From Candidatus Daviesbacteria bacterium (lineage in GTDB: Bacteria > Patescibacteriota > Microgenomatia > Daviesbacterales > UBA10151), in contig JACOXI010000005.1 of the NCBI GenBank assembly GCA_016176335.1, positions 63,391 to 127,390 of the forward strand: a DNA stretch of 64,000 nt. The letters are read 5' to 3'. A program made the position numbers and the translations under genes. Of this stretch, positions 1 to 64,000 are shown piece after piece. Within the stretch, counting starts at the first letter, position 1, and every line of letters starts with the position of its first letter. The notes under the pieces are model-generated. The model had not been told where the DNA came from. It was given only the letters and a program-made list of their open reading frames with translations, and did not search any database.

Positions 1-119
1 TCGGATTTTGGTAAATCCCTGACATGTCCCATTGAGGCTTCTATTTGATACTGGTCGCCCAAAAATTTCTGTAGTGTCCTAGCTTTAGTGGGTGATTCCA
101 CAATAACCAAATTATTCAT
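1..119 (-). CDS. topA: DNA topoisomerase I, N-terminal fragment (runs off window start)
   Basis: Reverse-strand translation from ATG at 119: [39 protein letters not shown]. This matches the Toprim N-terminus of bacterial topoisomerase I. Confidence 0.6.
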
Positions 120-156
120 AATATAAACTTTGGGTTAATTGTATATTGCTTGTCAA

Positions 157-414
157 CTACTCAAAATCAGAGTCTAAAACTTGAGGATTAATTTTTTCCA
201 GTTCTTGTTTTAAATCTGTAGAGGAGTCAAACTTAAAAGTTTTTGGAGCTTGTGGTGGAAGTGGAGTTGGGGTGGGAGAGACAGAAACGTTCTTCAGTCT
301 TCCTAGATTGGGACTGGTAAGACTTTGCACTGCTTCCTTATTTAATTTGACATAAACTAACACGATTGTTACAGATAATGTCAATAATATGATCAAAAGC
401 AGTTTACGGCTCAT
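157..414 (-). CDS. small hypothetical membrane protein (TM then Pro-rich tail)
   Basis: 85 aa ORF with N-terminal hydrophobic helix. Last gene of a same-strand operon with the Clp-like ATPase. Confidence 0.35.
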   Translation of the reverse strand: MSRKLLLIILLTLSVTIVLVYVKLNKEAVQSLTSPNLGRLKNVSVSPTPTPLPPQAPKTFKFDSSTDLKQELEKINPQVLDSDFE

Positions 415-778
415 CCTCTAATACCTTTCCCACCTCATTTTTAGCTCTTAAAACTTTATTCTTCAAAACCTCTAAACTGTATCTTAACTCATTTTTAGAA
501 GAATACTTCTGTGCTCGCTGATAAGCTATTGCTTCTGCAGCATAAGTTATCCAATAATCAGCTGATTTTATGGGTGTATCCACTCCCCCAAAAGCCACCC
601 TGGTTTCTGTAATTCCCTGTCTTCTTCTTACTTCCTCCATAATTGCAGCCAGTCGGGAAACATCATCCTCAAGCCTGCTACAAATTTTTTGATTTACTTC
701 ATCCAAGGTAAACGCATAAACTGGAGACATTGGCAACAACAATAAAAATAAAATAATTACAGGATAAATAATTTTCAT
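404..778 (-). CDS. hypothetical secreted protein (signal peptide)
   Basis: 124 aa ORF with N-terminal signal-like hydrophobic segment. Overlaps start and stop codons with its neighbours (operon). Confidence 0.4.
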   Translation of the reverse strand: MKIIYPVIILFLLLLPMSPVYAFTLDEVNQKICSRLEDDVSRLAAIMEEVRRRQGITETRVAFGGVDTPIKSADYWITYAAEAIAYQRAQKYSSKNELRYSLEVLKNKVLRAKNEVGKVLEDEP

Positions 779-3282
779 CAGGCTAACATCTCCGCGCCTA
801 CTTTAATAACTTGCCCTTTAACCATTTTTTCTTGCAAAATTAACTTGGAAAGTTTGCCCTCTAGGGTATCTTGGATTAAACGGCGTAAGGGCCGGGCTCC
901 TAGCACTGGATCAAAACCGCGCCTGCCAAGTTCAGCAACCAAGCTTTGATCAAATTGAACCAAATATCCTTTTGTTTTTAGATTATTTTGCAAAGCGGAA
1001 AGTTTTAGTGTAACAATTTTTTCCAAATCTATTTGTGACAAAGGCTTAAATAACACCACCTCATCAAACCTGTTTATAAGCTCGGGTTTGAAAGTTTTTA
1101 AAAGTTCATCGTTAACCTGCCTGTCTATTTCATCCAGAGTGCGACCTTGTTGTAACCCTTGAGCAATGATCAGCGAAGCCACGTTTGATGTGGCAATAAT
1201 AATGGTATTTTCAAAATCAATCAGTTTTCCTGCTCCATCAGTTAATCTTCCATCATCCAAAACCTGCAAAAAAAGAGTTAAAACCTTATCATTGGCTTTC
1301 TCAAATTCATCCAAAAGTAATAAAGCATATGGCCTATTCTTTACAGCCTCCGTCAACAATCCACCCTCACTTGGCCCACCTATTAACCTTACTACAGACT
1401 CCGGATTTTGGTACTCGGACATATCAAATCTTAAAAATGCTCCGGCAGTTTTAAAGTATACATCTGCCAAAGTTTTGGCCAGCTCGGTTTTACCAACTCC
1501 TGTCGGTCCTACAAATAAAAATGAACCAATTGGTCTGCCGTCCTCGTTCATGCCGGTTGCAGATCTCCTTAAAGCATCAGACACCCCCTTGACTGCTTGC
1601 TCCTGACCAATCAACCTGTGATGAAGTTCTTGCTCAAAATGCAAAAGCCGAAGTTTATCCACTGTCCCGACTTCCCAAATCGGCACTTTGACCCTGGATG
1701 ACACAACTTTCCTGACAATATCTCCTGTTACCCAGCCGTTCACAGATTTTGTCATGGCTTCTTTCAAAACCGAAATTGCGGAATCCGGCAAAACCCGATC
1801 ATGTACCAATTTTTTAGCTAAATCTATGGCAGTTTTTATGGCAATAAAAGAAATTTTGAGTTTATCCGTTCTCTCGGCATTAATACTTCTATATTCCAAA
1901 ACTTCCAGAGTTTCCTCATCCGTTGCGGCAGGCATTTCAATTTTTCTAAAAATTCTGGCAAATGAACCATTTTTCTCTAAAATTCTGGAATAATTTTCCG
2001 GCTCTGTTGTGCCTACAAATTGGAAAGTATCGGATTCAAGGTAGGGCTGAAGCAGAGAATATAGATTTAAACTGCTACCAACCTCCCCTACTCCCAACTG
2101 GTGAATTTCATCAATAACAATAATGATATTTTGGGCAAAAGACACTTCTTCAAAGATATTTTTAATCCTGTCTGCCAGATCGCCTTGGGTGCGCATTCCT
2201 GATAAGAGTTTTGTTAAATCCAAACTGACCACCCTTTTTGTGGCAAGTGATAAAGGTGCATCACCGGCAATGATCATCTTGGCCAAATGCCTTATCAGTG
2301 TGGATTTGCCGCAACCTGCGGGGCCAACCAAAATAACATTCCGACCGGAGGTCTGCGATAAAATATTTACCACCTCGGAAACAACAGACGAAGATCTGAC
2401 AAATCTGGCGCTTGTTTCTTTGCTGACCAACTTTGTCAAATCATCTCCCACCACATCCAAAGCAGGAGTAGGCACCCCAAGCCAGCCCCTGTTCACCCCT
2501 TTTAAGTGACGTACGCTGAAATCATCATCCCAAATCCACACTTTTCTCCAAAATTCCCTCTTTCTTTCCAAATAATATAGGGCTCCCAAAAAATCTGCCG
2601 GTTTTAGATCAAGTTTTAAAAGGGCATTTTCAATATTGGGAACATCTAAAATAGCCGCTACAAAAAAATGTCTTGGGCCAATATGTGCGCTGCCAATCTT
2701 TTTTGCATACTCAAATGCACTTCTGCCTGTTTTCTCCGGGTTACTGATCTCAAATTGTGGAAGGCTCTGAAGTTGCAGCTCTAAATTTGCCAGAAGATCC
2801 AAAACTTCTCTTCGAGCTAACAGCTTTTTTAATGTTAGGTCCTGACTTTTAACTGATGCCGCATCCCAAAAACTATCATTTGCGATCTGCCAGACTTTTT
2901 TATGTGGTAGAGAACTGATCTGAATTATAAAAAGACCTACTCCCGATAAAAAAATAATTCTGCTTAAAAATGGCGGCGTATCCAAAATGGCCAAAACCGG
3001 CAAGGACAACCAATATCCGGCTATGGCCAAAAGAACGATAGTTGCGATGATAAATGCAAATAAACCTATTAGAATCCGCAGAGTGCGGAAGAGAAAACTT
3101 AAGAATCTACCCACAAAGGTGGAATCATGAAAAAGAGGAACAAACAAGAGCCGCATCATGAGCTTTACCGCCAAATCTTCTTCCAGATAAAGCATCAAAT
3201 TCTTCCATGTCCGAACAAAAAACTGTATACCTTCAGGATACCAAAACTCGATTAAATATACGGGCAGTTTCAAGTATTTCAT
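778..3282 (-). CDS. membrane-anchored Clp-family double AAA+ ATPase (ClpA/B/C-like)
   Basis: 834 aa. Two Walker A motifs (GPAGCGKST, GPTGVGKTELAKT). Clp D2 signature (LLLDEFEKA...IIATSN). One Clp_N-like repeat (HIGPRHFFVAAILD). N-terminal about 130 aa hold two predicted TM helices. Confidence 0.8.
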   Translation of the reverse strand: MKYLKLPVYLIEFWYPEGIQFFVRTWKNLMLYLEEDLAVKLMMRLLFVPLFHDSTFVGRFLSFLFRTLRILIGLFAFIIATIVLLAIAGYWLSLPVLAILDTPPFLSRIIFLSGVGLFIIQISSLPHKKVWQIANDSFWDAASVKSQDLTLKKLLARREVLDLLANLELQLQSLPQFEISNPEKTGRSAFEYAKKIGSAHIGPRHFFVAAILDVPNIENALLKLDLKPADFLGALYYLERKREFWRKVWIWDDDFSVRHLKGVNRGWLGVPTPALDVVGDDLTKLVSKETSARFVRSSSVVSEVVNILSQTSGRNVILVGPAGCGKSTLIRHLAKMIIAGDAPLSLATKRVVSLDLTKLLSGMRTQGDLADRIKNIFEEVSFAQNIIIVIDEIHQLGVGEVGSSLNLYSLLQPYLESDTFQFVGTTEPENYSRILEKNGSFARIFRKIEMPAATDEETLEVLEYRSINAERTDKLKISFIAIKTAIDLAKKLVHDRVLPDSAISVLKEAMTKSVNGWVTGDIVRKVVSSRVKVPIWEVGTVDKLRLLHFEQELHHRLIGQEQAVKGVSDALRRSATGMNEDGRPIGSFLFVGPTGVGKTELAKTLADVYFKTAGAFLRFDMSEYQNPESVVRLIGGPSEGGLLTEAVKNRPYALLLLDEFEKANDKVLTLFLQVLDDGRLTDGAGKLIDFENTIIIATSNVASLIIAQGLQQGRTLDEIDRQVNDELLKTFKPELINRFDEVVLFKPLSQIDLEKIVTLKLSALQNNLKTKGYLVQFDQSLVAELGRRGFDPVLGARPLRRLIQDTLEGKLSKLILQEKMVKGQVIKVGAEMLA

Positions 3283-3288
3283 ACTCCA

Positions 3289-3648
3289 CTACTTCGCTCT
3301 CACAAAATTACCATCAATATCAAGTTCCACAAAATGCTTTGCACTGCCTTCAACATATGCGGAGCATTGATTTTCCAAAAGATCATCAATCGCTTTTCGG
3401 GGCCGGTGTACAATATCAACTACCCAACCGGGCATTAAGGCATTAGACAAACAAGGACCGTTTGAAAAATCCTCCCCTCTCATTTTTTTCTGATTATAAA
3501 AGTATTTTGCCTGATTTATGGCGGTATCAAGTTCCCTCTTTGGGACCACCTCCGAAGAGCCGATATTAAATACCAAAGTGAGATAGGCTGTCAGCAGGAT
3601 CACTATTAAAGCCAGGATAAAGACAATTCTTTTGGGCATCAACTTCAT
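3289..3648 (-). CDS. hypothetical membrane protein
   Basis: ORF with TM helix (IVFILALIVILLTAYLTLVF). Start trimmed to internal Met to avoid overlap with dprA. Confidence 0.35.
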   Translation of the reverse strand: MKLMPKRIVFILALIVILLTAYLTLVFNIGSSEVVPKRELDTAINQAKYFYNQKKMRGEDFSNGPCLSNALMPGWVVDIVHRPRKAIDDLLENQCSAYVEGSAKHFVELDIDGNFVRAK

Positions 3649-3652
3649 TATC

Positions 3653-4735
3653 TCATATTCTGCAATATGTCCCGTTACCCAAGTTTTGCACCAAACCCGC
3701 AATCTCCATTTTTAATAGTGTGCCGGAAACTTGCGCAGCAGACATTTTTAAATTTCTGCAAATCTCATCCATATGCAATTGTTCATTTCCCAAATACTCC
3801 AAAATCTTCTTCTCCTCTTCTGAAAGATTAACATCATTTGTATTTTTGATATTTGAATTTTGATTTTGTTTGAAACCCATTTCCTCCAAAATCTCTTGAG
3901 GGTCAAAAATGGGCCTTGCCCCTTCTTTCATTAAATCTACCGGGCCGCGGGATAAAGTGGATGTGACAGGACCCGGCACTGCAAAAACTTCCCTTCCTTG
4001 CTCCAAAGCTATACGAGCCGTAATTAACGAACCGGAATCTTCTGCTGCCTCAACCACTAAAACTCCCAAAGACAGTCCTGAAATAATTCTGTTTCTTGCG
4101 GGAAAATTGCCAGGCATTGACGGGTAATCAGGCGGAAATTCGGATAGTACTAATCCCCCTCTATCAATGATTCTCTCCGCCAGAGACCTGTTTTCCGGAG
4201 GGTAGATATTTTTCAACCCTCCCCCCAAAACAGCGATAGTCCTGCCTCCAGCTCTGATTGTTGATAAATGTGCTTCCGCATCTATCCCTCTTGCCAGTCC
4301 CGAAACAATAGTTAGCCCCCCGTCAACCAACCTTTTAACAAACTGCTCTGTCACTGCCCGGCCATAGCCTGTGATCTTTCTTGTTCCCACAACAGCGATA
4401 GCTTTTTCATCCTTTTTAATCTGCCCTTTATAATAAATCACGACCGGCGGATCATAAATTTGTTTTAATAGGTACGGATAGTGTTCATCAAAAATAGTCA
4501 ACCAGGAAATGCCTGCTTTCTTAATAGACTCTGCATAAAGGGCAGGGTCAAGTTTCCTCCTCTCTGCTGCCAGAAGATCCGCTACATTTTGCGGTATTCC
4601 AATTTCCCTAATCACTCCAATATTTGCCTCCCAGGCAAGGCGCGGATCTTTAAAATAATTTAAAATAGCCTTAAGCCTGATTGGCCCCAGCCCATCTATG
4701 GAATGAAGAGCCAGAAGATACGGAATGTTTCCCAT
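3653..4735 (-). CDS. dprA: DNA processing protein DprA/Smf
   Basis: 360 aa. Rossmann-fold DprA core (GLARGIDAEAHLSTIRAGGRTIAVLGGGL), N-terminal HhH/SAM-like part and C-terminal winged-helix-like tail. Confidence 0.85.
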   Translation of the reverse strand: MGNIPYLLALHSIDGLGPIRLKAILNYFKDPRLAWEANIGVIREIGIPQNVADLLAAERRKLDPALYAESIKKAGISWLTIFDEHYPYLLKQIYDPPVVIYYKGQIKKDEKAIAVVGTRKITGYGRAVTEQFVKRLVDGGLTIVSGLARGIDAEAHLSTIRAGGRTIAVLGGGLKNIYPPENRSLAERIIDRGGLVLSEFPPDYPSMPGNFPARNRIISGLSLGVLVVEAAEDSGSLITARIALEQGREVFAVPGPVTSTLSRGPVDLMKEGARPIFDPQEILEEMGFKQNQNSNIKNTNDVNLSEEEKKILEYLGNEQLHMDEICRNLKMSAAQVSGTLLKMEIAGLVQNLGNGTYCRI

Positions 4736-4763
4736 GATAATTACCTCTATGGTAACATAACAG

Positions 4764-6683
4764 TTATTCCCCTAAAGTGTGACCTGAATTAGTTGCTTGG
4801 GTATATACATCCTGGATCAGTTTATTTTTATCAGGAGAAAAATACCAGCGGAAAGTTTCTTTAACAACAGGTGCGGCAACAGATGAACCCTCCCCTCCTC
4901 CTTCTATTAAAACCGTCATTGCTATTTTGGGGTTATCGGAGGGGCCGTATCCTGTATACCATGCATGAACCCTATTTTTTGGGTCGCCAAACTCCGCTGT
5001 GCCAGTTTTTCCCGCGGTGGGAATGGGAAAAGTAAAAAACGGCCATGCTGTTCCCCCATTTCTTGTAACCAGATTTAATCCTTGTCGAATAAGTTCAATT
5101 TTATCCGAAGATATAATATCCGAAACCAACACTTTTGGTTTATATTCAAAAACAACTTGCTCGCCCTTGACAATTTTTTCCACCAGTTGCGGTTTGTATA
5201 AGATCCCGTCTGAAGCAACAAAAGATGTGATCCCTAAAATTTGCAAAGGAGTTGTCAGCACAAATCCCTGCCCTATTGCCATATGTAAGGTATCCCCGGG
5301 ATACCAAACTTCTCCAATAGTTTGCCTTTTCCAGGCATCTTCAGGCACTAAACCTGTTTCTTCGGAAGGAAGATCTATGTCCAGTCTTCCACCCAATCTC
5401 AATTTCTTGGACCAATCAACCAAAGCTTTCTCTCCAATTAACCTTCCCACCTCATAAAAGTAAGTATCATTTGACCTTTGCAGAGCTTTAATAAGATTGA
5501 CCGGCCCTTCTGTTCTGCCGTATTGATTGAAGTACCAGTTGGTAAATCTAAAAGTCCCCAAATACAAAACACCGTTGTCTACAAATATTGTTTGGGGAGT
5601 AATTTTGGAAGATGCGAGGGCGGCAAGAGATGACACAATCTTGTATGTTGAGCCCGGCGGATAAGTTCCAGCAATGCTTCTGTTTAGAACCGGTGAATCT
5701 TTTTGGTTTAAAATCTGGAGAATACTGCTTTCGTCTGTGGGGTTGGTAAAATTATTAGGATCAAAGGTGGGGAAAGAAACCAAGGATAAGATTTTGCCAC
5801 TTTTCGGATCCTCTGCCAAAGCTGCAGCACAACAACTACCCACCTTTGCCAGTGTGTTTTTGGTTAACTCAAAAACTTGATCCTGTAACTGCGCATCAAT
5901 TGTCAGATAAACGTTTTGTCCGGGGGTAGGAAGTTCTATACGCAGCGTCCGCAATTTCGATCCCCTAGATTCAACCTCAACAATCTCTCCGCCATCTACT
6001 CCTTTTAAAACTTTTTCATATTGCGCTTCAATCCCGCTTTTTCCAATTCTATCTCCCAATTTGTAACCTTGAAACTGATCACTTGTTAATTGCTCCTGGG
6101 AAATTTCACCCACATAACCTAGAACGTGAGCCATTCTTTCACCCTGCGGGTAGGTTCTAACATTATCTATTTCCAAATTTTGCGCCCTCGGGTCGTTTTT
6201 AACCTCCAATTCCAAAGCCTGCTCTCTTGTGATCAGCCTTGTTTTCTTACTCTGTTCATCAAACAGCCTAAAAGCAGGGGAGTTGGCTGCCAAAACTCTG
6301 CCTTCCCTATCAAAGATCACTCCTCTGGGCGCGTGAATTATGCGGATTTGAATCCTGTTACCGTCTGCCAAACTTCTATTGGCTTCGCCCTTCACAATTT
6401 GTAAATTAAACATTTTCAAAAAAAGGGTAAAAAATATTACCAGACTGATTGCGGCAAGTACCGCAACACGCCAACCGCTGTTCGAATTTAAACCTACCCC
6501 TTTATATTCAAAATTAGGTATTAGTGAATCTATCCAGTCCGCCCCAGTGTGGTTATTTTTAGAATAGGTGCGTTTGCCGGCTATTTTGGAAATCTCATCT
6601 GAAAATCCCAAGCCCAAGCTTTTCCTTTTTTTGATCATACCTTCAGCTTGATATCTGCTCTTACGATAAATCTTTCCTCCCAA
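4764..6683 (-). CDS. mrdA: penicillin-binding protein 2 (class B transpeptidase)
   Basis: 639 aa. N-terminal TM. SxxK (STYK), SxN (SND) and KTG (KTGTA) motifs. Located next to mreC and mreD. Confidence 0.85.
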   Translation of the reverse strand: MGGKIYRKSRYQAEGMIKKRKSLGLGFSDEISKIAGKRTYSKNNHTGADWIDSLIPNFEYKGVGLNSNSGWRVAVLAAISLVIFFTLFLKMFNLQIVKGEANRSLADGNRIQIRIIHAPRGVIFDREGRVLAANSPAFRLFDEQSKKTRLITREQALELEVKNDPRAQNLEIDNVRTYPQGERMAHVLGYVGEISQEQLTSDQFQGYKLGDRIGKSGIEAQYEKVLKGVDGGEIVEVESRGSKLRTLRIELPTPGQNVYLTIDAQLQDQVFELTKNTLAKVGSCCAAALAEDPKSGKILSLVSFPTFDPNNFTNPTDESSILQILNQKDSPVLNRSIAGTYPPGSTYKIVSSLAALASSKITPQTIFVDNGVLYLGTFRFTNWYFNQYGRTEGPVNLIKALQRSNDTYFYEVGRLIGEKALVDWSKKLRLGGRLDIDLPSEETGLVPEDAWKRQTIGEVWYPGDTLHMAIGQGFVLTTPLQILGITSFVASDGILYKPQLVEKIVKGEQVVFEYKPKVLVSDIISSDKIELIRQGLNLVTRNGGTAWPFFTFPIPTAGKTGTAEFGDPKNRVHAWYTGYGPSDNPKIAMTVLIEGGGEGSSVAAPVVKETFRWYFSPDKNKLIQDVYTQATNSGHTLGE

Positions 6684-7081
6684 AGTCGAATTAAATATAA
6701 AATCGGCAAAGATATAATACTTTCAATCAAAATTCTGGGGAAAATTTGGATAGTTTGTTGCAAAAGAAAGACATTGGTAATTTGGTTTGCGGAAAGCAGT
6801 ACAAACACAAGCGGAATTAAACTTACTGAATTTCCTGCCAGTCTGGATTTGGAAAGCACTTGAGTGATCTGAATAAGAATTAAATATAAGACACTTTTAA
6901 CACCGATCAAAGTAAGGGTCAGGTGCGATATTAAAAGACCAAATAAAAAAGCAAGGTATAAATTTTCCTTGCCGGTTTTAATATAAGCTCTGCAGATTAA
7001 AATTATTAAAAGCAAATCTAAAGGCAGAAGAGTAGTCTGAATAAATGCGGCAATAATTAAAACAATAATTAAAGTCTTCAT
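6635..7081 (-). CDS. mreD: rod shape-determining protein MreD-like
   Basis: 148 aa polytopic membrane protein immediately downstream of mreC and upstream of PBP2. Confidence 0.5.
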   Translation of the reverse strand: MKTLIIVLIIAAFIQTTLLPLDLLLIILICRAYIKTGKENLYLAFLFGLLISHLTLTLIGVKSVLYLILIQITQVLSKSRLAGNSVSLIPLVFVLLSANQITNVFLLQQTIQIFPRILIESIISLPILYLIRLWEERFIVRADIKLKV

Positions 7082-7082
7082 G

Positions 7083-7871
7083 TTACTCCCCTATTACAAA
7101 CACTAACTCCAGATCCCTGATATCAAAAATCTGTTCTACTTTTGCCTGTTTGAAGATCTCATTCTCTCTGCTTAAAACTTCTTTTACCCTGCCTAAAATT
7201 AATCCTCTTGGTAAAAATCCTTCCGTTCCTTCGGAATAAACCAAATCCCCCACAGTAATTTCTTCCTCATGCAAAATTTTATCCATCAAGAGGTCTGTTC
7301 CAAACTGGCCCAACAAAACACCTTTAGCCCGTCTTTCTTTCCCGATGGAAAAAGCGGATACTTTTGAATCCGGATCTGTCAGCAGTTGAATTAAACTGGC
7401 CTTTTCCGAAACCTGAATTATTTTGCCTACATAGTTGTCGTTTACCACCACCGCCTGGTTTTGTGCGACTTTGGAGATTTGCCCTTGATCGATTTTTAAA
7501 TACCTGCCTAAACCAATAGGCCTTGCTGCTATCAGATTATAAGTTCCTGCATCAATATACTTTTCCTGTGAGATTTGAGCTTCTGTCTCTGACAGTCTTT
7601 TGCGCAAAGTGGCGTTTTCTGAAAGTAACTCCCCTAATTGTGCCTTTAACGCCTTGTTTTCTTGGGCAGCGAAGCGGGCCAAGAAAACAAAATTTAATTG
7701 GCTGATGGATTTGTTTGATGACTTATATAAGCCGAAAGATACCGGATTAGTGATATAAAAAGCCCATTGCTTTGGCAAACTTAAAAGATTTAAACTATCA
7801 AGTAGTATTAATGCCAAAGAGGCAAAAAACAAAATAAGAAAAATTTGTAAGTTGGGGACAGCCTTTATCAT
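7083..7871 (-). CDS. mreC: rod shape-determining protein MreC
   Basis: 262 aa. N-terminal TM, coiled-coil segment and beta-rich C-terminal domain. Conserved position between mreD and PBP2. Confidence 0.7.
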   Translation of the reverse strand: MIKAVPNLQIFLILFFASLALILLDSLNLLSLPKQWAFYITNPVSFGLYKSSNKSISQLNFVFLARFAAQENKALKAQLGELLSENATLRKRLSETEAQISQEKYIDAGTYNLIAARPIGLGRYLKIDQGQISKVAQNQAVVVNDNYVGKIIQVSEKASLIQLLTDPDSKVSAFSIGKERRAKGVLLGQFGTDLLMDKILHEEEITVGDLVYSEGTEGFLPRGLILGRVKEVLSRENEIFKQAKVEQIFDIRDLELVFVIGE

Positions 7872-7959
7872 AAGACTGGCTTAATATAACATAATTTTCC
7901 CAGGGTGTCTTTTGGACTTGCAAAGATTTTTGCAACAGGTTATAGTTTTTTTAAATTGA

Positions 7960-8727
7960 ATGACAAATACATCTTTTTCCGACAAACTGGCTACAAAATG
8001 GAATGAGGGTAAATTTGTCTGTGTTGGTCTGGATTCTTCCAATTATTCACTTATCCAAAAAGTTGTTGATCAAACTCACGATATAGTCTGTACTTATAAA
8101 ACAAACAGCGCTTTTTTTGAGGCAGATTCTGCTGCAGGGTGGGAATCTCTAAAAAGGATTATTCAACATATTAAAACAAATTATCCTGATATTCCAATTA
8201 TTTTAGATGCCAAAAGAGGTGATATTGGCAATACTAATGAGGCTTATGCAAAAGCTATCTTTGATGAGTTAGGAGTAGATGCTGTTACAGTTTCCCCATA
8301 TTTAGGTAAAGAATCTTTAGCTCCATTTTTAGAAAGAGCAGATAAAGGTATTTTTGTTTTAGTTAAAACTTCAAATGAGGGGGCAGGAGAATTCCAAGAT
8401 CTAACAACTGAAGGCAAACCACTTTATCAGGTTGTAGCAGAACATGTAAAAGAATGGAATACCAATAATCATTTAGCAGTGGTGGTTGGAGCAACTTATC
8501 CAGAAGAATTATCCAAAGTCAGGAGAATTGTCGGAGATATGCCTATTTTGGTTCCGGGGATTGGGGCACAGGGTGGAGATTTGGAACAAACTATAAAAAA
8601 TGGTTTGGATAGTAATAAACAGGGTTTGATAATCTCCTCTTCCAGAAGCATTATTTTTGCCCCCAATCCCAAAGAAGCTGCTCTAACTTTACATTCCCGA
8701 ATTCAGGAGATTTTGAAAAATGTCTAA
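7960..8727 (+). CDS. pyrF: orotidine 5'-phosphate decarboxylase
   Basis: 255 aa. Motifs VGLDSS and ILDAKRGDIGNT. Sits in a pyr gene cluster. Confidence 0.8.
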   Translation: MTNTSFSDKLATKWNEGKFVCVGLDSSNYSLIQKVVDQTHDIVCTYKTNSAFFEADSAAGWESLKRIIQHIKTNYPDIPIILDAKRGDIGNTNEAYAKAIFDELGVDAVTVSPYLGKESLAPFLERADKGIFVLVKTSNEGAGEFQDLTTEGKPLYQVVAEHVKEWNTNNHLAVVVGATYPEELSKVRRIVGDMPILVPGIGAQGGDLEQTIKNGLDSNKQGLIISSSRSIIFAPNPKEAALTLHSRIQEILKNV

Positions 8728-9445
8728 CCTCACCAAATCTCAAGAGGAACTGGCAGATTTACTTTTAAATACTCGCACCCACGCCAAGGTTAGAAGACGA
8801 AAACACACCAACGGAAAAGTAGAATTTTATTATGTAATCCGTGATACCAGTCCTGTTGATTTTAGAGTTGATCCTTCTGAATTTGCCTTTGTCCATCATG
8901 AAAAACATCCTGATGCGCCACTTTCTCCAATTATTGTTAATCTAAGAAACCTCCCTGAAAGTCTAAATAAAAAGATTGCAAAGTGCATGGCTGAAGTCCC
9001 TTTAAAACAGGTTCCAGATTTTTGTACGGGGATACCAAATGCTGCTATCCCTTATGCTCAAGAATTTTCCCATATCACAAATATTCCCTATGTGACAATT
9101 TTTGAAAAGGATGATAACCCCGCAAGTCCCAGGATTGTACCTGCCAAAGATGCGCCAAATGGAGATGGGAAAACTTTATTAATAGTTGATGATGTTATCA
9201 CAAAAGGTGAGTCAAAATTTAGGGCTTTTAAAGTTGCTGAAGAGTTGAGTTATAAAGTAATTGGTTTAGTTGTTTTAGTGGATAGAGGAGAAGGAGGCAA
9301 AGAAATAATTGAACAGGCAGGTTATCAGTTTTATGCTCCTTTATCCTTAAAAGGGCTGCTGGATTATTACCTTGAAAAGAACAGTATAAATAAAGATCAA
9401 TATGATGAAGTAATAGAATATATAAAGCAGTCACAAGATGTCTAA
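8720..9445 (+). CDS. pyrE: orotate phosphoribosyltransferase-like type I PRTase
   Basis: 241 aa. PRPP-binding motif LLIVDDVITKGES. Lies between pyrF and pyrC. Confidence 0.6.
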   Translation: MSNLTKSQEELADLLLNTRTHAKVRRRKHTNGKVEFYYVIRDTSPVDFRVDPSEFAFVHHEKHPDAPLSPIIVNLRNLPESLNKKIAKCMAEVPLKQVPDFCTGIPNAAIPYAQEFSHITNIPYVTIFEKDDNPASPRIVPAKDAPNGDGKTLLIVDDVITKGESKFRAFKVAEELSYKVIGLVVLVDRGEGGKEIIEQAGYQFYAPLSLKGLLDYYLEKNSINKDQYDEVIEYIKQSQDV

Positions 9446-10502
9446 TCTTAAACTTCCAGGACTAATTGATATACACGTACATCTTAGAACTCCGGGACAG
9501 GAACATAAAGAGGATTTCACAACTGGCACCTCTGCTGCAATAGCCGGAGGCTTTACCACTGTTTTGGATATGCCCAATAACGAAGTTCCTATCACCACTT
9601 TGGGGAAACTTCGGGCCAAAATAGAGCTGGCTAGACAAAATGCAGTTTGCGATGTAGGTTTTTATTTTGGATCTTTGGGAGATAACTTCCAAGAATTTGA
9701 CAAAATCAAGCAGTTGGTTTTTGGAATTAAGCTTTATTTAAATGTCACCACCGGCAATTTCTTAATTGATGAAGTAAAACTGGCAGCCATCTACTCTGCC
9801 TGGCCAGGCCATCAGCCCATACTGTTGCATTGCGAGGGGGAAACTTTACCAATGGCTTTAAAGATCATCAGGCAAACTAATAAAAAAACTCACATCTGTC
9901 ATGTGTCCGGCAAAGATGAACTATCACAGATCATCCGGGCCAAACAAGCTGGTTTACCGATAACTTGCGGAGTTACCCCTCACCATTTATTTTTAACCGA
10001 AGAGGATGCTAAAAAATTAGGGCCATATGGCAGAATGAAACCATTTTTAAAAACTAAAACTGATCAGAACTTTTTATGGGAAAATCTGAAATGGATTGAC
10101 GCAGTAGAATCAGATCACGCGCCTCATACTACAGTGGAAAAAGAATTTGCTAAAAACCCTCCTTTTGGAGTACCGGGACTGGAAACTACCCTGCCGCTAC
10201 TGTTAACAGCAGTTTTTGAAGGTAAACTAACGCTTGATGATGTCATCCGCCTATGCCACACAAACCCTACCAAAATCTTTAATATACCAACAGATGAACA
10301 AACTTATGTAGAAATTGATCCCGATGAACAATATACGATAAACAATAAACATTTATTTACCAAATGCGGCTGGAGCCCGTTTAAAGGGAAAAGCGTAAAG
10401 GGTAAAGTAAAAAAGGTCTTTTTAAGGGGAGAGAAAGTTTTTGACAATGGTCAAATTTTAACTCAACCAGGATCTGGAAAAGTTATTTACCCATCTTTCT
10501 AA
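9438..10502 (+). CDS. pyrC: dihydroorotase
   Basis: 354 aa. Amidohydrolase metal-binding start (IDIHVHLR), GGFTTVLDMPN, HHLFLTEED. Confidence 0.8.
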   Translation: MSNLKLPGLIDIHVHLRTPGQEHKEDFTTGTSAAIAGGFTTVLDMPNNEVPITTLGKLRAKIELARQNAVCDVGFYFGSLGDNFQEFDKIKQLVFGIKLYLNVTTGNFLIDEVKLAAIYSAWPGHQPILLHCEGETLPMALKIIRQTNKKTHICHVSGKDELSQIIRAKQAGLPITCGVTPHHLFLTEEDAKKLGPYGRMKPFLKTKTDQNFLWENLKWIDAVESDHAPHTTVEKEFAKNPPFGVPGLETTLPLLLTAVFEGKLTLDDVIRLCHTNPTKIFNIPTDEQTYVEIDPDEQYTINNKHLFTKCGWSPFKGKSVKGKVKKVFLRGEKVFDNGQILTQPGSGKVIYPSF

Positions 10503-11598
10503 TCTCTTGGGCCAGCAAAGGCTCCCACATAGCACCTGTGGCGCTCATTACACAATCTGCCCCAGCATCCTTATATTCAAAATAATCTTCTGCTTTGGTA
10601 ACTCCTCCCACACCAATTACGTTTATCGTAAATCGTAAATCGTTTATCGTTTTTCGCAGTCTCTTCACCATATCCAAGCCTGCCCATTTTATTGATGCTC
10701 CGCAAACCCCAGAGCGGGCTCTGTTTTTGCCGAGCAGCGCCTGATTTCCATCTTTATCAACAATCTCCGCTTGAATGGTATTGATGGAAGCAATAGCCTG
10801 GGCATATTGTTCACCAATTTCCACTAACTTCTTCAGATCTTCATCGCTTTGGTAATACCCCACTTTCAAAATTAAAGGAGTGACCCCAATTTCTTCTCTT
10901 ATAGCCTGACAAACCCTCTCTGTCGTCTCCAGGTTGTAACAAACCAACCCTTCATTTCCGATATTAGGACAGGACAAATTCACTTCCAAGATTTTTGCGT
11001 TTGTTTGCATCGATTGTTTTGCGGCTAAAGCATAATCCCTAACAAACTCATCCGTTGTTTGATTCTCCCTGACAGTTCCCATAAAACTTAAAACCAGAAC
11101 TTGTCCTCTTCCCGCATAAGAAATTGCCTTCTTAACATCCTCCTGCCAAACTGCCGGTTCCTTGGAAGGCACTCCAAAAGAATTAGTTATGGAAATCGGC
11201 TGCGAGTAATTATTGTCTGCCAAAAGAGGATTTTGGGCCTTCTCCAAAGTCAAATCTCCCTCAACTTTTACAGCTAAAACATTGGGGAAAGGATGGCAGG
11301 GAAAAACATCTGACCTGACTGTTTTATAGACACAAATATCAAAGCCTTTTTCAAAAGCAGCTTTACAGAATTTAGAATTGATTAAAGGCCCAGCTGGAAT
11401 ACCAAATGGCAGATGCACTTTTTGTCCTAAGAAATTGAACCTTGGTTCACCCTGAGCGAAGTCGAAGGGCTTCCCATTTGCAAATGCCCCAAACGGCCCC
11501 TGATCATAATTATCTTCATAGGATTTATTTGGATCGTAGAAAGGATCTTTAAGCATTAGGGGTATTTTAACACAAAAGTTAGACTTTCTTCTTTGCAT
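10483..11598 (-). CDS. pyrD: dihydroorotate dehydrogenase
   Basis: 371 aa. Motifs GIPAGP, LSCPN, IGVGGV. Convergent with pyrC and overlaps it by 20 nt. Carries an in-frame heptamer-repeat insert (KTINDLRFTINV). Confidence 0.75.
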   Translation of the reverse strand: MQRRKSNFCVKIPLMLKDPFYDPNKSYEDNYDQGPFGAFANGKPFDFAQGEPRFNFLGQKVHLPFGIPAGPLINSKFCKAAFEKGFDICVYKTVRSDVFPCHPFPNVLAVKVEGDLTLEKAQNPLLADNNYSQPISITNSFGVPSKEPAVWQEDVKKAISYAGRGQVLVLSFMGTVRENQTTDEFVRDYALAAKQSMQTNAKILEVNLSCPNIGNEGLVCYNLETTERVCQAIREEIGVTPLILKVGYYQSDEDLKKLVEIGEQYAQAIASINTIQAEIVDKDGNQALLGKNRARSGVCGASIKWAGLDMVKRLRKTINDLRFTINVIGVGGVTKAEDYFEYKDAGADCVMSATGAMWEPLLAQEIRKMGK

Positions 11599-11998
11599 GC
11601 TCTTTCAACCACTTGGCAATTTTTTCAACAGATAATTTTTCATTTTCGAGCTTGTGAGAAAATAGTCCACGTCTATTTTCTACTTTTAAAGCAAACTTGA
11701 CTACTTCTTTTTGCCTTGCATTGAAGAGATATCCATTTAATTCTAAAAATGTCATGGCCGAAAACATCGAGGTACGTTTATTCCCATCCACAAATGGATG
11801 ATTCCTCAATAGTACATGGATTAAAGCTCCTGTTTTTAAAAAAATATCAGGATATAAATCTTCTCCTCCAAATGAAGCTTGAGGCCTGGCCACAGCTGAT
11901 TCTAGAAGACCCAAATCACGGAGTCCGTGAGAGCCACCACTCTCATCAACTGCCATATTATGCAAAAGTAATACATCTTTGACAGATAAGTACTTCAT
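11579..11998 (-). CDS. doc: Doc (Fic-family) toxin
   Basis: 139 aa with the Fic/Doc motif HPFVDGNKRT. Confidence 0.8.
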   Translation of the reverse strand: MKYLSVKDVLLLHNMAVDESGGSHGLRDLGLLESAVARPQASFGGEDLYPDIFLKTGALIHVLLRNHPFVDGNKRTSMFSAMTFLELNGYLFNARQKEVVKFALKVENRRGLFSHKLENEKLSVEKIAKWLKEHAKKKV

Positions 11999-12011
11999 CA
12001 GTCATCCCGAA

Positions 12012-12260
12012 TTATTTTTTTGCAAGCTCTTTGAAAGCAGGCAAATATCTTTTGAGGAGTTTTTTTGCTACCATATAAACTTCAGTGTCCACAATTTCAT
12101 CTGTTGAGTCTTCGGTTACAAAGCTAATAACTACTCTCTTCTTTTTAGGCTCCTCGTAAAGATTGACAAATTTTTCCTTTGCCACACCATACGCTTCAAT
12201 AATACTTTTAGGAATAGTCACCGCATATGAGTTGCCTACCTGAATAATTTTTTGTAACAT
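12012..12260 (-). CDS. AbrB/MazE-fold antitoxin of the Doc toxin
   Basis: 82 aa. Swapped-hairpin motif VGNSYAVTIPKSI. Directly upstream of doc on the same strand. Confidence 0.55.
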   Translation of the reverse strand: MLQKIIQVGNSYAVTIPKSIIEAYGVAKEKFVNLYEEPKKKRVVISFVTEDSTDEIVDTEVYMVAKKLLKRYLPAFKELAKK

Positions 12261-12310
12261 AGTTCACCTCCTTTTTCGCGTTATAACATAATTATAACAT
12301 AATAGTCGGT

Positions 12311-13375
12311 CTAACGGAGTCCCCCGGTTACCCTGACCTTGGAAAGCAAATCTAAATTTTCCAGCACTTCACCGCAGCCCCTGACAACTGAAGTTAGGGG
12401 ATCATCCGCAATATAAACCGGCAATTTTGTTTCCTCCGCAATTTTTTTATCCAATCCACGAATGAGCGCTCCTCCCCCTGCCAAGTAGACTCCGCGTTCC
12501 ACAATATCAGTGAGCAGCTCCGGAGGAGTTTCTTCTAAAACTTCTTGGATGGCGGAAACTATTTGAGAAATTGTCGGAGTTAAGGCTTCTCTTATTTCTG
12601 AAGCTGTAATCTTTAAAGATTTAGGCAGACCTGATGCTAAATCCCGGCCGCGGACAACAGTTGCCAAATCATCTTTACCCAAAGGGTATGCTGAACCAAT
12701 CTCAATCTTGGCCTCCTCTGCACTCTTCTCACCAATCAGCATGCCATATCTTATCCTCATGTAATTTACAATTGCCTCATCCAACTCATCTCCTGCCACC
12801 CGCAAAGATTTATTTATCACCATCCCTCCAAGTGAGATTACAGCGATCTCTGCAGTGCCCCCCCCAATATCCACCATCATCACTCCTTCCGGTTCTTCAA
12901 CCGGCAGTTTTGCTCCAATTGCTGCTGCCATAGGCTCTTCTATCAAATATGCTTCTCTTGCTCCGGCCGAAAGACATGCATCTTGTACTGCCCTTCTTTC
13001 CACTTCTGTCACGCCTGAAGGAATTCCTACAACAATTCTTGGTTTGGGAATTTTAGGCAAAGAAAAAAAGCCGCCTTTTCCAGGGGTTTGGTGAACCTTA
13101 TGGATAAAATAACGGAGCATTGCCTCGGTGGTATCAAAGTCAGAGATTACTCCATCCCGTAACGGGCGTACTGTCTCAATAGCCGCAGGAGTTCTCCCCA
13201 GCATTCTTTTAGCCTCCACCCCAATTGCCAAAACCTGCCTGGTCTTTTTGTGCAGCGCCACCACAGTGGGCTCGCGGATTAAAATCCCTTTGCCTTTAAC
13301 TAAAACTAAAGTATTAACTGTGCCTAAATCAATGCCGATATCATGGGAAAAAAATTGCCAAAACTTATCTAACAT
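12311..13375 (-). CDS. mreB: rod shape-determining protein MreB
   Basis: 354 aa. Actin-fold motifs (IGIDLGT, DIGGGTAEIAV). Confidence 0.9.
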   Translation of the reverse strand: MLDKFWQFFSHDIGIDLGTVNTLVLVKGKGILIREPTVVALHKKTRQVLAIGVEAKRMLGRTPAAIETVRPLRDGVISDFDTTEAMLRYFIHKVHQTPGKGGFFSLPKIPKPRIVVGIPSGVTEVERRAVQDACLSAGAREAYLIEEPMAAAIGAKLPVEEPEGVMMVDIGGGTAEIAVISLGGMVINKSLRVAGDELDEAIVNYMRIRYGMLIGEKSAEEAKIEIGSAYPLGKDDLATVVRGRDLASGLPKSLKITASEIREALTPTISQIVSAIQEVLEETPPELLTDIVERGVYLAGGGALIRGLDKKIAEETKLPVYIADDPLTSVVRGCGEVLENLDLLSKVRVTGGLR

Positions 13376-13434
13376 GAGGGGAGTTTAACACATGACGTTG
13401 AATTCTCACAACAATTTCTGTTAGCATAACTTTA

Positions 13435-14139
13435 ATGATTAATTACCTTGAGCCACATCTGGCTAACACCACAGCAAAATTAAATTGGCTTAGGGCTTCT
13501 GTTTTAGGAGCCAACGATGGCATTGTTTCTATTGCTGGTTTAGTATTAGGTATTGCTGGTGCAACAGATTCACCGGGCATTATTTTTACAGCAGGGATGA
13601 CAGGAATTATTGCTGGGGCAATTTCTATGGCAGCCGGTGAATATGTCTCTGTTTCAAGCTCAAGGGATACGGAAAGAGCTCTAATTAAAAAAGAACGTAA
13701 GGAACTTAGGGAACACCCGGAGCAAGAACTGGAGGAACTGATATTAATCTATGAGAGAAAAGGACTCAGCAAAAAAACAGCCACAACTGTGGCAAATGAA
13801 TTAACTAAACATGATCCGATTGCTGCCCATTTAGATGCAGAGTTAAATCTTGATCCTGAAAATCTGACAAATCCCTGGCATGCAGCATTTGCTTCAGCTT
13901 CATCTTTTCTAATAGGCGGTATTATACCTCTGATGACTATTTCTACGCCCCCTCTTCCACTTCGAATCCCTGCTACTGTTATATCTGTAGTACTGGCTTT
14001 AGCAATAACAGGATCAATCAGTGCTAGCATAGGCGGTGCAAGTATCCCAAGAGCTACAGCAAGAGTTGTTTTGGGAGGAATATTCGCTATGGCCATTACC
14101 TATAGCATAGGAAGGTTCTTTGGAATATCAGGCATATGA
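13435..14139 (+). CDS. VIT1/CCC1-family membrane iron/manganese transporter
   Basis: 234 aa. LRASVLGANDGIVSIAGLVLG motif and TM-rich C-terminus. Confidence 0.65.
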   Translation: MINYLEPHLANTTAKLNWLRASVLGANDGIVSIAGLVLGIAGATDSPGIIFTAGMTGIIAGAISMAAGEYVSVSSSRDTERALIKKERKELREHPEQELEELILIYERKGLSKKTATTVANELTKHDPIAAHLDAELNLDPENLTNPWHAAFASASSFLIGGIIPLMTISTPPLPLRIPATVISVVLALAITGSISASIGGASIPRATARVVLGGIFAMAITYSIGRFFGISGI

Positions 14140-16217
14140 TAGATCAAATTATCACTTACTCCTTTTACTTACTCTTTTTCCTAACCCCCCTTTTTTGGAC
14201 TTCTCAAAACTTTGAGCTTTTTGAATACAACAAAATGATTTTGACTTATGGAATCACAGTAATCATTGTCGGAGCCTGGATCCTTAAAGCCATAAACGAC
14301 AAACGATTAACGATCAAACGTACACCTTTAGATATACCGCTTCTTTTATTCCTAACAGCCAACATTTTATCAACTATTTTCTCCATAGACCCCCACACCT
14401 CCATTTGGGGCTATTATTCCCGCTCAAATGGCGGGCTTTTATCCATAATATCCTACCTATTATTATATTGGGCTTTTGTTTCCAATATAACTTCCGATCA
14501 AATTAAACCATTACTAAAAATTGGGCTTGTATCAGGTTTAATAATTTCCATCTGGGGTATTTCGGAACATTTTGGAGTCTCTCCCTCCTGTGTAATTTTA
14601 CGGGGACAATTTAGTGCCAATTGTTGGGTGCAAGATGTCCAAGCCAGGGTGTTTGCCACCTTGGGTCAGCCAAACTGGCTGGCAGCATATCTTGCCATGC
14701 TCATTTTCCCGGCCCTTTATTTCTTTTTGACTGCCACCACAAGATTAACCCGTACTACTTACTACTTACTACTTACTACTTACTACCTGGCCTTCACTTT
14801 TACCTATTCCAGAGGACCAACTTTGGGGCTAATTGGGGGATTTGTAGTATTTCTGTCGTTCTGGCTTGTCCAGAATCGATTCTGGAGTCGTCGCTCCGCT
14901 CCTCCCCAGAATGACACTGCTAAATTATTTGGTATTATCATTACTTCCTTCCTGGCTATTAACCTTCTCTTTGGCTCTGCCCTAACCAGCTTTAGATTAG
15001 TTTCCAAATTTGCTCCGCCTCCAAGACCTACCCTAACACTGCCTACCACCTCTGCTACCCAACTTGAGACCGGAGGCACGGAATCCGGAAAAATCAGATT
15101 AATTGTTTGGCAGGGAGCTTTGGATATTTTTAAAAACTATCCGATATTCGGCTCAGGAGTTGAGACTTTTGCTTATTCCTACTATCAATATCGTCCCTCC
15201 TCACATAACTTGACCAGTGAATGGGACTTTTTATACAACAAAGCTCATAATGAGTACTTAAATTACCTAGCAACAACTGGTTTAACAGGCTTTATTATAT
15301 ACATGGGAATAATTTTTACTTTTGTTTTTTGGAGTCTTTCAAGAATTTTAAATTTTAAATTTTCAATTTTCAATAAAAATTTTAAATTAGAAATTAAAAA
15401 TTACAAAAACGATAATTCAATAAATCTTTTATTAATAGCTCTGCTTGCATCCTATATCAGCTATCTTGTCTACAACTTTTTCTTATTCTCTGTTGTCATT
15501 ATTGCCATCTTTTTCTACCTCTTTCCCGCTCTTGCTTTTGTGGCAACAGAATCAACTAAGGTTTTTAAATGGCCTAAAAAACTATACCCTATACCCTATA
15601 CTCTATACTCTATACTTTACCGCCGTCCCATCTATACCAAAATGGTCAAAGGTATCGTGATTTTTTCTGTGCTCTTCTTTCTATATTCTATTTTCCAGCT
15701 CTGGTATGCCGACACGATTTTCAACCGTGGGCAACAAGCATCCGAGGCAGGCAATCCGGGCAGAGCTTATAATCTTTTAACAACCGCCTCGCAGTTAAAT
15801 CAGGCCGAGCCTTTTTATAGATCAGAGCTGGCTTTTTCAGCAGCTCAAGCTGCAGCTGCTTTAAAAGATACTGACGCCTCTCTTTCTGCCAAGCTTTCGG
15901 ATCAGGCCATATCTGATATGGACAGAGTTTTGCAGCAAAGTCCCCACAATGTTTCATATCTTCGAACCGCAATAAGAACCTATTTTGAGCTGGGTAGTAC
16001 TGACAAAGTCTATATAGAGAAAGCGTTGGAAGCTTTGGATAAAGCAATTTATTTGGCTCCCACCGATCCAAAACTGTATTATAACAAGGCATTAATTTTA
16101 CAATCCATGGATAAACACGATGAGGCCATAAAAGCCTTTGGGAAAGCTTTGGAATTAAAGCCTAATTATATTCAGGTTGAGGAACAACTTAAGGAAACAA
16201 CTGGATCTGCAAAATAG
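14136..16217 (+). CDS. O-antigen ligase/polymerase-like membrane protein with C-terminal TPR repeats
   Basis: 693 aa polytopic protein. Wzy_C-like segment (YNKAHNEYLNYLATTGLTGFIIY). C-terminal TPR (AIKAFGKALELKPNY). Contains three in-frame heptamer-repeat tracts. Confidence 0.6.
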   Translation: MIDQIITYSFYLLFFLTPLFWTSQNFELFEYNKMILTYGITVIIVGAWILKAINDKRLTIKRTPLDIPLLLFLTANILSTIFSIDPHTSIWGYYSRSNGGLLSIISYLLLYWAFVSNITSDQIKPLLKIGLVSGLIISIWGISEHFGVSPSCVILRGQFSANCWVQDVQARVFATLGQPNWLAAYLAMLIFPALYFFLTATTRLTRTTYYLLLTTYYLAFTFTYSRGPTLGLIGGFVVFLSFWLVQNRFWSRRSAPPQNDTAKLFGIIITSFLAINLLFGSALTSFRLVSKFAPPPRPTLTLPTTSATQLETGGTESGKIRLIVWQGALDIFKNYPIFGSGVETFAYSYYQYRPSSHNLTSEWDFLYNKAHNEYLNYLATTGLTGFIIYMGIIFTFVFWSLSRILNFKFSIFNKNFKLEIKNYKNDNSINLLLIALLASYISYLVYNFFLFSVVIIAIFFYLFPALAFVATESTKVFKWPKKLYPIPYTLYSILYRRPIYTKMVKGIVIFSVLFFLYSIFQLWYADTIFNRGQQASEAGNPGRAYNLLTTASQLNQAEPFYRSELAFSAAQAAAALKDTDASLSAKLSDQAISDMDRVLQQSPHNVSYLRTAIRTYFELGSTDKVYIEKALEALDKAIYLAPTDPKLYYNKALILQSMDKHDEAIKAFGKALELKPNYIQVEEQLKETTGSAK

Positions 16218-16251
16218 CTTTCAGCTATCAGCTTTCAGACTGACGACTACT

Positions 16252-16512
16252 ATGAAATCCATTAACAAAATTATCGGAGAAACAAAGTTTAAAGATAGAC
16301 CCAAGAATATCTCAAAAGAATTCCAAATGTACGGAGTATACCTTGCTGAAACCCTGGGCGATACTAAACATTATTCTTTATATATTAAACTTGCAAAGGA
16401 GGTTGACAGAAAACTTTTGGAAGAAGCGCTAAATTTTACCAAAGGTTACTATGGGGCCAAGTCCAAAGCCAAAATCTTTATGTGGAAACTGACAGAACTT
16501 AGAAAAATTTAA
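16252..16512 (+). CDS. hypothetical protein
   Basis: ORF 16177..16512 trimmed to the internal Met, because the 5' part is repeat DNA. Confidence 0.3.
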   Translation: MKSINKIIGETKFKDRPKNISKEFQMYGVYLAETLGDTKHYSLYIKLAKEVDRKLLEEALNFTKGYYGAKSKAKIFMWKLTELRKI

Positions 16513-16526
16513 CCTTTTTTGGTACA

Positions 16527-17051
16527 ATGTCACCCATGGAAGTAGTCAAAGCACCGGATCCAAGATTGAGAGTTAAAACTAAACCAGTCAAAAAGATTAA
16601 CCAGGCTCTAAAAAATATCTTAAAACAAATGATTAAGCTTACTCAAACCTTTAAAGACCCTGAAGGAGTAGGTTTGGCTGCAACCCAGATAGGGCTGGAT
16701 GGCCGTTTTTTTGTGGCCAAAAATGAACAGCAATTTATTTCTGTGGTAGATCCGAGGATATTATCTTTGGGCAAGCGGACCAAAAAATATTTTGAAGGTT
16801 GTTTGTCTATCCCCAATATGTGGGGTGAAGTCAGAAGGCATACCAATATTAAGGTACAATATCAGGATCAAACAGGAAAAAATATCATACTGTCTTTAAA
16901 AGGGGTACTGGCTTGGATTTTCCAACATGAAATAGATCATTTAAACGGAATTTTATTTTCAGATCGAGTTTTGCAACAAAAAGGCCAGTTCTATAAATAT
17001 ACCGGCAAAGATAAAACAGGCACAGATACATTCGAGCTCGTTGAGCTCTAA
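16527..17051 (+). CDS. def: peptide deformylase
   Basis: 174 aa. Motifs GVGLAATQIG, EGCLSIP, QHEIDHLNG. Confidence 0.9.
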   Translation: MSPMEVVKAPDPRLRVKTKPVKKINQALKNILKQMIKLTQTFKDPEGVGLAATQIGLDGRFFVAKNEQQFISVVDPRILSLGKRTKKYFEGCLSIPNMWGEVRRHTNIKVQYQDQTGKNIILSLKGVLAWIFQHEIDHLNGILFSDRVLQQKGQFYKYTGKDKTGTDTFELVEL

Positions 17052-17064
17052 ACTTAAAAGTCAA

Positions 17065-17790
17065 ATGTCAAAAGTCAAAATTATTTTTTTAGGAACTCCG
17101 CTTTTTGTTAAACTTATTAAAGATACACTGGCTAAGCATTTTACATTGGTAAAGTCACTAAAGGAGGCTGATTTAGCAGTGGTGGCGGCTTATGGCAGGA
17201 TTTTAACAAAAGATGAACTGGATATCCCTCAATATGGTTTTTTAAACATCCACCCCTCCCTTTTACCAAAATACCGGGGGCCGTCCCCAATTCAACAAGC
17301 CATCTTAAATGGAGACAAAGTATCCGGCATCACCATCATTAAAATGGATGAAGATGTGGACCATGGACCGATAATTTATCAAGAAAAATTAGAGCTTTCC
17401 GATAATGATAACTTTGATACTTTGAGTAAAAAGATGTTTCAGCTTGCAGCTCAAGTTTCACCCAAAATTATTGAAGATTTTGTATCCGGAAGAATACAAC
17501 CTACTCCACAAAATCATGATCAGGCCACCTACTGTGTTCGTCTCACCAGAGAAAGTGGGTATTTTCCTATTGATAATCCCCTCTCTGCTGAAAAATTGGA
17601 CAGGATGATTCGCGCCTATCATCCTTGGCCAGGGGTGTGGACTGTATGGGAAATCAAAAATCAAAAATCAAAAATCAAAAAGATTGTAAAGTTTCTCCCT
17701 GATGGAAGGATCCAAATGGAAGGGAAAAAAGCTATGCCGATGCGGGATTTTCTAAACGGCTACCCAGATTTTCCTTTAAAGGAACTTTAA
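17065..17790 (+). CDS. fmt: methionyl-tRNA formyltransferase (short form)
   Basis: Motifs HPSLLPKYRGPSPIQ and formyltransferase core. ATG at 17065 gives MSKVKIIFLGTP. Contains an in-frame (aatcaaa)4 tract. Confidence 0.8.
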   Translation: MSKVKIIFLGTPLFVKLIKDTLAKHFTLVKSLKEADLAVVAAYGRILTKDELDIPQYGFLNIHPSLLPKYRGPSPIQQAILNGDKVSGITIIKMDEDVDHGPIIYQEKLELSDNDNFDTLSKKMFQLAAQVSPKIIEDFVSGRIQPTPQNHDQATYCVRLTRESGYFPIDNPLSAEKLDRMIRAYHPWPGVWTVWEIKNQKSKIKKIVKFLPDGRIQMEGKKAMPMRDFLNGYPDFPLKEL

Positions 17791-17971
17791 CTACTCTTAA
17801 ACATTTAGTGCAGTATTTTTTGCCTTTGTAAACATGCAGATTGGGCTTTTGTACTCTTTTGTGAATGGGGGCGCGCAAAGCCCAAACACCTCCTGCTCCG
17901 GAGGAACCTTTCTTATGACGGGAATATGACAGAGTATTTTTACCTTTTCCACACCTAATACATGCTAACAT
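17732..17971 (-). CDS. rpmB: 50S ribosomal protein L28 (zinc-ribbon form)
   Basis: CIRCGKG...SYSRHKK...KRVQKPNLH...CTKCLR resembles L28 conserved segments. Start trimmed to internal Met. Confidence 0.5.
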   Translation of the reverse strand: MLACIRCGKGKNTLSYSRHKKGSSGAGGVWALRAPIHKRVQKPNLHVYKGKKYCTKCLRVVKVPLKENLGSRLENPASA

Positions 17972-18022
17972 GTGGTAAACTATAACATGAGTTGATTTAT
18001 GATTCAAGATTCTTAAATCTAT

Positions 18023-18664
18023 TTGATCATGCCAGAATTCTTCGCCTTATCTATAATAGTTCTTTTATTTTCCGTCATAGTCCATGAAGTGATGCACGGA
18101 GTAGTGGCTTTAAAATTTGGTGATACAACTGCCCAAAAAGCAGGCAGATTAACCTTAAATCCCCTCCCTCATATTGATCTTTTTGGCACAATTCTTTTAC
18201 CTGCTCTGTTGATGTTTACCGGCTCCCCCATTCTTTTTGGCTGGGCCAAGCCCGTTCCTGTTAACCCCTTGAATTTTTCCAATTTAAGGCGCGGCGAGCT
18301 TCTGGTATCAGCTGCAGGCATCTTGGCCAATTTTTCTTTGGCAATAGCTGCAGCAATCATCTACCATATCCTAAATGCCCTCCCTCAAACTTTTCCAGCT
18401 ATTTTAGGAGAATTGCTTCGTTTTACAGTCCTAATTAATCTTGTTTTGGGAATTTTTAATCTGTTTCCCATCCCGCCATTGGACGGGTCAAAAATTTTAA
18501 TATCTCAATTGCCATATAATTTGGCCAAACAATATCAAAAAATTGAACCTTACGGTATGCTGATTCTCTTGATTCTTTTGATGATTCCATTTGGCAAAAC
18601 TTCTCTGCTACAGGGAGTGTTGGGATTTTTGATCAGGTTACTTAGCCGGTTTTTGGGATTTTAA
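18023..18664 (+). CDS. site-2 protease family (peptidase M50) membrane metalloprotease
   Basis: 213 aa. HEVMHG zinc motif in first TM and a second motif region (LNPLPHIDLFGT). Confidence 0.7.
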   Translation: MIMPEFFALSIIVLLFSVIVHEVMHGVVALKFGDTTAQKAGRLTLNPLPHIDLFGTILLPALLMFTGSPILFGWAKPVPVNPLNFSNLRRGELLVSAAGILANFSLAIAAAIIYHILNALPQTFPAILGELLRFTVLINLVLGIFNLFPIPPLDGSKILISQLPYNLAKQYQKIEPYGMLILLILLMIPFGKTSLLQGVLGFLIRLLSRFLGF

Positions 18665-18675
18665 ATTAAATCTTT

Positions 18676-19191
18676 TTAAGGTTTTCCTGTAACCTCTGTC
18701 ATCCGGGCCGCCAGTAGGCATTCAAAAGCTCCGAAAAGAAGTTTCTTTTGTTGATCCGGCGTTCCTTCCGTAAAAAATCTTTCATGTCCTTCAGGCATAG
18801 GTTCTTTCAGTTCGAGACCTGTTACCCTAGAACCGTCTACCGTTCCATTAACCTGCTCACAGGATCCAAAGAAGCGAAATACTCCATTTGTAATATCAAA
18901 AACTCCCCTACTTGATATCCTAGTGATTTCTCTTGTCCTGGTATCTACGGCAGACAGCCTATATGTTCCCGACAATTCAATTCCTTGTATCCACTGCTGG
19001 CTTTCTCCAAGATAAAATAGGCTTAGTTTTTTAATCTTCCTTGCTTCTTTTAACACCACACTGAGTGCATCTTCTGTCTCCCCTCGATCAACTAATTCAG
19101 TTATTCTGATCTTCCGTAACTCTAAAACCTGTTTGTATAGGTTTGTTACTATTTCGGTCATATATTCCTCTGGGCAGTTGCGGGAAGACAT
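18676..19191 (-). CDS. hypothetical protein
   Basis: 171 aa ORF with no recognisable motif. Confidence 0.3.
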   Translation of the reverse strand: MSSRNCPEEYMTEIVTNLYKQVLELRKIRITELVDRGETEDALSVVLKEARKIKKLSLFYLGESQQWIQGIELSGTYRLSAVDTRTREITRISSRGVFDITNGVFRFFGSCEQVNGTVDGSRVTGLELKEPMPEGHERFFTEGTPDQQKKLLFGAFECLLAARMTEVTGKP

Positions 19192-19206
19192 AATCTAACA
19201 TATTTC

Positions 19207-20418
19207 TTATGGTTTAACAAGAAGACTCTTTACTTCCGGTTTCAAAAACTTCTTTTTAAAAACCACATAAATGAGCATTGCGGCAATAGAAATTACCACC
19301 ATTAAAAATGCCGCATGGTATCCGAAGGAATAAAAAACCAATCCGCCCGAAATTGGCCCAATTATCCTCCCCATACTTTCAAAAGAGGCGGCAATCCCCA
19401 TGGTGGTGCCCTGACCTTCGTGAGTTTTTTTGGAGATTAGGGTTTGAACTGTGGGCCTGGTTATGGCGGAGCCAAAACTGGCAATCATCATTAGGGCAGC
19501 TAATACCAAAGCTGAAGGGGAGAAAGGCATTAAAAACAAACTCAAAGCCATAATTGAAAGACCCAAAACAGCAGTGTGGTGCTCTCCGATCTTTTGGGCA
19601 ATTTTAGAAAGAAAAAACCACTGGACCAATGCTGATGCAGCACCCTGTAAAGAGAAAAATATACCAATAAGTGTGGCCGAGGTAAGTAAAACTTCCGCCC
19701 CAAAAAGAGGAATTGTCACCTGATTATTTGACATTCCATATGACCAAAGGAAAATTAGAATAAAAAGAGCCGCCAATTCTCCTCTTAAACCATGATACAT
19801 TTGCCTAATATTCAAAAAACCTTCTTTAATAACCAAAATTTCTGCCTTTTTGCTTAAAGATTCGGGTAAAAATGCCAAAACCAAAATAAAATTGAGGAAA
19901 GCCAAAGCAGATGCAGCGAAAAAGGGCATTTGATGATTTACGGAAGAAAGAGTTCCCCCAATTGCCGGCCCGAATATAAAGCCTAAAGCAACAGATGCTC
20001 CAAGCCTACTCATACCCTTAATCCTGTCATTTCTTCCTGTGACATCTGCAACATATGCCGAAGCGGAAGTGAAGGTGGCGGAGGAAAATACCCCCTGTAA
20101 AAACCTGGAGATAAAAAGCCACAACAGATTATTGGCTAGAGCAAAAGATAAAAAGGCCAAGCTGACCCCGATTAAAGCCAAAAGAATAATTGGTTTTCTG
20201 CCAAATCTGTCGGAAAGTCTTCCCCAAAAAGGGGCAAAGAAAAACTCGCCTATGGCAAAGGAGGCTGCCAAAAGTCCGATTGTTAACTCCGAGGCTTGAA
20301 ATTCCCTGGCATAAAAAGGCAAAAGCGGGAAAACCATGCCAAAGCCAATGATAGTGACAAAAGTGGCAAAATAAATAAAAAGTAGCCTGGGCTTTTTCTT
20401 GGCATGATTTTTCATCAA
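19207..20418 (-). CDS. MFS transporter
   Basis: 403 aa. About 12 TM. MFS signature-like GRLSDRFGRK between TM2 and TM3. Confidence 0.8.
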   Translation of the reverse strand: MMKNHAKKKPRLLFIYFATFVTIIGFGMVFPLLPFYAREFQASELTIGLLAASFAIGEFFFAPFWGRLSDRFGRKPIILLALIGVSLAFLSFALANNLLWLFISRFLQGVFSSATFTSASAYVADVTGRNDRIKGMSRLGASVALGFIFGPAIGGTLSSVNHQMPFFAASALAFLNFILVLAFLPESLSKKAEILVIKEGFLNIRQMYHGLRGELAALFILIFLWSYGMSNNQVTIPLFGAEVLLTSATLIGIFFSLQGAASALVQWFFLSKIAQKIGEHHTAVLGLSIMALSLFLMPFSPSALVLAALMMIASFGSAITRPTVQTLISKKTHEGQGTTMGIAASFESMGRIIGPISGGLVFYSFGYHAAFLMVVISIAAMLIYVVFKKKFLKPEVKSLLVKP

Positions 20419-20798
20419 AACAGTATAGCACAGGCAAAGAACGACACTACCCCTCTTGACAAAACAAGTCTATTAGTTTTATGATTAATGAGTCTAAAGG
20501 ACATTTAGTAGATGGCCCAAAGACACTGCCCTTAACAGGCATCCCTGCGTAGCACGTTTAAAGTCGGAATATTTTTCTTCACTGTTTTGTAACTTTACGG
20601 GAGTCTGGAGTCCATGCACCATTACGGTACACGGCAGGACACCCACCTCAAATTACTGAGGAGAAATCCGACTAACGGCTATTGTAGGGAGAACTTATTT
20701 TTTGGATAAGTATCCGCAGTAATGCGGAATTATCCATTTTCCACCCCACTCTCGTAAATACCTTTAATTTTTTGATAGAATATACTATGTATGCTTAA

Positions 20799-20872
20799 GC
20801 CCTCTTAGCTTAGTGGTAAAGCAGCGGTTTTGTAAACCGTCGACGACAGTTCAATTCTGTCAGAGGGCTCCA
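20799..20872 (+). tRNA. tRNA-Thr (anticodon UGU)
   Basis: Cloverleaf folded by hand. Acceptor gccctct/agagggc, anticodon loop tttgtaa, T-arm gacag-ttcaatt-ctgtc, encoded CCA. Confidence 0.7.
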
Positions 20873-20876
20873 TTTC

Positions 20877-20948
20877 GCCGAAGTGGCTCAGTGGTAGAGC
20901 ACGTTCTTGGTAAGAACGGGGTCACGGGTCCGATTCCCGTCTTCGGCT
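20877..20948 (+). tRNA. tRNA-Thr (anticodon GGU)
   Basis: Acceptor gccgaag/cttcggc, anticodon stem cgttc/gaacg with loop ttggtaa. 4 nt after the first tRNA. Confidence 0.7.
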
Positions 20949-21133
20949 CACGAGCAAAGCGAGTGAGACAAGATGGGAACAAGATCTTCGAGTGAAACGA
21001 GAAGTAGACTTATTCCCGTCTTCGGCTCCAAGGCCGCGGGTTCAGCAATTTCGAGCATTTGCGAGAAATTGGGCGTATTATCCACCACCTGCTCCTCCCT
21101 AAATTTGCTTACCATAAGATGTATAATTAGTTT

Positions 21134-21826
21134 ATGACCTTTAAAATAAAGAATCTTAAATATATTTTCCCTGTTTTACTTATTATTTTATTTATAGTTT
21201 TAGTAAAAGTTCAGAATCGGGTGGCTACCTGTACGATTACACCAGCTGTTTTAAATACATCTGATGTTGATGGTTCAACTGTTAATCTGACTTGGGCAAA
21301 TGGTCAAAACAGCAAAATAACTTATTTAAATGTCTCTACTTCCAGAACTCTAAATCCTGACGGATCTTTAGAAACGCCAGATATTGTAAATGATGTTGTT
21401 ACAAACAAAAATTCATATTCAAAGAGTGATTTTAGATCAGGAACATATTACTGGAATATTGTAAGTGATGGCTGTAGGCAAAGAAAAGTTTCAAATCAGG
21501 AAACATTTACTGTCTATTCAAAGGTTAAAGCCGATTGCGAACTTAAATCAGCAGTTTTAGGTACACCAGTTGTAAAAGGCGCAAACGTTACCTTTAACTG
21601 GACAAATGATCAAAACACAGAAGCCACTTATATAAATGTCTCCAGCTCAAATACCGTAAATGCTAATGGAGTGTTAGAGAAAGTAGATATTGCAAATGAT
21701 GTTGTTACCAGTAAAACCTATTCTATGAAAGAGATTTCATCTCCTGGAACTTATTATTGGAATATTGCAAGTGATGGTTGCGGACAAAGAAAAATGTCTG
21801 ACCTTGGCGCCTTTACTGTCCAATAG
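21134..21826 (+). CDS. secreted protein with two tandem ~95-aa repeat domains
   Basis: 230 aa with signal/TM. Two internal copies of ...VNLTWANGQN..TYLNVS...GTYYWNI.SDGC.QRK... Confidence 0.5.
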   Translation: MTFKIKNLKYIFPVLLIILFIVLVKVQNRVATCTITPAVLNTSDVDGSTVNLTWANGQNSKITYLNVSTSRTLNPDGSLETPDIVNDVVTNKNSYSKSDFRSGTYYWNIVSDGCRQRKVSNQETFTVYSKVKADCELKSAVLGTPVVKGANVTFNWTNDQNTEATYINVSSSNTVNANGVLEKVDIANDVVTSKTYSMKEISSPGTYYWNIASDGCGQRKMSDLGAFTVQ

Positions 21827-21881
21827 TCCGCGAGTCCAACTCTAACACCGACTCCCGCTCCATTATGCTATACTATCGCCT

Positions 21882-22055
21882 ATGGCAAAAAAAGGTAACA
21901 GACAATTATTTCAACTTCAATGCTCTGTTTGTAAAAACAGGAATTATACCCAATCCAAAAATACCGTAAATATTAAGGATAAACTTACTTTGAGTAAATT
22001 TTGTAAACATTGTAAGAAACACACCCCGCATAACGAAGTAAAAATCGGGAAATAA
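21882..22055 (+). CDS. rpmG: 50S ribosomal protein L33
   Basis: 57 aa found by manual translation (below the ORF-track cutoff): MAKKGNRQLFQLQCSVCKNRNYTQSKNT...LTLSKFCKHCKKHTPHNEVKIGK. L33 zinc-ribbon pattern. Confidence 0.75.
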   Translation: MAKKGNRQLFQLQCSVCKNRNYTQSKNTVNIKDKLTLSKFCKHCKKHTPHNEVKIGK

Positions 22056-22341
22056 TTATTTCTTACTGCGTTTGGAGCGCTTCCACAATGTGGGAGCTAC
22101 CACAATAGAAATGGCAAGAACCAGAATTGAAACTGTTAAATAGAATGCTTGCAATTCAGTCATAGATTTTTTTCAAACCAGCTGTTTATTGTTTAGTTCA
22201 GGAATGAACAAGTTCTTGCTTCGCAATAATATCCATCCTTGTTATATAATACATCATGTTTAGGGATGTGATGAAATGGTATCATGGGGGTCTCCAAAAC
22301 CCCTCTTCCAGGTCCGAATCCTGGCATCCCTGCTTGGATGG

Positions 22342-22614
22342 TTATTGTACCTGAATAATTAATTTGGAGCCTAGGGCTTGGGTTAGCTTATCTAAGAAGT
22401 CTACCGAAGGGTTTGAATTACCTGATTCTAATCTTGCGATAGCAGACTGTTTTGTACCTACTTTTTTGGCAAGATCTGCTTGAGTTAATCCCCTTTTATT
22501 CCTTGTCTCAATTAGTTGCGAGATCAAAGCATAACGAGGTTTGAGTCTTTCGTACTCTCTTTTAACCTCTTCATTCTTTAATAATTCCTTCTTAACTGTT
22601 TTCCAATTTTCCAT
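22342..22614 (-). CDS. higA: XRE-family HTH antitoxin (HigA-like)
   Basis: 90 aa. HTH segment LTQADLAKKVGTKQSAIARLESG. Downstream of the toxin gene. Confidence 0.7.
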   Translation of the reverse strand: MENWKTVKKELLKNEEVKREYERLKPRYALISQLIETRNKRGLTQADLAKKVGTKQSAIARLESGNSNPSVDFLDKLTQALGSKLIIQVQ

Positions 22615-22651
22615 AAACTTATTATATCATATACGTTATACTGTTTGCGTA

Positions 22652-22984
22652 TTATTTATTTAAACTATTAAAACGCTGCTCTGCTGTTTTTATTTCTTTA
22701 GAAGGTGTTTTCTCAGTTTTCTTCAAAAATACATGCAATAAATATATATTTTTCTTCACGAATCCATAAATTATCCGTACTTCTTGCCTACCTCTAATTC
22801 TCAATTCATAAAAATCCTGAGTTATCTTCTTACTGTGAGGCATGCCCAAAAATGGACCATGTGTTTCTAATAGATCAATTTCATTAGAAATTTTGGAAAC
22901 TGTTGAGTCATCAAGAGTTTTAATAAATTCTTTAACAACTTTCTCACCTCTGGCTGTTTCAAAGAAAAGTATTTCCCAATTCAT
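22652..22984 (-). CDS. higB: RelE/HigB-family (Gp49-like) toxin
   Basis: 110 aa. Conserved ELRIRGRQEVRIIY and LLHVFLKKTEKTP segments. Toxin gene precedes the antitoxin gene, as in higBA. Confidence 0.65.
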   Translation of the reverse strand: MNWEILFFETARGEKVVKEFIKTLDDSTVSKISNEIDLLETHGPFLGMPHSKKITQDFYELRIRGRQEVRIIYGFVKKNIYLLHVFLKKTEKTPSKEIKTAEQRFNSLNK

Positions 22985-23166
22985 AAGTTGATGATACCAG
23001 ATTATTTTCTTTTATACTTAGTAATTTAACTGATTTTTGATATACTAACTCTGGGTATTTGATATTCTGGGCCCAATTAAAGGTTCTGAAATCATTTACT
23101 AATCCCTGCATTTTTTTATCCTTAAGAGATGAGATGTAAATAAACTACAATGATATAATCTGATTA

Positions 23167-23469
23167 ATGATTAAGGATATTTCTGCAATACTTATCTGGT
23201 CTGAAAATTATAGAAAACTAGCTGATTGGTATATTGAAAAACTTGGTTTGGAAGTATTAGAAGAGTTAAACCATTCTGAAGACACAGGAGTTGGATTTCA
23301 GGTTGGTCATGTTTATCTCTGGATAGGACAACATTCAAAAGTAAAAGGGAAAAATGAAGATATTCATAGACATATGTTTAACTTTGTTTATGAGGAATTG
23401 AAATCTAAAGGAGTAAGATTTTTAGCCAAACCTTTTAAAGCTCCAACATTTGACAAAGTGTATATTTAA
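23167..23469 (+). CDS. VOC/glyoxalase-family fragment
   Basis: 100 aa. Start resembles a VOC beta-alpha-beta-beta-beta module. Too short for a full enzyme, so possibly a remnant. Confidence 0.3.
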   Translation: MIKDISAILIWSENYRKLADWYIEKLGLEVLEELNHSEDTGVGFQVGHVYLWIGQHSKVKGKNEDIHRHMFNFVYEELKSKGVRFLAKPFKAPTFDKVYI

Positions 23470-23487
23470 GTGTACATTTAAGTATAT

Positions 23488-23763
23488 ATGGAATATATTA
23501 CAACAACCCATTTAAGGACGAGATCTTCTCAACTTGTTGCTACCCTTCAAAAAGGTGGTTCGGTTTCGCTCATTCACCGATCAAAAGTGATTGGAAAAAT
23601 TGAGCCAGCTCAAAAAAGCCCTATTACAATAACCGATATTAAGGCGTTTGAAAAAGCTCTTGCAGGAATAAAACCAAAAAAGCTTATTCCCAGAAAAGAC
23701 AGGGACAAGGTGTATAGGCAACGCCTTATGGAAAAATATGGCAAAAATATTTCTAGACACTAA
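23488..23763 (+). CDS. Phd/YefM-like antitoxin
   Basis: 91 aa. N-terminus ITTTHLRTRSSQLVATLQKGGSVSLIHRSKVIGKIEP fits the Phd/YefM pattern. Overlaps the downstream PIN gene. Confidence 0.5.
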   Translation: MEYITTTHLRTRSSQLVATLQKGGSVSLIHRSKVIGKIEPAQKSPITITDIKAFEKALAGIKPKKLIPRKDRDKVYRQRLMEKYGKNISRH

Positions 23764-24106
23764 TGTCTTTGTTGATCTGGCAGAAAAAAGAAAACAAATA
23801 ACTCTAGCTGATTTTCTGGAACATGAGTTATATATTTCTCCTCTATCAATTCATATTCTAATCTATTTATATAAATATCAGATTCCTAGTAAGAAATTGA
23901 CTAATTTATTAAAAAAATTCATCAACCTTGTTCCTTTTGATAAAGGAATTACAGAATCTTCTTCTCAAGGCCCTACGGAAGACTTTGAGGATAATGTACA
24001 ACTGCATAGTGCTGCAGAAGCAGAATGTGATCTTTTCTTAACCAGTGATACAAAGTTATTAAGTTTGAAATTTTTTGGCAAGGCCCGGCTTGTCTCTACC
24101 CTATAA
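23738..24106 (+). CDS. vapC: PIN-domain toxin (VapC-like)
   Basis: 122 aa. N-terminal IFLDTNVF acidic motif and C-terminal LTSD. Confidence 0.7.
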   Translation: MAKIFLDTNVFVDLAEKRKQITLADFLEHELYISPLSIHILIYLYKYQIPSKKLTNLLKKFINLVPFDKGITESSSQGPTEDFEDNVQLHSAAEAECDLFLTSDTKLLSLKFFGKARLVSTL

Positions 24107-24158
24107 ACCCCTGCCTGATTGATTTCTCAAGCTTAACCAGTGTATAATCCCACCTACC

Positions 24159-24560
24159 ATGAGTGCTGAACAAACAGAGCTTAAAAGACATGTTCATCAG
24201 TTAGCATGGGATAATTTACAAGCTAGTGCCTTCCCCAATTTAACTGCGGCTAAGGTTTTGGCCGACCCACGACGCATACACCGAGAGCTATTTGGTGAGA
24301 GGTTTGAAAGTTGGAGGGAAGAACATGGTCAAGGGGAAGGAAACAAAGTAGGTATTCGACTGAGCTGGCAGGATTCGAATCAAGTTAGACGCATTGTTGA
24401 GATCATCTCTGAACCAAACGGGGGATTTATGGTTCGTGGAGGTATCCTTGGTTCCACTCAAATAATGCCACGTTCAACAGCAGAGTATCAAAGACAAGCC
24501 CTTGAAAAGGCTTGTACACATCCCATCAGAGTTCTCCTATCTCCACCATCTCCTCAGTAA
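24159..24560 (+). CDS. hypothetical protein (locally GC-richer)
   Basis: 133 aa ORF. Noticeably higher GC than its neighbours. Confidence 0.3.
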   Translation: MSAEQTELKRHVHQLAWDNLQASAFPNLTAAKVLADPRRIHRELFGERFESWREEHGQGEGNKVGIRLSWQDSNQVRRIVEIISEPNGGFMVRGGILGSTQIMPRSTAEYQRQALEKACTHPIRVLLSPPSPQ

Positions 24561-24580
24561 ATAGGGACACAGCTTTGGGG

Positions 24581-25303
24581 TTAAAAATTCACCTTGATTC
24601 TGGCAAATTGGATATACAGATTGGTGCCTTGAGAGCTTTTGACTTGTAATTTGTAGGTTTTGCTACCTTGGGGTAAGGTAAAGGAGGAAGATGTTTTCAA
24701 ACTAAAAGAGGTGGAGGTGGTGTCTAGTTGTGCTGAAACAGCAGATGAATCTGTCACATTATACAGTCTGACCGAACCTGTGCCTGCAGCTTCCACTAAC
24801 CTAAACGTCACCTCCAAAATCATGCCTTTATAGCCCGGGTAATTGGCCGTATCTAAAGCAATTTCATATTCAGCAGTGGTATACCAATCTTTATCCCCCC
24901 AAGGTCCTCCGCCTGAACCTAAAGGGATATAAACTGTGGGCTTTGATGATGTAGCAGTTGTGGTAGGTTGTCCTAAAGAAGCAACCTGCACTTTAAGATC
25001 AGTAATGGAGGCCTCAATTGAGTTCAACCTGGAATTGATGGAGCTGTCGCCTGCATCTTTACCGCTTAATCCATTTACTTTTTTTACAACTTCAATTAAA
25101 GCATCCTCCAAAACTTTAACCCTGGCCTCCAGCGTGGCATTTGGCAAGGTTTTTGGTACCTCAACAGGACCTTGAGTTTCGCTCACTTTCGACCCGATCA
25201 AATTGCTGCTACTGCCGCTTGATTTGATGGCAAAAAATCTCCAGTAAATAAGACCTGTACCTATTAAAATTATTAGTAAAACTGCGGGCAGGATTCTAAT
25301 CAC
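24581..25303 (-). CDS. hypothetical membrane-anchored protein with coiled coil
   Basis: 240 aa. N-terminal TM, coiled-coil segment, Ser/Thr-rich beta C-terminus. Confidence 0.4.
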   Translation of the reverse strand: MIRILPAVLLIILIGTGLIYWRFFAIKSSGSSSNLIGSKVSETQGPVEVPKTLPNATLEARVKVLEDALIEVVKKVNGLSGKDAGDSSINSRLNSIEASITDLKVQVASLGQPTTTATSSKPTVYIPLGSGGGPWGDKDWYTTAEYEIALDTANYPGYKGMILEVTFRLVEAAGTGSVRLYNVTDSSAVSAQLDTTSTSFSLKTSSSFTLPQGSKTYKLQVKSSQGTNLYIQFARIKVNF

Positions 25304-25327
25304 ACACTAATAATACACCATTCCATT

Positions 25328-26014
25328 TTGCTTGCAAAACAACCCATAGTGTGCTATACTACCCAGTTCATGTCAAACATACGTAAAAACATACAATTTT
25401 TGGCATTTCTTCCAATCCCCTTCTCCGTGATTTTTGGTAACACAGAGAAAGTTTTGGCTGAATACGAAATGTCTTTGGATAACCGTTATCCGGAAAAATT
25501 CGTCAACGAGGTTTTTAAAAATAATATTTTGCTCAATCTGGCATATCTGGATGGCAAAGTCACTTCCCCTAAAGATATAAAATGGGATGAGGTGACAAAA
25601 CCTTTCAAATATGAATTCAAGCTGGACCCAAACAAGACCTTTGCCTTTCATGAAGATGTGGAAGAGAAATATAAAGATAGCCTAGTCAAAACTACCAATG
25701 CTCACTTTAATGCTCAAGAAGGCTTTAAAACCGATGGCTACTTATTCGGGGATGGAGTTTGTCATTTGGCCTCACTGATAAACATTGTCGCCCAAAAAGC
25801 CGGCCTGGATGTGAAGGCTCCAACTTCCCATGATTTTGCCCAAATTCCTGATATCCCCAAAGAATATGGAGTGTCTATTTATAGTAATCCATATGCCAAA
25901 GGATCCAATGCCCAACAGAATTTGTATATTAGAAACAACAAAGGCAAACCAGTAACCTTTAGGTTTGAATACCAAGATAACAAAGTAAAAGTTTCCATAT
26001 TGGAATCAATCTAA
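25328..26014 (+). CDS. hypothetical protein, possibly VanW-like
   Basis: 228 aa. GDGVCHLASLINIVAQKAGL weakly resembles the VanW core. Confidence 0.3.
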   Translation: MLAKQPIVCYTTQFMSNIRKNIQFLAFLPIPFSVIFGNTEKVLAEYEMSLDNRYPEKFVNEVFKNNILLNLAYLDGKVTSPKDIKWDEVTKPFKYEFKLDPNKTFAFHEDVEEKYKDSLVKTTNAHFNAQEGFKTDGYLFGDGVCHLASLINIVAQKAGLDVKAPTSHDFAQIPDIPKEYGVSIYSNPYAKGSNAQQNLYIRNNKGKPVTFRFEYQDNKVKVSILESI

Positions 26015-26064
26015 CCTCTCAAGGAGCCTTTACATAAGCTCCTAAATTATCCTACTATGTAGGT

Positions 26065-27375
26065 ATGCACAAAACTCATCTTAAGGAAAAGCATGACCAC
26101 CAAACTTTAAAATTTCCACAAGGTTTCTTATGGGGTGCTGCAACGAGTGCCCACCAGGTTGAGGGCGGAAATATTTACAATGACTGGTGGAAGTGGGAAC
26201 AGGATAGGCCCCCCCATCTTCGTTCAGGAGCAGCCTGTGATCAATATAACCGCTACAGGGAAGATTTTGAGATGGCCAAGGATCTAAACCACAACGCCCA
26301 CAGGCTGTCAATTGAATGGTCCAGAATTGAGCCTCGCGAGGGTGAATTTAACCTTGCCGAGATTGAGCATTATGTTAAGTTACTTAAGCACCTTAAGTCA
26401 CTTAATATGACAGTCATGTTAACCCTATGGCACTTTACACTGCCTGGCTGGTTAGCGGACTGCGGCGGGTGGGAGAACTTTAAAGCCCCTTTTTACTTTG
26501 AGCGTTTTGTTAAAAAAATTGCGCCTGAACTGGGAGAATACGTAGATTTCTGGGTGACCATCAACGAGCCGGGAGTTTATATTTACGAAACTTACATTGA
26601 AAGGGTTTGGCCGCATTCCAAAAAAAGCCTGATTGGCCAGATTAAAACTTATTTAAACCTTGCCTCCGCTCATAGAAAGACTTACAGATTTCTACATTCC
26701 AAAAATGCTTTGGGCAAACCAGTCGGCATGGCCCAAAACATCATGTCATTTGAACCTTACCACAAACATTCAATCATGGAGCAGCTGGCTGTTGTTGTAA
26801 ACGATATATTCACCAATCATCTTTTTTATTTTTTAACCCGAGGCACGCACGATTTCCTGGGAATAAATTACTATTTTCATGCCCGTTTAAAACACCAAGG
26901 TTTAATACCCCAAAAGGTAGACTTTTCTCCTCCAACGCACGAGGTGTCCGATTTAGGCTGGGAAATATACCCCGAGGGTCTTTTTGATGTTTTGAGTGAC
27001 CTTTCCGATGATGTGCCTATTTATATCACCGAGTGCGGCATTGCCTCAACCAACGACGATCGGAGAAACCGCTTTCTTGTAGCCTACTTACAAGAGGTTG
27101 TGAGGGCCATAAAATCAGGTGTAAATGTCAGAGGATTTTTCTATTGGTCTTTAATTGATAATTTTGAGTGGCATTTGGGATTTACACCTAGATTTGGTCT
27201 TATTGAAGTAGATTATGAAACCCAAAAAAGGCACATTCGGCCATCCGCATTAACCTTTGCGGAAATTATTGCTGCAAACGGCATTCCTCACACTTTGATG
27301 AGGTTTTTGGGACACACAGTCACATCAGAAGAGGTTTTAAAAAGATTTCAGAAAATGGAACCACAGCATAAATAA
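26065..27375 (+). CDS. glycoside hydrolase family 1 (beta-glucosidase-like)
   Basis: 436 aa. Acid/base TINEP and nucleophile ITECGIA (ITENG-type) motifs. N-terminal FLWGAATSAHQVEG. Confidence 0.8.
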   Translation: MHKTHLKEKHDHQTLKFPQGFLWGAATSAHQVEGGNIYNDWWKWEQDRPPHLRSGAACDQYNRYREDFEMAKDLNHNAHRLSIEWSRIEPREGEFNLAEIEHYVKLLKHLKSLNMTVMLTLWHFTLPGWLADCGGWENFKAPFYFERFVKKIAPELGEYVDFWVTINEPGVYIYETYIERVWPHSKKSLIGQIKTYLNLASAHRKTYRFLHSKNALGKPVGMAQNIMSFEPYHKHSIMEQLAVVVNDIFTNHLFYFLTRGTHDFLGINYYFHARLKHQGLIPQKVDFSPPTHEVSDLGWEIYPEGLFDVLSDLSDDVPIYITECGIASTNDDRRNRFLVAYLQEVVRAIKSGVNVRGFFYWSLIDNFEWHLGFTPRFGLIEVDYETQKRHIRPSALTFAEIIAANGIPHTLMRFLGHTVTSEEVLKRFQKMEPQHK

Positions 27376-27489
27376 TGCCAAAACTCAAATGTCAAAACTT
27401 AAAACTTAAAGATTTTAGCGCGTAGCGCGAACTTGTTCAGATTTGAGTTGTAGATTTGCGATTTGAGATCTAAGATTTAAGATAAACAA
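27376..27489. repeat. same heptamer-repeat palindromic element family, centre gcgcgtagcgcg
   Basis: aaactcaaatgtcaaaacttaaaacttaaag ... tagcgcgtagcgcga ... agatttgagttgtagatttgcgatttgagatctaagatttaagat. Confidence 0.75.
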
Positions 27490-28386
27490 ATGTACTTACC
27501 AATTTCTATTCTGGCCTTCATTTTAAACGGCATTGCCGTAACAACAGATAAATTCCTGCTTGTAAAAGTTATTCCGGATCCCTTATTTTATGTTTTTTAT
27601 TTCAGCCTGGTAAGTTTTTTGGCTGTATTGCTTCTGCCTTTTACCCATATCCCCACGAGGGAAGTACTTCTTCTTTCATCCGCATCAACCGTGCTTTGGA
27701 CACTCGGTGCCCATTTTATGTTCAAAGCCTTAAAGGTTGGTCAGATTGAAAGAGTGATCCCTGTTATTGGCAGTGTAAATCCCCTGATACTTTTCCTGAT
27801 TGCTTTAGCTAGTGGGACAATATTAACCAATGAGATTTGGGGGATTTTAGTACTCATATTAGGGTTCATATTTTTAACTCTCTCTGCGTGGAAAGGCAAA
27901 ATCCAAAAGGATGAGCTGTTGTTTGAAGGGTTATCCGCCACCCTTTTGGCTTTGTCATATCTGATTTTGAGGCAGGCATATTTAAGAGAAAATTTTATCA
28001 CTGTTTTGGTTTGGTCCAGATTTATCCTGATTCCTGTTGCAATAGTTTTTCTTATGGTACCCCTTCTGCGAAGCAAGGTTATACCCAGTCAATCCCAAGG
28101 TGTCTCACTAATTAAAAAAGGCGGATTGCTTTTTATCATTGGACAAGTTTCGGCAGGAATTTCTCAACTCCTTATCTTTTTTGCCATATCTTTGGCAAAT
28201 CCGGCTTTGGTAAATTCCCTTCAGGGAATTCAATATGTCTTTCTGTTTATAGCGGCACTGCTGCTTTCCAAAAAATTCCCGTTTATTTTCAAAGAGACCT
28301 ATTCAAAAAAAGTTTTGCTGTTTAAAATTTTTGGGATTTTACTGATTGGTTTAGGGCTTTATACATTAGCTTTCTCTTCAGGATAA
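27490..28386 (+). CDS. DMT/EamA-like polytopic membrane protein
   Basis: 298 aa, about 10 TM helices. Confidence 0.45.
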   Translation: MYLPISILAFILNGIAVTTDKFLLVKVIPDPLFYVFYFSLVSFLAVLLLPFTHIPTREVLLLSSASTVLWTLGAHFMFKALKVGQIERVIPVIGSVNPLILFLIALASGTILTNEIWGILVLILGFIFLTLSAWKGKIQKDELLFEGLSATLLALSYLILRQAYLRENFITVLVWSRFILIPVAIVFLMVPLLRSKVIPSQSQGVSLIKKGGLLFIIGQVSAGISQLLIFFAISLANPALVNSLQGIQYVFLFIAALLLSKKFPFIFKETYSKKVLLFKIFGILLIGLGLYTLAFSSG

Positions 28387-28460
28387 ATTTGCCTCTTGCA
28401 GGCTATACAAGGATTCATTTAGAATGGCCGCATAATCTTTCTGTCCTAACATAATCTAAC

Positions 28461-30854
28461 ATGCCAAAAGGACAAAGAAAAACCAATTTTAAAAACAACC
28501 CTTCTTCTCTTATCCTCCTTTTGGTTCAATTTATCCTGATAAAAATAGGCCAGGCACCTATCTGGGTGATCAAATTATTATTATCTATAGCTGTGGGAGG
28601 CTACCTCCGAGCGCGGCGAGCCCTAGACAAGCCACGTCTGACGTGGCGAGCGTATCCGAGCCATGCACCAAGCGGTGCGTGGCGCAGGACGCTAGCGTTG
28701 GCGAGCAAGAGAGTGTGGTTGCCGACCGAAGCCACAAAGAGGCAGTATCTATTCAATCAATTCTTTCATCGTCGTCGTGGCCGGCCCAGAAAATCTTCAT
28801 TTATTCCCTACTATTTAAATAAATTTAAGTTGTTTGTCAAAAGAAGGGTGCCCAAAAAAACTAAAATAGCCGTAGTTTTTGGAGTGGGTTTAATCATACT
28901 TACTCTTTACACTCAATTCATTCTTAATGCCGCAGATACCCTGCCAAACCCTGATAAACTCATCTCTCCCAGACCTGCCACCACAGAAATATTTGACAGA
29001 AATGGCAAACTTTTATACAGAATTTATGAGGGTACAAATAGAAGTCTTGTCAGAATGGATGAATTACCAAAACATTTAATTTTGGCAACTCTTGCCTCCG
29101 AAGATAAAAATTTTTACAACCATCCGGGAGTGGATCCTGTTGCCATATTCAGGGCTTTCTATCACAATTTAAGGTTTGGCAGGACCGAGGGAGCCTCCAC
29201 CATCACCCAACAACTGATCAAAAACTCTTTTCTTACTCCGGAAAAAACTTACAGTAGAAAAATCAAAGAGGTAATTTTATCTCTGTGGACAGAAACCAGA
29301 TATTCAAAAGAGGAGATTCTTAAAATGTATTTTAATGAAGCTCCATACGGAGGGCCCAACTGGGGAATTAAGGCTGCGGCCAGATCCTACTTTGGCAAGA
29401 AACCCGTAGATTTAACTCTTGCGGAAGCAGCTTTTTTGGCAGGACTTCCCGCCTCCCCCAGCCAATTTTCCCCATATGGCGTCAGAGCCGATTTGGGAAT
29501 AGCGCGTCAAAAACAGGTTTTAAAAAGGATGTTAGATGAACATTACATCACTGACGGGGAGTATACTCAAGCAATATCGGAAAAACTGACATTCAGACCC
29601 CAAAATCAAGACATCAATGCCCCTCATTTTGTGTTCTATATCAGAGATATTCTCGCTCAACGTTACGGAGAGAAAACTGTTTCCCAGGGAGGATTAAAGG
29701 TGATCACCACTTTAGATTTGGGATTGCAAAAGGAAGTTGAAAAAATTATTTCAGATGAAATTGCAAACCTTGCCGGACTTGATGTTAAAAACGGAGCAAG
29801 CATGGTTTTGGATGCAAAAGAGGGCCAGATTTTAGCCATGGTAGGATCGCGGGATTATTCTTACCCGGAATTTGGAAATTTCAATGCCACGCTCGCCCTT
29901 CGTCAACCAGGCTCTTCAATAAAACCCATAACTTATGCCACGGCTTTCAAAGAAGGTTACTTTCCGGGAAATACTATCTTGGATTCTCCTGTCACATTCC
30001 CAGATGGAGCCAGAAATTATTCACCGATAAATTATGACGGGGTGTTTCATGGACCTGTCTCCATCCGCACTGCTTTGGGTTCATCCTTAAATGTCCCTGC
30101 TGTTAAGCTTTTGGCCAGTGTGGGTATTCCCGATATGATCAAAACCGCCCAGGATTTAGGTATCACCACCTTTGATGATCCTAAACGATTTGGTCTGTCT
30201 TTAACATTGGGTGGAGGGGAAGTAAAAATGATGGAGATGATGGGAGTTTATCAAGCTTTTTCCCAGATGGGGCTTGCTCAAAAACCTACCGGCATCTTAA
30301 AAGTGACGGATTCTGTGGGCAATATATTGGAAGAATATGAATCCCAACCCAAACAGGTACTGCAACCGGAGGTGGCATATCTTATTACCAGTATACTTTC
30401 CGATAATACGGCAAGAACTCCGGCTTTCGGACCTAATTCCCTGCTACTTATCAGAGGCAATGAAGTGGCTGTAAAAACAGGCACCTCGGATAATAAAAGG
30501 GATAATTGGACTTTTGGATACACTCCTGATTTTGTGGTTGGGGTTTGGGTGGGCAATAATGACAATACTCCCATGAACCCGCAATTAACATCAGGAATAA
30601 CCGGTGCTACCCCAATTTGGAATAAGATCATAAGAGGGCTTTTGGCACAAAAACCCAGCCTCGGATTCATCAAACCCAGTGGCATCATTGAGGCGCAAAT
30701 TGACGGCAGGAGGGATCTGGCCATTTCAGGCTTCATCCCCAAAGGATTGGTCAAGGTCCGAACCCAAGATGTTCAAACCATCTATTTTGACTCTTTTTCA
30801 TCTTATGCCACTCAATCTGCCCAGGCTGCATTGGAAAGTGGAACTAGGAACTAG
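28461..30854 (+). CDS. penicillin-binding protein 1A (bifunctional GT51 glycosyltransferase / transpeptidase)
   Basis: 797 aa. GT51 motifs (ASEDKNFYNHPGVD, TITQQL). Transpeptidase SxxK (SSIK) and KTGTS. The N-terminal cytoplasmic region contains a GC-rich in-frame element. Confidence 0.85.
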   Translation: MPKGQRKTNFKNNPSSLILLLVQFILIKIGQAPIWVIKLLLSIAVGGYLRARRALDKPRLTWRAYPSHAPSGAWRRTLALASKRVWLPTEATKRQYLFNQFFHRRRGRPRKSSFIPYYLNKFKLFVKRRVPKKTKIAVVFGVGLIILTLYTQFILNAADTLPNPDKLISPRPATTEIFDRNGKLLYRIYEGTNRSLVRMDELPKHLILATLASEDKNFYNHPGVDPVAIFRAFYHNLRFGRTEGASTITQQLIKNSFLTPEKTYSRKIKEVILSLWTETRYSKEEILKMYFNEAPYGGPNWGIKAAARSYFGKKPVDLTLAEAAFLAGLPASPSQFSPYGVRADLGIARQKQVLKRMLDEHYITDGEYTQAISEKLTFRPQNQDINAPHFVFYIRDILAQRYGEKTVSQGGLKVITTLDLGLQKEVEKIISDEIANLAGLDVKNGASMVLDAKEGQILAMVGSRDYSYPEFGNFNATLALRQPGSSIKPITYATAFKEGYFPGNTILDSPVTFPDGARNYSPINYDGVFHGPVSIRTALGSSLNVPAVKLLASVGIPDMIKTAQDLGITTFDDPKRFGLSLTLGGGEVKMMEMMGVYQAFSQMGLAQKPTGILKVTDSVGNILEEYESQPKQVLQPEVAYLITSILSDNTARTPAFGPNSLLLIRGNEVAVKTGTSDNKRDNWTFGYTPDFVVGVWVGNNDNTPMNPQLTSGITGATPIWNKIIRGLLAQKPSLGFIKPSGIIEAQIDGRRDLAISGFIPKGLVKVRTQDVQTIYFDSFSSYATQSAQAALESGTRN
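28596..28735. repeat. GC-rich ~140-bp hairpin-containing element inserted in-frame in the PBP1A N-terminal coding region (homologous to 31640..31775 in nusG)
   Basis: ggaggctacctccgagcgcggcgagccctagacaagccacgtctgacgtggc...gttggcgagcaagagagtgtggttgccgaccgaagcc. Shared blocks with the nusG copy. Internal palindrome gccacgtctgacgtggc. Confidence 0.7.
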
Positions 30855-31242
30855 TTCCTTCCAACACCACCCAGCCTCTTAAATCTTTCTTGGGAAATTT
30901 TATGGGTGAGGTGATAAAGGGATCAACCTCGCCTATAAAGATTAAAGTGCCATATCTTGAGTCCTGCTTTTGCTGCCAGTAGCCTTCTCCTGCGGCTAGC
31001 TGTCTGCCATATCGTTTTCTTAAGTTACTTAAATCACTTAAGTCTAACCCGTCATAAAAGATCACTTTTTTTACTCTAAATTGTCCGATTATGTCTTCCC
31101 CTGAAGGTTTTATATAAACCAAATCCCCTGTTGCAATCTGCCCGAAAGGAGGGTTACGCCTTTTGGAAAAGCGGCTTTCTATTGTTTTTTTGCCGGACAG
31201 AATTTTTTTTGCCCCGTCTCCCTTAAAAATTGCCAGGTGTTT
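30844..31242 (-). CDS. ASCH/PUA-like domain protein
   Basis: About 130 aa. ASCH-like N-terminus (LAIFKGDGAKKILSGKKTIESR). Confidence 0.4.
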   Translation of the reverse strand, partial: KHLAIFKGDGAKKILSGKKTIESRFSKRRNPPFGQIATGDLVYIKPSGEDIIGQFRVKKVIFYDGLDLSDLSNLRKRYGRQLAAGEGYWQQKQDSRYGTLIFIGEVDPFITSPIKFPKKDLRGWVVLEGTSS

Positions 31243-31359
31243 CATAACTCTGGCCAGATTATACACCATCCAGTGGGGAAAACAGATAGTTGCCAACTAA
31301 TAATTAATCTGTTATACTTGACAAATTGCCTCCAATAATATGGAGGATTTTTTAGACCC

Positions 31360-31554
31360 ATGAAAAAAGGAGTTAGTTTTATTAAGGAAGTTTACGAAGA
31401 GTTAGTAAAAGTGGCCTGGCCCACCAGAGAACAAACTATCCGCTACACTGTTTTGGTAATCATTGTCACTTTGGTTGTGGGAGTTTTTTTGGGAGGATTT
31501 GATTATATTTTGACAGCAATAACAGCATTTATACTAGAACACTATGGACGATGA
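31360..31554 (+). CDS. secE: preprotein translocase subunit SecE
   Basis: 64 aa. VKVAWPTREQT motif followed by a single TM. Immediately upstream of nusG. Confidence 0.7.
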   Translation: MKKGVSFIKEVYEELVKVAWPTREQTIRYTVLVIIVTLVVGVFLGGFDYILTAITAFILEHYGR

Positions 31555-32308
31555 TTTAAAACTCAAAACTCAAATGTCAAATGTCAAAGCTGGAGAGGAT
31601 CAGACAGCAAAATCTGAACCAGTTAATGATATAAGCGAAGGGAGACTGCCTCCGAACGCAGCGAGCCCTAGAGTCGCCGAAGGCGACCGTACCCGAGGCG
31701 AAGCCGAAGGCGAGCCGCAGGGCGTAAGTACCGAAGGTACAGTTGGCGAGCAAGAGAGCGGGGCGGTCGACCGATCAGGCAATCCTAACGCCAAATGGTA
31801 TGTTGTTCATACTTATTCCGGTCATGAAAACAAAGTGGCGCACACTTTAAAGCAGCGGATTGAATCCGAACATTTGGAAGAGAAAATTTTAGATGTTTTG
31901 GTGCCTATGCAGGATAAAATTGAAATAAAAGGCGGCAAAAAAGTAAGCATTAAAGAAAAAATCTTCCCCGGCTATATTTTGGTAAAAATGGTTTTGGAAG
32001 ATAGTTCCTGGCTGGCTGTCAGAACAACTCAAGGTGTCACCTCCTTTGTGGGTATGGGTAATAAACCCACCCCGATCTCCGATGCGGAGGTGGCCACCAT
32101 AGTCAAATTTACCCAAGAGGAGGCTCCTGTTTATAAGCAGGTTTTCTCTGTTTCGGATACTATCAAAATTGTGGACGGGCCTTTTGCAGATTTTATTGGT
32201 AAAGTGGATAATGTGGATGAGGAAAAAGGCAAGGTTAAGGTTTTGGTATCAATATTCGGGCGTGAAACACCAGTGGAGTTGGATTTTCTGCAGGTGCAGA
32301 AGATATGA
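31544..32308 (+). CDS. nusG: transcription termination/antitermination factor NusG with ~75-aa repeat-derived N-terminal extension
   Basis: NGN start KWYVVHTYSGHENKV and KOW C-terminus. No in-frame start codon near the NGN domain, so the extension (heptamer tract plus GC-rich element) appears to be translated. Confidence 0.85.
   Translation: MDDDLKLKTQMSNVKAGEDQTAKSEPVNDISEGRLPPNAASPRVAEGDRTRGEAEGEPQGVSTEGTVGEQESGAVDRSGNPNAKWYVVHTYSGHENKVAHTLKQRIESEHLEEKILDVLVPMQDKIEIKGGKKVSIKEKIFPGYILVKMVLEDSSWLAVRTTQGVTSFVGMGNKPTPISDAEVATIVKFTQEEAPVYKQVFSVSDTIKIVDGPFADFIGKVDNVDEEKGKVKVLVSIFGRETPVELDFLQVQKI
31640..31775. repeat. GC-rich element copy inside the nusG N-terminal extension
   Basis: gggagactgcctccgaacgcagcgagccctagagtcgccgaaggcgac...gttggcgagcaagagagcggggcggtcgaccgatcagg. 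Palindrome gtcgccgaaggcgac. Read in a different frame than the PBP1A copy. Confidence 0.7.
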
Positions 32309-32368
32309 TCGGCTCTTCGTATATCGAATATTGGTCATCCGATAAACGATAAACGATATTCCAAACAA

Positions 32369-32794
32369 ATGGCTAAAAAAGTTAAAACCTATATTAAACT
32401 AACTATCCCTGCAGGAGTAGCAACTGCAGCTCCTCCAGTGGGAACAGCCTTAGGCCCGCACGGTTTACCTATCATGGAGTTTGTCAAGGCATTTAATGAA
32501 AGAACCAAAGATAAACAGGGTACTGTTTTACCTGTGGTGATCACAGTTTATGAGGATAGAACCTTTTCTTTTATTACCAAAGAGCCTCCTGTTGCTGAAA
32601 TGATTAAAAAAGCCCTCAAGCTGGAGAAAGGCTCTGGCCAAGCCTTAAAAGAACCTGTTGGAACCCTGACAGCAACCCAAGTTGAAGAAATTGCCAAAGC
32701 CAAAATGCCTGATTTGAATGCAAATTCGGTAGAGGCTGCTATAAAAATTGTTGAAGGAACAGCCAAAAGTATGGGAGTAAAAATTAGTAGTTAG
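32369..32794 (+). CDS. rplK: 50S ribosomal protein L11
   Basis: 141 aa. Motif [19 protein letters not shown]. Confidence 0.9.
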
Positions 32795-32805
32795 TATTAA
32801 GTATT

Positions 32806-33723
32806 ATGGGCAAGACAAAAGTAGCCATCATTGATGATTCAGCGCAAGAAGAGAATAGAGAATCAAGAATAAAGAATAAAGCCTCTAAGAAAAGGGCTAA
32901 AGCGACCGAAGTGAAGTCTGATGCAGCTTCTCGACTGTTTGAGCCAGGCGAGGATGGCCAAAAGGCTCAAGCTTTGACGAGCGTGACGCCATCCGAGCCG
33001 ATTCCGCCAAAGGCGGAAGGCGAGTTGGAGAAGCAAATTCAGACGAACGAGAGAGTACAACCTAAAAAACCTCAAAAACCAGGCAAAGCTAAGCCCCGCT
33101 CCAAGAAATACCAAGAGGTCGTAAAAGATTTGGATAGAACTAAATCCTACCCTTTAGGTGAGGCTATAGAACTTAGTAAAAAACTGTCCTATTCTAAATT
33201 CACAGGTACACTTGAAGCACATATCAATACCACTCAAACAGGAATCCGTGGTTTAGCCTCCCTTCCCTATTCTTCAGGTAAAAAATTACGCATCCTGGTC
33301 TTTGGAAAAGGTGCCAAAGACGCAGGTGCAGATCTGGTGGGTGATGATTCCACCATTGAGGCTATCTCCCAGGGCAAAATTGATTTTGACCTTCTGATAA
33401 GCACTCCTGAATGGATGCCAAAGCTTGCCAAAGTGGCAAGGGTTTTGGGACCTAAGGGGCTCATGCCCAATCCCAAAAATGGCACCATCACAGACGACCT
33501 CAAAAAAGCAGTGGAAGGATTTCAAGCCGGAAAAACAGAATACAAAACAGAGGCCAAAGCAGCAGTAATCCACCTTGGGCTGGGAAAGTTGAATCAACCT
33601 ACCGAGGAGTTATCTGCCAATGTTCAAACTTTGCTTCAAACTTTAGGCAAAACCAGAGTTAAAAAAGTCACTCTTTCCCCCACCATGGGACCATCAGTTA
33701 AAGTTGATCTAGCTTCCATGTAA
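32806..33723 (+). CDS. rplA: 50S ribosomal protein L1 with ~90-aa N-terminal extension
   Basis: L1 core starts near KKYQEVVK...EAIELSKK. N-terminal Lys/Glu-rich extension carries a GC-rich stretch. Confidence 0.85.
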   Translation: MGKTKVAIIDDSAQEENRESRIKNKASKKRAKATEVKSDAASRLFEPGEDGQKAQALTSVTPSEPIPPKAEGELEKQIQTNERVQPKKPQKPGKAKPRSKKYQEVVKDLDRTKSYPLGEAIELSKKLSYSKFTGTLEAHINTTQTGIRGLASLPYSSGKKLRILVFGKGAKDAGADLVGDDSTIEAISQGKIDFDLLISTPEWMPKLAKVARVLGPKGLMPNPKNGTITDDLKKAVEGFQAGKTEYKTEAKAAVIHLGLGKLNQPTEELSANVQTLLQTLGKTRVKKVTLSPTMGPSVKVDLASM

Positions 33724-33729
33724 AATAGT

Positions 33730-34317
33730 TTACCCTTGCGAATGAGTTTTGGCTATTTTCTCTATAGCTTCCTCTACATATTCTTCTATCTGTCTTGCTA
33801 ACCTTATGTGAACTTTAAGCACTGCCTGCTCGTCAGTCGGATGAACATAACCAGTTATGCCATAAAAAGGCGGTTTTAACAAAGGGGGCAAACTGTTAAT
33901 AACCCCAGAAAGCCAGGTGGCTCTGATCAAGCTATGCGGATCAGGAATCTCCTGCTCTGGGAAACCAACGTACTCCGGCAAGGTATAAACATTACCGGCC
34001 TCTCCTATTCCTGTTAAAGCTCTGACTTGCCTTACCTGGTCACGCTCAAAACATAACACCAGATCGGAATTTCCTAAAAGTTCGGCTGTTGCCCTTGTCG
34101 GTATATGGTGCTTGGGAGGTTGATATCCCAGTCTCTCCAAAGCAGAACGCATTTCATAGCTTAGATCCATAAAAGGAGGTTCAATTAAACCGGCCGACGC
34201 ACACTTAACACCAAGAAGACCTTTTTCTTCAGCCATAGCTTTAGCAATGCATTCGGCAACCGGACTTCTGCTTATATTGGCCCAGCAGACAAAGGTCACG
34301 CTGTTGATCTGTTCCAT
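33730..34317 (-). CDS. low-molecular-weight protein tyrosine phosphatase / ArsC-fold
   Basis: 195 aa. P-loop CX5R(S) motif VCWANISRSP at the N-terminus. Confidence 0.55.
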   Translation of the reverse strand: MEQINSVTFVCWANISRSPVAECIAKAMAEEKGLLGVKCASAGLIEPPFMDLSYEMRSALERLGYQPPKHHIPTRATAELLGNSDLVLCFERDQVRQVRALTGIGEAGNVYTLPEYVGFPEQEIPDPHSLIRATWLSGVINSLPPLLKPPFYGITGYVHPTDEQAVLKVHIRLARQIEEYVEEAIEKIAKTHSQG

Positions 34318-34339
34318 AAGTCCAAGTATTATAGCAGTT

Positions 34340-35323
34340 CTATTTTCTACGTAAGGCCTTCTTCAGTATCAGGTTCAAATCCAACTTTAGATTAAATATA
34401 GATATCAAACCAAGTATTATCACAAATATAGCTGTTGTTATATGCGATAAAACTACCATGGATGAAGCTACATTTACTTCAAATCCAAACACTCCGGACA
34501 AAATTAAACTTCCTGATACCTCCGCAGACCCCACATAACCTGGAGCTGCCGGAATAAGATAAGTTAAGGCAGAAAGCATCTGACCAAAATACATCGTGAG
34601 ATATCCCGGGTTAACCCCCAGTGATTGAAAGGTAAAAAACCAAATCCCCGCATCAGCCACATAAGCCAACAATGTTAAAACAATTAAAGTCATCAGATCT
34701 TTTTTGCTTCTTTTTAAAATAGAAAAAGACTCTAAAATAAATGACGTAAACCTAACAAAAGGTATCTTAATAAGATTAAATATAAATAGTGGTGTCAAAA
34801 AAACGACCAATTTTTTAGAAAAATCTAATCTGAATATTGCCAAATATGTGACCAGCAGGAATAAACAGAATACACTCGATATAATAATGATAAAATTTTT
34901 AGGCAAAGTTGTGGGGATAACAAGCAAAAAAATTGACGATGCAGCCAAAACAGTTAAAAAATCAATAAACCTGTCCATAAACACCCAAATTATTGATTTT
35001 CCAAAGCTTAACTCATATTTTGTATTAAGATATACACCTTTGCCAAAATCCCCTGCTCTAATCGGAATAAAAAAATTCAACAGTATTGCCGCACCATTTA
35101 AAAACACCAAATTCCAAAGGGGAATTTGTTTGATTTCCGAAAGGAAAACCTTCAGTCTTATTGCCCGAATGAACGGCGAGGCAAACATACAAAAAAATGC
35201 AGGAAGAAGAAAAATAAGATTGGCCTCGGATAATTTTTGCCATATTTGAGTAAGGTCAACAAATCGAGACCAAATAAAAATTAAGACTAATCCCACAATT
35301 GTATTGAAAATAATCTTTATCAT
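34340..35323 (-). CDS. polytopic membrane protein (UPF0104 / lysyl-PG-synthase-TM-like)
   Basis: 327 aa, 8 or more TM helices. Confidence 0.35.
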   Translation of the reverse strand: MIKIIFNTIVGLVLIFIWSRFVDLTQIWQKLSEANLIFLLPAFFCMFASPFIRAIRLKVFLSEIKQIPLWNLVFLNGAAILLNFFIPIRAGDFGKGVYLNTKYELSFGKSIIWVFMDRFIDFLTVLAASSIFLLVIPTTLPKNFIIIISSVFCLFLLVTYLAIFRLDFSKKLVVFLTPLFIFNLIKIPFVRFTSFILESFSILKRSKKDLMTLIVLTLLAYVADAGIWFFTFQSLGVNPGYLTMYFGQMLSALTYLIPAAPGYVGSAEVSGSLILSGVFGFEVNVASSMVVLSHITTAIFVIILGLISIFNLKLDLNLILKKALRRK

Positions 35324-35362
35324 TAGTTGCCAAACTCTCCCTTTTAAATATACACTATTAAT

Positions 35363-35436
35363 AGCTATCAGTCTTCAGCTATCAGCTTTCAGACTGAAAA
35401 ATTGTCTGACGACTGATGACTGACAGCTGACGACTA
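35363..35436. repeat. palindromic heptamer-repeat element of the ctgatag/gctatca family
   Basis: agctatcagtcttcagctatcagctttcagactgaaaaattgtctgacgactgatgactgacagctgacgac. Lies between the divergent starts of the membrane-protein and dockerin genes. Confidence 0.75.
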
Positions 35437-35442
35437 ATTACC

Positions 35443-36339
35443 ATGTTTTCTACCTTTAAGCAAAGAGTGCTTCTTATAATATATACTATTGTTATACTGT
35501 CCATCCCTGTGGGCACGTATCTTATTTCTCAATATCAAACTATCCGAAGCAGGGCGGAAGAAGCCAAGCCAACCACACCACCTGTGGAAAGAATTACACC
35601 TGTACCTGAAAGCTCTTCCAGCAGTAATCTTACCAATCTATCCGAAGCGGATTCCACTTTGGAAGATCTGTTAAAGATCACTCCCACTCCCTCACCCCAA
35701 GCAACCATAAGCCCGACAATTGCCACATCTTTCGGCCCCACTCTATCATTTAAAATCACCATTGAAGGAAGGCCAAAAGAAAAACAGGCAGGGAAAGTTT
35801 TTGTAGGGGTTTTGGAAGGTGATTTGGTGACAAACCCCAAGTTTTTATTAACCTTTTTGGCTGATGTCCCCGCGAGCGGTGAATACGGCAATCTGTCAAT
35901 TGCAGGATTAAACCCCGGCAGCAAATACACGGCGCTTTTGAAGGGCAGAGGACAAATTGCCAAAGCTTCCACATTTATTATGTCTCCTGCAGAATCTAAA
36001 TTAAACGGAGGTCAAGCCTTAAATCTTGTTTCAGGAGATTTAAATGAAGATAACATCATCAATACAGCGGATTATTCTATTGCTCAAAAAGCCTTCAACT
36101 CAACTCCAACTCAATCAAACTGGAATAAAAATGCCGATATAAATGATGATGGAGTTGTCAATATATTTGATATCTCTGTAATCATTAAAAATTTGGGCCA
36201 AGTTGGAGATTCCGGAGTTTGGGTTTCACCTATTCCAACCGCCACATCATCGGGAGCGCTGACAGAAGATTCAAATAATCTTCCTGTTGGTTCTTCTGGA
36301 GGATCAAACAATGGCTACTGGCTATGGATACCCAAGTGA
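35443..36339 (+). CDS. secreted dockerin-domain protein
   Basis: 298 aa. N-terminal TM/signal and Pro/Thr linker. C-terminal paired dockerin type-I calcium-binding repeats (DLNEDNIINTADYS... DINDDGVVNIFDIS). Confidence 0.6.
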   Translation: MFSTFKQRVLLIIYTIVILSIPVGTYLISQYQTIRSRAEEAKPTTPPVERITPVPESSSSSNLTNLSEADSTLEDLLKITPTPSPQATISPTIATSFGPTLSFKITIEGRPKEKQAGKVFVGVLEGDLVTNPKFLLTFLADVPASGEYGNLSIAGLNPGSKYTALLKGRGQIAKASTFIMSPAESKLNGGQALNLVSGDLNEDNIINTADYSIAQKAFNSTPTQSNWNKNADINDDGVVNIFDISVIIKNLGQVGDSGVWVSPIPTATSSGALTEDSNNLPVGSSGGSNNGYWLWIPK

Positions 36340-36403
36340 TATTGCAACCACACAACGCTAATTGACAAATGCAAGCCCATAGTTTATACTTATTCATTAT
36401 CAT

Positions 36404-37045
36404 ATGAGTGTTTTAGAAAAACTTGCCCGAGTCGGTCTTAGCTCCGCAATGCTTTTAACTGCATGTGATTCCGGACCTAGTACGTAAGAATCATCAATCC
36501 AACCACCGGTCAAACCGAACGCAACCGTAATAAGTCAAGCTCAAGCTACGCCAACCCCGCCATCAAAGCCTGGAGAAAGAGTTGTTTTTGAAACCCCTGA
36601 ACCAACACCTCCTTCCCTAAGACTTCCAGACCTTCACGCTTACCTTGGATATCCAACCATTATATCTATCAACGGAGAAAGCTATACAAGCTTTATGGAG
36701 AAAAGAGGATATAAAATTAATATATATGAGTCACAAATCCCATATAAAGGAACGGTTGTACCACAAGAAGGGCTAATCACTCATCTTCTACCAACAACCG
36801 ATAGTAAGATCAGCAGCTTAGGTGGAGAATATTCTCTAAAACAGGGTCATATCCAGGTTGGATTAAAATATTTTGTGGAAATTAAAAAAAGAGATGGGAC
36901 AAGAAAGGAACTTTGGGTGGCCCGATTCCTAATGGTCAGAATGGGTAATAACCCACCAGTTCTTACCTTAGGATTTAACGCCGTTGAATTTAAAGAGGGT
37001 GAAAGTGGAAAAACCAACACATATATCAACCTCCTTCCAGGATGA
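36404..37045 (+). pseudogene. lipoprotein gene interrupted by in-frame TAA (signal peptide MSVLEKLARVGLSSAMLLTAC then stop at 36485..36487, frame continues to 37045)
   Basis: Lipobox LLTAC. The same frame stays open through a Pro/Thr linker into the 116-aa ORF 36695..37045. Confidence 0.35.
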
Positions 37046-37136
37046 CTACCGGGAAATACTGAATAGTTACATGATTGGCCTATTGACAAGGAGGAAAAAG
37101 TTATTTTAAACTGAAAGTAGCAGACGGGCAAACCAA

Positions 37137-40100
37137 ATGGTTAGCCCAAAAAAATCTCTGGTGGCCATTATTGGCCTGATAGCAGTTTCCCTGTGGATTT
37201 TAATTCCCCAGTCTGCTTTTGCCACTTCAAGTAAATATTATGATTTTGGCCCATATTATGGCGGTTCTTCTGTTTTAGGTTTTTCCTTCTCCAACTTGGA
37301 AAACCTGCCTGTCCCTCAAATTGCGGATAGCCTGATGCCACCTAAAGCAGGCGGTATTTTGCCTGACAATCCTTTTTATGCTTTGGAAAAGGTGGTGGAG
37401 AATGTCCAACTTACTTTTACATTTGATCCTGTAAAAAAAGAGCAGTTGAGGCTTGATATTGCTAGCGAAAGATTATCTGAAGCTAAAACTTTAATGGATC
37501 AAGGTAAAACCCAAGCAGCCTCTCAAGCCCTGGATGATTACGGCCAGACCTTAACTGCCCTCAGCCAAAATCTAGCGGCCATTGCTCAAAGAACCGATCC
37601 TGCTGCCCAAGCTTTAGTCAACAAAGCAGAGGAGGTATCTGCTACCCAGGCAGTGGTTACTCAAGCCTTAAGTTTAACTTCTTCTCCTGCTCAAGCTGAA
37701 AGCTGGACCCAAGCCACCAACATCACCAGATACTCTCTTGACAAGGTAGCCGAGGCCAAAGGCGAACCTGCTATACCTACGGAGTTTTCTTCCAGTATCC
37801 AACAACTCAAAGAACAGGGGCTGATTTCGGAAGAAGAAAGTAATAAGTTATACAGTTTCAAAAACCGAAGCGAAGTCAGGGACGAGCTTAACAAACTCTC
37901 TTCCTCGGGCCAATTTCCTATTTCGGAAGCTGTTAGATTAGACGATGCTGTCACCAAATATTTCCCGGATGTACAGAAACAGTACCTAACTAATTTACAG
38001 GTTGTAGAATTAAAATCCTATCAAACTTTACCCCAGCCTGACAGCAAAACGGCAGAAGAGCTGAAAAAGTGGCAAGCTAATCCAGCTACCCCCCCATCAA
38101 ATGATATCAAACCATATTTGTGGTATAACCGAGCCCAGGATTTAGCCCGCGATGTTGACCTGTCGAACTTTTCACCAACCCAGCAGGGAGACTTAGTCAA
38201 ATTCTACCCTCAAGCTGTTCAAACTAACCCAACTTATTCCCCTCCGCCCAGCCCTTCTCCTGTACCAGCTGACGCCTCGCCTGCCCCCTCACCCACCTCT
38301 GCTGTTCCTGCCTCACCTACACCTTCCCCCACACCTCCTGCTGCCGAACCTTATCTGCAAGGTACAGGTGGAGCTTTGCCTGGTGAGCCTTTCTATTTTA
38401 TAAAGCAGTGGGGAGAGGGTTTAACCTATACCTTTACTTTTGATCCGGCCCAGAAAGCCAGACTGAGGATGCAGGAGGCTGAACGCCGTCTGGCTGAAGC
38501 CGAAGCACTGGCCAATGATCCCAAGAAAGCCACCTTATATGAATCTACCCTCAAAAGTTACCAGCAAACTCTCGCTGATGCTTCAAACATCGTCAAAAAT
38601 CTGAAAGATACCAAAGCATCTGAAGAGGCGGCAGCCAGATTAGAAGCTCAGGCAGCCAGACATGAGGTGGTTTTTGAAAAAGGGCTCTTGCCTCCTCCTC
38701 CTCAAAATCCCACACTGACCTCTGATGTTATCAGGACAGCGGAGGATGCCATGGACAGAAGCGCTGATGTTTTGGACCGACCGGCGCTGCCGCCTGTCTT
38801 GGCCTCTCGTCTGCAAGATCTCAAAGCCCAGGGCCTGATCCTGCCTGAAGAAGCAGAAGATTTAACCCGATCTGCTTCGCGAGAAGAGGCGCGGGAAAAA
38901 ATTAGAAAATTGGTTGAGCTTAACACTTTTCCCCCGGCTGATGCCAAAAAACTGGATGAAGCCCAAGCTGTAGTTTCCCCTGCAGACTACAATCAGCTGG
39001 TGGAGGTCAGGAAAGTTGAGGAGTTGCAAAGTTTGAGATCAGTCCAAACTGATCTGGCTCAAACTCCCACCTTAAGATCCACAGCCACCACTTTAGCCCA
39101 AAAGGAGGTGGCTTTAACTAACTCTTTTGATCCTACACTGATCAAACCAGAAGATCTAGGAGGTAAAGAAAACTTAATTAAAGCCTATGAAAGACTGACA
39201 GCGGTTCCTCGTCCTATTAATGGCGGGCAATTTGGTCCCGAAGTCACACCTGGCGCTCAACCATCAGCTACTCCCAGACCTCAAGATGCGGTTTTGTCTG
39301 CTTGTCCTGAGGGGGCTACCTTCAAACAATCTGAAGGCTGTATTTGGGCAGATAATGGCAAGCGGATTAATGATTATGACCAGTATAAATGTGAAGGCCC
39401 AAGACAATATTATTCTTTTGCTGTTAAGAAATGTGTGGCTTCTGACTCAACTCGCGGTTATCAAGAAGATGCCCAGCCAATCTGTCCAGTAGGTTATTCC
39501 TGGAACTGGCAGGCTCAAAGCTGTCAGACAGCAACAGGCGGGATTCTTCCTTTCCCCAGCCCCTCGCCTGTAGTAGACCCTATTAATGATGAGGAACGAG
39601 AGGCCAGGTCAAAGAGTTGTCCTGAGGGAGCCTCCTATCAACCGCCCAATGGCTGTGTTTGGGATAAAACTGGCAAATCAGTTTATGATCCTGAGCAATA
39701 TAGATGCGGTCGAGGTCAATACTATTCATTTGAGGAAGGGAAATGTGTTGCCTCGCCAAAAGAGGGAGAACCTTATCCCAAAAATACCACTCCAGTTTGT
39801 AAAGAAGATGGAGCTTATTGGAGTTGGAACGAAGGAAAATGTATTCAAGCTGTTTTTCCATCAGAGCAAAAAGGAGGACCGGGGGCAATTATAATTGATG
39901 AGTTTAGACCTCCTTTTATCGCTCCCAACAGTCCATTCTATATTATTAAACAAGCAGCGGAAAGAGTACAACTTGCTATAGCATTTACTGCCCCAGCCAG
40001 AGAACGAGTCAGCTTGTCTCAAGCTAAAGAAAGATTAATTGAAGCTGCGGACGCTCTAAAAAGAAATGATGAAGGAGCTGTTAAAAAAGCTTTAGACACT

Positions 40101-41801
40101 TATACTTCTATGATGCAGGATATTGTATCTGACGTATCTAAGGAACAGCTGACAGAGGGGGCCAAAATCGAAATCGGGAAGCTGTTAGCCGAGAAATCAG
40201 TTGAGCAAAACCTGCTATTGCAGAAGCTTCAAGCTTTGGCCCCAAGTGCACAAGATACGGCCATCAGTGCTGCGGTATCAGCCACCATCTTAGGGGTGGA
40301 TAAAGCAGCAGATGTTGCTGGCGAGCCGCCAATTCCAGATGAACTCAGAAGCAAAATTGAAGCTTTGCCGGAAAAGATGATCTCAGAAGAAGACAAAAAG
40401 AAACTTTTGGAGATGAAGTCTCGAGTTGAAGCCAGACTCCAAATAGGAGGCTTGGTAGCAAACGGGGCTTTAACCCAAACTGACACCAGCTTCTTAAATG
40501 AGGATTTTGATGCTGTTGATCAAAACGCCAGAATCAAGGTGGAGGAACTCAAAAAACTAGAGGAGATTGCCGATGCTGCCGAGACCAAAGATAAACTGGA
40601 AGAAAAGATAGGTAAGAACGAAGAAATTGCCCAAAAACTCCAAGACTTTGAGAAAACCTTTGAGCCGGGCAAAGAGGTACCAGCTGAAATCCGTCCTTAT
40701 ATCCGGCTAACCCGCATTAACGAGATAGCCCAAACCGTCAGACCCGATACTATCAACCTTGAAGACTTCTCAAACCGCAAGGATCTTATGTTGGCAGTAG
40801 CCACTCTACAGGAAGAATACAGGCCCACCATAGATGCTTTAAGACAAGTAGAAGACTTTAGAAGAAGAAATCCCAATGCTGCCTTGCCGCTTACTTTGGC
40901 CCGGGTTGCGGCTTTATCCGTAAGCCTTGGGGTAAGAGAAAAAGCCGGACCATGTTATCTACCAACACCCCTCTTCCCGGCCAACACCCCTTGTCCGGCG
41001 CCGGGAGCAGCCATCCCCATTAGTTCCTTTACCGGGATCGGGCCTACCATTGTTGATGAGTTTCGCCCCGGCTGGCCAGGTTCAGCATATCCGTCAGCCT
41101 ATCAAACAGGTCCTACTACCGATAAAGATGGCAATCCCTTAGTCTATGGCCAAGGGCCTCAACCAACCAGCGCCGGGGTTTGTCCTTCAGGTTCTCACTG
41201 GATGTATGATAGTGGTGGCTGGTGTATGTCAAACAGTGGCAACTACAGTTCCTCCTATTCCTACACGCCTTCTGGCACTGGTTCCGGTTACACCCCTTAT
41301 AGTCCTTATTACACTGCCCCGGGAGCGCCTCCGGCAAGCTATGGCTACCCAGGATCCGGTTCTTATTCTAACTTCATAAACACTTACTCGCCTCCAAATT
41401 ACTGGAGTCCTGCCCCCACCAATTACACTACCACCCCACCTACTGGCACGGTGCCAGGATCTGGACCCAGGCCAACTGCTCCTGGTCAGTGTCCATCAGG
41501 GTATCATTGGATGTCTGATTCCGGTGGCTGGTGTATGGCTGACGGACCAACCTATGTACCCAGCGGCTCACCATACAATTATCCGGCGGGTACAACTACC
41601 AGTGGCGTGCCGTCAGGAAGCTTGAATTGCGGCTCCCAGAGCTTTAATCCGGCTACCGGAAGGTGCAATGATGGCGCCTGCCCCGGAGGCTTTAACTGGG
41701 ACGGCTCAAGATGTGTAGCCAGCAGTCCCAGTTACTATTCTCCTAACTTAAACCGGATATTACTGGGATGGCAGAGGCTGTATTCGCACAAGCCCTACTG
41801 A
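37137..41801 (+). CDS. giant secreted modular cysteine-rich protein (N-terminal 1554 aa before frameshift)
   Basis: Signal peptide. Three ~55-aa modules (P.NPFY.L/IK...TFTFDP...A.ERL.EA). Four Cys-rich ~45-aa modules (CPEG...C.W...GK..YD...Y.C....YYSF...KCVAS). G/S/Y/T-rich tail with CPSG[SY]HWM.DSGGWCM repeats. Confidence 0.7.
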   Translation: MVSPKKSLVAIIGLIAVSLWILIPQSAFATSSKYYDFGPYYGGSSVLGFSFSNLENLPVPQIADSLMPPKAGGILPDNPFYALEKVVENVQLTFTFDPVKKEQLRLDIASERLSEAKTLMDQGKTQAASQALDDYGQTLTALSQNLAAIAQRTDPAAQALVNKAEEVSATQAVVTQALSLTSSPAQAESWTQATNITRYSLDKVAEAKGEPAIPTEFSSSIQQLKEQGLISEEESNKLYSFKNRSEVRDELNKLSSSGQFPISEAVRLDDAVTKYFPDVQKQYLTNLQVVELKSYQTLPQPDSKTAEELKKWQANPATPPSNDIKPYLWYNRAQDLARDVDLSNFSPTQQGDLVKFYPQAVQTNPTYSPPPSPSPVPADASPAPSPTSAVPASPTPSPTPPAAEPYLQGTGGALPGEPFYFIKQWGEGLTYTFTFDPAQKARLRMQEAERRLAEAEALANDPKKATLYESTLKSYQQTLADASNIVKNLKDTKASEEAAARLEAQAARHEVVFEKGLLPPPPQNPTLTSDVIRTAEDAMDRSADVLDRPALPPVLASRLQDLKAQGLILPEEAEDLTRSASREEAREKIRKLVELNTFPPADAKKLDEAQAVVSPADYNQLVEVRKVEELQSLRSVQTDLAQTPTLRSTATTLAQKEVALTNSFDPTLIKPEDLGGKENLIKAYERLTAVPRPINGGQFGPEVTPGAQPSATPRPQDAVLSACPEGATFKQSEGCIWADNGKRINDYDQYKCEGPRQYYSFAVKKCVASDSTRGYQEDAQPICPVGYSWNWQAQSCQTATGGILPFPSPSPVVDPINDEEREARSKSCPEGASYQPPNGCVWDKTGKSVYDPEQYRCGRGQYYSFEEGKCVASPKEGEPYPKNTTPVCKEDGAYWSWNEGKCIQAVFPSEQKGGPGAIIIDEFRPPFIAPNSPFYIIKQAAERVQLAIAFTAPARERVSLSQAKERLIEAADALKRNDEGAVKKALDTYTSMMQDIVSDVSKEQLTEGAKIEIGKLLAEKSVEQNLLLQKLQALAPSAQDTAISAAVSATILGVDKAADVAGEPPIPDELRSKIEALPEKMISEEDKKKLLEMKSRVEARLQIGGLVANGALTQTDTSFLNEDFDAVDQNARIKVEELKKLEEIADAAETKDKLEEKIGKNEEIAQKLQDFEKTFEPGKEVPAEIRPYIRLTRINEIAQTVRPDTINLEDFSNRKDLMLAVATLQEEYRPTIDALRQVEDFRRRNPNAALPLTLARVAALSVSLGVREKAGPCYLPTPLFPANTPCPAPGAAIPISSFTGIGPTIVDEFRPGWPGSAYPSAYQTGPTTDKDGNPLVYGQGPQPTSAGVCPSGSHWMYDSGGWCMSNSGNYSSSYSYTPSGTGSGYTPYSPYYTAPGAPPASYGYPGSGSYSNFINTYSPPNYWSPAPTNYTTTPPTGTVPGSGPRPTAPGQCPSGYHWMSDSGGWCMADGPTYVPSGSPYNYPAGTTTSGVPSGSLNCGSQSFNPATGRCNDGACPGGFNWDGSRCVASSPSYYSPNLNRILLGWQRLYSHKPY

Positions 41802-42588
41802 TACTTCTTACTATTCTCCCAGCTCGTACTCGCAAGGTTGCACTCCAGGTTATTACTGGAATGGCAGTAAATGTGTGGCAGGTAGCAATGAAGGTTCAGG
41901 GTGGTCAGATACAGCTGCCAGATCCCAATCCTGGTGTCAACCTCCCTCAAACGGCTGTGGCTCTAATTCTTATTGGGATTATGGTAGCTGTTACTGCAGC
42001 AGCTCAACCACTTATTATGGAGGTAGTGGTCCCTCACCCAGCAATCAATGCCAGGGTCTAAGCTGCGGTGGAGGCGCATGGTTAGATTACTCAACCTGTA
42101 GTTGTAAGTATTCAGGTGGTTCTGGAACTAGTTCTACAGGATCTACCATCACTTGTTATCCTCCTTCCGCAGGTTGTCCAGGCGGCTGGTATGATTATGG
42201 CACTTGCAGCTGCAAAACCAGCTACTCCGGCACAAGTTCCGGCTCAGGAGGAACAACTACCACCGGTTCTTGTCCTTCAGGCTCCCATTGGATGAGTGAT
42301 AATGGTGGTTACTGCATGTCTGATACCGGAGGAGGCACATCCTCTTCCGGCTCTACCACCACTTCATCCGGAGGATCAACATCAAGCGGATCCTGTCCTT
42401 CGGGATATCATTGGATGAGCGATAATGGTGGCTGGTGCATGCAAGACGGCGGAGGCTCGACCTCAAGTAGCGGCTCAACAACTACTACCAGTGAACCGGC
42501 TCCGACCACTACCACCACTACCACATCTGAACCGGCCCCCACACCTACCAGTTCCGAACCTGCGCCAACACCTGCTCCCAGCCCTTAG
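41752..42588 (+). CDS. C-terminal continuation of the giant protein in the +1 frame (frameshift near 41745..41760)
   Basis: The frame holding ORF 41875..42588 encodes TGYYWDGRGC...CTPGYYWNGSKC, then CPSGSHWMSDNGGYCM and CPSGYHWMSDNGGWCM repeats identical in type to the upstream ORF. Ends in a T/P-rich tail. Confidence 0.55.
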   Translation, partial: TGYYWDGRGCIRTSPTDTSYYSPSSYSQGCTPGYYWNGSKCVAGSNEGSGWSDTAARSQSWCQPPSNGCGSNSYWDYGSCYCSSSTTYYGGSGPSPSNQCQGLSCGGGAWLDYSTCSCKYSGGSGTSSTGSTITCYPPSAGCPGGWYDYGTCSCKTSYSGTSSGSGGTTTTGSCPSGSHWMSDNGGYCMSDTGGGTSSSGSTTTSSGGSTSSGSCPSGYHWMSDNGGWCMQDGGGSTSSSGSTTTTSEPAPTTTTTTTSEPAPTPTSSEPAPTPAPSP

Positions 42589-42801
42589 TCCTTAATGTCA
42601 GTCAATACGACACATTGACAAACATGACATCATAAGTTAAAATAATTTGGCTTAAGACAGTGAGTGGAGCGAAGCGACATCCTGAGCATAGTCGAAGGAT
42701 GCTTTACACCATAAATCTCACCGAGGCAGTTTAGTATATCGTAAGATTGAATATCGTATATCGGAAAACCGATAAACAATAAACGATTAACGATAAACCA
42801 A

Positions 42802-42826
42802 AAACGCCTCAGAAAGGCGTTTTTTA
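42802..42826 (+). terminator. rho-independent terminator-like hairpin plus T-run abutting the rplJ start codon
   Basis: aaacgcc-tcagaaa-ggcgttttttaa, then ATG of rplJ 2 nt later. A-run on the 5' side makes it bidirectional in form. Confidence 0.5.
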
Positions 42827-42827
42827 A

Positions 42828-43364
42828 ATGGCTAAAACTAAACAACAAAAAGAGCAAGCAGTACAACAAATACAAGAAAAGCTGGGCAAGGCCAAAGCTA
42901 TAGTTTTTGCTGACTATAAAGGCTTGACCATGAAGCATTTATCCGATTTAAGAAATAAATTGCGTGATGTTAATGGCGAATTCAGTATAACCAAAAATAG
43001 CTTACTTGAACGTGCTCTTCCCGCCTCCAACTTTGAAGGTCCAACAGCCACTCTTTTTGCGTATGATGATCAAATTACCCCTATTAAAATTTTGGTCAAA
43101 GCGCTAAAGGATGCTGCCATTGGTAAAGTTAAGGCGGGGTTTTTAGGAGTTGATGTCCTGGATGAAAACAAGATTCTTACACTGGCCAGTCTGCCCTCTA
43201 AAGATGAACTGAAAGGTCAAGTTGTGGGACTATTGGCAGCTCCACTTCAAGGTATGGTATCAGTACTACAAGGAAATCTAAGAAATTTAGTGCACGTAGT
43301 GCGCGAACTTCGTTCAGTATATACATTATCAGAAATTCAAAAAGCGAAAGGAGGTGAAAGTTAG
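42828..43364 (+). CDS. rplJ: 50S ribosomal protein L10
   Basis: 178 aa. Start MAKTKQQKEQAVQQIQEKLGKAKAIVFADYKGLTMKHLSDLR. Confidence 0.85.
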   Translation: MAKTKQQKEQAVQQIQEKLGKAKAIVFADYKGLTMKHLSDLRNKLRDVNGEFSITKNSLLERALPASNFEGPTATLFAYDDQITPIKILVKALKDAAIGKVKAGFLGVDVLDENKILTLASLPSKDELKGQVVGLLAAPLQGMVSVLQGNLRNLVHVVRELRSVYTLSEIQKAKGGES

Positions 43365-43440
43365 TATATCGTAAATCGGTTATCGTATATCGGAAACACA
43401 CAAACCATAAACGATAAACCATAGACGATCAAACAACCAT

Positions 43441-44088
43441 ATGGCAGATGATCAACAAAAACAAGATCAACAATCAGAACAGCCTAAAACTGAAGAATCA
43501 ACAGAGGGAGCGAAGGCTGCCGCAGATTCTCAACTGTCAGAGGCAGGCGAGATCAGCAGCGAGAGCACAAGTTCTGACGTGCACGAGCCTGGTCGAGCTG
43601 GTGGCGAACCGCCAGCTGGCGGTGAGCCAGCCGAGTTGGAGAATCAAGGCCAGCCGAGCGACCAAAGCGCACCAGCCAAGAAAAAACCTGCTCCTAAACC
43701 AGTTTCAGCAAACTTAGAAAAGATAATTGAACAAATTGAAAAATTATCAGTTCTAGAACTGGCTGATTTAGTACATGCTTTAGAGGATAGATTTGGGGTT
43801 TCAGCATCCGCACCAGTTATGGCAGCAGGACCAGCAGCCGCCTCGCCTTCGGCGGGCGAGCCAACGGAGGAAAAAACTACTTTCAATGTGGTTTTAACAG
43901 CAGCAGGTGCCAATAAAATTGCAGTGATAAAAGCTGTCAGGGAATTAGTCCAGACTTTAGGGTTAAAAGAGGCAAAAGATTTGGTGGAGTCAGCTCCAAA
44001 ACCTGTTTTGGAATCAGTTAATAAGCAGACTGCTGAAGAGGCAAAACAGAAGCTTACGGCAGCAGGAGCGACAGTAGAACTTCAATAA
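43441..44088 (+). CDS. rplL: 50S ribosomal protein L7/L12 with ~90-aa GC-rich N-terminal extension
   Basis: L12 core from [28 protein letters not shown] to ...AAGATVELQ. Acidic/Pro-rich N-terminal extension. Confidence 0.85.
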
Positions 44089-44214
44089 CCCTATTGACAC
44101 CATCTGTTTTGTTGTGATATACAAAGAAATAGATCATCTTATTATTGAACCAGAATACCTCGCCAAGTCAGACTTGGCAGGGATGAATGGTTCGATAAGA
44201 ACTTGTTCGTTCGT

Positions 44215-44454
44215 ATGGCTAATAATAAATTATCACTGGAAAATCTCCCTGATTTACTAACTGTTAAAGAAGTTGCAGAAGTTTTGCGTGTTTCACCCTT
44301 AACCATTAAAAGGTGGGGCAAAAGAGGAAAATTACCTGCTATAAGAATTAATAGTAGAGGTGACAGGCGTTATAAAAAAGAGGCGGTGCTATGGCTTTTA
44401 GGTATAACCCAGAAACAAGTTTCAGGTGAATCCACTACACCTACTTCATACTAA
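44215..44454 (+). CDS. helix-turn-helix DNA-binding protein (excisionase/MerR-like HTH)
   Basis: LTVKEVAEVLRVSPLTIKRWGKRGKLPAIRI. Confidence 0.5.
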   Translation: MANNKLSLENLPDLLTVKEVAEVLRVSPLTIKRWGKRGKLPAIRINSRGDRRYKKEAVLWLLGITQKQVSGESTTPTSY

Positions 44455-44650
44455 ATATCTCAAAACTCAAATCGCAAAACATCAATGCTGCCTTCGGCAG
44501 AACAAAAATACAATTCAAATCTAAAATCTTTTAACGGTTTTGAGATTTAGGATGTAGATTTGACCCATTCGGCTTCGTTCAGGGTCATCCTGAGCATTGT
44601 CGAAGGATGCCATTTGAGATCTAAGATTTGAGATTTAGCACTTAAGTACT
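44455..44650. repeat. heptamer-repeat arms flanking a conserved core (ggtcatcctgagcattgtcgaaggatgc)
   Basis: Arms tctcaaaactcaaatcgcaaaac ... gatttgagatctaagatttgagatttag. Core has hairpin catcc/ggatg. Related cores at 42667..42702 and 61174..61220. Confidence 0.75.
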
Positions 44651-44697
44651 CTATTCTGCTAATTGCCATTGAAAAGGTTATCCGAAAAGCATAATCT

Positions 44698-45207
44698 TCA
44701 TTCTGTTGTTATTTGCGGGTGTAGTTTGTAGTGGGAATTTTGTTCAAAACCAATTTCTCCCTTTTTCTCAATAATATAGTAAGCAAGTCCCTTTTTCGTA
44801 ATGATTGGTTTAGAATCAATATTATTTGATTCCAAGTCTATATTTCCCACAACTACCAAAAATGCTTTCCCTATATTTACCAAAGACATTGCCCAACCAG
44901 CCGGTATACCAACTTGTCTTCCGGGATTTAAAGTGACAACCTTAAACTCTTTTGCCTCACCCAAAGTATCATTTCTTTGCATAAGCAAAACCCCCTGACC
45001 ATACAGGCATTGATAAACTTGCACTCCCGGATAATTACTTAAATATCCTTCGGTCTTGTTGTATTCTACCCCGTTTTGTCCTGCGGAAATTACAAAAATA
45101 ATTTGATCTTTTTCTACAATAAGATTGTAAGGTTCCTTTATAATGGGTCTGGCCCGAGGATCCATTAACACATCTTTTATATCTTTATACTTTTTTGTAA
45201 TGATCAT
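44698..45207 (-). CDS. cupin-fold hypothetical protein
   Basis: 169 aa, beta-rich. Weak resemblance to small cupin sugar isomerases, no metal-binding His seen. Confidence 0.3.
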   Translation of the reverse strand: MIITKKYKDIKDVLMDPRARPIIKEPYNLIVEKDQIIFVISAGQNGVEYNKTEGYLSNYPGVQVYQCLYGQGVLLMQRNDTLGEAKEFKVVTLNPGRQVGIPAGWAMSLVNIGKAFLVVVGNIDLESNNIDSKPIITKKGLAYYIIEKKGEIGFEQNSHYKLHPQITTE

Positions 45208-45238
45208 AATTTCAGCTTAAACGGAATAAATAGGATAG

Positions 45239-46030
45239 TCAACCCTTCAGCTGAGCTCTCAAAAGCAAATACAGGTATTGTATTAAAGCCAGCTGCCTTT
45301 TGATCCTCCATGGTTGAAGACACAACCTGAACAACCACTCAAATCCTAAATGTTGTATCCAAATTGGAGCTCTGGGAACCTTGCCGCTTATTATATCAAA
45401 TGCTCCCCCCACCCCCATAGCCACTTTAACAGGAATTTTGGGCAAATTTTTAGCAATCCATTTTTCTTGTTTTGGAGGACCAAGCGCCACAAACAAAATA
45501 CCTGTTTGTGGCAGATTTAAGATATAAGATTTAGGATTTATGATTTTCTCTCTATTCTTAAATCTTAAATCATAAATCATATCTCCATCATCATTAAAAA
45601 TCCCAACTTCACTGGCAAACGAGACTTTAAGTTTTGGATATTTCCTCTTCAAGCACTCAGCCGTTTTTTCTGCTATCTTCCCTCTCCCTCCTAAAAAGCC
45701 TGTTGTAAAACCCTTTTCTTCGGCCATCTTTACCAACCCTTCCATTACATCTATACCAGGGGTAGTCATAACTATATCACCAGTAAGTTTCAACCCTACC
45801 CCATCAGGAACTGCTAAATCCGCGTTATTTAATATCCTTTTAAATACAAGGTCTTTTTGGGCCGCGACGATAAACTCCGGATTAGGAGTTACTATGTAAT
45901 GTTTACCGGGATTCCAAATCCAATGCTCTACTATCGTAAGCGCTTCATTAAGACTTACATCATCAATTTTGATTCCCAGAACATCTACTTTCATAAATTC
46001 TCCAATACCCCAAGTGTTTCTTTTGCGCAT
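45239..46030 (-). CDS. tagA: WecB/TagA/CpsF-family glycosyltransferase
   Basis: 263 aa. Family motifs (IVTPNPEFIV, DLAVPDGVG). Contains an in-frame heptamer-repeat insert (YDLRFKNREKIINPKSYILNL). Confidence 0.75.
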   Translation of the reverse strand: MRKRNTWGIGEFMKVDVLGIKIDDVSLNEALTIVEHWIWNPGKHYIVTPNPEFIVAAQKDLVFKRILNNADLAVPDGVGLKLTGDIVMTTPGIDVMEGLVKMAEEKGFTTGFLGGRGKIAEKTAECLKRKYPKLKVSFASEVGIFNDDGDMIYDLRFKNREKIINPKSYILNLPQTGILFVALGPPKQEKWIAKNLPKIPVKVAMGVGGAFDIISGKVPRAPIWIQHLGFEWLFRLCLQPWRIKRQLALIQYLYLLLRAQLKG

Positions 46031-47160
46031 TTCTCCCAGCTAAATCTTTCTATATTATCAAGTCCCGCCTTAATAAGCTTAATTCTTAATTCTTGATTCT
46101 TTATTCTTATCATTCCCTTTACTATATCATCTACACTATATGGATTAACATAAACTGCTCCTTTACCAGCCACCTCCGGCATGGATGAAAGATTAGAAGT
46201 GATCACCGGACAACCACAAGCCTGGGCCTCCAAGATTGGCAAACCAAAACCTTCAAAAAGCGAAGGAAAAAGTAATGCTATTGCTCCGAAGTACAGTGCA
46301 GATAAATCTTTATCAGGCACATACCCCAAAAATTTTACCCTGTCCTCTATCCCTAATTTCTTTGGCAACTGATAAATTTCATCAGACAGCCAGCCTTTAG
46401 AACCTGCTATAACTAATTTCAGTGATTTATGATTTATGATTAAAGATTTATGATTTTTTATTCGTAAATCAGTATTCTTAAATCGTAAATCTTGCTCATA
46501 AATTAATTTTTCTTCAGATATAAACTTACTGAATGCAATAATTAAACGCTCGAGATTTTTACGAGGCTGTACTGTCCCCACAAACAAAAAATAACTATGA
46601 TACTTTAAATTATATTTCTTAATACTTTGAGTGTCTTTGAACTTTTCTTTATCATATCCTTCATAACTCACGCTGATTTTATCCGGTTTAATTCCCACCC
46701 TTTTGATAAGATCATCCTTAGTGGCCCGGGACACAGCAATCAAGGCAGTTGCGCTTTTTAGCTGGGAGCGGGTCATGAAATTTAAATACAACCTTTGTTT
46801 TAGCTGGTGCATGGCCGGAAGATATTCTGATCCCAAATCATGAACAGTCACCAAAGTCTTAAGTCCTGGCTTTCTAATAACCGGCAAGGTATGGGCAGGT
46901 ACAAATAACACATCAATATTGTCTTTGAAGGTCTGCAAAGCCAACCCCCCTTGAGTCCATAAAAATTTAAAATTTAAAGTTGAAAATTGAAAATTGTCAG
47001 GGAAATCTTTTTTAACAAAATTAACACCTGGCCTTAAATAAACTTGGTAAGTATTTTTCCTATCAATCCTTGCCAAAGCCTTAAGCAGTTGATAAGAATA
47101 ATTCTCTGTACCTGTTTTCTCTTTAATAAAGGCCCTGGAAGCATCAAATCCAATAATCAT
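45991..47160 (-). CDS. GT4-family glycosyltransferase
   Basis: 389 aa. EGFGLPILEAQACGCPVITS motif. Contains an in-frame heptamer-repeat insert (DLRFKNTDLRIKNHKSLIINHKSL). Confidence 0.8.
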   Translation of the reverse strand: MIIGFDASRAFIKEKTGTENYSYQLLKALARIDRKNTYQVYLRPGVNFVKKDFPDNFQFSTLNFKFLWTQGGLALQTFKDNIDVLFVPAHTLPVIRKPGLKTLVTVHDLGSEYLPAMHQLKQRLYLNFMTRSQLKSATALIAVSRATKDDLIKRVGIKPDKISVSYEGYDKEKFKDTQSIKKYNLKYHSYFLFVGTVQPRKNLERLIIAFSKFISEEKLIYEQDLRFKNTDLRIKNHKSLIINHKSLKLVIAGSKGWLSDEIYQLPKKLGIEDRVKFLGYVPDKDLSALYFGAIALLFPSLFEGFGLPILEAQACGCPVITSNLSSMPEVAGKGAVYVNPYSVDDIVKGMIRIKNQELRIKLIKAGLDNIERFSWEKCAKETLGVLENL

Positions 47161-47249
47161 ATTCCAACTATATCACAATAGAATGGAATTTCTTGACTTT
47201 AATCTGAATGAGGATAGAGTAGTTAATGTTTTTGACTTGCTGAAGTAGA

Positions 47250-47516
47250 TTAAGGTTGGTGGTTGTTGGATCCATTCTCCGTTACTCGAAACACCCTTAT
47301 TGGTCTTAGAATCTCTCTTTCCACAGCCGTTTCTTGCCCTTGCAAACCCTGATGTAGTCTACCACCTAACTCCGGATGCCAACCTCTGTAAAAGTTAACT
47401 ACTCGTTTGAATGACCCTCCATCAAAAATCACTGTGGTACCCAATAAGTCGGGTTGGTCCTTAACTATTTCTACCATCTTAATTTTAGTATGGACAAAGT
47501 TGATAGAATTTGTCAA
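47250..47516 (-). CDS. hypothetical protein
   Basis: 88 aa ORF downstream of the mreB-like gene. Confidence 0.3.
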   Translation of the reverse strand: MTNSINFVHTKIKMVEIVKDQPDLLGTTVIFDGGSFKRVVNFYRGWHPELGGRLHQGLQGQETAVEREILRPIRVFRVTENGSNNHQP

Positions 47517-47525
47517 GTAACTTAA

Positions 47526-48542
47526 TTAGCGCTTAGAAACCGACCGCTTATATAAATCCAAATTTTCCAAAGCAATGCCTGTGCCTAAGGCCACACACAG
47601 CAGTGGGTTTTCTGCCAAAGCCGCAGGTACCCCCAAAGAATCTGTTAAATGTTTATCCAAATTCCTAAGCAGCGACGTCCCGCCGCTCATCACAATTCCT
47701 TTATCAATAATGTCTGATGCCAGCTCCGGTGGAACTTGCTCTAAAACCTCTTTAACTGCCCCGATTATTTTGTGTGTTATATCGGCAATTGCCTCCGTTA
47801 CCTCATCACTGTTTATTTCAACTGTCCGAGGCAATCCTGAAAAAGCATCTCTGCCTCTCACCTCTGCTTTTTCAACTTCGGCAGGTTTAAGTTTGACTGC
47901 AGAACCAATCTTTATTTTTACATCTTCCGCCATTCTTTCCCCAATTATCAAATTATGCTTTTTGCGAACATAAGTTTGGATAGCCTCATCAATTTTATTG
48001 CCGCCAACCCGAACAGACGAGTGAACTACCACTCCTCCCAAACAAATCACCGCGGCCTCTGTGGTCCCTCCGCCAATATCCACAATCATATTGCCGGAAG
48101 GATTGGCAATGGGGATCCTGGCTCCGATTGCGGCAGCTAGAGGCTCGTCAATCAAAAAAGCTGTTTTTGCCCCAGCTGAAAGTGTGGCATCCAAAATTGC
48201 TCTTTTTTCCACAGATGTCACTCCGGCCGGTGCACAAACCATCACCTCCGGTTTAAAAATCCTGCTTGGTCCGCACACCTTGTCCAAAAAATAGCGGATC
48301 ATGGCTTCGGTGATCACATAATCCGCAATAACCCCGTCTTTCATCGGACGGGAAGCAATAATATTTCCAGGAGTTCTTCCCAACATCTCTTTGGCCTCAT
48401 TACCAACAGCCAACACCCGAGCATCATCTGTGGTGATTGCCACCACTGTCGGCTCATTGAGAACTATTCCTGTTCCCGCCAAGTAAACTAAGGAGTTTGC
48501 AGTACCTAAATCAATACCAACTCTTTTGGATAAGCCAAACAT
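47526..48542 (-). CDS. MreB/Mbl-family actin-like protein (second paralog)
   Basis: 338 aa. Motifs GIDLGTANSLVY and DIGGGTTEAAVI. Confidence 0.85.
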   Translation of the reverse strand: MFGLSKRVGIDLGTANSLVYLAGTGIVLNEPTVVAITTDDARVLAVGNEAKEMLGRTPGNIIASRPMKDGVIADYVITEAMIRYFLDKVCGPSRIFKPEVMVCAPAGVTSVEKRAILDATLSAGAKTAFLIDEPLAAAIGARIPIANPSGNMIVDIGGGTTEAAVICLGGVVVHSSVRVGGNKIDEAIQTYVRKKHNLIIGERMAEDVKIKIGSAVKLKPAEVEKAEVRGRDAFSGLPRTVEINSDEVTEAIADITHKIIGAVKEVLEQVPPELASDIIDKGIVMSGGTSLLRNLDKHLTDSLGVPAALAENPLLCVALGTGIALENLDLYKRSVSKR

Positions 48543-48600
48543 TGCGCCAACATTTTAACAGTCAAGGAAATCAGTCACAAGATATACTAAATGGAGCAAA

Positions 48601-48672
48601 AGCTATCAGTCGTCAGTCGTCAGACAGAAAATTGTATAAGTCTGATAGCTGAAAGCTGAAGTCTGATGACTA
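48601..48672. repeat. palindromic heptamer-repeat element of the ctgatag family
   Basis: agctatcagtcgtcagtcgtcagacagaaaattgtataagtctgatagctgaaagctgaagtctgatgac. A half copy lies at 16216..16250. Confidence 0.75.
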
Positions 48673-49836
48673 CCTTAAATTAATCCCATACAAATTAGGT
48701 TCTGAAGCTGTTGGTGTTGGGGATGAGGAAACTATCACGAGTTTCGATGAATCCGGCCAGGGGAAAACAAAATTATCTTCAAAATTACCTGCATAAATTA
48801 CAGACCTATTTTTGCCATCGAACTCCACCAGTGAGATGGTATCTTTTTCTACCAGAATTATATGAGTGGAGTTGGGAAGCCACATAAATGATTTAGCTTC
48901 AGGCAGTACATACTGAATGTTTCCCTCCAAGTCATAAACTTTAACATCCCCAATCAATTCTTTTTCCTGACCTGAAATCGGTTTTTCTCTTGCCATGAAT
49001 TTTGTTTCGTCCGGCGACCATCTTAAAAAGGCCGAATCCGATGCTGTTTTTCTCAAACTTATATCTTTAATATTTTTAATAAGCAGCGCATCAGAGGCTC
49101 TCGTGCTTTCTTCCCAATCATTTAAGGTTGCCGAAAGTATCGGAGTTATATCCCTTGGATCCGAATTTGTGGTATCCGCATTTAAAAGATAGTTGTTGTT
49201 TGAAATAGTTGCCATGATTTGTTTTGAATCGGAAGACCAACGAAGAGTGGCATTTGAAAAATCTATACTTAACGAGGTTATTATTTGATGAGGCTCGGAA
49301 GATCTGGCAAAAGCAATTGGTTGATTTTTAATCATCGTCCAAACCCAAATTCCGCCTTTTTTATTATCACCTGCAGCACTACTCCTGGGAACAATAAAGG
49401 CCAGCTTTGAACTATCCGCAGAAAGAGTGGGATTTTTAATCCCGCTAAATGTCAGCGGATAAATGGTGGGTATGGCAGGAAATAGCGTTATTTTTACCTC
49501 TGTCACTAAACCCTCTTTAACATTAATCGATTTCTCCCAGGGAATAAAGCCTTCTTTGATAACCCTGACAGAGTAAGTTTTTGGTGTTAAAGACGCCACC
49601 GTGGCGTTAGTGGCAGTGGTTAGGTGTCCGTCAATAAAAACAGAGGCTGCATCAGGCTCTGATGAAATATTAATTATGCCCGTGCCTACAATCCTTTTTT
49701 CTCCGGGTGAAAATCTGTAGCCCCTGGCCAAAAATATGGCCAGGCCAGCAACAATACCAATTACTGCTAATGTGCTGATGGTAATAATAAATCGTTTGCT
49801 CATGTTCTTAATTGTACACCAATTTTGCCCTGACAA
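48670..49836 (-). CDS. membrane-anchored PEGA-domain / beta-propeller (TolB-like) protein
   Basis: 388 aa. N-terminal TM, PEGA-like segment (YSVRVIKEGFIPWEKSINVKEG), repeated beta-propeller-like blades. Confidence 0.45.
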   Translation of the reverse strand: MSGQNWCTIKNMSKRFIITISTLAVIGIVAGLAIFLARGYRFSPGEKRIVGTGIINISSEPDAASVFIDGHLTTATNATVASLTPKTYSVRVIKEGFIPWEKSINVKEGLVTEVKITLFPAIPTIYPLTFSGIKNPTLSADSSKLAFIVPRSSAAGDNKKGGIWVWTMIKNQPIAFARSSEPHQIITSLSIDFSNATLRWSSDSKQIMATISNNNYLLNADTTNSDPRDITPILSATLNDWEESTRASDALLIKNIKDISLRKTASDSAFLRWSPDETKFMAREKPISGQEKELIGDVKVYDLEGNIQYVLPEAKSFMWLPNSTHIILVEKDTISLVEFDGKNRSVIYAGNFEDNFVFPWPDSSKLVIVSSSPTPTASEPNLYGINLR

Positions 49837-50485
49837 CCAACCTTCTTAAAAGCGTTCCGGGCGGATCGCAGGTTTGCAAAGTCAAGACCGGTTGATCGTA
49901 GCGGTTTGTTAAATATGAAGTATCACTGGGACTCACTATATTTTTATCAAAAACCACATAATCGAATCTTTTATTATCGCGGAATATCACTACCCTATCC
50001 CCAACTTCCAGCTCTTTGAGAAGATAAAAGATGGCATTAAAGCGGATTATATTCCATGGCGCATCTGTTGAGTGGGAAAAAAGATATAAATTCCCAGGTT
50101 GCCCCGGAGAGGTTGAACCCCTTGCCTCGGCCACACCTTGAGTTAGTGCCGCAACATATGCTTTTTCATCAGATGGGTCCACATTTGGCACAATCTTGGC
50201 ATTAGCATTAATTTTTTCAATCACAATGCCGTAGTCTGTGGAAACAGGAGTAATAATATTTTCAGCAGTTGAAACATTACCGAAACTGCTTGGACCCCCC
50301 GTTCCCTGGGAAGTGACGATATTGCCGGATAAGGTTCTTTTGATACCCAAGATTTTATCTGTCCTGTAATTTAGTTCGGCTTGGACCAAAGGTCCCAAAA
50401 TAAATATAAAACCAATCAGGCCAATAAAGAAAATCAAGTATCCTAAAAATCTTATAAAAAGAACTATTTTGTAATATTTTGACAT
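49808..50485 (-). CDS. sortase-family transpeptidase
   Basis: 225 aa. N-terminal TM. Catalytic TLxTC motif (VLTLQTCDPPG) and upstream His. Confidence 0.7.
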   Translation of the reverse strand: MSKYYKIVLFIRFLGYLIFFIGLIGFIFILGPLVQAELNYRTDKILGIKRTLSGNIVTSQGTGGPSSFGNVSTAENIITPVSTDYGIVIEKINANAKIVPNVDPSDEKAYVAALTQGVAEARGSTSPGQPGNLYLFSHSTDAPWNIIRFNAIFYLLKELEVGDRVVIFRDNKRFDYVVFDKNIVSPSDTSYLTNRYDQPVLTLQTCDPPGTLLRRLVVRAKLVYN

Positions 50486-50493
50486 AATAAAAG

Positions 50494-50566
50494 CGCCGTT
50501 GAGAGGAATCGAACCCCCAACCTATCCCTTAGGACGGGATTGCTCTGTCCATTGAGCTACAACGGC
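50494..50566 (-). tRNA. tRNA-Arg (anticodon CCU)
   Basis: Reverse complement folds as a cloverleaf: acceptor gccgttg/caacggc, D-stem gctc/gagc, anticodon stem atccc/gggat with loop gtcctaa. Confidence 0.65.
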
Positions 50567-50667
50567 AAAATGGTCCAATAGATATTTTAGCACTTCAGGA
50601 GGTATAATGCTTTAAACGGGGTGTAGTGAATCGGTATCACGCTGCGTTCGGCCTGCCCGCCAGAACT

Positions 50668-50739
50668 ACGGAGACTAGGTCATCGGTAGACCGCTCGGTT
50701 CGGGTCCGAGAGGTACGGGGTTCAATTCCCCGGTCTCCG
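50668..50739 (+). tRNA. tRNA-Pro (anticodon CGG)
   Basis: Acceptor cggagac/gtctccg (C1:G72, A73 as in bacterial tRNA-Pro), D-stem ggtc/gacc, anticodon stem ctcgg/ccgag with loop ttcgggt, T-arm cgggg-ttcaatt-ccccg. Confidence 0.6.
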
Positions 50740-50819
50740 ACAGGCAAGTGCAGGCGGGGTCGCAGAAACAAGTAAGTTAGATAGAAGAGTTAATAGACAT
50801 AAATCAGGAGACGGAGAAA

Positions 50820-51755
50820 TTAAGCTGCAGGTACAAGTGTACTATTAACTAAGGCTTTTACAAAATACTCGGGTCTTTGCTGATTTCCAGGATCAATTAT
50901 AGCCTGAATTTCTCTACAAATTGCATTTGATACAACTGGTTGCCAGTAAGCGTAATTTCTGGGCCATCGTAAATTAGGAGTAACCATTGTTATATCTTGT
51001 ATAGGAGTTACATCTCCCTTTGGATCAAATGCTAATCCTTCTTTCCATAAAAATGGATATCTAGTTGGAAATTCTGAAGCTATCATCCTTTCCCAAGTGG
51101 TTAAATAAACTGTTAATGGTCTTTTTCCTGAAAGAGGTATACTAGTCGAAGTCATATCATCAGCCAAATGAATTATTTTCTCAGCCATCTTGTTCGGTAC
51201 TAAAGATGGAATACCATCAGATAATGTTAAAAAGTCTCCAATACTTAAATGCGCCGTTTCTTTTCCAGCTCCAGCCATATAATTAACTAGTTCTGGATCT
51301 ATTCCCTGGGCTGTCAGTATAGGTCTAATAGTTTCATATGCTTGAGGGGTATATGCTTCTCTGACAGCACCCTCCCTAACTGCATTTCTTCGCATAATTT
51401 CAATTCTCTTGTTGGCATCATGAACTAAAGCACGGCTTGTAACTAATCCTGCTTCTTCCATTGATAAAACTCCTTTTTCATACAGTCTAAAAGCTAACGT
51501 GTTGGCTAAAGATGCAACTGCTAGACAGTGTTCACCAATATTAGTAAATGATTCATCATGAGGTTTACCAGTATATGGATTATCTATTCTTGCATCTTCC
51601 GTAGGGTGAACTCCGCCTATCCGTAAAATTTGAATGGCAAAGGGGAATCCTTCTGTAAATTCTGTTAGACGGGTCAGAGGGTCAAATGGTCTAGCCTCTG
51701 CTAAGATAGTTTCTCTTTCTAAAATGGGCATTACTTCACTTGCTTCTGCTAACAT
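50820..51755 (-). CDS. hypothetical protein (possible HD-domain hydrolase)
   Basis: 311 aa. H...HD-like residues (EHCLAVA, LVHDANK). Weak. Confidence 0.3.
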   Translation of the reverse strand: MLAEASEVMPILERETILAEARPFDPLTRLTEFTEGFPFAIQILRIGGVHPTEDARIDNPYTGKPHDESFTNIGEHCLAVASLANTLAFRLYEKGVLSMEEAGLVTSRALVHDANKRIEIMRRNAVREGAVREAYTPQAYETIRPILTAQGIDPELVNYMAGAGKETAHLSIGDFLTLSDGIPSLVPNKMAEKIIHLADDMTSTSIPLSGKRPLTVYLTTWERMIASEFPTRYPFLWKEGLAFDPKGDVTPIQDITMVTPNLRWPRNYAYWQPVVSNAICREIQAIIDPGNQQRPEYFVKALVNSTLVPAA

Positions 51756-51907
51756 ATTTCAAGAATTATATATGATTATAGGATAAAAATCAAATTCAGG
51801 TTGTTTTTCTGCTGGTTAAATCCTAACAGTTTACTCTTTCTTCTTAAACGCACTGCTGTAAGTTAACCCCTTTATGTTATGATTAAACCGGAACATTCAT
51901 TTTACTT

Positions 51908-53035
51908 ATGGATCAAAAGGATCAGGAAAACCTCCCTTCGCCTCCACCCTTAACCAGGCGGGAACTTTTTGCAAACCTTGCCCACTTTCAAAGGTCATTT
52001 GAAATAAGTGACCAAACCCAAGCTCAACGTCAACAATCCCCTCCCGAACCTTCTCCCACCCAAGAAACATTAAGTAGAAGATCCTTCTTAACAGGGGTGG
52101 CATCATTGTTAGTTGTTGCCCTGGCCGGATTTCTGGGTAAAAAAATGGGTGAAACTAACCCCTCTCCTTCCACATCACCCACCCCGGCTGTCATCCCTCC
52201 GCTCCCTGATAAGGATACCTCTTCAGGGAAACCGCTTGAGGATGAATTAACTTTAAAAAGCGAGCAGCCTACTCCAATAGCAGAGACTCCTCTATCGTCT
52301 TGGGAAAAGTCACTCAAAAACCATCCTCTTTTCTCCAAAAACACTCCCCAAGAACTAAAAACAGCAGCAGATTTGGTAAGTAAATTCTTCCAATATTATC
52401 AAAGCGAGCCCGGTGTAGAGAAAAAAATTAATAACACCATGGCTTACCGGGACAAAGCTTCCGGTCTGGCTAACCTGCTGGGTTTCTACCCTGACTCCTT
52501 TGCCAGAAAGATTATCTTACCGCTGATTTTTGCTGAAAGCAGCGGCAAGGCAGACGAAATCAGTCCTGCCGGCGCAGTGGGATTGTGCCAGCTGATGCAA
52601 GATGCTTTAGATTATGTCAGGAAGTTTGCTAAAGCATCAGATATTAAAAAATTAGGCATAACAAGTAATACTACCTTAGAAGCTTTAAGAGGAGACCTAA
52701 ATAAAAATATTGGCACAGCTCTGCTCTATCTACATTTACTCAATAATATTTTCGAAGATCCCAGTTTGGTAGTACTGGCTTACAACCGGGGTGGCGGGGA
52801 TCTGATAAAAATAATCAAACAGGAGTTATTGAGTGACAATTGGAACAAAGACCAAAAAGCAGAAGTAACCGGCATTACACCCGACCATCCTGGCCGGCTT
52901 GGCTACTTCATCCGACTCACCGGTATAAATGCTACCAGGCTTATTCAAAAACACCCTCGAAGCTTTGTCCCCGAGGCAAGGAACTATATTTTCAAGATTG
53001 CTGCCGCTGAAAAGATTCTCCAAACCACAGCTTAA
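51908..53035 (+). CDS. membrane-anchored lytic transglycosylase (SLT domain)
   Basis: 375 aa. SLT catalytic region (AESSGK...AGAVGLCQLMQDA, AYNRGGG). Confidence 0.7.
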   Translation: MDQKDQENLPSPPPLTRRELFANLAHFQRSFEISDQTQAQRQQSPPEPSPTQETLSRRSFLTGVASLLVVALAGFLGKKMGETNPSPSTSPTPAVIPPLPDKDTSSGKPLEDELTLKSEQPTPIAETPLSSWEKSLKNHPLFSKNTPQELKTAADLVSKFFQYYQSEPGVEKKINNTMAYRDKASGLANLLGFYPDSFARKIILPLIFAESSGKADEISPAGAVGLCQLMQDALDYVRKFAKASDIKKLGITSNTTLEALRGDLNKNIGTALLYLHLLNNIFEDPSLVVLAYNRGGGDLIKIIKQELLSDNWNKDQKAEVTGITPDHPGRLGYFIRLTGINATRLIQKHPRSFVPEARNYIFKIAAAEKILQTTA

Positions 53036-53516
53036 TCTCTTTTTTTGCTTCTTCTTCTGATCCTGATGCATGAATCAAATTATAAACAGGTCTTTCTTCC
53101 ATATTTGCCTTAAGAATTGAATCTGTCCCTAAATCACCCCTGATAGTGCCTTTTTCAGCACTTGATGGATCGGTAAAACCAGTCACCTCACGAGCAACAG
53201 ACACTGCATTTTTTCCTTCCAAAAGCAAAGCCACAATTGGACCGGAAGTGATAAATTTCCGAAGCCATGTCACTACTTTTCTGCCCTGATCCTGGGCGCT
53301 TTTAACTTTTTGACCGGCAGCAATAGTTTTCTCACCAATTGATCGCAAATACGAAGGCTCCATGGGATAATGCTTTTCTACCAAATCATGCGGAGCCATC
53401 AGATCACGCCTCTTGACCACCTTCAAACCTGCTTGCTCATATCTTTCTATTATTTCCTCGGTAAAACCACCCTGCACTCCATCCGGCTTAATTATTATCA
53501 AAGTCTGCTGTAGCAT
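52992..53516 (-). CDS. ndk: nucleoside diphosphate kinase
   Basis: 174 aa. Start TLIIIKPDGVQ, active site NLIHASGS. Confidence 0.85.
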   Translation of the reverse strand: MLQQTLIIIKPDGVQGGFTEEIIERYEQAGLKVVKRRDLMAPHDLVEKHYPMEPSYLRSIGEKTIAAGQKVKSAQDQGRKVVTWLRKFITSGPIVALLLEGKNAVSVAREVTGFTDPSSAEKGTIRGDLGTDSILKANMEERPVYNLIHASGSEEEAKKEIKLWFGESFQRQQS

Positions 53517-53519
53517 ATC

Positions 53520-53601
53520 AAAGTATTATACATAAAAAATCTCAAATGGTAAATCTCAAATGTCAAAACTAGATTTGCGTTTTGCGATTTGAGTTTTGAG
53601 A
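53520..53601. repeat. same heptamer-repeat palindromic element family
   Basis: aaatctcaaatggtaaatctcaaatgtcaaaactagatttgcgttttgcgatttgagttttgagatt. Confidence 0.75.
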
Positions 53602-54585
53602 TTACTTAATCTCCACATCGTCAACCATAGTTGACCCGTCCTCAAATACCGTGACTACTGCAAACCTTGGTAATTGCGGGTTTCGCTCGGTTCCAACCGC
53701 TCCGATTGTGACCATAGACAGGTTGGTTTCCGGTTCGTTGTATTGGCTGAAATAGTGGGTATCGCCTGCAAAGACTTTTTTCACCCCTACAAGCGCAAAA
53801 ATTAAACTTCTTGCCTGATTTTTTAACTCCTTTTCTACCCTCCCCATTATATGGTCGGATGAGGGGTGAAAAAGCGGTTCATGGACAAACACAAATATAG
53901 CCTTAACTTGCTCATCTTTTGATCTTTCCAGCTCACCTGCAACCCACTTAAGTTGTACCTCATCTATCCCTAGATAATTATCACTGTTGTCAAGCAGTAT
54001 AAATTTAAAGTTATGTAAACTGAAAGATTGATAAGTAGGACCAAAAATTTGTCTGAAATTTGTCAGCGGAGGTTGATTTTTATCTCTTGAGTCCCACAGA
54101 TCATGATCTCCGGGAATCAGAAAGTAACGCAAGTTTGCCTCATCAAACTCTTTTTTGGCTTTTTGCATCTCATCCAAAGTACCTACTTCTGTATAATCCC
54201 CCAACCCGATAACAAATTGAATATCCGGAAAGATCTGTTTGGCTTGAGAGATTGCTTTTTGCAGGTTGTTATTGTCACTGTGTGAATCCGCTACCAGCAA
54301 AAATTTAAAGACGCTCTTGGGACTTGTTTTGGGAACGGGGGTGGAAGCAGTTAGATTTTGGGGCAATAATTTTTGATCTCCAATTTTAACCTTGGAAAGC
54401 AAGGTTAATGCCTCATTCGCGACTGATTTTGGATCAAGCTTTAAAGGATCCAAACCGGAAAAGTGCTTGTACGCGGAATATACCCCGCCTAAAAGTATAG
54501 TAAATATAATAAGGCTTAATATAAACCTGAATAAAATAAATATGGGATTGGCAGATTTTCTACCGCTGTGTTTTCTAAACATCAC
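53602..54585 (-). CDS. calcineurin-like metallophosphoesterase (membrane-anchored)
   Basis: 327 aa. Motifs LVADSHSD, GLGDYTEVG, IPGDHDLW. Confidence 0.7.
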   Translation of the reverse strand: MMFRKHSGRKSANPIFILFRFILSLIIFTILLGGVYSAYKHFSGLDPLKLDPKSVANEALTLLSKVKIGDQKLLPQNLTASTPVPKTSPKSVFKFLLVADSHSDNNNLQKAISQAKQIFPDIQFVIGLGDYTEVGTLDEMQKAKKEFDEANLRYFLIPGDHDLWDSRDKNQPPLTNFRQIFGPTYQSFSLHNFKFILLDNSDNYLGIDEVQLKWVAGELERSKDEQVKAIFVFVHEPLFHPSSDHIMGRVEKELKNQARSLIFALVGVKKVFAGDTHYFSQYNEPETNLSMVTIGAVGTERNPQLPRFAVVTVFEDGSTMVDDVEIK

Positions 54586-56201
54586 ATCCTTTCTGGTGCC
54601 GAAACTCCCAAAAGTTTTAAAGTATTTGCTAAAGTGATTTTGCAGGATTTAACCAAAGCAAGCCTTGCTTTCACTAATCCTGAAGTTTCTGCAGATAGAA
54701 CCGGACAGGTTTCATAAAACTTATGGAAAAAGTCAGCTAGAGATATGGCATACTCTGTTAGCTGATGAACTTGGAGATTAATAGCTAATTCTGACACTAA
54801 ATCAGGAAAATATAAAAGATGTTTTATCAAATTAAGCTCATATTCGGTCTGTAATTGTCCAAAATCCACATTTTGGAATTTGGAATTTGTGATTTGAGAT
54901 TTGAGCAATATATTACTCATCCTGGCATGAGCATACTGAACATAGAAAACCGGATTCTTGCTTGATTGTTCTTTTACAAGCTCAAGATCAAAATCCATGT
55001 GAGTTTGAGGGGCAAACCGCAGAAGATAAAATCTGAAAGCATCCACCCCTACCTCATCCAACACCTCTCTGGCCGTAATAAAATTACCAGCTCTTTTACT
55101 CATTTTAACGATATCAGAACCCCTCTTTACTCGAACATACTGATACAAAATTACTTTTAATCTTTTGGGGTCAAACCCTAAAGCAGAAGCTGCAGCTTGT
55201 AATCTTGACACATGACCATGATGGTTACTCCCAAATACATCAATAATTGGATCTGCTCCAGATTCAAATTTGATTTTGTGATAAACAATGTCCGCAGTAA
55301 AATATGTATATCCTCCATCGGATTTTTGAATAACTGTCTCACGATCTTTTAAAAACTCATCTTTGGGTGCCAGCCACAAAGCACCCTCTTTTTCCTTTAA
55401 TACTCCTGCCTTTTTAAGTTGTGCCAAAACTTGGGCAGCCTCTTTTCTCAAATCGGATTCATGTACAACAAGATCAAATTTAATTCCCATTGAGTGACAG
55501 TCTGCCAAAATTTCCTGATGCAAAAGAGCAACTGCCATCATGCCTGTTTCCTCATCACTCTTTCCTTCCATATCAGCACCCAAATTTTTTACCAGATCAT
55601 CTATATACCCGCCTTTGTATTGTTTTTCCTCCGGCAAATCTTTGTGGTATTTTGCCCTGATAGTTGCCCCCAAAGCCTTAATTTGTTCACCAACATCATT
55701 ATTAAGAAATTCCCTAATCACCTCATACCCTTGAGATAATAAAACATTGGCAATCACATCACCTAAAGGCCCGCCTCGGGCATTACCCATATGCAAGGGA
55801 CCGGTGGGGTTGGCGGAAACATATTCCACTCTTGCTTTCTTATCTTCTCCCAAACTAGAGCTACCAAAGTTCTTGTCTTTTTCTAAGATTTCTTTTAAAT
55901 CTTGGGCTAATTTTTCAGCTTTTACAAAAAAATTTATAAAACCGCTACCGGCAATTTTAATTTCAGAGAAATTATCCTGAGCGGAGTCGAAGGACTTCAA
56001 CTTTTCAATAATTTCATTAGCAATTTCTGTTGGAGACTGCTTATTGGAAACTCCTTCCAGTTTAGCAAGCTGCAAAGCCAAATTCGTAGTATAATCTCCA
56101 AATTGGGGATTTTTAGGAATAGATAAAACTATATCAATGGCTAGAAAGCCTAAATCCCCAATTACCTTTTTTAAATCAGCTAAAATTTGATCCTTCACCA
56201 T
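54582..56201 (-). CDS. argS: arginyl-tRNA synthetase
   Basis: 539 aa. Class I motifs (SANPTGPLHMGNARGG, KMSKRAGN). Confidence 0.9.
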   Translation of the reverse strand: MVKDQILADLKKVIGDLGFLAIDIVLSIPKNPQFGDYTTNLALQLAKLEGVSNKQSPTEIANEIIEKLKSFDSAQDNFSEIKIAGSGFINFFVKAEKLAQDLKEILEKDKNFGSSSLGEDKKARVEYVSANPTGPLHMGNARGGPLGDVIANVLLSQGYEVIREFLNNDVGEQIKALGATIRAKYHKDLPEEKQYKGGYIDDLVKNLGADMEGKSDEETGMMAVALLHQEILADCHSMGIKFDLVVHESDLRKEAAQVLAQLKKAGVLKEKEGALWLAPKDEFLKDRETVIQKSDGGYTYFTADIVYHKIKFESGADPIIDVFGSNHHGHVSRLQAAASALGFDPKRLKVILYQYVRVKRGSDIVKMSKRAGNFITAREVLDEVGVDAFRFYLLRFAPQTHMDFDLELVKEQSSKNPVFYVQYAHARMSNILLKSQITNSKFQNVDFGQLQTEYELNLIKHLLYFPDLVSELAINLQVHQLTEYAISLADFFHKFYETCPVLSAETSGLVKARLALVKSCKITLANTLKLLGVSAPERM

Positions 56202-56340
56202 AAGTTAATAATAGCATATCTCAAATGTCAAAACTCAAATGTCAAATCTGAATCTTAAAACTTAAAACTAGACTAAAACAGTTTTGAGATTTAAGTTTTA
56301 GTTTTGAGTTTTGCGATTTGCGTTTTGAGTTAACATTAGC
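56202..56340. repeat. palindromic composite intergenic element built from degenerate heptamer repeats (tcaaatg arm / cattttga arm)
   Basis: Left arm tctcaaatgtcaaaactcaaatgtcaaatctgaatcttaaaacttaaaac, centre tagactaaaacag, right arm ttttgagatttaagttttagttttgagttttgcgatttgcgttttgag. The arms are reverse complements of each other. Confidence 0.8.
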
Positions 56341-57296
56341 AATACTCCACCCAATACCATATAATACCCCACCCAAACTACCCAAATTTGTTCCCCCACA
56401 TATTCCCAGGCAAAGGGCATGGAGGCAATGAATTGAACAATGTAAACAAAATAAGTTAATAAAATATTTAAGATCAGGGCCACAACTGTTCCTAAAATCT
56501 GCGAGATTGAACCTAAAATTAGCATAACTGCCCCCCCGATCATAATAAAAGGCACTGTCCAACCTACCAGTAAATTTGTTATAACCGCAACCAATGACAG
56601 CTGGTGAAAGTGTTGGATGATAATTGGCATAACCGCAATCTGTGCACCCATTGTAATTGCCAGATCCTGGCCGATCAGCGGCAAATATTTAAAATATTTA
56701 AGCAAGATCGGGGCTATTATAATAAGTCCCATGGTTGCCATAAATGAGAGTTGAAATGACAAATCAAAAAGCCATTGGGGATTTAGAAGCAACATAAAAG
56801 CTCCTGTTACAACCAAAGTCCAAAAACCACTGTTTTGTCTGCCAAAGATTTGAGCCAAAAAGGAAAGAGAAACCATAATAGTTGCACGGAGTACAGGCAC
56901 TTGGGCTCCGGTGAGTAGTGTATAAAAAATAATTGCCCCAAAAGCTAAAATAATGGCTGCTTTTCTTTTGATAAGGCCGGCAAGTGCCAGAAAAAACCCG
57001 GCCACCATGCTTAAATTTTGGCCGGACACAACAACAATATGTAATGTTGAGGTATCTCTTAAAGCAAGTTGGAATTTTGGCGGCAAACTCTTTTTCTCAC
57101 CTAAGACAATACCTGATAAAAGTTGAGCTTGGGGCGAGGGTAAAAATTTGGTTATAGTCTCATCTAGAGCTTGACGCTGATTTTGAAAGAGATCTGTCTT
57201 TATCTCCCAACCTCCCTGTAAAAATCTTAACCAAAATAGCAATAAATATAAAATAACAGATAAAATTAAAGGGAGATTTCTATTTAAAAAATACAT
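56298..57296 (-). CDS. comEC: ComEC/Rec2 competence-domain membrane protein (no beta-lactamase domain)
   Basis: 332 aa polytopic protein. Competence-domain core (LRDTSTLHIVVVSGQNLSMVAGFFLAL). Confidence 0.65.
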   Translation of the reverse strand: MYFLNRNLPLILSVILYLLLFWLRFLQGGWEIKTDLFQNQRQALDETITKFLPSPQAQLLSGIVLGEKKSLPPKFQLALRDTSTLHIVVVSGQNLSMVAGFFLALAGLIKRKAAIILAFGAIIFYTLLTGAQVPVLRATIMVSLSFLAQIFGRQNSGFWTLVVTGAFMLLLNPQWLFDLSFQLSFMATMGLIIIAPILLKYFKYLPLIGQDLAITMGAQIAVMPIIIQHFHQLSLVAVITNLLVGWTVPFIMIGGAVMLILGSISQILGTVVALILNILLTYFVYIVQFIASMPFAWEYVGEQIWVVWVGYYMVLGGVLLMLTQNANRKTQN

Positions 57297-57314
57297 TTGT
57301 TACACGATAAGTGG

Positions 57315-57899
57315 CTAGTAGATTGTTATAGAATCCTTAATTTGTTCAAATACAGACTTGCCGACTATTTTTTTATCTAGCAGGTCCTCTATTTTTTGAT
57401 ATGGCCTGTCCGAAATAATTTTTGATGCCCTACCAGAACCTATTCCCGAAAGAGATTCAAGTTCTGACTGGGAAGCAGTATTAATGTTTATTTTGGATTG
57501 AACTCCTGCTACTGCTTGGCTACTTTGAGACCCTGTTGTTTCCCCTTCAAATGGGACATAAACTTTACTTCCATCTGACAGTTTTTGTGCCATATTTAAA
57601 TACTTTGATATATATTCTCCGTTAGCTGTTTGGGCAAATCCTCCAGCTACTGCAATAGCCTCCTCTATTCTAGAACCTGTCATTAACTGGTACACGCCTG
57701 GTTTATTAACTGCCCCGGATACATCCACAGAAATCATTTTTTGGCTTTCTTCGACTAAACTTTCTTTTGGAAACTGGACCTGACGCGTCTGATTTAAACC
57801 GGAGGCAAATATTCCTCCCACAATCAACACCATACCTAAAATACTTAAGGCTATTGGCAGTTTGAATTTTTCAAGTTTTTCAAAAGAATTACCATCCAT
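57315..57899 (-). CDS. comEA: ComEA (SLBB plus tandem helix-hairpin-helix DNA-binding domain)
   Basis: 194 aa. N-terminal TM. C-terminal ININTASQSELESLSGIGSGRASKII. Confidence 0.75.
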   Translation of the reverse strand: MDGNSFEKLEKFKLPIALSILGMVLIVGGIFASGLNQTRQVQFPKESLVEESQKMISVDVSGAVNKPGVYQLMTGSRIEEAIAVAGGFAQTANGEYISKYLNMAQKLSDGSKVYVPFEGETTGSQSSQAVAGVQSKININTASQSELESLSGIGSGRASKIISDRPYQKIEDLLDKKIVGKSVFEQIKDSITIY

Positions 57900-58323
57900 G
57901 AGTAATCCTTACAGTTTGCCGATAACTTTTAATCCATTTTTTATAAGACTCATACAAATATCCCATTCCCCGCTCTGCCATCTCTTTTTTTACCACCCCT
58001 CCGGCATGAGGGTATTTGTGTAATCTTGGGTGTACTGATGAAAAACCATGGGCATAATGGACTAATTCATGACCAATGGTATGATCCACAACTTCCGGCG
58101 GAATGTTTGGATCTTTAAACATTGAAGTAATGGTAATGAAACTGATCTTTGTTTTTTTATCCAACCTGATAGATCCCAATCTATATTTGGCAAACCTGCC
58201 AAATTTTATAAAGACCTTGTTAGTCTGTAGGATATTGGGAAAGTATTGATCCCATATATGATCCAGCCTTGATAGTAACCATCTGTCATCCCTATTTATG
58301 GCAGTTTTTGATTTGCTTGTCAT
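57889..58323 (-). CDS. HExxH zinc metalloprotease (SprT/YgjP-like)
   Basis: 144 aa. TIGHELVHYAH motif. Confidence 0.5.
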   Translation of the reverse strand: MTSKSKTAINRDDRWLLSRLDHIWDQYFPNILQTNKVFIKFGRFAKYRLGSIRLDKKTKISFITITSMFKDPNIPPEVVDHTIGHELVHYAHGFSSVHPRLHKYPHAGGVVKKEMAERGMGYLYESYKKWIKSYRQTVRITHGW

Positions 58324-58367
58324 AACAATCCAAATTACTAACGAGTTTCTATTAGCAATATTAATTA

Positions 58368-60791
58368 TTAACTGCTAGTAACAAAGCTGATAATTTTTCC
58401 TGGAACGTATATGGTTTTTTTCACGGACTTTTCAGCCAAAAATTTCTGGGCTTTTTTACTGGCAATGGCCAAATTTTGCACTATCTCTTTATTATTTATT
58501 ATATCCTTTTGTATCAAGATTGTATCCCGAACTTTACCATTAACTTGTACTACCACCAAAGTTTCTTCCTCCTCCAAATATTTATTATCAAACTTGGGCC
58601 AAGACTGCTGATGGATTGAATATTTCCCTCGCAGCATCTCCCATAATTCTTCCGTAATATGCGGTGCAAAAGGTGCTAAGACTATTAAGAGTCTTCTCTT
58701 TTGATCGTTTGTTAATTTTGAATGAAACACTAAATTGATAAACTCCATCATGGAGGCCACAGCTGTATTGAATTTCATAACCTCAATGTCTTTTGCAACT
58801 TTAACAATAAGTTTGTTCAAAGCTGTTTCAACTTTTATCTCGGTTTCATTGCTCTCTTCTTTATTTATCACTTCCCACACTCTATTTAGGAATTTATAGA
58901 CTCCATTAATACTTGTTGGATCCCAAGAAATGGTATTTTCAAAAGGGCCCATGAATGCCTCGTACAGCCTTAAGGTATCTGCGCCATATTCTTTGACAAT
59001 CTCATTGGGAGTAATCACATTGTCCAGACTTTTGCTCATCTTCCTTCCATCGGCTGCCAAAACCAGACCCACGCTGGATAACTTTTGAAACGGCTCTTTG
59101 GTTGAAATAACGCCGATATCAAATAAGACTTTATGCCAAAAACGAGCGTAAAGTAGATGCAAAACAGCATGCTCTGCTCCGCCGATATACCAATCAACTG
59201 GCATCCAATACTTTTCTTTGTCTTTATCAACCAATACCTTGTCGTTTTTAGGATCAATAAAGCGCAGGTAATACCAACAAGAACCTGCCCATTGAGGCAT
59301 GGTATTACTTTCTCTTCTGGCCGGGCCGTCGCATTTTGGACAAGTTGTGTTAACCCACTCCGGAATTGCAGCCAAAGGTGATTCTCCGGTCCCGGTAGGC
59401 TCATATTTTTCAACGTCCGGCAATTTTAAAGGTAATTGATCTTCTGGTATAGCAACTACACCACACTTCTCACAATGCACCAGCGGAATAGGCTCTCCCC
59501 AATACCTTTGCCTGGAAAAAATCCAATCACGAAGATGATATGTAGTAACTCTTTCTCCCCATCCCTTTTCTTCTAAATAATTCATTATTTTGATGGTTGC
59601 TTCGTGAATATCCATCCCGTCTAGAAACTCAGAGTTAACCATTGTTCCTTCTTTTTCTTGCACTTGTTCAGCTCGAGTGATAGCAGATGTATCACCATCT
59701 TTGCCAACTACAACTCTGACGATTGACAGTTTAAATTCCCTAGCAAATTCAAAATCACGGATATCATGACCTGGTACCCCTACCACTGCTCCGGTCCCTA
59801 CATTACCCAATACAAAATCACTGACCCAGATTGGTAATTTTTTACCATTGAGATTATTAATGGCGTAGGAACCAATAAACTCACCTGTTTTCTTCCTGCC
59901 TTCCGCTATCCGGTCTAATTCAGACTTTTTCGTGGCTTGTTCAATATATCTGTTAACCCTGGATAAATGTTCCTTTTTTGTAATCTTCTTTATTAAAGGG
60001 TGTTCTGGGCCTAAAACAATAAAAGTAGCCCCAAAGTTAGTATCAGGTCTTGTAGTAAAACAAACAATTTTCTCTTTACTACCTTCTACTTCATAACTGA
60101 TATTGATACCTTCTTTTTTACCAATCCAGTTAACCTGCATCTCTTTAATAAACGGCGGCCAGTCTAAACTTTCTAAATCCTCCAACAGTTTTTCTGCGTA
60201 TTTAGTAATTTTTAAAATCCATTGCCTGATCTTTTTTTGTTCTACTTTTGTACCACAGCGTACACATTTACCATCTAGCACTTCTTCATTAGCCAAACCT
60301 GTTTTATCTTTGGGACACCAGTTGATAGGAGCATCATCTTCATATGCCAACCCTTCTTCAAATAATTTAATAAAAATCCATTGAGTCCATTTATAATAAT
60401 TTAGATCAGTAGTATTGATTTCTCTATTCCAGTCATAAGAAAGACTAACCATCTGCATCTGATTTTTGATATTGGCTATATTTTTAGCAGTGGTAATACT
60501 TGGGTGAATACCCATCTTGATGGCATAATTTTCTGCCGGCAGACCAAAAGCATCCCATCCCATGGGATGAAGTACATTATAGCCTTTAAACCTAAAGTAC
60601 CTGGAAATCACATCTGAGGCTACATAGCCTTTAAAATGACCAACATGCAACCCATCTCCCGAAGGGTATGGAAACATATCTAAAACATATTTCTTAGGCT
60701 TATCAGAGATATCAGGAGTCTCATGAATTCCACCTTTTTCCCACTTTTTTTGCCACTTGGGCTCAATTTGAGAAGGAATATATTTGTGCAT
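58368..60791 (-). CDS. leuS: leucyl-tRNA synthetase
   Basis: 807 aa. HIGH-type (HVGHFKGY) and KMSKS motifs. Confidence 0.9.
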   Translation of the reverse strand: MHKYIPSQIEPKWQKKWEKGGIHETPDISDKPKKYVLDMFPYPSGDGLHVGHFKGYVASDVISRYFRFKGYNVLHPMGWDAFGLPAENYAIKMGIHPSITTAKNIANIKNQMQMVSLSYDWNREINTTDLNYYKWTQWIFIKLFEEGLAYEDDAPINWCPKDKTGLANEEVLDGKCVRCGTKVEQKKIRQWILKITKYAEKLLEDLESLDWPPFIKEMQVNWIGKKEGINISYEVEGSKEKIVCFTTRPDTNFGATFIVLGPEHPLIKKITKKEHLSRVNRYIEQATKKSELDRIAEGRKKTGEFIGSYAINNLNGKKLPIWVSDFVLGNVGTGAVVGVPGHDIRDFEFAREFKLSIVRVVVGKDGDTSAITRAEQVQEKEGTMVNSEFLDGMDIHEATIKIMNYLEEKGWGERVTTYHLRDWIFSRQRYWGEPIPLVHCEKCGVVAIPEDQLPLKLPDVEKYEPTGTGESPLAAIPEWVNTTCPKCDGPARRESNTMPQWAGSCWYYLRFIDPKNDKVLVDKDKEKYWMPVDWYIGGAEHAVLHLLYARFWHKVLFDIGVISTKEPFQKLSSVGLVLAADGRKMSKSLDNVITPNEIVKEYGADTLRLYEAFMGPFENTISWDPTSINGVYKFLNRVWEVINKEESNETEIKVETALNKLIVKVAKDIEVMKFNTAVASMMEFINLVFHSKLTNDQKRRLLIVLAPFAPHITEELWEMLRGKYSIHQQSWPKFDNKYLEEEETLVVVQVNGKVRDTILIQKDIINNKEIVQNLAIASKKAQKFLAEKSVKKTIYVPGKIISFVTSS

Positions 60792-62084
<1,293 letters not shown>

Positions 62085-62138
62085 ATATAATCTTGTTTGC
62101 CTTTTGACCTTTGACTTTTAACTTGATATGATCGACTC

Positions 62139-62792
62139 ATGCCCATTCTGCCTGCAAATTTTGTTATTTTCATAATCGGTGCTATAGCAGTAATTACTAT
62201 TTTGCTTTATCTGCGAGAGTATTTTTTAAGAAAAAAAATCTTGCATGAACAACAAATAATCTCCCAACAAACCAGACAAAAAAGCGTGCAGCTTTTGGGA
62301 GCGGCAGAGCAGGCTGAAACTCAATTACTTTCCAGTAATATTTATTTTGCCCAAAAATTGGAATCTGAATTTAGAGCAAAGCTTGATAAGATGCTCCAAA
62401 ATTCCCAGGCAACAATTGATACCCAAACAAACGCATTAACAAAGTTTTTATCCAATTTACAAACAAAGAGTGTCGAATCGGAAGAGATGCAAAGGAAAAC
62501 CATTGAACAAACAATCAATCAGATGTTTGCCAACCTTGAGCAAAGGCTGTCCGATTTCCTTACCTCAACAGAACAAAAAACTACCCAATCTATTGAACTT
62601 GAATTAAAGGGGGCGAGGAATCTGATTGAATCCTACAAGGCACAACAATTAAAGCTTATTGACGAAAATATCATTGCCATGATGGAACAAACCTTAAACA
62701 TAGTTTTAGCAAAAAAACTGACCTTAAAAGACCAACTGGAACTTGTTTATGAAGCTTTGGAAAAAGCCAAAGTGGATAAATTCGTTGTATAA
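62139..62792 (+). CDS. atpF: ATP synthase F0 subunit b-like (N-terminal TM plus long coiled coil)
   Basis: 217 aa. Single N-terminal TM then Gln/Glu/Lys-rich helix. Position before delta and alpha. Confidence 0.5.
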   Translation: MPILPANFVIFIIGAIAVITILLYLREYFLRKKILHEQQIISQQTRQKSVQLLGAAEQAETQLLSSNIYFAQKLESEFRAKLDKMLQNSQATIDTQTNALTKFLSNLQTKSVESEEMQRKTIEQTINQMFANLEQRLSDFLTSTEQKTTQSIELELKGARNLIESYKAQQLKLIDENIIAMMEQTLNIVLAKKLTLKDQLELVYEALEKAKVDKFVV

Positions 62793-62802
62793 ATTAAAAA
62801 TT

Positions 62803-63276
62803 ATGGATGACCTATTAAACATTTTACTAAAAGATATTTATACTCTTTCCTTACTTAAACATCGGATTAGGGTGTTAAGGAGCTATTTTTCCAAGATTTT
62901 TTATGGCACGGCAGATCTAATCTTAAAAGAGAACGATATAGCTTGGATAAATGCCCTGCCAAAAGATTTTTTGGAAAAATTTGACAAAAACAATATCACC
63001 CAAAAAATCGCCGAACTGGAACAAACAATAAGTCAATTGCAACCTCTGACTGTCTACTTACCTTTCGAGGCCAATGATGAAGCTGTCAAGTCAATTGGAG
63101 GAATGGCCAGAAAACTATTTAATCCCAAACTATTTTTGGATATAAAATATGATCCCAAGCTTTTGGCAGGCTGCGCTCTGTCTTGGAAAGGAATATATAA
63201 AGATTATTCCCTACACGAAAAGATTACGGAAAAAAAACTGGCAATTTCACTGTCGTTTAATAAATTCTTAAGATGA
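62803..63276 (+). CDS. atpH: ATP synthase subunit delta (OSCP)-like
   Basis: Helical N-domain. C-terminal DPKLLAGCALSWKGIYKDYSL resembles the delta C-terminus. Stop overlaps the atpA ATG (ATGA). Confidence 0.45.
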   Translation: MDDLLNILLKDIYTLSLLKHRIRVLRSYFSKIFYGTADLILKENDIAWINALPKDFLEKFDKNNITQKIAELEQTISQLQPLTVYLPFEANDEAVKSIGGMARKLFNPKLFLDIKYDPKLLAGCALSWKGIYKDYSLHEKITEKKLAISLSFNKFLR

Positions 63277-64000
63277 ATCCTAAACCTCAAAACGAACAAA
63301 AAGAAATCGGTTATGTCACGAAAGTACGGGATTTTTTGACACGCCTTGACGGACTTCCCACCGTGAGAATTAACGACATGGTGGAATCGGATACAGGGCT
63401 GCGGGGCTGGATCAGCACCTTGGGTTTGGATTTTGCTGACGTTTTGATGCTGGATGAGGGCCAAATTACGCCCAGGCAAATGTTTAAAAGGACAAATTCC
63501 CGCTTAGGTGTTGGGACCGGAGATTTTCTGCTGGGACGGGCCATAAACCCTTTGGGAATACCTATTGACGGCAAAGGCATGTTAACAAAAACATCTCGCG
63601 AGACAATTTTAGATTTGGAACAAGGGGCACCAGGTATCGAAAGCAGAGAATATATTACCCGACAATTCTTAACAGGTATCACATTAATTGATACCCTAAT
63701 TCCTCTAGGACAGGGGCAGCGGGAACTGGTGATGGGTGATGCCCACTCCGGCAAAACCCAATTTTTGGTTGATACAATCGTCAATCAAAAAGGCACTGGT
63801 GTTATTTGCATATACGCATCAATCGGCAAACCGGCCGTGTCTGTTAGGGGGTTGATTAATATCTTAAGAGCCAACAAAGCATTAGATTATACTGTTGTTA
63901 TCGCCACCTCCTCCTCCGAACCTGCTCCTCTTATTTTTTTAACTCCAAAAACAGCTGTAACTGTGGCGGAGTATTTTCAAAAGCAGGGACGCGATGTACT
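63273..64000 (+). CDS. atpA: ATP synthase subunit alpha, N-terminal part (runs off window end)
   Basis: Manual translation MNPKPQNEQKEIGYVTKV...GRAINPLGIPIDGKG...GQRELVMGDAHSGKTQ (P-loop)... Confidence 0.8.
   Translation, partial: MNPKPQNEQKEIGYVTKVRDFLTRLDGLPTVRINDMVESDTGLRGWISTLGLDFADVLMLDEGQITPRQMFKRTNSRLGVGTGDFLLGRAINPLGIPIDGKGMLTKTSRETILDLEQGAPGIESREYITRQFLTGITLIDTLIPLGQGQRELVMGDAHSGKTQFLVDTIVNQKGTGVICIYASIGKPAVSVRGLINILRANKALDYTVVIATSSSEPAPLIFLTPKTAVTVAEYFQKQGRDV

What the first reader, a model, noticed from the sequence alone, without database searches (positions are those of the whole stretch)
32900..33050. Ribosomal proteins L1 and L7/L12 carry ~90-aa GC-rich N-terminal extensions
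The L1 core begins near residue 95 and the L12 core near residue 92. The preceding coding DNA (32900..33050, 43503..43680) is markedly GC-rich relative to the rest of the gene and encodes acidic, Pro- and Ala-rich low-complexity peptide. The rplA stretch shares short blocks (atccgagcc, gcgagcgt) with the PBP1A/NusG element, suggesting older, diverged insertions of the same element family into highly expressed genes.
Basis: partly seen in the sequence, partly recalled or inferred. Interest (0 to 1): 0.6.

Follow-up and report, generated by a model that had tools for sequence, protein, structure and literature searches.

The report
Hairpin repeat inserted in ribosomal genes
The GC-rich front ends of the L1 and L7/L12 ribosomal protein genes in this Daviesbacteria (CPR) genome are two copies of a roughly 140-base hairpin-forming repeat inserted in frame, most likely translated as a floppy peptide, much like the "coding palindromes" of Rickettsia.

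Summary
rplA (32806-33723, 305 aa) and rplL (43441-44088, 215 aa) carry N-terminal extensions of about 95 and 87 aa. Each holds a GC-rich stretch (0.55 and 0.63 GC; window mean 0.40).

These stretches, 32910-33048 and 43509-43659, are two copies of one repeat, here called family B. Thirteen copies from related genomes support a three-way-junction fold: 97% of cells pair and 18 of 34 pairs show compensatory changes.

Coding copies sit in L1, L12, NusG and S16, always in the same orientation and frame. Their lengths are all equal modulo 3. Intergenic copies also exist.

The extensions keep the canonical start codons, and no usable internal start lies before either core. They are therefore most likely translated.

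That element is a separate structured family (A), and the shared short blocks are at chance level.

The L1 extension is lineage-wide in Daviesbacteria. Its linker is a hotspot holding at least five element types.

The best reading is a selfish, RPE/MITE-like coding palindrome tolerated in disordered tails. It is a new member of a known kind. Mobilisation and translation are inferred, not shown.

The parts
32806..33723 (+). rplA (ribosomal protein L1), 305 aa, with an N-terminal extension of about 95 aa
   Evidence: ORF. Pfam PF00687 4e-34 over aa 129-296. 100% identical to an NCBI Candidatus Daviesbacteria L1.
32806..32841 (+). Conserved lineage-specific N-terminal motif MGKTKVAIIDDS (consensus MGRPKxKIIDDS), marking the true start
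   Evidence: 112 of 120 homologues begin MG[RK][PT][KR]. Alignment A1 shows G2, D10 and D11 conserved, with synonymous DNA changes. In L002, L004 and L040 this ATG overlaps or abuts the rplK stop.
32910..33048 (+). Family B structured palindromic repeat, copy 1 (subtype B1), encoding L1 residues about 35-81. The outer stem pairs 32927-32936 with 33023-33033.
   Evidence: Covariance model R1, 140.8 bits. SW z=12.2 against the rplL copy. RNA fold -60.5 kcal/mol, z -4.4. Covariation.
33064..33723 (+). Conserved L1 core (KKPQKPGKAKPRSKKYQ onward)
   Evidence: Invariant columns start at K96, and K88 and K94 are nearly invariant.
43441..44088 (+). rplL (ribosomal protein L7/L12), 215 aa, with an 87-aa N-terminal extension
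   Evidence: ORF. Pfam L12_N over aa 93-134 and L12 C-terminal domain over aa 148-215. The ATG GCA start is shared with relatives that have an SD, GGAGGTG, upstream of it.
43509..43659 (+). Family B structured palindromic repeat, copy 2 (subtype B2), encoding L12 residues about 24-73
   Evidence: Covariance model R1, 143.2 bits. The orthologous copy in L038 scores 140.9 bits and was not in the training set.
43702..44088 (+). Conserved L12 core (VSANLEKII onward)
   Evidence: Alignment A5. In L037 the protein starts [11 protein letters not shown] with no extension.
31632..31784 (+). Family A repeat in the nusG N-terminal extension. A different family from B, listed for context.
   Evidence: nhmmer 5e-42. 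SW z=19.9 against the PBP1A copy. 27 predicted pairs, 12 with compensatory changes.
28587..28739 (+). Family A repeat in the N-terminal region of PBP1A, read in a different frame from the nusG copy
   Evidence: nhmmer 1e-32. Translations GGYLRARRALDK (PBP1A) versus EGRLPPNAASPR (nusG) come from the same DNA motif.

Best explanation
The GC-rich parts of the L1 and L12 extensions are two copies of a 139-151-nt imperfect palindrome, family B. It folds on the sense strand into a three-way junction closed by a terminal inverted repeat, (G/C/A)TTCTC(G/A)ACT ... AGTTGGAGAA(C/G/T).

It behaves as a low-copy, non-autonomous selfish repeat of the RPE/MITE type. It has landed in, or been copied between, intergenic DNA and the disordered terminal tails of a few highly expressed genes of the translation and transcription machinery: L1, L12, NusG and S16.

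Only insertions in the one forward frame that lacks stop codons survive. The element is then translated as a hydrophilic spacer of about 50 aa between the gene's own start and its conserved core.

The peptide sequence itself is not selected; subtypes B1 and B2 read the same DNA in different frames in the middle. The hairpin is conserved in the propagating lineage, presumably because copying or mobilisation needs it. Individual copies later decay or are overwritten by gene conversion.

Shown: the repeat family, its structure and covariation, in-frame placement, conservation of the start codons, and polymorphism among relatives.

Inferred: translation, selfish mobility, the mechanism of mobilisation, and neutrality of the peptide.
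For: Repeat family:
- rplA and rplL copies align with SW z=12.2.
- Eight further true copies came from pattern scans of genome and metagenome collections. Three more (L002 and L039 in rplA, L038 in rplL) were found in loci fetched through L1 and L12 homologues; L038 and L039 are orthologous to the window copies.
- No other copy exists in the window even with search filters off.

Structure:
- RNAalifold predicts 34 pairs, 18 with double compensatory changes.
- 97.3% of cells pair against 83.4% in shuffles (0 of 500 reach it). Sliding the partner by 1-3 columns drops pairing to 24-47%.
- G-U pairs are frequent, for example 8 of 11 at one pair, so the fold is specific to the sense strand.

Context:
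- Coding copies are in L1 (window, L002, L023, L039), L12 (window, L038), NusG (L007, P0241) and the S16 C-terminal tail (L005, L033, P0242).
- Intergenic copies lie between recF and an MFS transporter gene (L008, L009); two further copies are overlapped by no ORF long enough to be a gene and are read as intergenic (L018, L025).

Frame:
- All 9 coding DNA copies share orientation and frame. The TTCTC-to-GAGTTGGAGAA distance is 94, 97 or 106, all equal to 1 modulo 3. Intergenic copies measure 92, 94, 96 and 97.
- The host frame has no stop codon in any coding copy, while the other forward frames carry 0-8, usually at least one.
- B1 and B2 peptides differ through a 1-nt indel plus a compensating 2-nt indel.

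Start codons:
- The L1 N-terminal motif is conserved in 112 of 120 homologues.
- The rplL ATG GCA follows the same SD in L038 (with extension) and L037 (without). The 255-nt extension is an exact in-frame indel after codon 2.

Turnover:
- L1 linker length ranges 40-119 aa and L12 pre-core length 2-98 aa. At least five insert types are scattered over the L1 core tree. Near-identical cores P0059 and P0103 carry different inserts.
- Decayed copies lacking the 3' arm exist: P0003, P0007, P0016, P0123, P0125.

Precedent: Rickettsia palindromic elements insert in frame in many genes (PMC10969869; PMC6649704).
Against: - No transposase or other mobilising gene was found. None appeared among 30 large ORFs of the window, and no longer element with the same termini occurs in 200 kb of related DNA.
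- Target-site duplication is unresolved. A GCGA(G)-like direct repeat flanks most copies but is the same at all sites.
- Copy number is low and the set of host sites is small and recurrent: four genes plus one spacer. That fits a randomly transposing element poorly. It could instead reflect site preference, gene conversion between tails, or a function.
- Translation is not shown directly; there is no proteomic evidence.
- The AlphaFold model was too poor to say anything about the extension (pLDDT 48).
Confidence: 0.75

Rival explanations
1. The element is a functional cis-acting structured RNA embedded in the coding regions of mRNAs for translation and transcription proteins (L1, L12, S16, NusG). 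It could be a common binding site or processing signal that co-regulates these genes. On this view the hairpin, not mobility, is what selection maintains.
For: Covariation is very strong, with G-U pairs specific to the sense strand. All coding copies lie in the sense orientation. The host set is restricted to four genes of the expression machinery, both in an unbiased DNA pattern scan and in a scan of 1.84 billion representative proteins. A compensatory change is seen between the near-orthologous window and L039 copies.
Against: Close relatives differ in presence or absence of the element, and some lack the whole extension. Decayed copies have lost the 3' arm of the closing stem. Unrelated element families occupy the same linker in other genomes. 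The intergenic copies lie antisense to both flanking genes. No Rfam family matches. The L039 'compensatory' ends match the window's rplL copy, so gene conversion explains them.
Confidence: 0.12
2. The extensions are not translated, or only partly. Translation of L1 and L12 would start at the TTG inside the element (33025 and 43636, GAG TTG GAG), which is preceded by a purine-rich GGAAGG/GAGGAAG stretch. The upstream ORF would then be open only by chance in GC-rich DNA.
For: An in-frame TTG with an upstream SD-like GGAAG(G/C) is part of the conserved element, in coding and intergenic copies alike. GC-rich DNA has few stop codons, and even one intergenic copy is open in this frame.
Against: The TTG and the purine stretch are locked in the closing stem and the 3' hairpin. 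Most genes in the window have no SD at all, so an SD-like match carries little weight. The upstream motifs MGRPKxKIIDDS and MADDQ are conserved as protein, with synonymous changes, and stay in frame with the core across linkers of 40-119 aa. The upstream ATGs are the canonical coupled starts, abutting the rplK stop or following the rplJ-embedded SD. Coding-copy lengths are all equal modulo 3, including the part upstream of the TTG. The S16 copies sit in a C-terminal tail, where an internal start is irrelevant.
Confidence: 0.06
3. There is no transposition. The similarity between tails arises from recombination or gene conversion of a low-complexity linker cassette between neighbouring genes of the nusG-rplKAJL region, and the palindromic look is incidental.
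For: nusG, rplA and rplL lie within 12 kb of each other. The L039 rplA copy is a mosaic of a B1 interior with ends like the window's rplL copy. Copy number is low.
Against: Copies also occur in rpsP and in a recF-MFS spacer, outside that gene cluster. The covariation statistics are far beyond incidental. A second, unrelated family (A) behaves the same way and occurs in both orientations in PBP1A.
Confidence: 0.07

Closest known systems
Rickettsia palindromic elements (RPE-1 to RPE-10; Ogata et al. 2000 and 2002, as summarised in PMC10969869 and PMC6649704)
   Same: About 100-150-bp palindromic repeats found both between genes and inside ORFs. They insert in frame, are translated as an extra peptide compatible with protein function, have no transposase of their own, and lose repeat identity over time.
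   Different: No sequence relation is expected or seen, and the phylum differs (Patescibacteria/CPR). Family B is markedly GC-rich in a 40% GC genome. Its copy number is low. Its hosts are confined to terminal disordered tails of L1, L12, NusG and S16, rather than many metabolic enzymes.
Bacterial MITEs (Correia/CREE, ERIC, BOX/RUP, Nezha, QMITE1; review PMC10969869)
   Same: Small, non-autonomous, with terminal inverted repeats and a stable hairpin. Occasional in-frame fusions with host ORFs are known.
   Different: No variable target-site duplication is demonstrated and no cognate IS element is known. The internal stems covary rather than being conserved in sequence.
GC clusters of yeast mitochondrial DNA, including in-frame clusters in the VAR1 ribosomal protein gene (own knowledge, not checked here)
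   Same: GC-rich palindromic mobile clusters in an AT-rich genome, tolerated in frame in a ribosomal protein gene and polymorphic between strains.
   Different: An organellar system with shorter elements (about 30-50 bp) and unrelated sequence.
REP/BIME elements with RAYT (HUH/Y1) transposases, and IS200/IS605 PATEs (PMC3733652 for REPs; mechanism from own knowledge)
   Same: Hairpin-dependent and strand-specific. This is a plausible model for how a sense-strand hairpin could be mobilised as single-stranded DNA.
   Different: REPs are 20-40 bp, extragenic and high-copy, with GTAG or CGTC tags. No RAYT or TnpA gene was found here.
Coding palindromes in Nematomorpha mitochondrial genes (PMC6649704)
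   Same: Long hairpins within protein-coding sequence that are translated.
   Different: Those are perfect inverted repeats that arise in situ and encode both arms. They are not an interspersed repeat family.

Membership tests
RPE-like coding palindromic repeat (functional class) | Interspersed repeat of about 100-150 bp with an imperfect palindromic, hairpin-forming sequence | tested here: met
   13 copies of 137-151 nt. 34 predicted pairs with 97% of cells paired.
RPE-like coding palindromic repeat (functional class) | Copies both in intergenic DNA and inside unrelated ORFs, in frame | tested here: met
   Copies in L1, L12, NusG and S16, plus copies in or assigned to intergenic DNA (recF-MFS spacer in L008 and L009). 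Coding-copy lengths are all equal modulo 3.
RPE-like coding palindromic repeat (functional class) | The inserted peptide is translated and compatible with protein function | not testable with these tools
   Only indirect support: canonical start codons are kept, the frame is kept, and the location is in low-hydrophobicity terminal tails. No proteomics.
Rickettsia RPE families proper (RPE-1..10) | Sequence homology to a Rickettsia RPE consensus | not tested
   No RPE consensus was available in the tools. Rfam has no matching family. Membership is not claimed.
MITE | Terminal inverted repeats | tested here: met
   TTCTC(G/A)ACT pairs with AGTTGGAGAA in all 11 aligned copies. The adjacent pair covaries as G-C, C-G or A-T.
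MITE | Target-site duplication that differs between insertion sites | tested here: inconclusive
   GCGA(G)/GAGCGA direct repeats flank most copies but are the same at all sites. No filled/empty pair with clean boundaries was obtained.
MITE | A cognate autonomous IS element or transposase sharing the termini | tested here: not met
   No transposase among 30 large window ORFs. No distant TIR pairs in 200 kb of related loci. No hits in phage or plasmid collections. The search space was small, so this is weak negative evidence.
PBP1A/NusG element (family A of this window) | Detectable sequence or profile similarity to the family A consensus | tested here: not met
   SW z 0.6-0.9. The nhmmer family A profile finds no family B copy at E<=100; the reverse search gives one E=0.41 hit that lies beside, not within, a family A copy. 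Model R1 scores the PBP1A copy at 9.2 bits, E=2.1, and does not list the nusG copy.
Known structured RNA families (Rfam 15) | Covariance-model match at or near the gathering score | tested here: not met
   Only tRNAs reach the gathering score. At E<=5 nothing overlaps the elements.

The most novel reading that the evidence does not exclude
Families A and B, and the other insert types seen in Daviesbacteria L1, L12 and NusG linkers, could be strand-specific hairpin elements that are copied as single-stranded DNA or RNA. They would preferentially enter the exposed sense strand of the most highly transcribed genes. That would make the terminal tails of ribosomal proteins and NusG a lineage-wide landing zone, which continuously reshapes the CPR ribosome surface. 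The conserved three-way-junction RNA might also have been co-opted to co-regulate these mRNAs.
Probability: 0.15. Interest if true: 0.75.

Novelty: new member of a known kind. Interest (0 to 1): 0.55.

Why it matters
In-frame 'coding palindromes' have been treated as a peculiarity of Rickettsia and a few organelles. This finding shows the same phenomenon in a Candidate Phyla Radiation lineage, inside core ribosomal protein genes and nusG.

The covariation is clean enough to define a new structured repeat family. It also explains why Daviesbacteria L1, L12, NusG and S16 are 30-70% longer than usual, and why their lengths vary so much between close relatives.

That matters in several practical ways:
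- annotation, because start-codon calls are affected;
- phylogenomics, because these are marker genes and the linkers are non-homologous repeat DNA that should be masked;
- ideas about how disordered ribosomal extensions arise.

It also offers a tractable case of conflict between DNA/RNA-level and protein-level constraints.

Tried and rejected
- A profile search of 5.8 billion proteins with a 9-peptide alignment of family B found nothing at E<=1.
- A single-peptide scan of 1.84 billion representatives gave only two hits, one NusG and one S16.
- The exact-pattern scans returned mostly chance matches: 1 of 5 in genomes, 23 of 27 in metagenomes, and 1 of 1 in viral contigs. True and chance hits were separated by SW score (>95 versus <40) and by the covariance model.
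- Homology between families A and B was rejected. The shared ATCCGAGCC lies in a hypervariable stem and is specific to one copy.
- Splicing or excision at the RNA level was considered and rejected. Coding copies keep their length modulo 3 while intergenic ones do not, which would be unnecessary if the element were removed.
- An assembly artefact was rejected, because the same in-frame copies occur in independent assemblies.
- The AlphaFold model of L1 with 28 sequences was too poor to use (pLDDT 48).
- blastn against the phage and plasmid collections found nothing.
- Literature searches for a prior description in CPR/Patescibacteria found nothing.
- The Ogata 2002 paper on RPEs is not held in the library.

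Full report
**Setting**

The window is from a Candidatus Daviesbacteria genome (Microgenomates, CPR/Patescibacteria). Its L1 and L12 proteins are 100% identical to NCBI entries of that name. The region reads PBP1A (28461-30854), secE, nusG (31544-32308), rplK (32369-32794) and rplA (32806-33723). About 9 kb of other genes follow, then rplJ (42828-43364) and rplL (43441-44088). The same split of rplKA from rplJL is seen in related contigs.

**Observation check**

L1 is 305 aa and L12 is 215 aa. The usual lengths, from my own knowledge, are about 230 and 125 aa.

Pfam domains start at aa 129 (L1) and aa 93 (L12). The blocks conserved among homologues start at about K87-K96 in L1 and at V88 in L12.

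The flagged DNA is GC-rich. 32900-33050 is 0.556 GC and 43503-43680 is 0.629. The window mean for 150-nt windows is 0.404 (sd 0.064), and the rest of each gene is 0.43-0.44.

The L12 extension is acidic and rich in Pro and Ala, with only 6% hydrophobic residues. The L1 extension as a whole is Lys-rich, and only its GC-rich part is acidic.

The observation therefore stands. One detail is wrong: GCGAGCGT is not present in rplA.

**What the GC-rich stretches are**

Local alignment with shuffling shows two separate repeat families in the window:
- rplA against rplL gives z=12.2. I call this family B.
- PBP1A against nusG gives z=19.9. I call this family A.
- All cross-comparisons between A and B give z<1.

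Profile searches (nhmmer) and a covariance model confirm that A and B do not detect each other. The only cross-hit (E=0.41) lies beside, not within, a family A copy. The single shared 9-mer, ATCCGAGCC, lies in a stem of family B whose sequence differs in every copy. It is a copy-specific coincidence.

Exact-pattern scans with the conserved ends of family B recovered eight more true copies. They were cleanly separated from chance matches by alignment score. Three more copies were found in loci fetched through L1 and L12 homologues (L002, L038, L039); L038 and L039 are orthologous to the window copies.

Contexts of the copies found outside the window:
- the L1 N-terminal linker (L002, L023, L039);
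- the L12 N-terminal linker (L038);
- the NusG N-terminal extension (L007);
- the C-terminal tail of ribosomal protein S16 (L005, L033);
- the spacer between recF and an MFS transporter gene (L008, L009), and two further copies that no gene-length ORF overlaps (L018, L025).

A phmmer scan of 1.84 billion representative proteins with the rplL peptide found only one more NusG and one more S16.

In the 64-kb window there are exactly two family B copies, at 32910-33048 and 43509-43659. This holds even with search filters off.

**Structure**

The 11-copy alignment (A8) gives a consensus three-way junction of 34 pairs. It has an outer stem and a closing inverted repeat, TTCTC(G/A)ACT with AGTTGGAGAA. 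It also has one long arm with a variable stem and a conserved apical stem, and one short 3' hairpin.

Eighteen pairs show changes on both sides that keep pairing. Overall 97.3% of cells pair, against 83.4% in column shuffles (0 of 500 reach the observed value). When partners are slid by 1-3 columns, pairing falls to 24-47%.

Examples read directly from the alignment:
- the base next to the closing stem is G-C, C-G or A-T in different copies;
- the arm stem reads GGATGGC/GCCATCC, GATTAAC/GTTAATC, AAAATGC/GCATTTT, GATTCG/CGAATC or GGTCAG/CTGACC;
- the 3' hairpin reads TTCCGCC/GGCGGAA, TCCCGCC/GGCGGGA or TCCGGC/GCCGGA.

Frequent G-U pairs mean the fold belongs to the sense strand. Single copies fold at -57 to -68 kcal/mol, with z-scores from -1.5 to -4.4.

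Family A shows the same style: 27 pairs, 12 of them with compensatory changes. No Rfam family matches either element.

**Are the extensions translated?**

Several independent lines say yes.

1. The start of L1 is a conserved peptide motif, MG(R/K)(P/T)(K/R)xKIIDDS. It is present in 112 of 120 homologues and varies by synonymous changes at the DNA level. It stays in frame with the core across linkers of 40-119 aa.

2. In relatives the rplA ATG overlaps or abuts the rplK stop.

3. In L037, L038 and L040 the rplL ATG GCA lies 2-4 nt after the rplJ stop and follows an SD (GGAGGTG) embedded in the end of rplJ. L037, with 94% core identity, goes straight from ATG GCA G into TT TCA GCC (MAVSAN...). 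L038 has 255 extra in-frame bases at exactly that point, including the family B copy.

4. No in-frame ATG, GTG or TTG lies between the element and either core. The only candidate is a TTG within the element's closing stem.

5. All nine coding DNA copies share orientation and frame, and three different lengths (94, 97 and 106 nt between fixed anchors) are all equal modulo 3. The four intergenic copies measure 92, 94, 96 and 97. The host frame has no stop codon in any coding copy, whereas the other two forward frames usually do.

6. Subtypes B1 (QKAQALTSVTPSEP) and B2 ([10 protein letters not shown]) are the same DNA read in different frames. A 1-nt indel and a compensating 2-nt indel separate them. 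What is preserved is an open frame, not a peptide.

Direct proof by proteomics is lacking.

**Lineage-wide or genome-specific?**

Both. The L1 extension (motif plus Lys-rich linker) is lineage-wide, and the shortest forms still have about 40 residues before RSKKY.

L12 extensions range continuously from 2 to 98 residues. They are dispensable, as L037 shows.

Family B occupies the L1 linker in about 13 of 120 homologues. In L12 it occurs only in this genome, its close relative P0122, and two decayed cases.

Other homologues carry different inserts at the same place:
- family A (for example P0013; DNA confirmed in L001, L040 and L041);
- a type with GAKQTSSE;
- a type with IASSQ..PRND;
- a type with VIPS.

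On a neighbour-joining tree of the L1 core, insert types are scattered. Near-identical cores (P0059 and P0103) carry different inserts. That tree is poorly resolved and is used only qualitatively.

Decayed family B copies that have lost the 3' arm exist (P0003, P0007, P0016, P0123, P0125).

The window and L039 rplA copies are 93% identical. The L039 outer ends match the window's rplL copy, which suggests gene conversion between copies.

Family A occurs in two reading frames (nusG versus PBP1A). In L001 PBP1A it lies in the reverse orientation.

**Mechanism**

The most economical reading is a selfish, non-autonomous palindromic repeat of the RPE/MITE kind. Its hairpin is needed for propagation, which accounts for the covariation among copies sampled from the active lineage.

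Insertions survive only where an extra hydrophilic peptide of about 50 aa is harmless, namely the disordered terminal tails of abundant proteins, and only in the stop-free frame.

How it is mobilised is unknown:
- no transposase was found among 30 large ORFs in the window;
- no longer element with the same termini occurs in 200 kb of related DNA;
- the phage and plasmid collections give no hit;
- flanking GCGA(G) direct repeats are seen, but they are identical at all sites, so target duplication is unresolved.

The strand-specific fold, the uniform sense orientation in coding copies and the bias to highly expressed genes are compatible with a single-stranded DNA (HUH-type) or transcription-linked mechanism. 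This is speculation.

The main rival is a functional structured RNA shared by these mRNAs. The small recurrent host set and the covariation favour it. Polymorphism, decay, replacement by unrelated elements and the antisense intergenic copies count against it.

**Comparison with known systems**

The closest analogue is the Rickettsia palindromic element, a palindromic repeat of about 150 bp inserted in frame in many ORFs (PMC10969869; PMC6649704). I do not claim family membership: there is no sequence relation, and the phylum, base composition and host set all differ.

It meets the MITE criteria of size and terminal inverted repeats. It does not yet meet those of target-site duplication or a cognate transposase.

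Literature searches found no description of such elements in CPR/Patescibacteria.

**Verdict**

The finding is real. This is a new member of a known kind, of moderate interest.

Noticed in passing
window 27366-27486, 53523-53605, 56202-56334, 61085-61246; also 32317-32365, 42747-42806, 43362-43434: AT-rich repeat arrays with a period of about 7 nt (CTCAAATGTCAAAAC, GATAAACGATAAAC and their complements) fill many intergenic spacers, often as inverted pairs. The GATAAAC type lies directly upstream of the rplK, rplJ and rplL start codons. In the window it separates rplL from the rplJ-embedded SD that relatives use.
   Followed up: partly
window 31551-31604 and 32841-32882: The AT-rich repeats run into coding DNA. 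nusG codons 3-16 match the CTCAAATGTCAAA family. rplA codons 12-26 (AQEENRESRIKNK) are 81% complementary to an intergenic repeat at 46077-46118. The L1 extension therefore contains material from two different repeat families.
   Followed up: partly
window 33730-42800: rplK-rplA and rplJ-rplL are split by about 9 kb. The inserted genes are a phosphatase-like gene, an LPG_synthase_TM gene, a dockerin protein and a 1554-aa DUF5667-type giant protein. The same split is conserved in related Daviesbacteria contigs L004 and L040.
   Followed up: partly
window 42633-42835: A sub-threshold Rfam match to the ribosomal protein L10 leader lies upstream of rplJ (35 bits against a gathering score of 44; E=0.014). 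It overlaps a copy of another repeat (see the next item).
   Followed up: no
window 42660-42700, 44568-44608, 61176-61216: A further interspersed repeat, GTCATCCTGAGC...GTCGAAGGAT. It is not related to families A or B.
   Followed up: no
window 41164-42443: Four copies of a Cys-containing module, CPSG(S/Y)HWMxDxGGWCM, span the end of the 1554-aa ORF (37137-41801) and the following ORF (41875-42588). This suggests one gene split by a frameshift, or a recent duplication.
   Followed up: no
L001 2558-2686 versus window 28587-28739: The family A element in the N-terminal region of PBP1A is in the opposite orientation in a related genome. This points to independent insertion or to inversion of the palindrome at the same site.
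   Followed up: partly
L005, L007, L009: Contigs titled 'uncultured Gammaproteobacteria bacterium (binchicken)' carry Daviesbacteria-like NusG and S16 genes and family B copies. The MAG taxonomy labels are probably wrong.
   Followed up: no
L040 8600-9550 (NusG, 316 aa): NusG of a relative carries two or three different inserted elements in tandem in its N-terminal extension (VIPSNSEESQDL..., VIASEARANALKQS...PRNDE). This shows that such elements accumulate serially in one tail.
   Followed up: no

What the first reader, a model, noticed from the sequence alone, without database searches (positions are those of the whole stretch)
33730..42800. About 9 kb accessory block inserted between rplA and rplJ, splitting the universally conserved rplKAJL operon
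rplK-rplA (32369..33723) and rplJ-rplL (42828..44088) are normally contiguous. Here they are separated by five genes: an LMW tyrosine phosphatase and a polytopic membrane protein on the opposite strand, a dockerin protein, a disrupted lipoprotein, and a 5.4 kb giant cysteine-rich surface protein on the same strand. The block ends with a strong terminator 2 nt before the rplJ ATG. The contents (phosphatase, dockerin, giant adhesin-like protein) look like a cell-surface or host-interaction module. If read-through occurs, the module may use ribosomal-operon transcription.
Basis: partly seen in the sequence, partly recalled or inferred. Interest (0 to 1): 0.8.

Follow-up and report, generated by a model that had tools for sequence, protein, structure and literature searches.

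The report
Old split in ribosomal gene cluster
The 9 kb of genes between rplA and rplJ are real, but most of the arrangement is inherited across the Daviesbacteria rather than newly inserted, and the "terminator" in front of rplJ is the switch of a known self-regulating leader for ribosomal protein L10.

Summary
rplK-rplA (32369-33723) and rplJ-rplL (42828-44088) are 9,104 nt apart. Between them lie an LMW tyrosine phosphatase, a flippase-like membrane protein, a dockerin-domain protein, a lipoprotein gene with an in-frame TAA, and a 5.4 kb DUF5667 gene with a frame change.

The window is a Candidatus Daviesbacteria (Microgenomates/CPR) genome. In 29 of 33 informative related genomes the flippase-like gene lies just after rplA, and the dockerin gene follows it in most. 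rplJ is never adjacent to rplA (1.9-9.6 kb away where found). Cargo around that fixed pair is varied and includes ATP synthase, purine genes, sigma-70, toxin-antitoxin pairs and IS200.

The giant protein is a conserved Microgenomates gene (43-69% identity in about 50 orthologues). Codon usage and GC3 of the block match the rest of the window. Independent assemblies reproduce three stretches of the block, including both junctions with the ribosomal genes.

rplJL has its own conserved TTGACA-17-TAAAAT promoter and an L10 leader resembling Rfam RF00557. The hairpin before the ATG is that leader's terminator, not the end of the block.

Splits between rplKA and rplJL are already documented elsewhere. 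This is a new example of a known kind, of modest interest.

The parts
32369..33723 (+). rplK-rplA transcription unit. L1 carries a low-complexity N-terminal extension of about 95 aa.
   Evidence: Pfam L11 N- and C-terminal domains and Ribosomal_L1. The upstream order PBP1a-ASCH-secE-nusG-rplK-rplA is conserved in 40+ loci.
33730..34317 (-). LMW protein-tyrosine phosphatase (195 aa), the last gene of the minus-strand pair. It is a sublineage-specific addition between rplA and the flippase-like gene.
   Evidence: PF01451 64 bits. Best solved relatives are YwlE, YfkJ and other LMW-PTPs. It has the CX5RS loop with Ile at C+4 and a DP loop (sequence). It is absent at this position in all 44 genome loci. 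Only 4 close homologues were found, one of them again next to the flippase-like gene. The rplA-LMWP-LPGTM stretch is identical in 3 Logan assemblies.
34340..35323 (-). Flippase-like polytopic membrane protein: the MprF-type transmembrane region only, without a synthase domain. This is the fixed element convergent with rplA.
   Evidence: PF03706 112 bits and TIGR00374 86 bits. It lies directly downstream of rplA on the opposite strand in 29 of 33 informative loci, at 37-63% identity, often overlapping rplA tail-to-tail by 5-9 nt.
35324..35442 (.). Divergent promoter region between the flippase-like and dockerin genes. It holds the conserved dockerin-gene promoter (TTGCCA-18-TACACT, 35327-35356) followed by an oligo-repeat ('CTGA'-type) palindromic insert of about 85 nt.
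   Evidence: Promoter scan. The TTGCCAA..TAAATATACACT motif is conserved upstream of the dockerin gene in L001, L052 and L060, with a weaker version in L005; in L001, L060 and L005 it directly abuts the ATG.
35443..36339 (+). Secreted or anchored protein with an N-terminal signal anchor, a Pro/Ser/Thr linker, a beta-rich module and a type I dockerin domain. This is the second fixed element.
   Evidence: PF00404 39.7 bits. PDB dockerin and X-dockerin matches. Present after the flippase-like gene in most Daviesbacteria loci at 40-60% identity.
36404..37045 (+). Lipoprotein gene inactivated by an in-frame TAA (36485-36487). It has its own promoter-like site, TTGACA-17-TATACT, at 36362-36390.
   Evidence: Sequence. 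The TAA is present in 6 independent assemblies identical to the window. Intact 215-216 aa orthologues exist at 65-83% identity; the one checked (P0058, 83%) lies at the same position in L060.
37137..42588 (+). Giant DUF5667 envelope protein gene. It encodes a signal peptide, three helical modules of about 300 aa containing DUF5667, two Cys-rich modules, and a Gly/Ser/Thr/Pro/Tyr-rich C-terminal part with CPSGxHWMSDxGGWCM repeats. The frame changes at about 41745-41755. It has its own TTGACA-18-TAAACT site at 37083-37112.
   Evidence: Pfam. About 50 full-length orthologues of 1664-1942 aa at 43-69% identity in Daviesbacteria, Levybacteria, Blackburnbacteria and other Microgenomates. Frameshift mapped against P0002. 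AF2 model of residues 1-700 is all-alpha with pLDDT 78 and no PDB fold match. The -35 element and a CAGACGGG motif are conserved upstream.
42615..42643 (+). rplJL promoter (TTGACA-17-TAAAAT).
   Evidence: 11 of 12 consensus matches. A TTGACA-like -35 lies 37-39 nt upstream of the L10 box in 15 of the 18 leaders the script processed before it stopped; exceptions were L001 (TTGAAA, 29 nt), L032 (65 nt) and L017 (none found).
42650..42727 (+). L10(L12)4-binding box of the rplJ leader (GCUUAAGACAGUGAG ... UAA ... CUCACCGAGGC). A palindromic element of about 46-48 nt (CAUCCUGAGCAUAGUCGAAGGAUG) is inserted in its apical loop.
   Evidence: Rfam RF00557 hit over the full model at 42633-42835, 35 bits, E=2.7e-4. 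The orthologous leader in L021 scores 45.7 bits, above the gathering score of 44. In an alignment of 17 leader sequences, 98.7% of cells are paired and 2 pairs show compensatory changes (11 cells), with 0 of 500 shuffles reaching this.
42733..42797 (+). Palindromic oligo-repeat spacer (UAUAUCG...CGAUAAAC). It forms the middle hairpin of the leader. Related copies lie upstream of rplK (32317-32369) and between rplJ and rplL (43362-43427).
   Evidence: the repeat finder families D3, D5 and I1. The motifs TCGTATATCG and ATAAACGAT occur on the plus strand only at these three places in 64 kb. Leader fold.
42800..42827 (+). Terminator / start-site-occluding hairpin of the L10 leader, with its U-run, ending 2 nt before the rplJ ATG.
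   Evidence: Stem of about 10 bp (the scan counts 11 with the following U), -11.6 kcal/mol. It aligns with the terminator of RF00557. An equivalent hairpin was detected in 16 of 19 leaders tested, and in 14 of those 16 the best partner of its 5' arm in the whole leader is the box 3' strand CCGAGGC. An alternative antiterminator fold is only 0.8 kcal/mol above the MFE.
42828..44088 (+). rplJ-rplL. L12 carries an acidic N-terminal extension of about 90 aa. A 76-nt insert separates rplJ from rplL.
   Evidence: Pfam. Relatives have a gap of only a few nt between rplJ and rplL, with a GGAGG-type SD inside the rplJ 3' end. The junction is identical in 4 Logan assemblies.

Best explanation
This is a lineage-wide, old break between two separate transcription units, rplKA and rplJL, in Candidatus Daviesbacteria. 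It is not a recent insertion of one accessory module.

Layout. The break is permanently occupied by a divergently transcribed pair: a flippase-like membrane protein, convergent with rplA, and a dockerin-domain secreted protein. Genes turn over at the junctions around this pair. In this genome and some relatives, a giant DUF5667 envelope protein that is conserved across Microgenomates sits between the dockerin gene and rplJ. A phosphatase and a lipoprotein gene were added in the sublineage. The lipoprotein gene is now a pseudogene, and the giant gene carries a frame change.

Transcription (inferred). The flippase-like and phosphatase genes are read on the minus strand from the divergent region 35324-35442. 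The dockerin, lipoprotein and giant genes each have their own sigma-70-like promoter. rplJL is driven by TTGACA-17-TAAAAT at 42615-42643.

Regulation of rplJL (inferred). The transcript starts at an L10(L12)4-binding box that mimics 23S rRNA. When the L10(L12)4 complex is in excess it holds the box closed. The hairpin at 42800-42824 then forms, transcription stops just before the ATG, and the purine-rich 3' arm and start region are buried. When the complex is scarce, the box 3' strand (CGAGGCAGUUU) pairs with the hairpin's 5' arm (AAAAACGCCUC) as an antiterminator, and rplJL is expressed.

No terminator lies between the giant gene's stop (42588) and the leader. Read-through from the giant gene would therefore enter the same attenuator.

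Shown versus inferred. Gene content, conservation, covariation and the alternative pairings are shown here. Promoter use, protein binding and termination are inferred by analogy with Bacillus subtilis (PMC4538822).
For: - Taxon and synteny: 44 related genome loci were compared. The flippase-like gene follows rplA in 29 of 33 informative Daviesbacteria loci. The rplA-to-rplJ distance is 1.9-9.6 kb in 21 loci and the two genes are never contiguous. The minimal form rplA|TM(-)|dockerin(+)|rplJ is seen in L014, L030 and L032.
- L052/L053 have the window's order without the phosphatase and lipoprotein genes. L060 has an intact lipoprotein gene at the same position. L061 again has the flippase-like gene followed by the phosphatase gene.
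- Cargo elsewhere is heterogeneous: 48 clusters among 71 ORFs, including ATP synthase, purine genes, sigma-70, Gp49/HTH, IS200, subtilase and fn3 or M23 giants.
- The giant protein has about 50 orthologues at 43-69% identity over 97-99% of the query. In Levybacteria, Blackburnbacteria and a Microgenomates-group genome (Gr01-1014_5) it is not near ribosomal genes.
- GC3 and codon-usage z-scores of block genes are within about 1 SD of the window's 62 ORFs, except the low-complexity C-terminal piece at -1.7.
- Independent assemblies are identical to the window over 32674-35395, 35367-38622 and 42199-44580.
- Leader: RF00557 hit, box covariation, promoter spacing, antiterminator partner ranked first in 14 of 16 leaders with a detected hairpin, two folds 0.8 kcal/mol apart, and a leader fold z-score of -4.7.
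- Literature: splits fall mostly between rplKA and rplJL-rpoBC (PMC4481853), with named examples in Bradyrhizobium and Actinomyces (PMC12993453). The anti-antiterminator/antiterminator/terminator attenuation logic is from PMC4538822.
Against: - There is no expression data, so promoters, termination and L10 binding are not demonstrated.
- The promoter-like scan as a whole is not enriched over shuffles (24 found against 22.5 expected). The case rests on position and conservation.
- The window's leader scores 35 bits, below Rfam's gathering score of 44.
- Four informative loci (L007, L025, L026, L034) lack the flippase-like gene after rplA; L026 keeps the dockerin gene and rplJ nearby, and the other three show no rplJ in the sequence available downstream. 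The arrangement is therefore not absolute.
- 'Ancestral' is inferred from distribution among species representatives, not from a rooted reconstruction.
- The functions of the fixed pair and of the giant protein are unknown: there is no PDB sequence hit for the flippase-like or giant protein and no fold match for the giant protein.
Confidence: 0.85

Rival explanations
1. This is a recently acquired accessory or host-interaction island, moved by horizontal transfer or a mobile element, that inserted as one block into a contiguous rplKAJL operon.
For: - The block is large (9.1 kb) and rich in envelope proteins.
- The phosphatase is rare and missing at this site in all 44 genome loci.
- The closest outgroup, a Woykebacteria genome (L038), has rplA and rplJ 301 nt apart.
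- GC is raised in the giant gene, 0.48-0.53.
Against: - The core pair is conserved at the site across the clade, and the giant gene lies there in at least 6 other genomes.
- The raised GC is at codon positions 1-2 (amino-acid composition). GC3 and codon usage are native.
- There is no integrase or transposase in the block. The nearest tRNAs are 12 kb and 8 kb away. There are no long flanking direct repeats and no similarity to phages or plasmids.
- The giant protein is about as conserved as L1 in the same genomes.
Confidence: 0.04
2. This is an assembly artefact: a chimeric join at the short repeats flanking rplJ, or inside the repetitive giant gene, put unrelated DNA between rplA and rplJ.
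For: - Repeat copies lie upstream of rplK, rplJ and rplL.
- The giant gene has internal repeats and a frame change.
- Short-read Logan contigs break inside the giant gene's repeat region.
Against: - The flanking repeats are about 50 nt and only 61-73% identical, too weak to mis-join.
- Independent assemblies from several sequencing runs reproduce three stretches exactly: rplA-phosphatase-flippase-like; dockerin-lipoprotein-giant 5' end; and giant 3' end-leader-rplJ-rplL.
- The same gene order occurs on a 1.02 Mb contig (L052) and on a record titled as a chromosome (L016).
- Only the frame change near 41750 remains unverified.
Confidence: 0.02
3. The block is a functional surface module deliberately embedded in the ribosomal cluster, so that its expression is coupled to growth rate through read-through or antisense transcription from the strong ribosomal promoters.
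For: - The position of the flippase-like/dockerin pair is strikingly fixed, with tail-to-tail overlap of rplA and the membrane gene in several genomes.
- Other Microgenomates lineages also have secreted Ig-like or dockerin proteins at boundaries of the same cluster.
- There is no terminator between the giant gene and the rplJ leader.
Against: - Two of the genes are antisense to rplKA.
- Every plus-strand gene has its own promoter-like site; those of the dockerin and giant genes are conserved in relatives.
- Cargo at the same junctions in relatives includes housekeeping and selfish genes with no link to the surface.
- The giant gene lies elsewhere in most genomes.
Confidence: 0.08

Closest known systems
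rplKAJL-rpoBC cluster of Escherichia coli and most bacteria
   Same: The order and strand are rplK-rplA ... rplJ-rplL, preceded by secE-nusG. rplJL has its own promoter and an L10-responsive leader. rplKA and rplJL are separable transcription units (PMC4481853, PMC12993453).
   Different: Here 9.1 kb and five genes separate rplA from rplJ (1.9-9.6 kb across the clade). rpoB and rpoC do not follow rplL: an HTH_17 gene, a cupin/GPI-like gene, WecG and a GT4 gene follow instead. Apart from the giant gene, no ORF in the window exceeds 834 aa, which is too short for rpoB or rpoC.
Documented splits of rplKA from rplJL (Bradyrhizobium diazoefficiens, Actinomyces israelii, several proteobacteria; from memory also Mycobacterium tuberculosis, with mmaA1-4 and other genes between rplA and rplJ)
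   Same: The same breakpoint, between the two transcription units, is occupied by unrelated genes (PMC12993453 section 19; PMC4481853 section 13).
   Different: In Daviesbacteria the break is clade-wide, holds a fixed gene pair, and shows rapid cargo turnover at its junctions. The M. tuberculosis case is recalled from memory and was not checked here.
Bacillus subtilis rplJL leader (Rfam L10_leader RF00557), an L10(L12)4-dependent transcription attenuator
   Same: There is a promoter-proximal box with a helix, a conserved UAA and a CCGAGG strand, then a terminator with a U-run. The box 3' strand can pair with the terminator 5' arm, giving the same anti-antiterminator / antiterminator / terminator logic (PMC4538822).
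   Different: - The terminator abuts the rplJ start codon. In most relatives it carries a GGAG/GAGG Shine-Dalgarno sequence for rplJ itself in its 3' arm, whereas in Bacillus that arm holds the SD of a leader peptide.
- No leader peptide is evident.
- Two palindromic elements are inserted, one in the box loop and one in the spacer.
- Five relatives (L017, L019, L023, L032, L044) lack the terminator and place the box directly on the SD, which is the translational-repression layout attributed to E. coli.
MprF transmembrane (flippase) domain family, TIGR00374 / PF03706
   Same: The protein matches the full profile at 327 aa and is polytopic.
   Different: There is no C-terminal lysyl-phosphatidylglycerol synthase domain, so it is not MprF. 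Its substrate is unknown.

Membership tests
Rfam L10_leader (RF00557) | Lies in the 5' untranslated region directly upstream of rplJ, downstream of a promoter | tested here: met
   The hit at 42633-42835 ends at the rplJ ATG (42828). The TTGACA-17-TAAAAT promoter lies at 42615-42643.
Rfam L10_leader (RF00557) | Covariance-model score at or above the curated gathering score (44 bits) | tested here: inconclusive
   The window scores 35.0 bits, E=2.7e-4, across the full model 1-138. The score is lowered by a 41-nt loop insert and by spacer inserts. The orthologous leader in L021 scores 45.7 bits, above the threshold.
Rfam L10_leader (RF00557) | Recognition hairpin with a conserved UAA and flanking helices, supported by covariation | tested here: met
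   In an alignment of 17 leader sequences, 98.7% of cells are paired, two pairs show compensatory changes (GC/AU/UA and AU/GC), and slid controls reach at most 57% paired. UAA is conserved 5' of the 3' strand.
Rfam L10_leader (RF00557) | Intrinsic terminator, plus an antiterminator that overlaps both the box and the terminator | tested here: met
   A hairpin with a U-run was detected in 16 of 19 leaders tested. In 14 of those 16 the best partner of its 5' arm is the box 3' strand. The alternative fold is 0.8 kcal/mol above the MFE.
Rfam L10_leader (RF00557) | Binding of L10(L12)4 and protein-dependent termination | not testable with these tools
   This needs purified protein, in vitro transcription or reporter fusions, as in PMC4538822.
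Contiguous rplKAJL-rpoBC cluster | rplA immediately followed by rplJ | tested here: not met
   The gap is 9,104 nt in the window and 1.9-9.6 kb in 21 relatives.
Contiguous rplKAJL-rpoBC cluster | rpoB-rpoC directly downstream of rplL | tested here: not met
   An HTH gene, a cupin-like gene, WecG and a GT4 gene follow rplL. No ORF of rpoB or rpoC size is in the window.
Genomic island / mobile element | Integrase, transposase or recombinase, and insertion next to a tRNA or between direct repeats | tested here: not met
   None of the block's genes has such a domain. The tRNAs lie at 20.8 kb and 50.5 kb. Only short, degenerate repeats are present.
Genomic island / mobile element | Composition or codon usage deviating from the host | tested here: not met
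   GC3 z-scores run from -0.8 to +1.0 and codon-usage z-scores from -0.3 to -0.7, with -1.7 for the low-complexity tail.
Genomic island / mobile element | Absent from the same site in close relatives | tested here: not met
   The core pair and, in several genomes, the giant gene are present at the site. Only the phosphatase and lipoprotein genes are restricted to a sublineage.
LMW protein-tyrosine phosphatase (PF01451) | Pfam score above threshold, a CX5R(S/T) P-loop and a DP general-acid loop | tested here: met
   The score is 64.2 bits against a cutoff of 23.2. 'CWANISRS' and 'IPDPHS' are in the sequence. PDB relatives are YwlE, YfkJ and PtpA. Ile rather than Thr at C+4 suggests phosphotyrosine rather than phosphoarginine specificity; the significance of that residue is recalled from memory.
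MprF (lysyl-phosphatidylglycerol synthase/flippase) | C-terminal aminoacyl-phosphatidylglycerol synthase domain | tested here: not met
   The protein is 327 aa and matches only the transmembrane profile end to end.
Cellulosome-type dockerin protein | Type I dockerin domain above the Pfam threshold | tested here: met
   PF00404 scores 39.7 bits against a cutoff of 22.9, at residues 198-251, with PDB dockerin matches.
Cellulosome-type dockerin protein | A cohesin partner or scaffoldin in the genome | not tested
   Only a 64 kb window was available and no cohesin search was done.

The most novel reading that the evidence does not exclude
In Microgenomates the boundaries of the secE-nusG-rplKA / rplJL cluster may be selected landing sites for envelope and surface-protein genes. 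Examples are the flippase-like/dockerin pair and the giant DUF5667 protein in Daviesbacteria, and Ig-like or NHL-dockerin proteins in other lineages. On this reading, surface-protein output is coupled to ribosome synthesis in two ways: convergent antisense transcription from rplKA over the membrane gene, and read-through of the giant gene into an L10-gated attenuator. In that attenuator a single hairpin would both terminate transcription and hide rplJ's own ribosome-binding site.
Probability: 0.12. Interest if true: 0.55.

Novelty: new member of a known kind. Interest (0 to 1): 0.3.

Why it matters
This corrects an attractive but misleading reading. A large 'insertion' in a textbook operon turns out to be the normal, inherited layout of a whole candidate-phylum class, at a breakpoint already known from other bacteria.

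Three things are useful beyond that:
- The L10 autoregulatory leader, characterised in Bacillus and E. coli, is recognisable in the Candidate Phyla Radiation. Two layouts occur within one class: a terminator abutting the start codon, and the binding box placed directly on the ribosome-binding site.
- A 1,700-1,900 aa DUF5667 protein is a conserved core gene of Microgenomates with no known function or structural relative.
- The ribosomal cluster offers a fixed landmark for studying gene turnover in these small genomes.

Tried and rejected
- An Rfam gathering-threshold scan of the whole window found only four tRNAs. The L10 leader appeared only in a local E-value search.
- PDB sequence searches of the giant and flippase-like proteins gave no hits.
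- A Foldseek search of the AF2 model of giant residues 1-700 against the PDB gave only generic helical-repeat noise: best E 0.035, TM below 0.2. No fold assignment was made.
- I tried to verify the giant gene's frame change in independent assemblies. The exact look-up of the C-terminal ORF was not on record, and Logan contigs carrying rplJ begin at 42199, downstream of the shift. It remains unresolved.
- DNA searches of the block against the phage and plasmid collections found no match.
- Literature searches for DUF5667 and for ribosomal-cluster synteny in the Candidate Phyla Radiation found nothing relevant.
- An Rfam search of the GC-rich element inside nusG found no family.
- I considered the 42800-42824 hairpin as the terminator of the giant gene. 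I rejected this because the hairpin lies downstream of the rplJ promoter and L10 box, and is conserved in relatives where the dockerin gene, not the giant gene, precedes rplJ.
- I considered arginine-phosphatase (YwlE-type) specificity for the phosphatase. I think it unlikely because the residue at C+4 is Ile, not Thr. This is from the sequence plus memory of the YwlE literature.

Full report
**1. Observation**

- rplK is at 32369-32794 and rplA at 32806-33723.
- On the minus strand lie an LMW phosphotyrosine phosphatase (33730-34317, PF01451) and a polytopic LPG_synthase_TM protein (34340-35323). NCBIfam names the latter a TIGR00374 flippase-like domain protein.
- On the plus strand lie a dockerin type I protein (35443-36339), a lipoprotein gene and a giant gene with three DUF5667 stretches (37137-41801, continuing in another frame to 42588).
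- The lipoprotein gene starts at 36404 with the lipobox LLTAC. It is broken by an in-frame TAA at 36485-36487 and continues to 37045.
- rplJ (42828-43364) and rplL (43441-44088) follow.
- A hairpin with a stem of about 10 bp and a U-run (42800-42825) ends 2 nt before the rplJ ATG.

- The giant gene is not one open frame. Against orthologue P0002 the window lacks about seven codons ('TQSSCGP') and shifts from frame 3 to frame 1 at about 41745-41755.
- The lipoprotein stop codon is real in the population. Six Logan assemblies from different runs are 100% identical to the window over 35367-38622, TAA included. Intact 215-216 aa orthologues exist.

**2. Organism and synteny**

Searching one genome per species with L1 returned 44 loci. 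Most are titled Candidatus Daviesbacteria or Microgenomates, and several are mislabelled co-assembly bins. I mapped the window's proteins onto them with tblastn.
- Upstream, the order PBP1a-ASCH-secE-nusG-rplK-rplA is conserved.
- Downstream of rplA, 29 of 33 informative Daviesbacteria-type loci have the flippase-like gene on the opposite strand (37-63% identity). It often overlaps rplA tail-to-tail by 5-9 nt. The dockerin gene follows it in 27 of those 29.
- rplJ-rplL follow 1.9-9.6 kb after rplA in 21 loci. In no Daviesbacteria locus are rplA and rplJ adjacent.
- The minimal form is rplA | TM(-) | dockerin(+) | rplJ (L014, L030, L032, about 1.9-2.1 kb).
- A 1.02 Mb contig (L052) and a second assembly (L053) show the window's order including the giant gene, but without the phosphatase and lipoprotein genes.
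- L060 has an intact lipoprotein gene between the dockerin and giant genes. L061 again has the flippase-like gene followed by the phosphatase gene.
- Among outgroups, a Woykebacteria genome has rplA and rplJ 301 nt apart. Other Microgenomates have 2-5 kb of secreted Ig-like proteins there, or a 1,199 aa NHL/Ig/dockerin protein between nusG and rplK.

**3. What fills the gaps elsewhere**

Cargo varies mainly at two junctions: rplA/TM gene and dockerin gene/rplJ. L003 also has about 7 kb between the TM and dockerin genes. Seventy-one ORFs fall into 48 clusters. They include:
- 23S_rRNA_IVP, Wzy_C, DUF5674 and LytR_C proteins;
- a subtilase, and fn3- and M23-containing giants;
- HTH_3 plus Gp49 pairs and an IS200 transposase;
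- housekeeping genes: ATP synthase alpha/beta/gamma, SAICAR synthetase, AIR carboxylase, IMP cyclohydrolase and a sigma-70.

This is what a permissive boundary between two operons looks like. It is not a dedicated surface module.

**4. Tests for foreign origin or artefact**

- GC3 and synonymous-codon likelihood of the block genes lie within about 1 SD of the 62 long ORFs of the window. The raised GC of the giant gene is at codon positions 1-2, reflecting its Pro/Ala/Gly/Ser/Thr-rich composition.
- The block has no recombinase. The nearest tRNAs are at 20.8 kb and 50.5 kb. There are no long flanking repeats and no match to phages or plasmids.
- The repeats 'flanking rplJ' are about 50 nt and 61-73% identical.
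- Independent assemblies reproduce 32674-35395, 35367-38622 and 42199-44580 exactly.

A chimera is therefore excluded. Only the frame change near 41750 could not be cross-checked.

**5. The genes**

- *Phosphatase.* It has the CX5RS loop (CWANISRS) and a DP loop. Its best solved relatives are YwlE, YfkJ and other LMW-PTPs. Only four close homologues were found.
- *Membrane protein.* It matches the MprF-type transmembrane profile end to end and has no synthase domain.
- *Dockerin protein.* It has a signal anchor, a Pro/Ser/Thr linker, a beta-rich module and a dockerin domain.
- *Giant protein.* It is annotated in NCBI as a hypothetical Daviesbacteria protein of 1,554 aa on a 160 kb contig.
  - It has about 50 full-length orthologues of 1,664-1,942 aa at 43-69% identity over 97-99% of its length. 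They occur in Daviesbacteria, Levybacteria, Blackburnbacteria and other Microgenomates.
  - That is as conserved as L1 in the same genomes. In non-Daviesbacteria genomes it is not near ribosomal genes.
  - An AlphaFold2 model of residues 1-700 (pLDDT 78, pTM 0.72) is entirely helical and has no solved-structure relative.
  - From its signal peptide, three helical modules, two Cys-rich modules and a disulfide-repeat, Ser/Thr/Pro-rich tail, I infer an extended envelope structural protein. This is inference only.

**6. The 'terminator' and rplJL expression**

- *Promoter and start.* Between the giant gene's stop (42588) and rplJ lies TTGACA-17-TAAAAT (42615-42643; 11 of 12 consensus matches). About 7 nt downstream the sequence GCUUAAGACAGUGAG ... 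UAA ... CUCACCGAGGC begins (42650-42727).
- *Rfam match.* A local Rfam search matches L10_leader RF00557 over the whole model (42633-42835, 35 bits, E=2.7e-4). It aligns the 42800-42824 hairpin with the family's terminator. The score is below the gathering score of 44 because of inserts. The orthologous leader in L021 scores 45.7 bits.
- *Conservation of the box.* The box is present in all 24 rplJ leaders examined. Among the 18 the script processed, 15 have a TTGACA-like -35 element 37-39 nt upstream.
- *Covariation.* In an alignment of 17 leader sequences its two helices are 98.7% paired, with compensatory changes at two pairs.
- *Terminator and antiterminator.* A terminator-like hairpin was detected in 16 of 19 leaders tested. 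In 14 of those 16 the best pairing partner of its 5' arm anywhere in the leader is the box 3' strand.
- *Folding in the window.* The terminator fold (-47.9 kcal/mol) and the antiterminator fold (-47.1 kcal/mol) are nearly isoenergetic. The leader folds far better than shuffles, z = -4.7.

This is the anti-antiterminator / antiterminator / terminator logic shown experimentally for Bacillus subtilis (PMC4538822).

Differences from Bacillus:
- The hairpin abuts the start codon. In most relatives its 3' arm carries GGAG/GAGG for rplJ itself.
- Five relatives lack the hairpin and place the box on the Shine-Dalgarno sequence.
- The window has palindromic inserts in the box loop and in the spacer.

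The hairpin therefore belongs to rplJ's leader, not to the block.

**7. Transcription of the block**

The phosphatase and flippase-like genes are antisense to rplKA. The dockerin, lipoprotein and giant genes each have a promoter-like site just upstream (35327-35356, 36362-36390, 37083-37112). Those of the dockerin and giant genes are conserved in relatives. The idea that the block uses ribosomal-operon transcription is not supported. If anything, the giant gene's transcripts run into the rplJ attenuator, because no terminator precedes it.

**8. Comparison with what is known**

The cluster is among the most conserved gene blocks. Even so, the splits that are detected fall mostly between rplKA and rplJL-rpoBC (PMC4481853). 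Bradyrhizobium diazoefficiens and Actinomyces israelii have genes between rplKA and rplJL (PMC12993453). From memory, Mycobacterium tuberculosis does too.

So this is a new, clade-wide example of a known kind of rearrangement, with a variant of a known regulatory leader.

**9. Verdict**

- Confidence in the 'old operon boundary with a fixed pair, variable cargo and an autonomous L10-regulated rplJL' explanation is about 0.85.
- Interest is modest (0.3). The more speculative coupling hypothesis has a probability of about 0.12.

Noticed in passing
window 28590-28760 (PBP1a 5' region) and 31640-31790 (nusG N-terminal extension); L060:380-565 and L009:1270-1440 (rplA N-terminal extension): A GC-rich element of about 150 nt is shared by different protein-coding genes and translated in different frames. 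It contains a covarying hairpin (TCGCCGAAGGCGA / CCCGCGAAGCGGG / CCGGCGAAGCCGG). It looks like an insertion element that sits in frame inside coding regions, reminiscent of Rickettsia palindromic elements. There is no Rfam match.
   Followed up: partly
window 42678-42702 and 44586-44610; rplJ leaders of L006, L016, L017, L019 and L036; upstream of rplK in L014: A small palindromic repeat, CCTGAGC(G/A)T(A/T)GTCGAAGG, recurs. In the window one copy is inserted in the apical loop of the L10-binding box and another lies downstream of the HTH gene. The box loop ranges from about 6 to 67 nt among relatives and looks like a hotspot for this element.
   Followed up: partly
window 32317-32369, 42733-42806, 43362-43427 (also in-frame at about 10621-10650 on the minus strand): A palindromic oligo-repeat element (TCGTATATCGG..CCGATAAACGATAAAC) lies upstream of rplK, rplJ and rplL only. 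Between rplJ and rplL it is a 76-nt insert. It separates the rplL ATG from the GGAGG that acts as the Shine-Dalgarno sequence in relatives, where the gap is only a few nt. rplK, rplA and rplL have no obvious SD in the window.
   Followed up: partly
window 27366-27484, 31551-31604, 53523-53590, 56202-56328, 61085-61138; 35357-35440; 32841-32882 and 46077-46118: Several families of short oligo-repeats (ATCTCAAATGTCAAAACTCAAATG, CTGA-type, AGAATAAAGAAT) fill intergenic regions. They also occur inside coding sequences, for example 'RIKNHKS'-type stretches in the GT4 and WecG proteins and in the L1 N-terminal extension. Relatives carry different oligo-repeats at the same places.
   Followed up: no
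window 32806-33090 (L1), 43441-43710 (L12), 31544-31770 (NusG): L1, L7/L12 and NusG carry long low-complexity N-terminal extensions of about 95, 90 and 75 aa. The L12 extension is acidic and precedes the dimerisation domain, which normally starts the protein. Relatives have such extensions too, with divergent sequence.
   Followed up: no
window 44089-47160: rpoB and rpoC do not follow rplL. Instead a BldC/excisionase-like HTH_17 gene (90-100% identical in some relatives), a cupin/GPI-like gene, WecG and a GT4 glycosyltransferase follow, and this order is conserved across Daviesbacteria.
   Followed up: partly
window 37110-37136; upstream of the giant gene in L001, L009, L016, L052 and L060: A CAGACGG(G/A) motif is conserved 10-15 nt upstream of the giant gene's start codon in six Daviesbacteria loci. 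It is absent in the three orthologous loci outside Daviesbacteria that were examined (Levybacteria, Blackburnbacteria and Gr01-1014_5). It may be an unusual ribosome-binding or regulatory site.
   Followed up: no
L018:13949-14537 and L010:13830-13925: Some relatives carry a second, partial copy of the rplA 3' end a few kb downstream of the intact gene. In L018 this copy lies beside a fragment of the flippase-like gene. This suggests duplication and rearrangement scars at this junction.
   Followed up: no

What the first reader, a model, noticed from the sequence alone, without database searches (positions are those of the whole stretch)
37137..42588. Giant modular cysteine-rich secreted protein (~1800 aa) with a single-base frameshift near 41750
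The ORF 37137..41801 and the +1-frame ORF ending 42588 carry the same repeat types: CPSG[SY]HWM[SY]D[NS]GG[WY]CM, and PGYYW[ND]G..C. The frames differ by one base around cctaacttaaaccggatattactgg. Removing one A from the ttaaacc run yields ...SYYSPNLTGYYWDGRGC..., restoring a continuous reading frame. This is either a homopolymer sequencing error, a recent pseudogenisation, or programmed slippage. Architecture: signal peptide; three ~55-aa P.[ND]PFY..K...TFTFDP helical modules; four 4-Cys ~45-aa modules; a G/S/T/Y-rich tail with repeated 2-Cys CPSGxHWMxDxGGxCM units; a terminal T/P-rich stalk. No obvious match to a well-known adhesin family.
Basis: seen in the sequence. Interest (0 to 1): 0.75.

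Follow-up and report, generated by a model that had tools for sequence, protein, structure and literature searches.

The report
Giant surface-protein gene broken by 17-base gap
This is one conserved gene for a roughly 1,820-residue secreted, cysteine-hairpin envelope protein of an uncultured groundwater bacterium (Candidatus Daviesbacteria); it is cut in two by a missing 17-base stretch, not an extra base, so it is an ordinary recent gene truncation or assembly error in an uncharacterised protein family.

Summary
ORF 37137..41801 and the +1-frame ORF ending at 42588 are two pieces of one gene. About 50 orthologues (43-70% identity, 1,600-1,940 aa) in Daviesbacteria, Levybacteria, Blackburnbacteria and other Microgenomates encode it as one uninterrupted ORF.

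The window does not carry an extra A. It lacks 17 nt between 41754 and 41755 that 14 distinct orthologue DNAs all have. Those bases encode Q-S-S-C-G-P, including the first Cys of a conserved C-G-P-G-Y-Y-W-D-G-x-G-C hairpin. No relative is shifted at this site, so programmed slippage is very unlikely.

The 277 downstream codons are still open. They show dN/dS of 0.11-0.15 and contain residues invariant across the family. The event is therefore very recent, or it is a local assembly error. Reads are needed to decide between these.

The next gene upstream, a lipoprotein, carries a nonsense codon that six independent assemblies reproduce. This favours real decay at this locus.

The protein has a signal peptide, three homologous ~280-aa helical DUF5667 super-repeats, two 6-Cys modules, an array of disulfide β-hairpins and a Thr/Pro tail. 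No solved structure matches it. Its function is unknown, most likely envelope or attachment.

The parts
37137..41753 (+). 5' part of the giant gene in its native frame (aa 1-1539), annotated in NCBI as hypothetical protein HYS96_04380 / MBI2018911.1
   Evidence: ORF list. 100% match to P0001. Colinear with about 50 full-length orthologues. dN 0.17-0.27 against dS above 1.3 versus P0002.
37137..37223 (+). Signal peptide (aa 1-29: MVSPKKSLVAIIGLIAVSLWILIPQSAFA|T)
   Evidence: This is the only strongly hydrophobic stretch in the protein (Kyte-Doolittle 2.19 at aa 5-27). A Lys-Lys n-region and an A-F-A cleavage-type motif are seen in the sequence. The same layout occurs in orthologues. No signal-peptide predictor was available, so this is inferred.
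37320..38156 (+). Helical super-repeat R1 (aa 62-340), containing DUF5667 domain 1 (aa 73-164, nt 37353-37628)
   Evidence: Pfam PF18915, 159.6 bits for the whole protein, best stretch aa 73-164. R1 is homologous to R2 (31% identity, E 7e-31) and to R3 (28%, E 6e-28).
38367..39206 (+). Helical super-repeat R2 (aa 411-690), containing DUF5667 domain 2 (aa 412-506, nt 38370-38654)
39303..39842 (+). Two homologous 6-Cys modules (aa 723-796 and 828-902), each made of three disulfide-bracketed β-hairpins
   Evidence: Cys spacing. The two modules are 39% identical, E 2e-22. In the AF2 model each consecutive Cys pair brackets a hairpin. All 12 Cys and 15 aromatic residues are invariant in 16 diverse orthologues. 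Among 1.84 billion representatives the module is found only in this family (8 hits at E<=1e-30).
39891..40739 (+). Helical super-repeat R3 (aa 919-1201), containing DUF5667 domain 3 (aa 928-1016, nt 39918-40184)
   Evidence: Pfam E 1.1e-11. Homology to R1 and R2.
40953..41753 (+). C-terminal region part 1 (aa 1273-1539): conserved Tyr/Ser/Gly/Pro-rich segments, HWM hairpins 1 and 2 (nt 41164-41230 and 41473-41539), and the CGSQSF..C and CPGGFNWDGSRC hairpins
   Evidence: Cys units. DNA repeat family D1. Near-invariant columns in 46 orthologues.
41751..41757 (+). Lesion: junction AAC-C|GGA. Seventeen nt are missing between 41754 and 41755 (give or take 2 nt of possible CC microhomology). Relatives encode (Q)SSCG(P) here.
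   Evidence: DNA alignments with P0002 and P0004 genes and with 14 distinct orthologue DNAs. Unit SPNL[TN]QSSCGPGYYWDG.GC is present in 26 of 46 orthologues.
41754..41801 (+). Out-of-frame tail of the truncated product (RILLGWQRLYSHKPY) and the premature TGA stop
   Evidence: Translation.
41755..42588 (+). 3' part of the same gene, now in the +1 frame (277 codons plus stop): GYYWDGRGC, CTPGYYWNGSKC, three Cx..WxDYxxCxC hairpins, HWM hairpins 3 and 4 (nt 42254-42320 and 42377-42443), and the Thr/Pro tail (42448-42585)
   Evidence: Translation. Only the terminal stop in this frame. 79% aa identity to the P0002 C-terminus. Invariant C/S/G/H/M/D residues. AF2 predicts a string of 9 β-hairpins with unit pLDDT 75-87 and linkers below 50.
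41809..42252 (+). Mosaic cassette inside the 3' part: 81-92% nt identity to a patchy subset of orthologues whose remaining gene sequence is only 65-79% identical
   Evidence: Sliding identity. blastn against loci. dS 0.30 here against above 1.6 elsewhere, with omega 0.11-0.15.
35443..36339 (+). Context: conserved upstream neighbour, a membrane-anchored 298-aa protein with a type I dockerin domain
   Evidence: Pfam PF00404, E 5.6e-10. Adjacent to the giant gene in L001, L002, L003, L052 and other loci.
36404..37045 (+). Context: lipoprotein-like gene (lipobox LLTAC) directly upstream, inactivated by an in-frame TAA at 36485-36487 (Gln CAA in relatives)
   Evidence: Frame translation. Full-length 215-216-aa homologues P0052-P0054. 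The TAA is present in six independent Logan assemblies that are 100% identical to the window.
42633..42835 (+). Context: probable L10 leader with terminator-like hairpin (42800-42824) ahead of rplJ, preceded by a promoter-like site at 42615-42643. The giant gene therefore lies between the rplKA and rplJL units, not inside one of them.
   Evidence: Rfam RF00557, 35 bits (below the gathering score of 44), E 2.7e-4, full model length. Fold z-score -4.7. Promoter and terminator scan.

Best explanation
The interval holds one orthologous gene for a roughly 1,820-aa secreted envelope protein. Microgenomates (CPR/Patescibacteria) bacteria carry it as a single ORF.

The lesion. In this Candidatus Daviesbacteria population the gene has lost 17 bp between 41754 and 41755. 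The lost bases are codons Q-S-S-C-G plus two bases of the next Pro codon, and they include a conserved hairpin cysteine. The loss moves the reading frame by +1. It truncates the product at 1554 aa with 15 aberrant residues. The last 277 codons are stranded; they hold about nine disulfide hairpins, two invariant HWM units and the Thr/Pro tail. I take this to be a genuine, very recent deletion: the downstream codons show no decay, and the neighbouring lipoprotein gene is demonstrably knocked out in the same population. It is neither a one-base error nor programmed frameshifting.

How the intact protein most likely works (inferred, not shown):
- A Sec signal peptide exports it.
- Three homologous helical-bundle DUF5667 super-repeats, joined by Pro-rich linkers, form an extended spacer.
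- The 2 x 6-Cys modules and the C-terminal beads-on-a-string array of disulfide-stapled β-hairpins display invariant aromatic and His/Met residues. These form the ligand-contacting part, most plausibly binding cell-wall or host-surface glycans.
- The protein would act as an envelope or attachment fibre. The membrane-anchored dockerin neighbour may hold it at the cell surface.
For: One gene:
- About 50 orthologues at 43-70% identity cover 85-100% of the repaired protein, each as a single 1,600-1,940-aa ORF.

17-nt gap:
- Alignments with orthologue genes and with 14 distinct orthologue DNAs show it.
- Unit SPNL[TN]QSSCGPGYYWDG.GC is in 26 of 46 orthologues.
- The one-base repair leaves an odd Cys count of 41.

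Still coding downstream:
- There are no internal stops in the +1 frame, against 18 in frame 0.
- Omega is 0.11-0.15.
- Changes specific to the window lineage are 7 synonymous to 4 nonsynonymous, with 9 of 14 at third positions. The intact relatives show the same pattern.
- Invariant residues lie in this part.

Favouring a real event:
- No exact repeat of 20 nt or more flanks the site, and the window has no repeated 31-mers, so repeat collapse is not an explanation.
- The adjacent lipoprotein gene carries a CAA-to-TAA nonsense codon reproduced in six independent assemblies from two run series.
- The dockerin-lipoprotein-giant gene order is conserved in relative L052, where the lipoprotein is intact.

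Protein anatomy:
- Pfam DUF5667 x3; super-repeat homology.
- AF2 models.
- Invariant Cys and aromatic residues.
- 4 of 5 His and 8 of 18 Met lie in the four HWM units.
- There is a single N-terminal hydrophobic segment and no LPXTG motif.
- The neighbourhood is envelope-related: PBP1A, LPG_synthase_TM, WecG, GT4, MreB, PEGA, sortase, SLT.
- Large Cys-rich extracellular proteins have been proposed for attachment in another CPR lineage (PMC4736985).
Against: - No read-level data could be examined. Uncurated metagenome-assembled genomes carry local assembly errors: 13 were found in one 1.13-Mb CPR genome, including one in a repeat-containing protein gene (PMC7111523).
- The complete lack of decay downstream fits an artefact equally well.
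- Independent Logan contigs all break inside the gene, so none covers the lesion.
- A single-copy gene conserved across the group would be expected to be needed.
- The functional model is inference only. Fold searches found no informative structural relative. No paper mentions DUF5667. No binding partner or anchor has been shown.
Confidence: 0.5

Rival explanations
1. Local assembly error. The cells carry an intact, full-length gene, and the 17-nt gap was created when the metagenome-assembled contig was built through a region that shares k-mers with co-occurring relatives.
For: - Base rate: 13 local assembly errors in one 1.13-Mb CPR genome, one of them in a repeat-containing protein gene, with IDBA-UD singled out as error-prone (PMC7111523).
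Independent Logan assemblies break at these points.
- The downstream frame is perfectly preserved, with omega 0.11-0.15.
- The gene is conserved as an intact ORF in all relatives.
Against: - No repeat flanks the gap and there are no repeated 31-mers in the window, so a de Bruijn path skipping exactly 17 nt is not expected.
- Flanking sequence on both sides aligns cleanly to orthologues.
- The neighbouring gene carries a verified inactivating mutation in the same population. Real decay at this locus therefore does occur.
Confidence: 0.4
2. One reading: one extra A in the TTAAACC run, from a homopolymer sequencing error or a 1-nt insertion. Removing it would restore the true protein.
For: Deleting one A formally restores an open 1816-aa frame.
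Against: - All 14 orthologue DNAs have 17 additional bases at exactly this point, and none has the shorter arrangement.
- The repaired unit lacks its first Cys, and the protein would have 41 Cys.
- A 3-base run is not an error-prone homopolymer on short-read platforms (general knowledge).
Confidence: 0.03
3. Programmed +1 ribosomal frameshifting or transcriptional slippage produces the full-length protein from the two frames.
For: Both frames are open and the downstream part is under purifying selection. A rare CGG codon follows the AAC at the junction (seen in the sequence).
Against: - No orthologue is frameshifted at this site.
- A shift anywhere in 41752-41798 would still give a product lacking the conserved QSSCGP segment.
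- There is no prfB-like CUU-UGA-C or Shine-Dalgarno stimulator, and no A/T run long enough for transcriptional slippage (sequence; criteria from general knowledge).
- A 17-nt deletion cannot revert, so it cannot act as a phase-variation switch.
Confidence: 0.02
4. Two genuine separate genes: a 1554-aa protein and an independently translated ~237-aa Cys-rich protein starting at GTG 41875.
For: the ORF listing reports a GTG-initiated 237-aa ORF.
Against: - The GTG is the Val of the conserved K-C-V-A-G motif inside the orthologous single ORF.
- The open frame and the homology extend 120 nt upstream of it, back to the lesion.
- This exact product is not in the 15-billion-protein collection.
- No Shine-Dalgarno sequence precedes it (sequence).
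- No relative has a split gene.
Confidence: 0.02

Closest known systems
Pfam PF18915 (DUF5667) domain-containing proteins, specifically the ~1,700-1,900-aa orthologues annotated 'hypothetical' or 'DUF5667 domain-containing protein' in Candidatus Daviesbacteria, Levybacteria, Blackburnbacteria and Microgenomates MAGs (e.g. HY383_02365, HYS95_02555, UT77_C0017G0010)
   Same: Colinear over 85-100% of the length at 43-70% identity. Same three DUF5667 super-repeats, the same 12-Cys central module, the same HWM hairpins and the same Thr/Pro tail. In Daviesbacteria the position is also the same, between rplKA and rplJL.
   Different: This copy is interrupted by a 17-nt gap. Its C-terminal hairpin array has its own combination of cassettes. 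The family itself has no known function and no literature.
Large cysteine-rich extracellular proteins of CPR Peregrinibacteria (Anantharaman et al. 2016, PeerJ 4:e1607; PMC4736985)
   Same: CPR bacteria. Proteins above 1,500 aa with a signal peptide and predicted extracellular location. Cys-containing and variable between strains. Proposed to act in attachment.
   Different: Those proteins have about 7% Cys and occur in a 14-gene cluster. This one has 2.3% Cys confined to hairpin modules, is mostly helical, and appears once in each locus recovered (one MAG carried homologues on two contigs). No sequence relationship was tested or seen. The similarity is one of kind, not of family.
Gram-positive wall-anchored fibrillar adhesins (LPXTG / MSCRAMM type)
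   Same: N-terminal signal peptide, tandem modular repeats, a Ser/Thr/Pro-rich C-terminal stalk, and a sortase gene nearby.
   Different: There is no LPXTG motif, no C-terminal hydrophobic segment and no charged tail. There are no Ig-like or other adhesin domains in Pfam. The rod is α-helical.
Small disulfide-rich glycan-binding modules (CBM14 peritrophin-A; hevein/CBM18 type)
   Same: Six Cys per ~75-85-aa module, β-hairpins with invariant exposed-type aromatic residues, extracellular setting. A weak CBM_14 hit appeared.
   Different: The CBM_14 score of 19.3 bits is below the 22.1 cut-off and covers only 22 residues. A profile search of PDB sequences and the fold searches found nothing. This is a lead only.
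Programmed +1 frameshift genes (prfB / RF2 type)
   Same: Two consecutive open frames offset by +1 that together encode one conserved protein.
   Different: The shift is not conserved in any relative, has no recoding signal, and coincides with the loss of 17 nt of conserved coding sequence.

Membership tests
Pfam PF18915 DUF5667 | Match to the family HMM above the curated gathering score (27 bits) | tested here: met
   159.6 bits, E 2.8e-47, three stretches. Individual domains score E 1.7e-17 and 1.1e-11.
Microgenomates giant DUF5667 / Cys-hairpin protein (orthologous group) | Full-length colinear similarity to the ~1,700-1,900-aa proteins | tested here: met
   50 proteins at 43-70% identity; most cover 88-100% of the repaired query.
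Microgenomates giant DUF5667 / Cys-hairpin protein (orthologous group) | Central pair of 6-Cys modules with invariant Cys and aromatic positions | tested here: met
   All 12 Cys are invariant in 16 diverse members, the window copy included. The module is exclusive to this family among 1.84 billion representatives.
Microgenomates giant DUF5667 / Cys-hairpin protein (orthologous group) | Single uninterrupted ORF through the C-terminal hairpin array and the last HWM unit | tested here: not met
   A 17-nt gap at 41754/41755 shifts the frame and gives a stop at 41799-41801. The gene is a member by descent but is disrupted.
Microgenomates giant DUF5667 / Cys-hairpin protein (orthologous group) | Gene order rplK-rplA-(LPG_synthase_TM)-dockerin protein-giant-rplJ-rplL | tested here: met
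   Seen in the window and in L001, L002, L003 and L017. Rearranged but still linked in L010, L019 and L027. Not seen in the Levybacteria or Blackburnbacteria loci.
Programmed ribosomal frameshift gene | Frameshift site conserved among orthologues | tested here: not met
   All orthologues carrying the unit read straight through.
Programmed ribosomal frameshift gene | Shifted product colinear with the unshifted homologues, with no residues lost | tested here: not met
   Six conserved residues (QSSCGP) are absent whatever the shift point.
Programmed ribosomal frameshift gene | Frameshifted peptide detectable | not testable with these tools
   Needs proteomics of the source community.
Sortase-anchored LPXTG surface protein | C-terminal LPXTG-like motif followed by a hydrophobic segment and a charged tail | tested here: not met
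   A regex search found no such motif near the C-terminus. The only hydrophobic segment is at aa 5-27. The protein ends ...EPAPTPAPSP.
Cellulosome-type scaffoldin (cohesin-bearing partner of dockerin proteins) | Cohesin domain detectable | tested here: not met
   Pfam finds only DUF5667 and a marginal DUF5874 hit in the giant protein. The dockerin domain is in the neighbouring gene.
CBM14 / peritrophin-A chitin-binding domain | Match to PF01607 above its gathering score | tested here: not met
   19.3 bits against a cut-off of 22.1, over 22 residues only. No PDB profile hit.
Pfam PF19202 DUF5874 | Match above the gathering score (27.1 bits) | tested here: inconclusive
   27.4 bits when the whole ORF was scanned. 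Not reported when the module region alone was scanned.

The most novel reading that the evidence does not exclude
The family is a Microgenomates-specific envelope or attachment fibre. Its invariant disulfide-stapled hairpins (aromatic-rich units and the His/Met-bearing CPSGxHWMxDxGGxCM units) would be a new class of mini-domains that bind glycans or metals. Their C-terminal cassettes, and the adjacent dockerin-lipoprotein genes, would be exchanged laterally between co-occurring lineages. This clonal groundwater population would then have been caught losing the module, through a nonsense codon in the lipoprotein and a 17-bp deletion in the fibre, for example under phage or host pressure.
Probability: 0.2. 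Interest if true: 0.55.

Novelty: new member of a known kind. Interest (0 to 1): 0.3.

Why it matters
The frameshift matters mainly for annotation. The NCBI record lists a 1554-aa 'hypothetical protein', and the same holds next door, where only a 116-aa tail of a broken lipoprotein gene is listed. Both are fragments of disrupted genes. The diagnosis of 'one extra base' would have produced a wrong repaired protein.

The protein family is of more interest. It is conserved (one copy in each locus recovered), exported and about 1,800 aa long, with no solved structural relative and no literature. It sits among cell-envelope genes in an episymbiotic bacterial group whose surface biology is almost unknown. 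It also shows mosaic, laterally exchanged cassettes.

If reads confirm the deletion, this population offers a natural knock-out of two adjacent surface-protein genes.

Tried and rejected
1. Independent assemblies of the lesion:
- An exact-product look-up of the 1554-aa ORF found nothing.
- Logan contigs found through the neighbouring 116-aa ORF and through L10 are 100% identical to the window. They end at or before 38821 or start at 42199/42207, so none covers 41754.
- I predicted contig ends from 31-mers shared with relatives. Two look-ups of the guessed 5'-cut products (38748-41798 and 38793-41798) found nothing.

2. Two scans of JGI metagenome contigs, one with a junction-or-intact-allele pattern and one with an upstream 26-mer, gave 0 hits. 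The population is not in that collection.

3. Structure-based function:
- Foldseek against PDB: no hit at E<=0.001 (best 0.25), and no hit at all for the C-terminal model.
- afdb50 was unavailable.
- PDB sequence and profile searches gave nothing meaningful.

4. NCBIfam gave only noise.

5. Literature: 0 papers mention DUF5667.

6. The third homologue search, using the low-complexity HWM region, returned only one fragment (P0056), which is an orthologue C-terminus with an intact QSSCGP. It gave no information about other architectures.

7. The two weakest hits of the representative search (P0061, a TPR protein, and P0062, an SRCR protein) are repeat-driven false positives.

8. Repeat-collapse misassembly is rejected. 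No exact direct repeats of 20 nt or more flank the lesion.

9. Chimeric assembly as the cause of the high-identity cassette is rejected. The cassette is 81-92% identical to every other genome, never about 100%. The same mosaic pattern also holds between other genomes (P0002 against P0003: 90.8% against 71.6%).

10. A look for other split genes in the window (overlapping same-strand ORF pairs) showed none by Pfam.

Full report
**Source and observation.** The window comes from a Candidatus Daviesbacteria metagenome-assembled genome (Microgenomates group, Patescibacteria/CPR). The 1554-aa ORF is 100% identical to NCBI MBI2018911.1, 'hypothetical protein HYS96_04380', on a 160-kb contig. ORF 37137..41801 (+) and a +1-frame open stretch ending at 42588 exist as described. 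Downstream of 41755 the +1 frame has only its terminal stop in 278 codons, while frame 0 has 18 stops. The CPSGxHWMxDxGGxCM units lie on both sides of the break, at aa 1349 and 1452 before it and 1712 and 1753 after it. They form a four-copy 67-nt DNA family with 69-76% identity. Removing one A from TTAAACC does give a continuous 1816-aa product.

**What the lesion really is.**
- A search of 5.8 billion proteins found 50 relatives at 43-70% identity, nearly all 1,600-1,940 aa. Most cover 88-100% of the repaired query, each as a single ORF. They come from Daviesbacteria, Blackburnbacteria, Levybacteria and other Microgenomates.
- I fetched the DNA of the two nearest (P0002 and P0004) and aligned it. 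The window lacks exactly 17 nt between TTAAACC and GGATATTACTGG.
- The same 17 nt (consensus A-A/G-N-N-N-A-G-Y-T-G-Y-G-G-N-C-C-N) are present in all 14 distinct orthologue DNAs that carry this unit.
- At protein level, 26 of 46 orthologues have SPNL[TN]QSSCGPGYYWDG[RKQ]GCI[PR]T. The window has SPNLN|GYYWDGRGCIRT.
- The missing bases encode Q-S-S-C-G plus two bases of the Pro codon. They include the first Cys of a two-Cys hairpin.
- A loss of 17 nt (minus 2 modulo 3) accounts for the +1 offset.
- The lesion is therefore not a homopolymer error.
- It is also not programmed. No relative is shifted, any shifted product would still lack conserved residues, and no recoding signal is evident.

**Is the downstream part decaying?** No.
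- The cassette at 41809-42252 has dN/dS of 0.11-0.15 against P0002 and P0003.
- Changes specific to the window lineage are 7 synonymous to 4 nonsynonymous, with 9 of 14 at third positions. The two intact relatives show the same pattern.
- Residues invariant across 28 orthologues (the last HWM unit: C, S, G, H, M, C, M, D) lie in the stranded part.
- The truncated product therefore lacks conserved elements.
- The event is either very recent or an artefact.

**Real deletion or assembly error?** This could not be settled.
- For an artefact:
  - Uncurated CPR genomes from metagenomes carry local assembly errors. Thirteen were found in one 1.13-Mb genome, one of them in a repeat-containing gene (PMC7111523).
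Independent Logan assemblies break at these points.
- For a real event:
  - No repeat flanks the gap, and there are no repeated 31-mers in the window.
  - Both flanks align cleanly to orthologues.
  - The gene immediately upstream is itself inactivated. Region 36404-37045 encodes a lipoprotein (lipobox LLTAC) with an in-frame TAA where relatives have Gln. Full-length 215-216-aa homologues exist.
  - Six independent Logan assemblies from two run series are 100% identical to the window, TAA included.
  - In relative L052 the dockerin-lipoprotein-giant order is conserved and the lipoprotein is intact.
- My estimate is about 50-55% real deletion and about 40% assembly error.
- None of the available assemblies covers position 41754. 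Two guessed partial products and two metagenome scans found nothing.

**Anatomy of the protein.**
- Residues 1-29 form a signal-peptide-like N-terminus, the only hydrophobic segment in the protein.
- Three super-repeats of about 230-290 aa are mutually homologous at 25-31% identity (E 1e-19 to 1e-31). Each opens with a DUF5667 domain, at aa 73-164, 412-506 and 928-1016. AlphaFold2 models R2 as a confident helical assembly (pLDDT around 90).
- Between R2 and R3 lie two homologous 6-Cys modules, aa 723-796 and 828-902, 39% identical. In the model each consecutive Cys pair brackets a β-hairpin. All 12 Cys and 15 aromatic residues are invariant in 16 diverse orthologues. An exhaustive HMMER scan of 1.84 billion representatives finds this module only in this family.
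- After R3 come conserved Tyr/Ser/Gly/Pro-rich segments and a string of two-Cys hairpins. The stranded 277 residues are predicted as nine hairpins (unit pLDDT 75-87) separated by disordered Gly/Ser/Thr linkers.
- The protein ends in a Thr/Pro tail.
- Four of the five His and eight of the eighteen Met in the whole protein sit in the four HWM hairpins.
- There is no LPXTG motif and no C-terminal anchor.

**Comparison with known structures and families.**
- Sequence searches of PDB found nothing.
- Foldseek found no hit at E<=0.001 (best 0.25), and none at all for the C-terminal model.
- NCBIfam returned noise.
- CBM_14 is sub-threshold, and DUF5874 is borderline and not reproducible.
- No paper in the library mentions DUF5667.
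- The closest described concept is the set of large Cys-rich extracellular proteins of CPR Peregrinibacteria, proposed for attachment and variable between strains (PMC4736985).

**Genomic context.**
- The gene lies between rplK-rplA and rplJ-rplL. Upstream of it sit a minus-strand LPG_synthase_TM gene, a membrane-anchored dockerin protein and the broken lipoprotein gene.
- This arrangement recurs in several Daviesbacteria (L001, L002, L003, L017). It is rearranged but still linked in others, and absent in the Levybacteria and Blackburnbacteria loci.
- rplJ keeps its own promoter-like site and a probable L10 leader (RF00557, 35 bits, below the gathering score of 44, E 2.7e-4). The insertion therefore sits between two transcription units.
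- The wider neighbourhood is envelope-related: VanW, PBP1A, WecG, GT4, MreB, a PEGA protein, sortase and SLT.

**Mosaicism.**
- The 444-nt cassette at 41809-42252 is 88-92% identical to P0002, P0003 and L013, 85% to P0005, and 81.5% to L029. The rest of each of these genes is 65-79% identical to the window or barely alignable.
- The cassette is absent from equally related genes (L005, L008, L009, L010, L017).
- dS is 0.30 in the cassette against above 1.6 elsewhere.
- P0002 against P0003 shows the same contrast, 90.8% against 71.6%. This is therefore not an assembly chimera of this contig.
- A second patch, the dockerin plus lipoprotein genes at 35443-37033, is 89% identical to L052 against 70-76% in the flanks.
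- Lateral exchange of surface-protein DNA among related lineages is the simplest explanation. It was not formally tested.

**Most likely mechanism of the intact protein (inferred).**
- The protein is exported by Sec.
- The helical super-repeats and Pro-rich linkers form an extended spacer.
- The disulfide-stapled hairpins, with their invariant aromatic and His/Met residues, form the binding surface for glycans or possibly metals.
- The protein has no anchor of its own, so it may be retained through the neighbouring membrane-anchored dockerin protein or through an uncleaved signal anchor.
- Shown: the domain content, the conservation and the predicted folds.
- Inferred: the location, the disulfide pairing, the ligand and the role.

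**Verdict.** This is a correctly spotted broken gene with a wrong diagnosis of the break. The gene belongs to an existing but uncharacterised family, so I file it as a new member of a known kind. The frameshift itself is ordinary. The family, its exclusive Cys modules and its mosaic cassettes are moderately interesting. Interest 0.3.

Noticed in passing
window 36404-37045 (+), stop at 36485-36487: A ~213-codon lipoprotein-like gene (lipobox LLTAC) directly upstream of the giant gene is interrupted by an in-frame TAA where relatives have Gln. NCBI annotates only the 116-aa tail (HYS96_04375). Full-length homologues of 215-216 aa exist, and six independent Logan assemblies reproduce the TAA exactly.
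   Followed up: yes
window 41809-42252; loci L001, L003, L004, L013, L029: A 444-nt cassette inside the giant gene is 81-92% identical at nucleotide level to a patchy subset of orthologues. The rest of the gene is 65-79% identical. dS is 0.30 in the cassette against above 1.6 elsewhere. This suggests lateral cassette exchange among lineages.
   Followed up: partly
window 35443-37033 versus L052:2651-4209: The dockerin and lipoprotein genes are 89% nt identical to a Logan contig (SRR22387933). The flanking genes on that contig (L1, LPG_synthase_TM, giant) are only 70-76% identical. This is a second mosaic patch in the same locus.
   Followed up: partly
window 42615-42835: A promoter-like TTGACA-17-TAAAAT is followed by a structured ~200-nt leader. 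The leader matches Rfam L10_leader over the full model length but below the gathering score (35 against 44 bits, E 2.7e-4). It ends in a perfect terminator-like hairpin (42800-42824) 3 nt before the rplJ ATG. Fold z-score is -4.7.
   Followed up: partly
window 31544-44088: The usually contiguous nusG-rplK-rplA-rplJ-rplL cluster is split by about 9 kb. The inserted genes are an LMW phosphatase (minus strand), LPG_synthase_TM (minus strand), a dockerin protein, the lipoprotein and the giant gene. The same split recurs in several Daviesbacteria genomes.
   Followed up: partly
window 43441-44088, 32806-33723 and 31544-32308: Ribosomal protein L7/L12 is 215 aa, with a ~90-aa acidic, low-complexity N-terminal extension before the L12_N domain (aa 93-134). 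L1 (305 aa) and NusG (254 aa) also have N-terminal extensions of about 80-125 aa. The orthologous L12 in related loci is 137-168 aa.
   Followed up: no
L001 21590-25517 (contig CAZCNP010000001.1): The genome carrying orthologue P0002 has, about 6 kb downstream of its giant DUF5667 gene, a 5,984-residue gene with MerR, Hint/intein, NYN and Peptidase_S74 hits. It also has a 649-aa trypsin-like protease inserted between its giant gene and rplJ.
   Followed up: no
loci L011, L013, L014, L018, L019, L021-L023 and others: Many MAG records that carry this Microgenomates-specific gene, next to Daviesbacteria-type synteny, are titled 'uncultured Gammaproteobacteria bacterium', or Planctomycetia, or Dehalococcoidia. 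These are probably mislabelled or contaminated bins.
   Followed up: no
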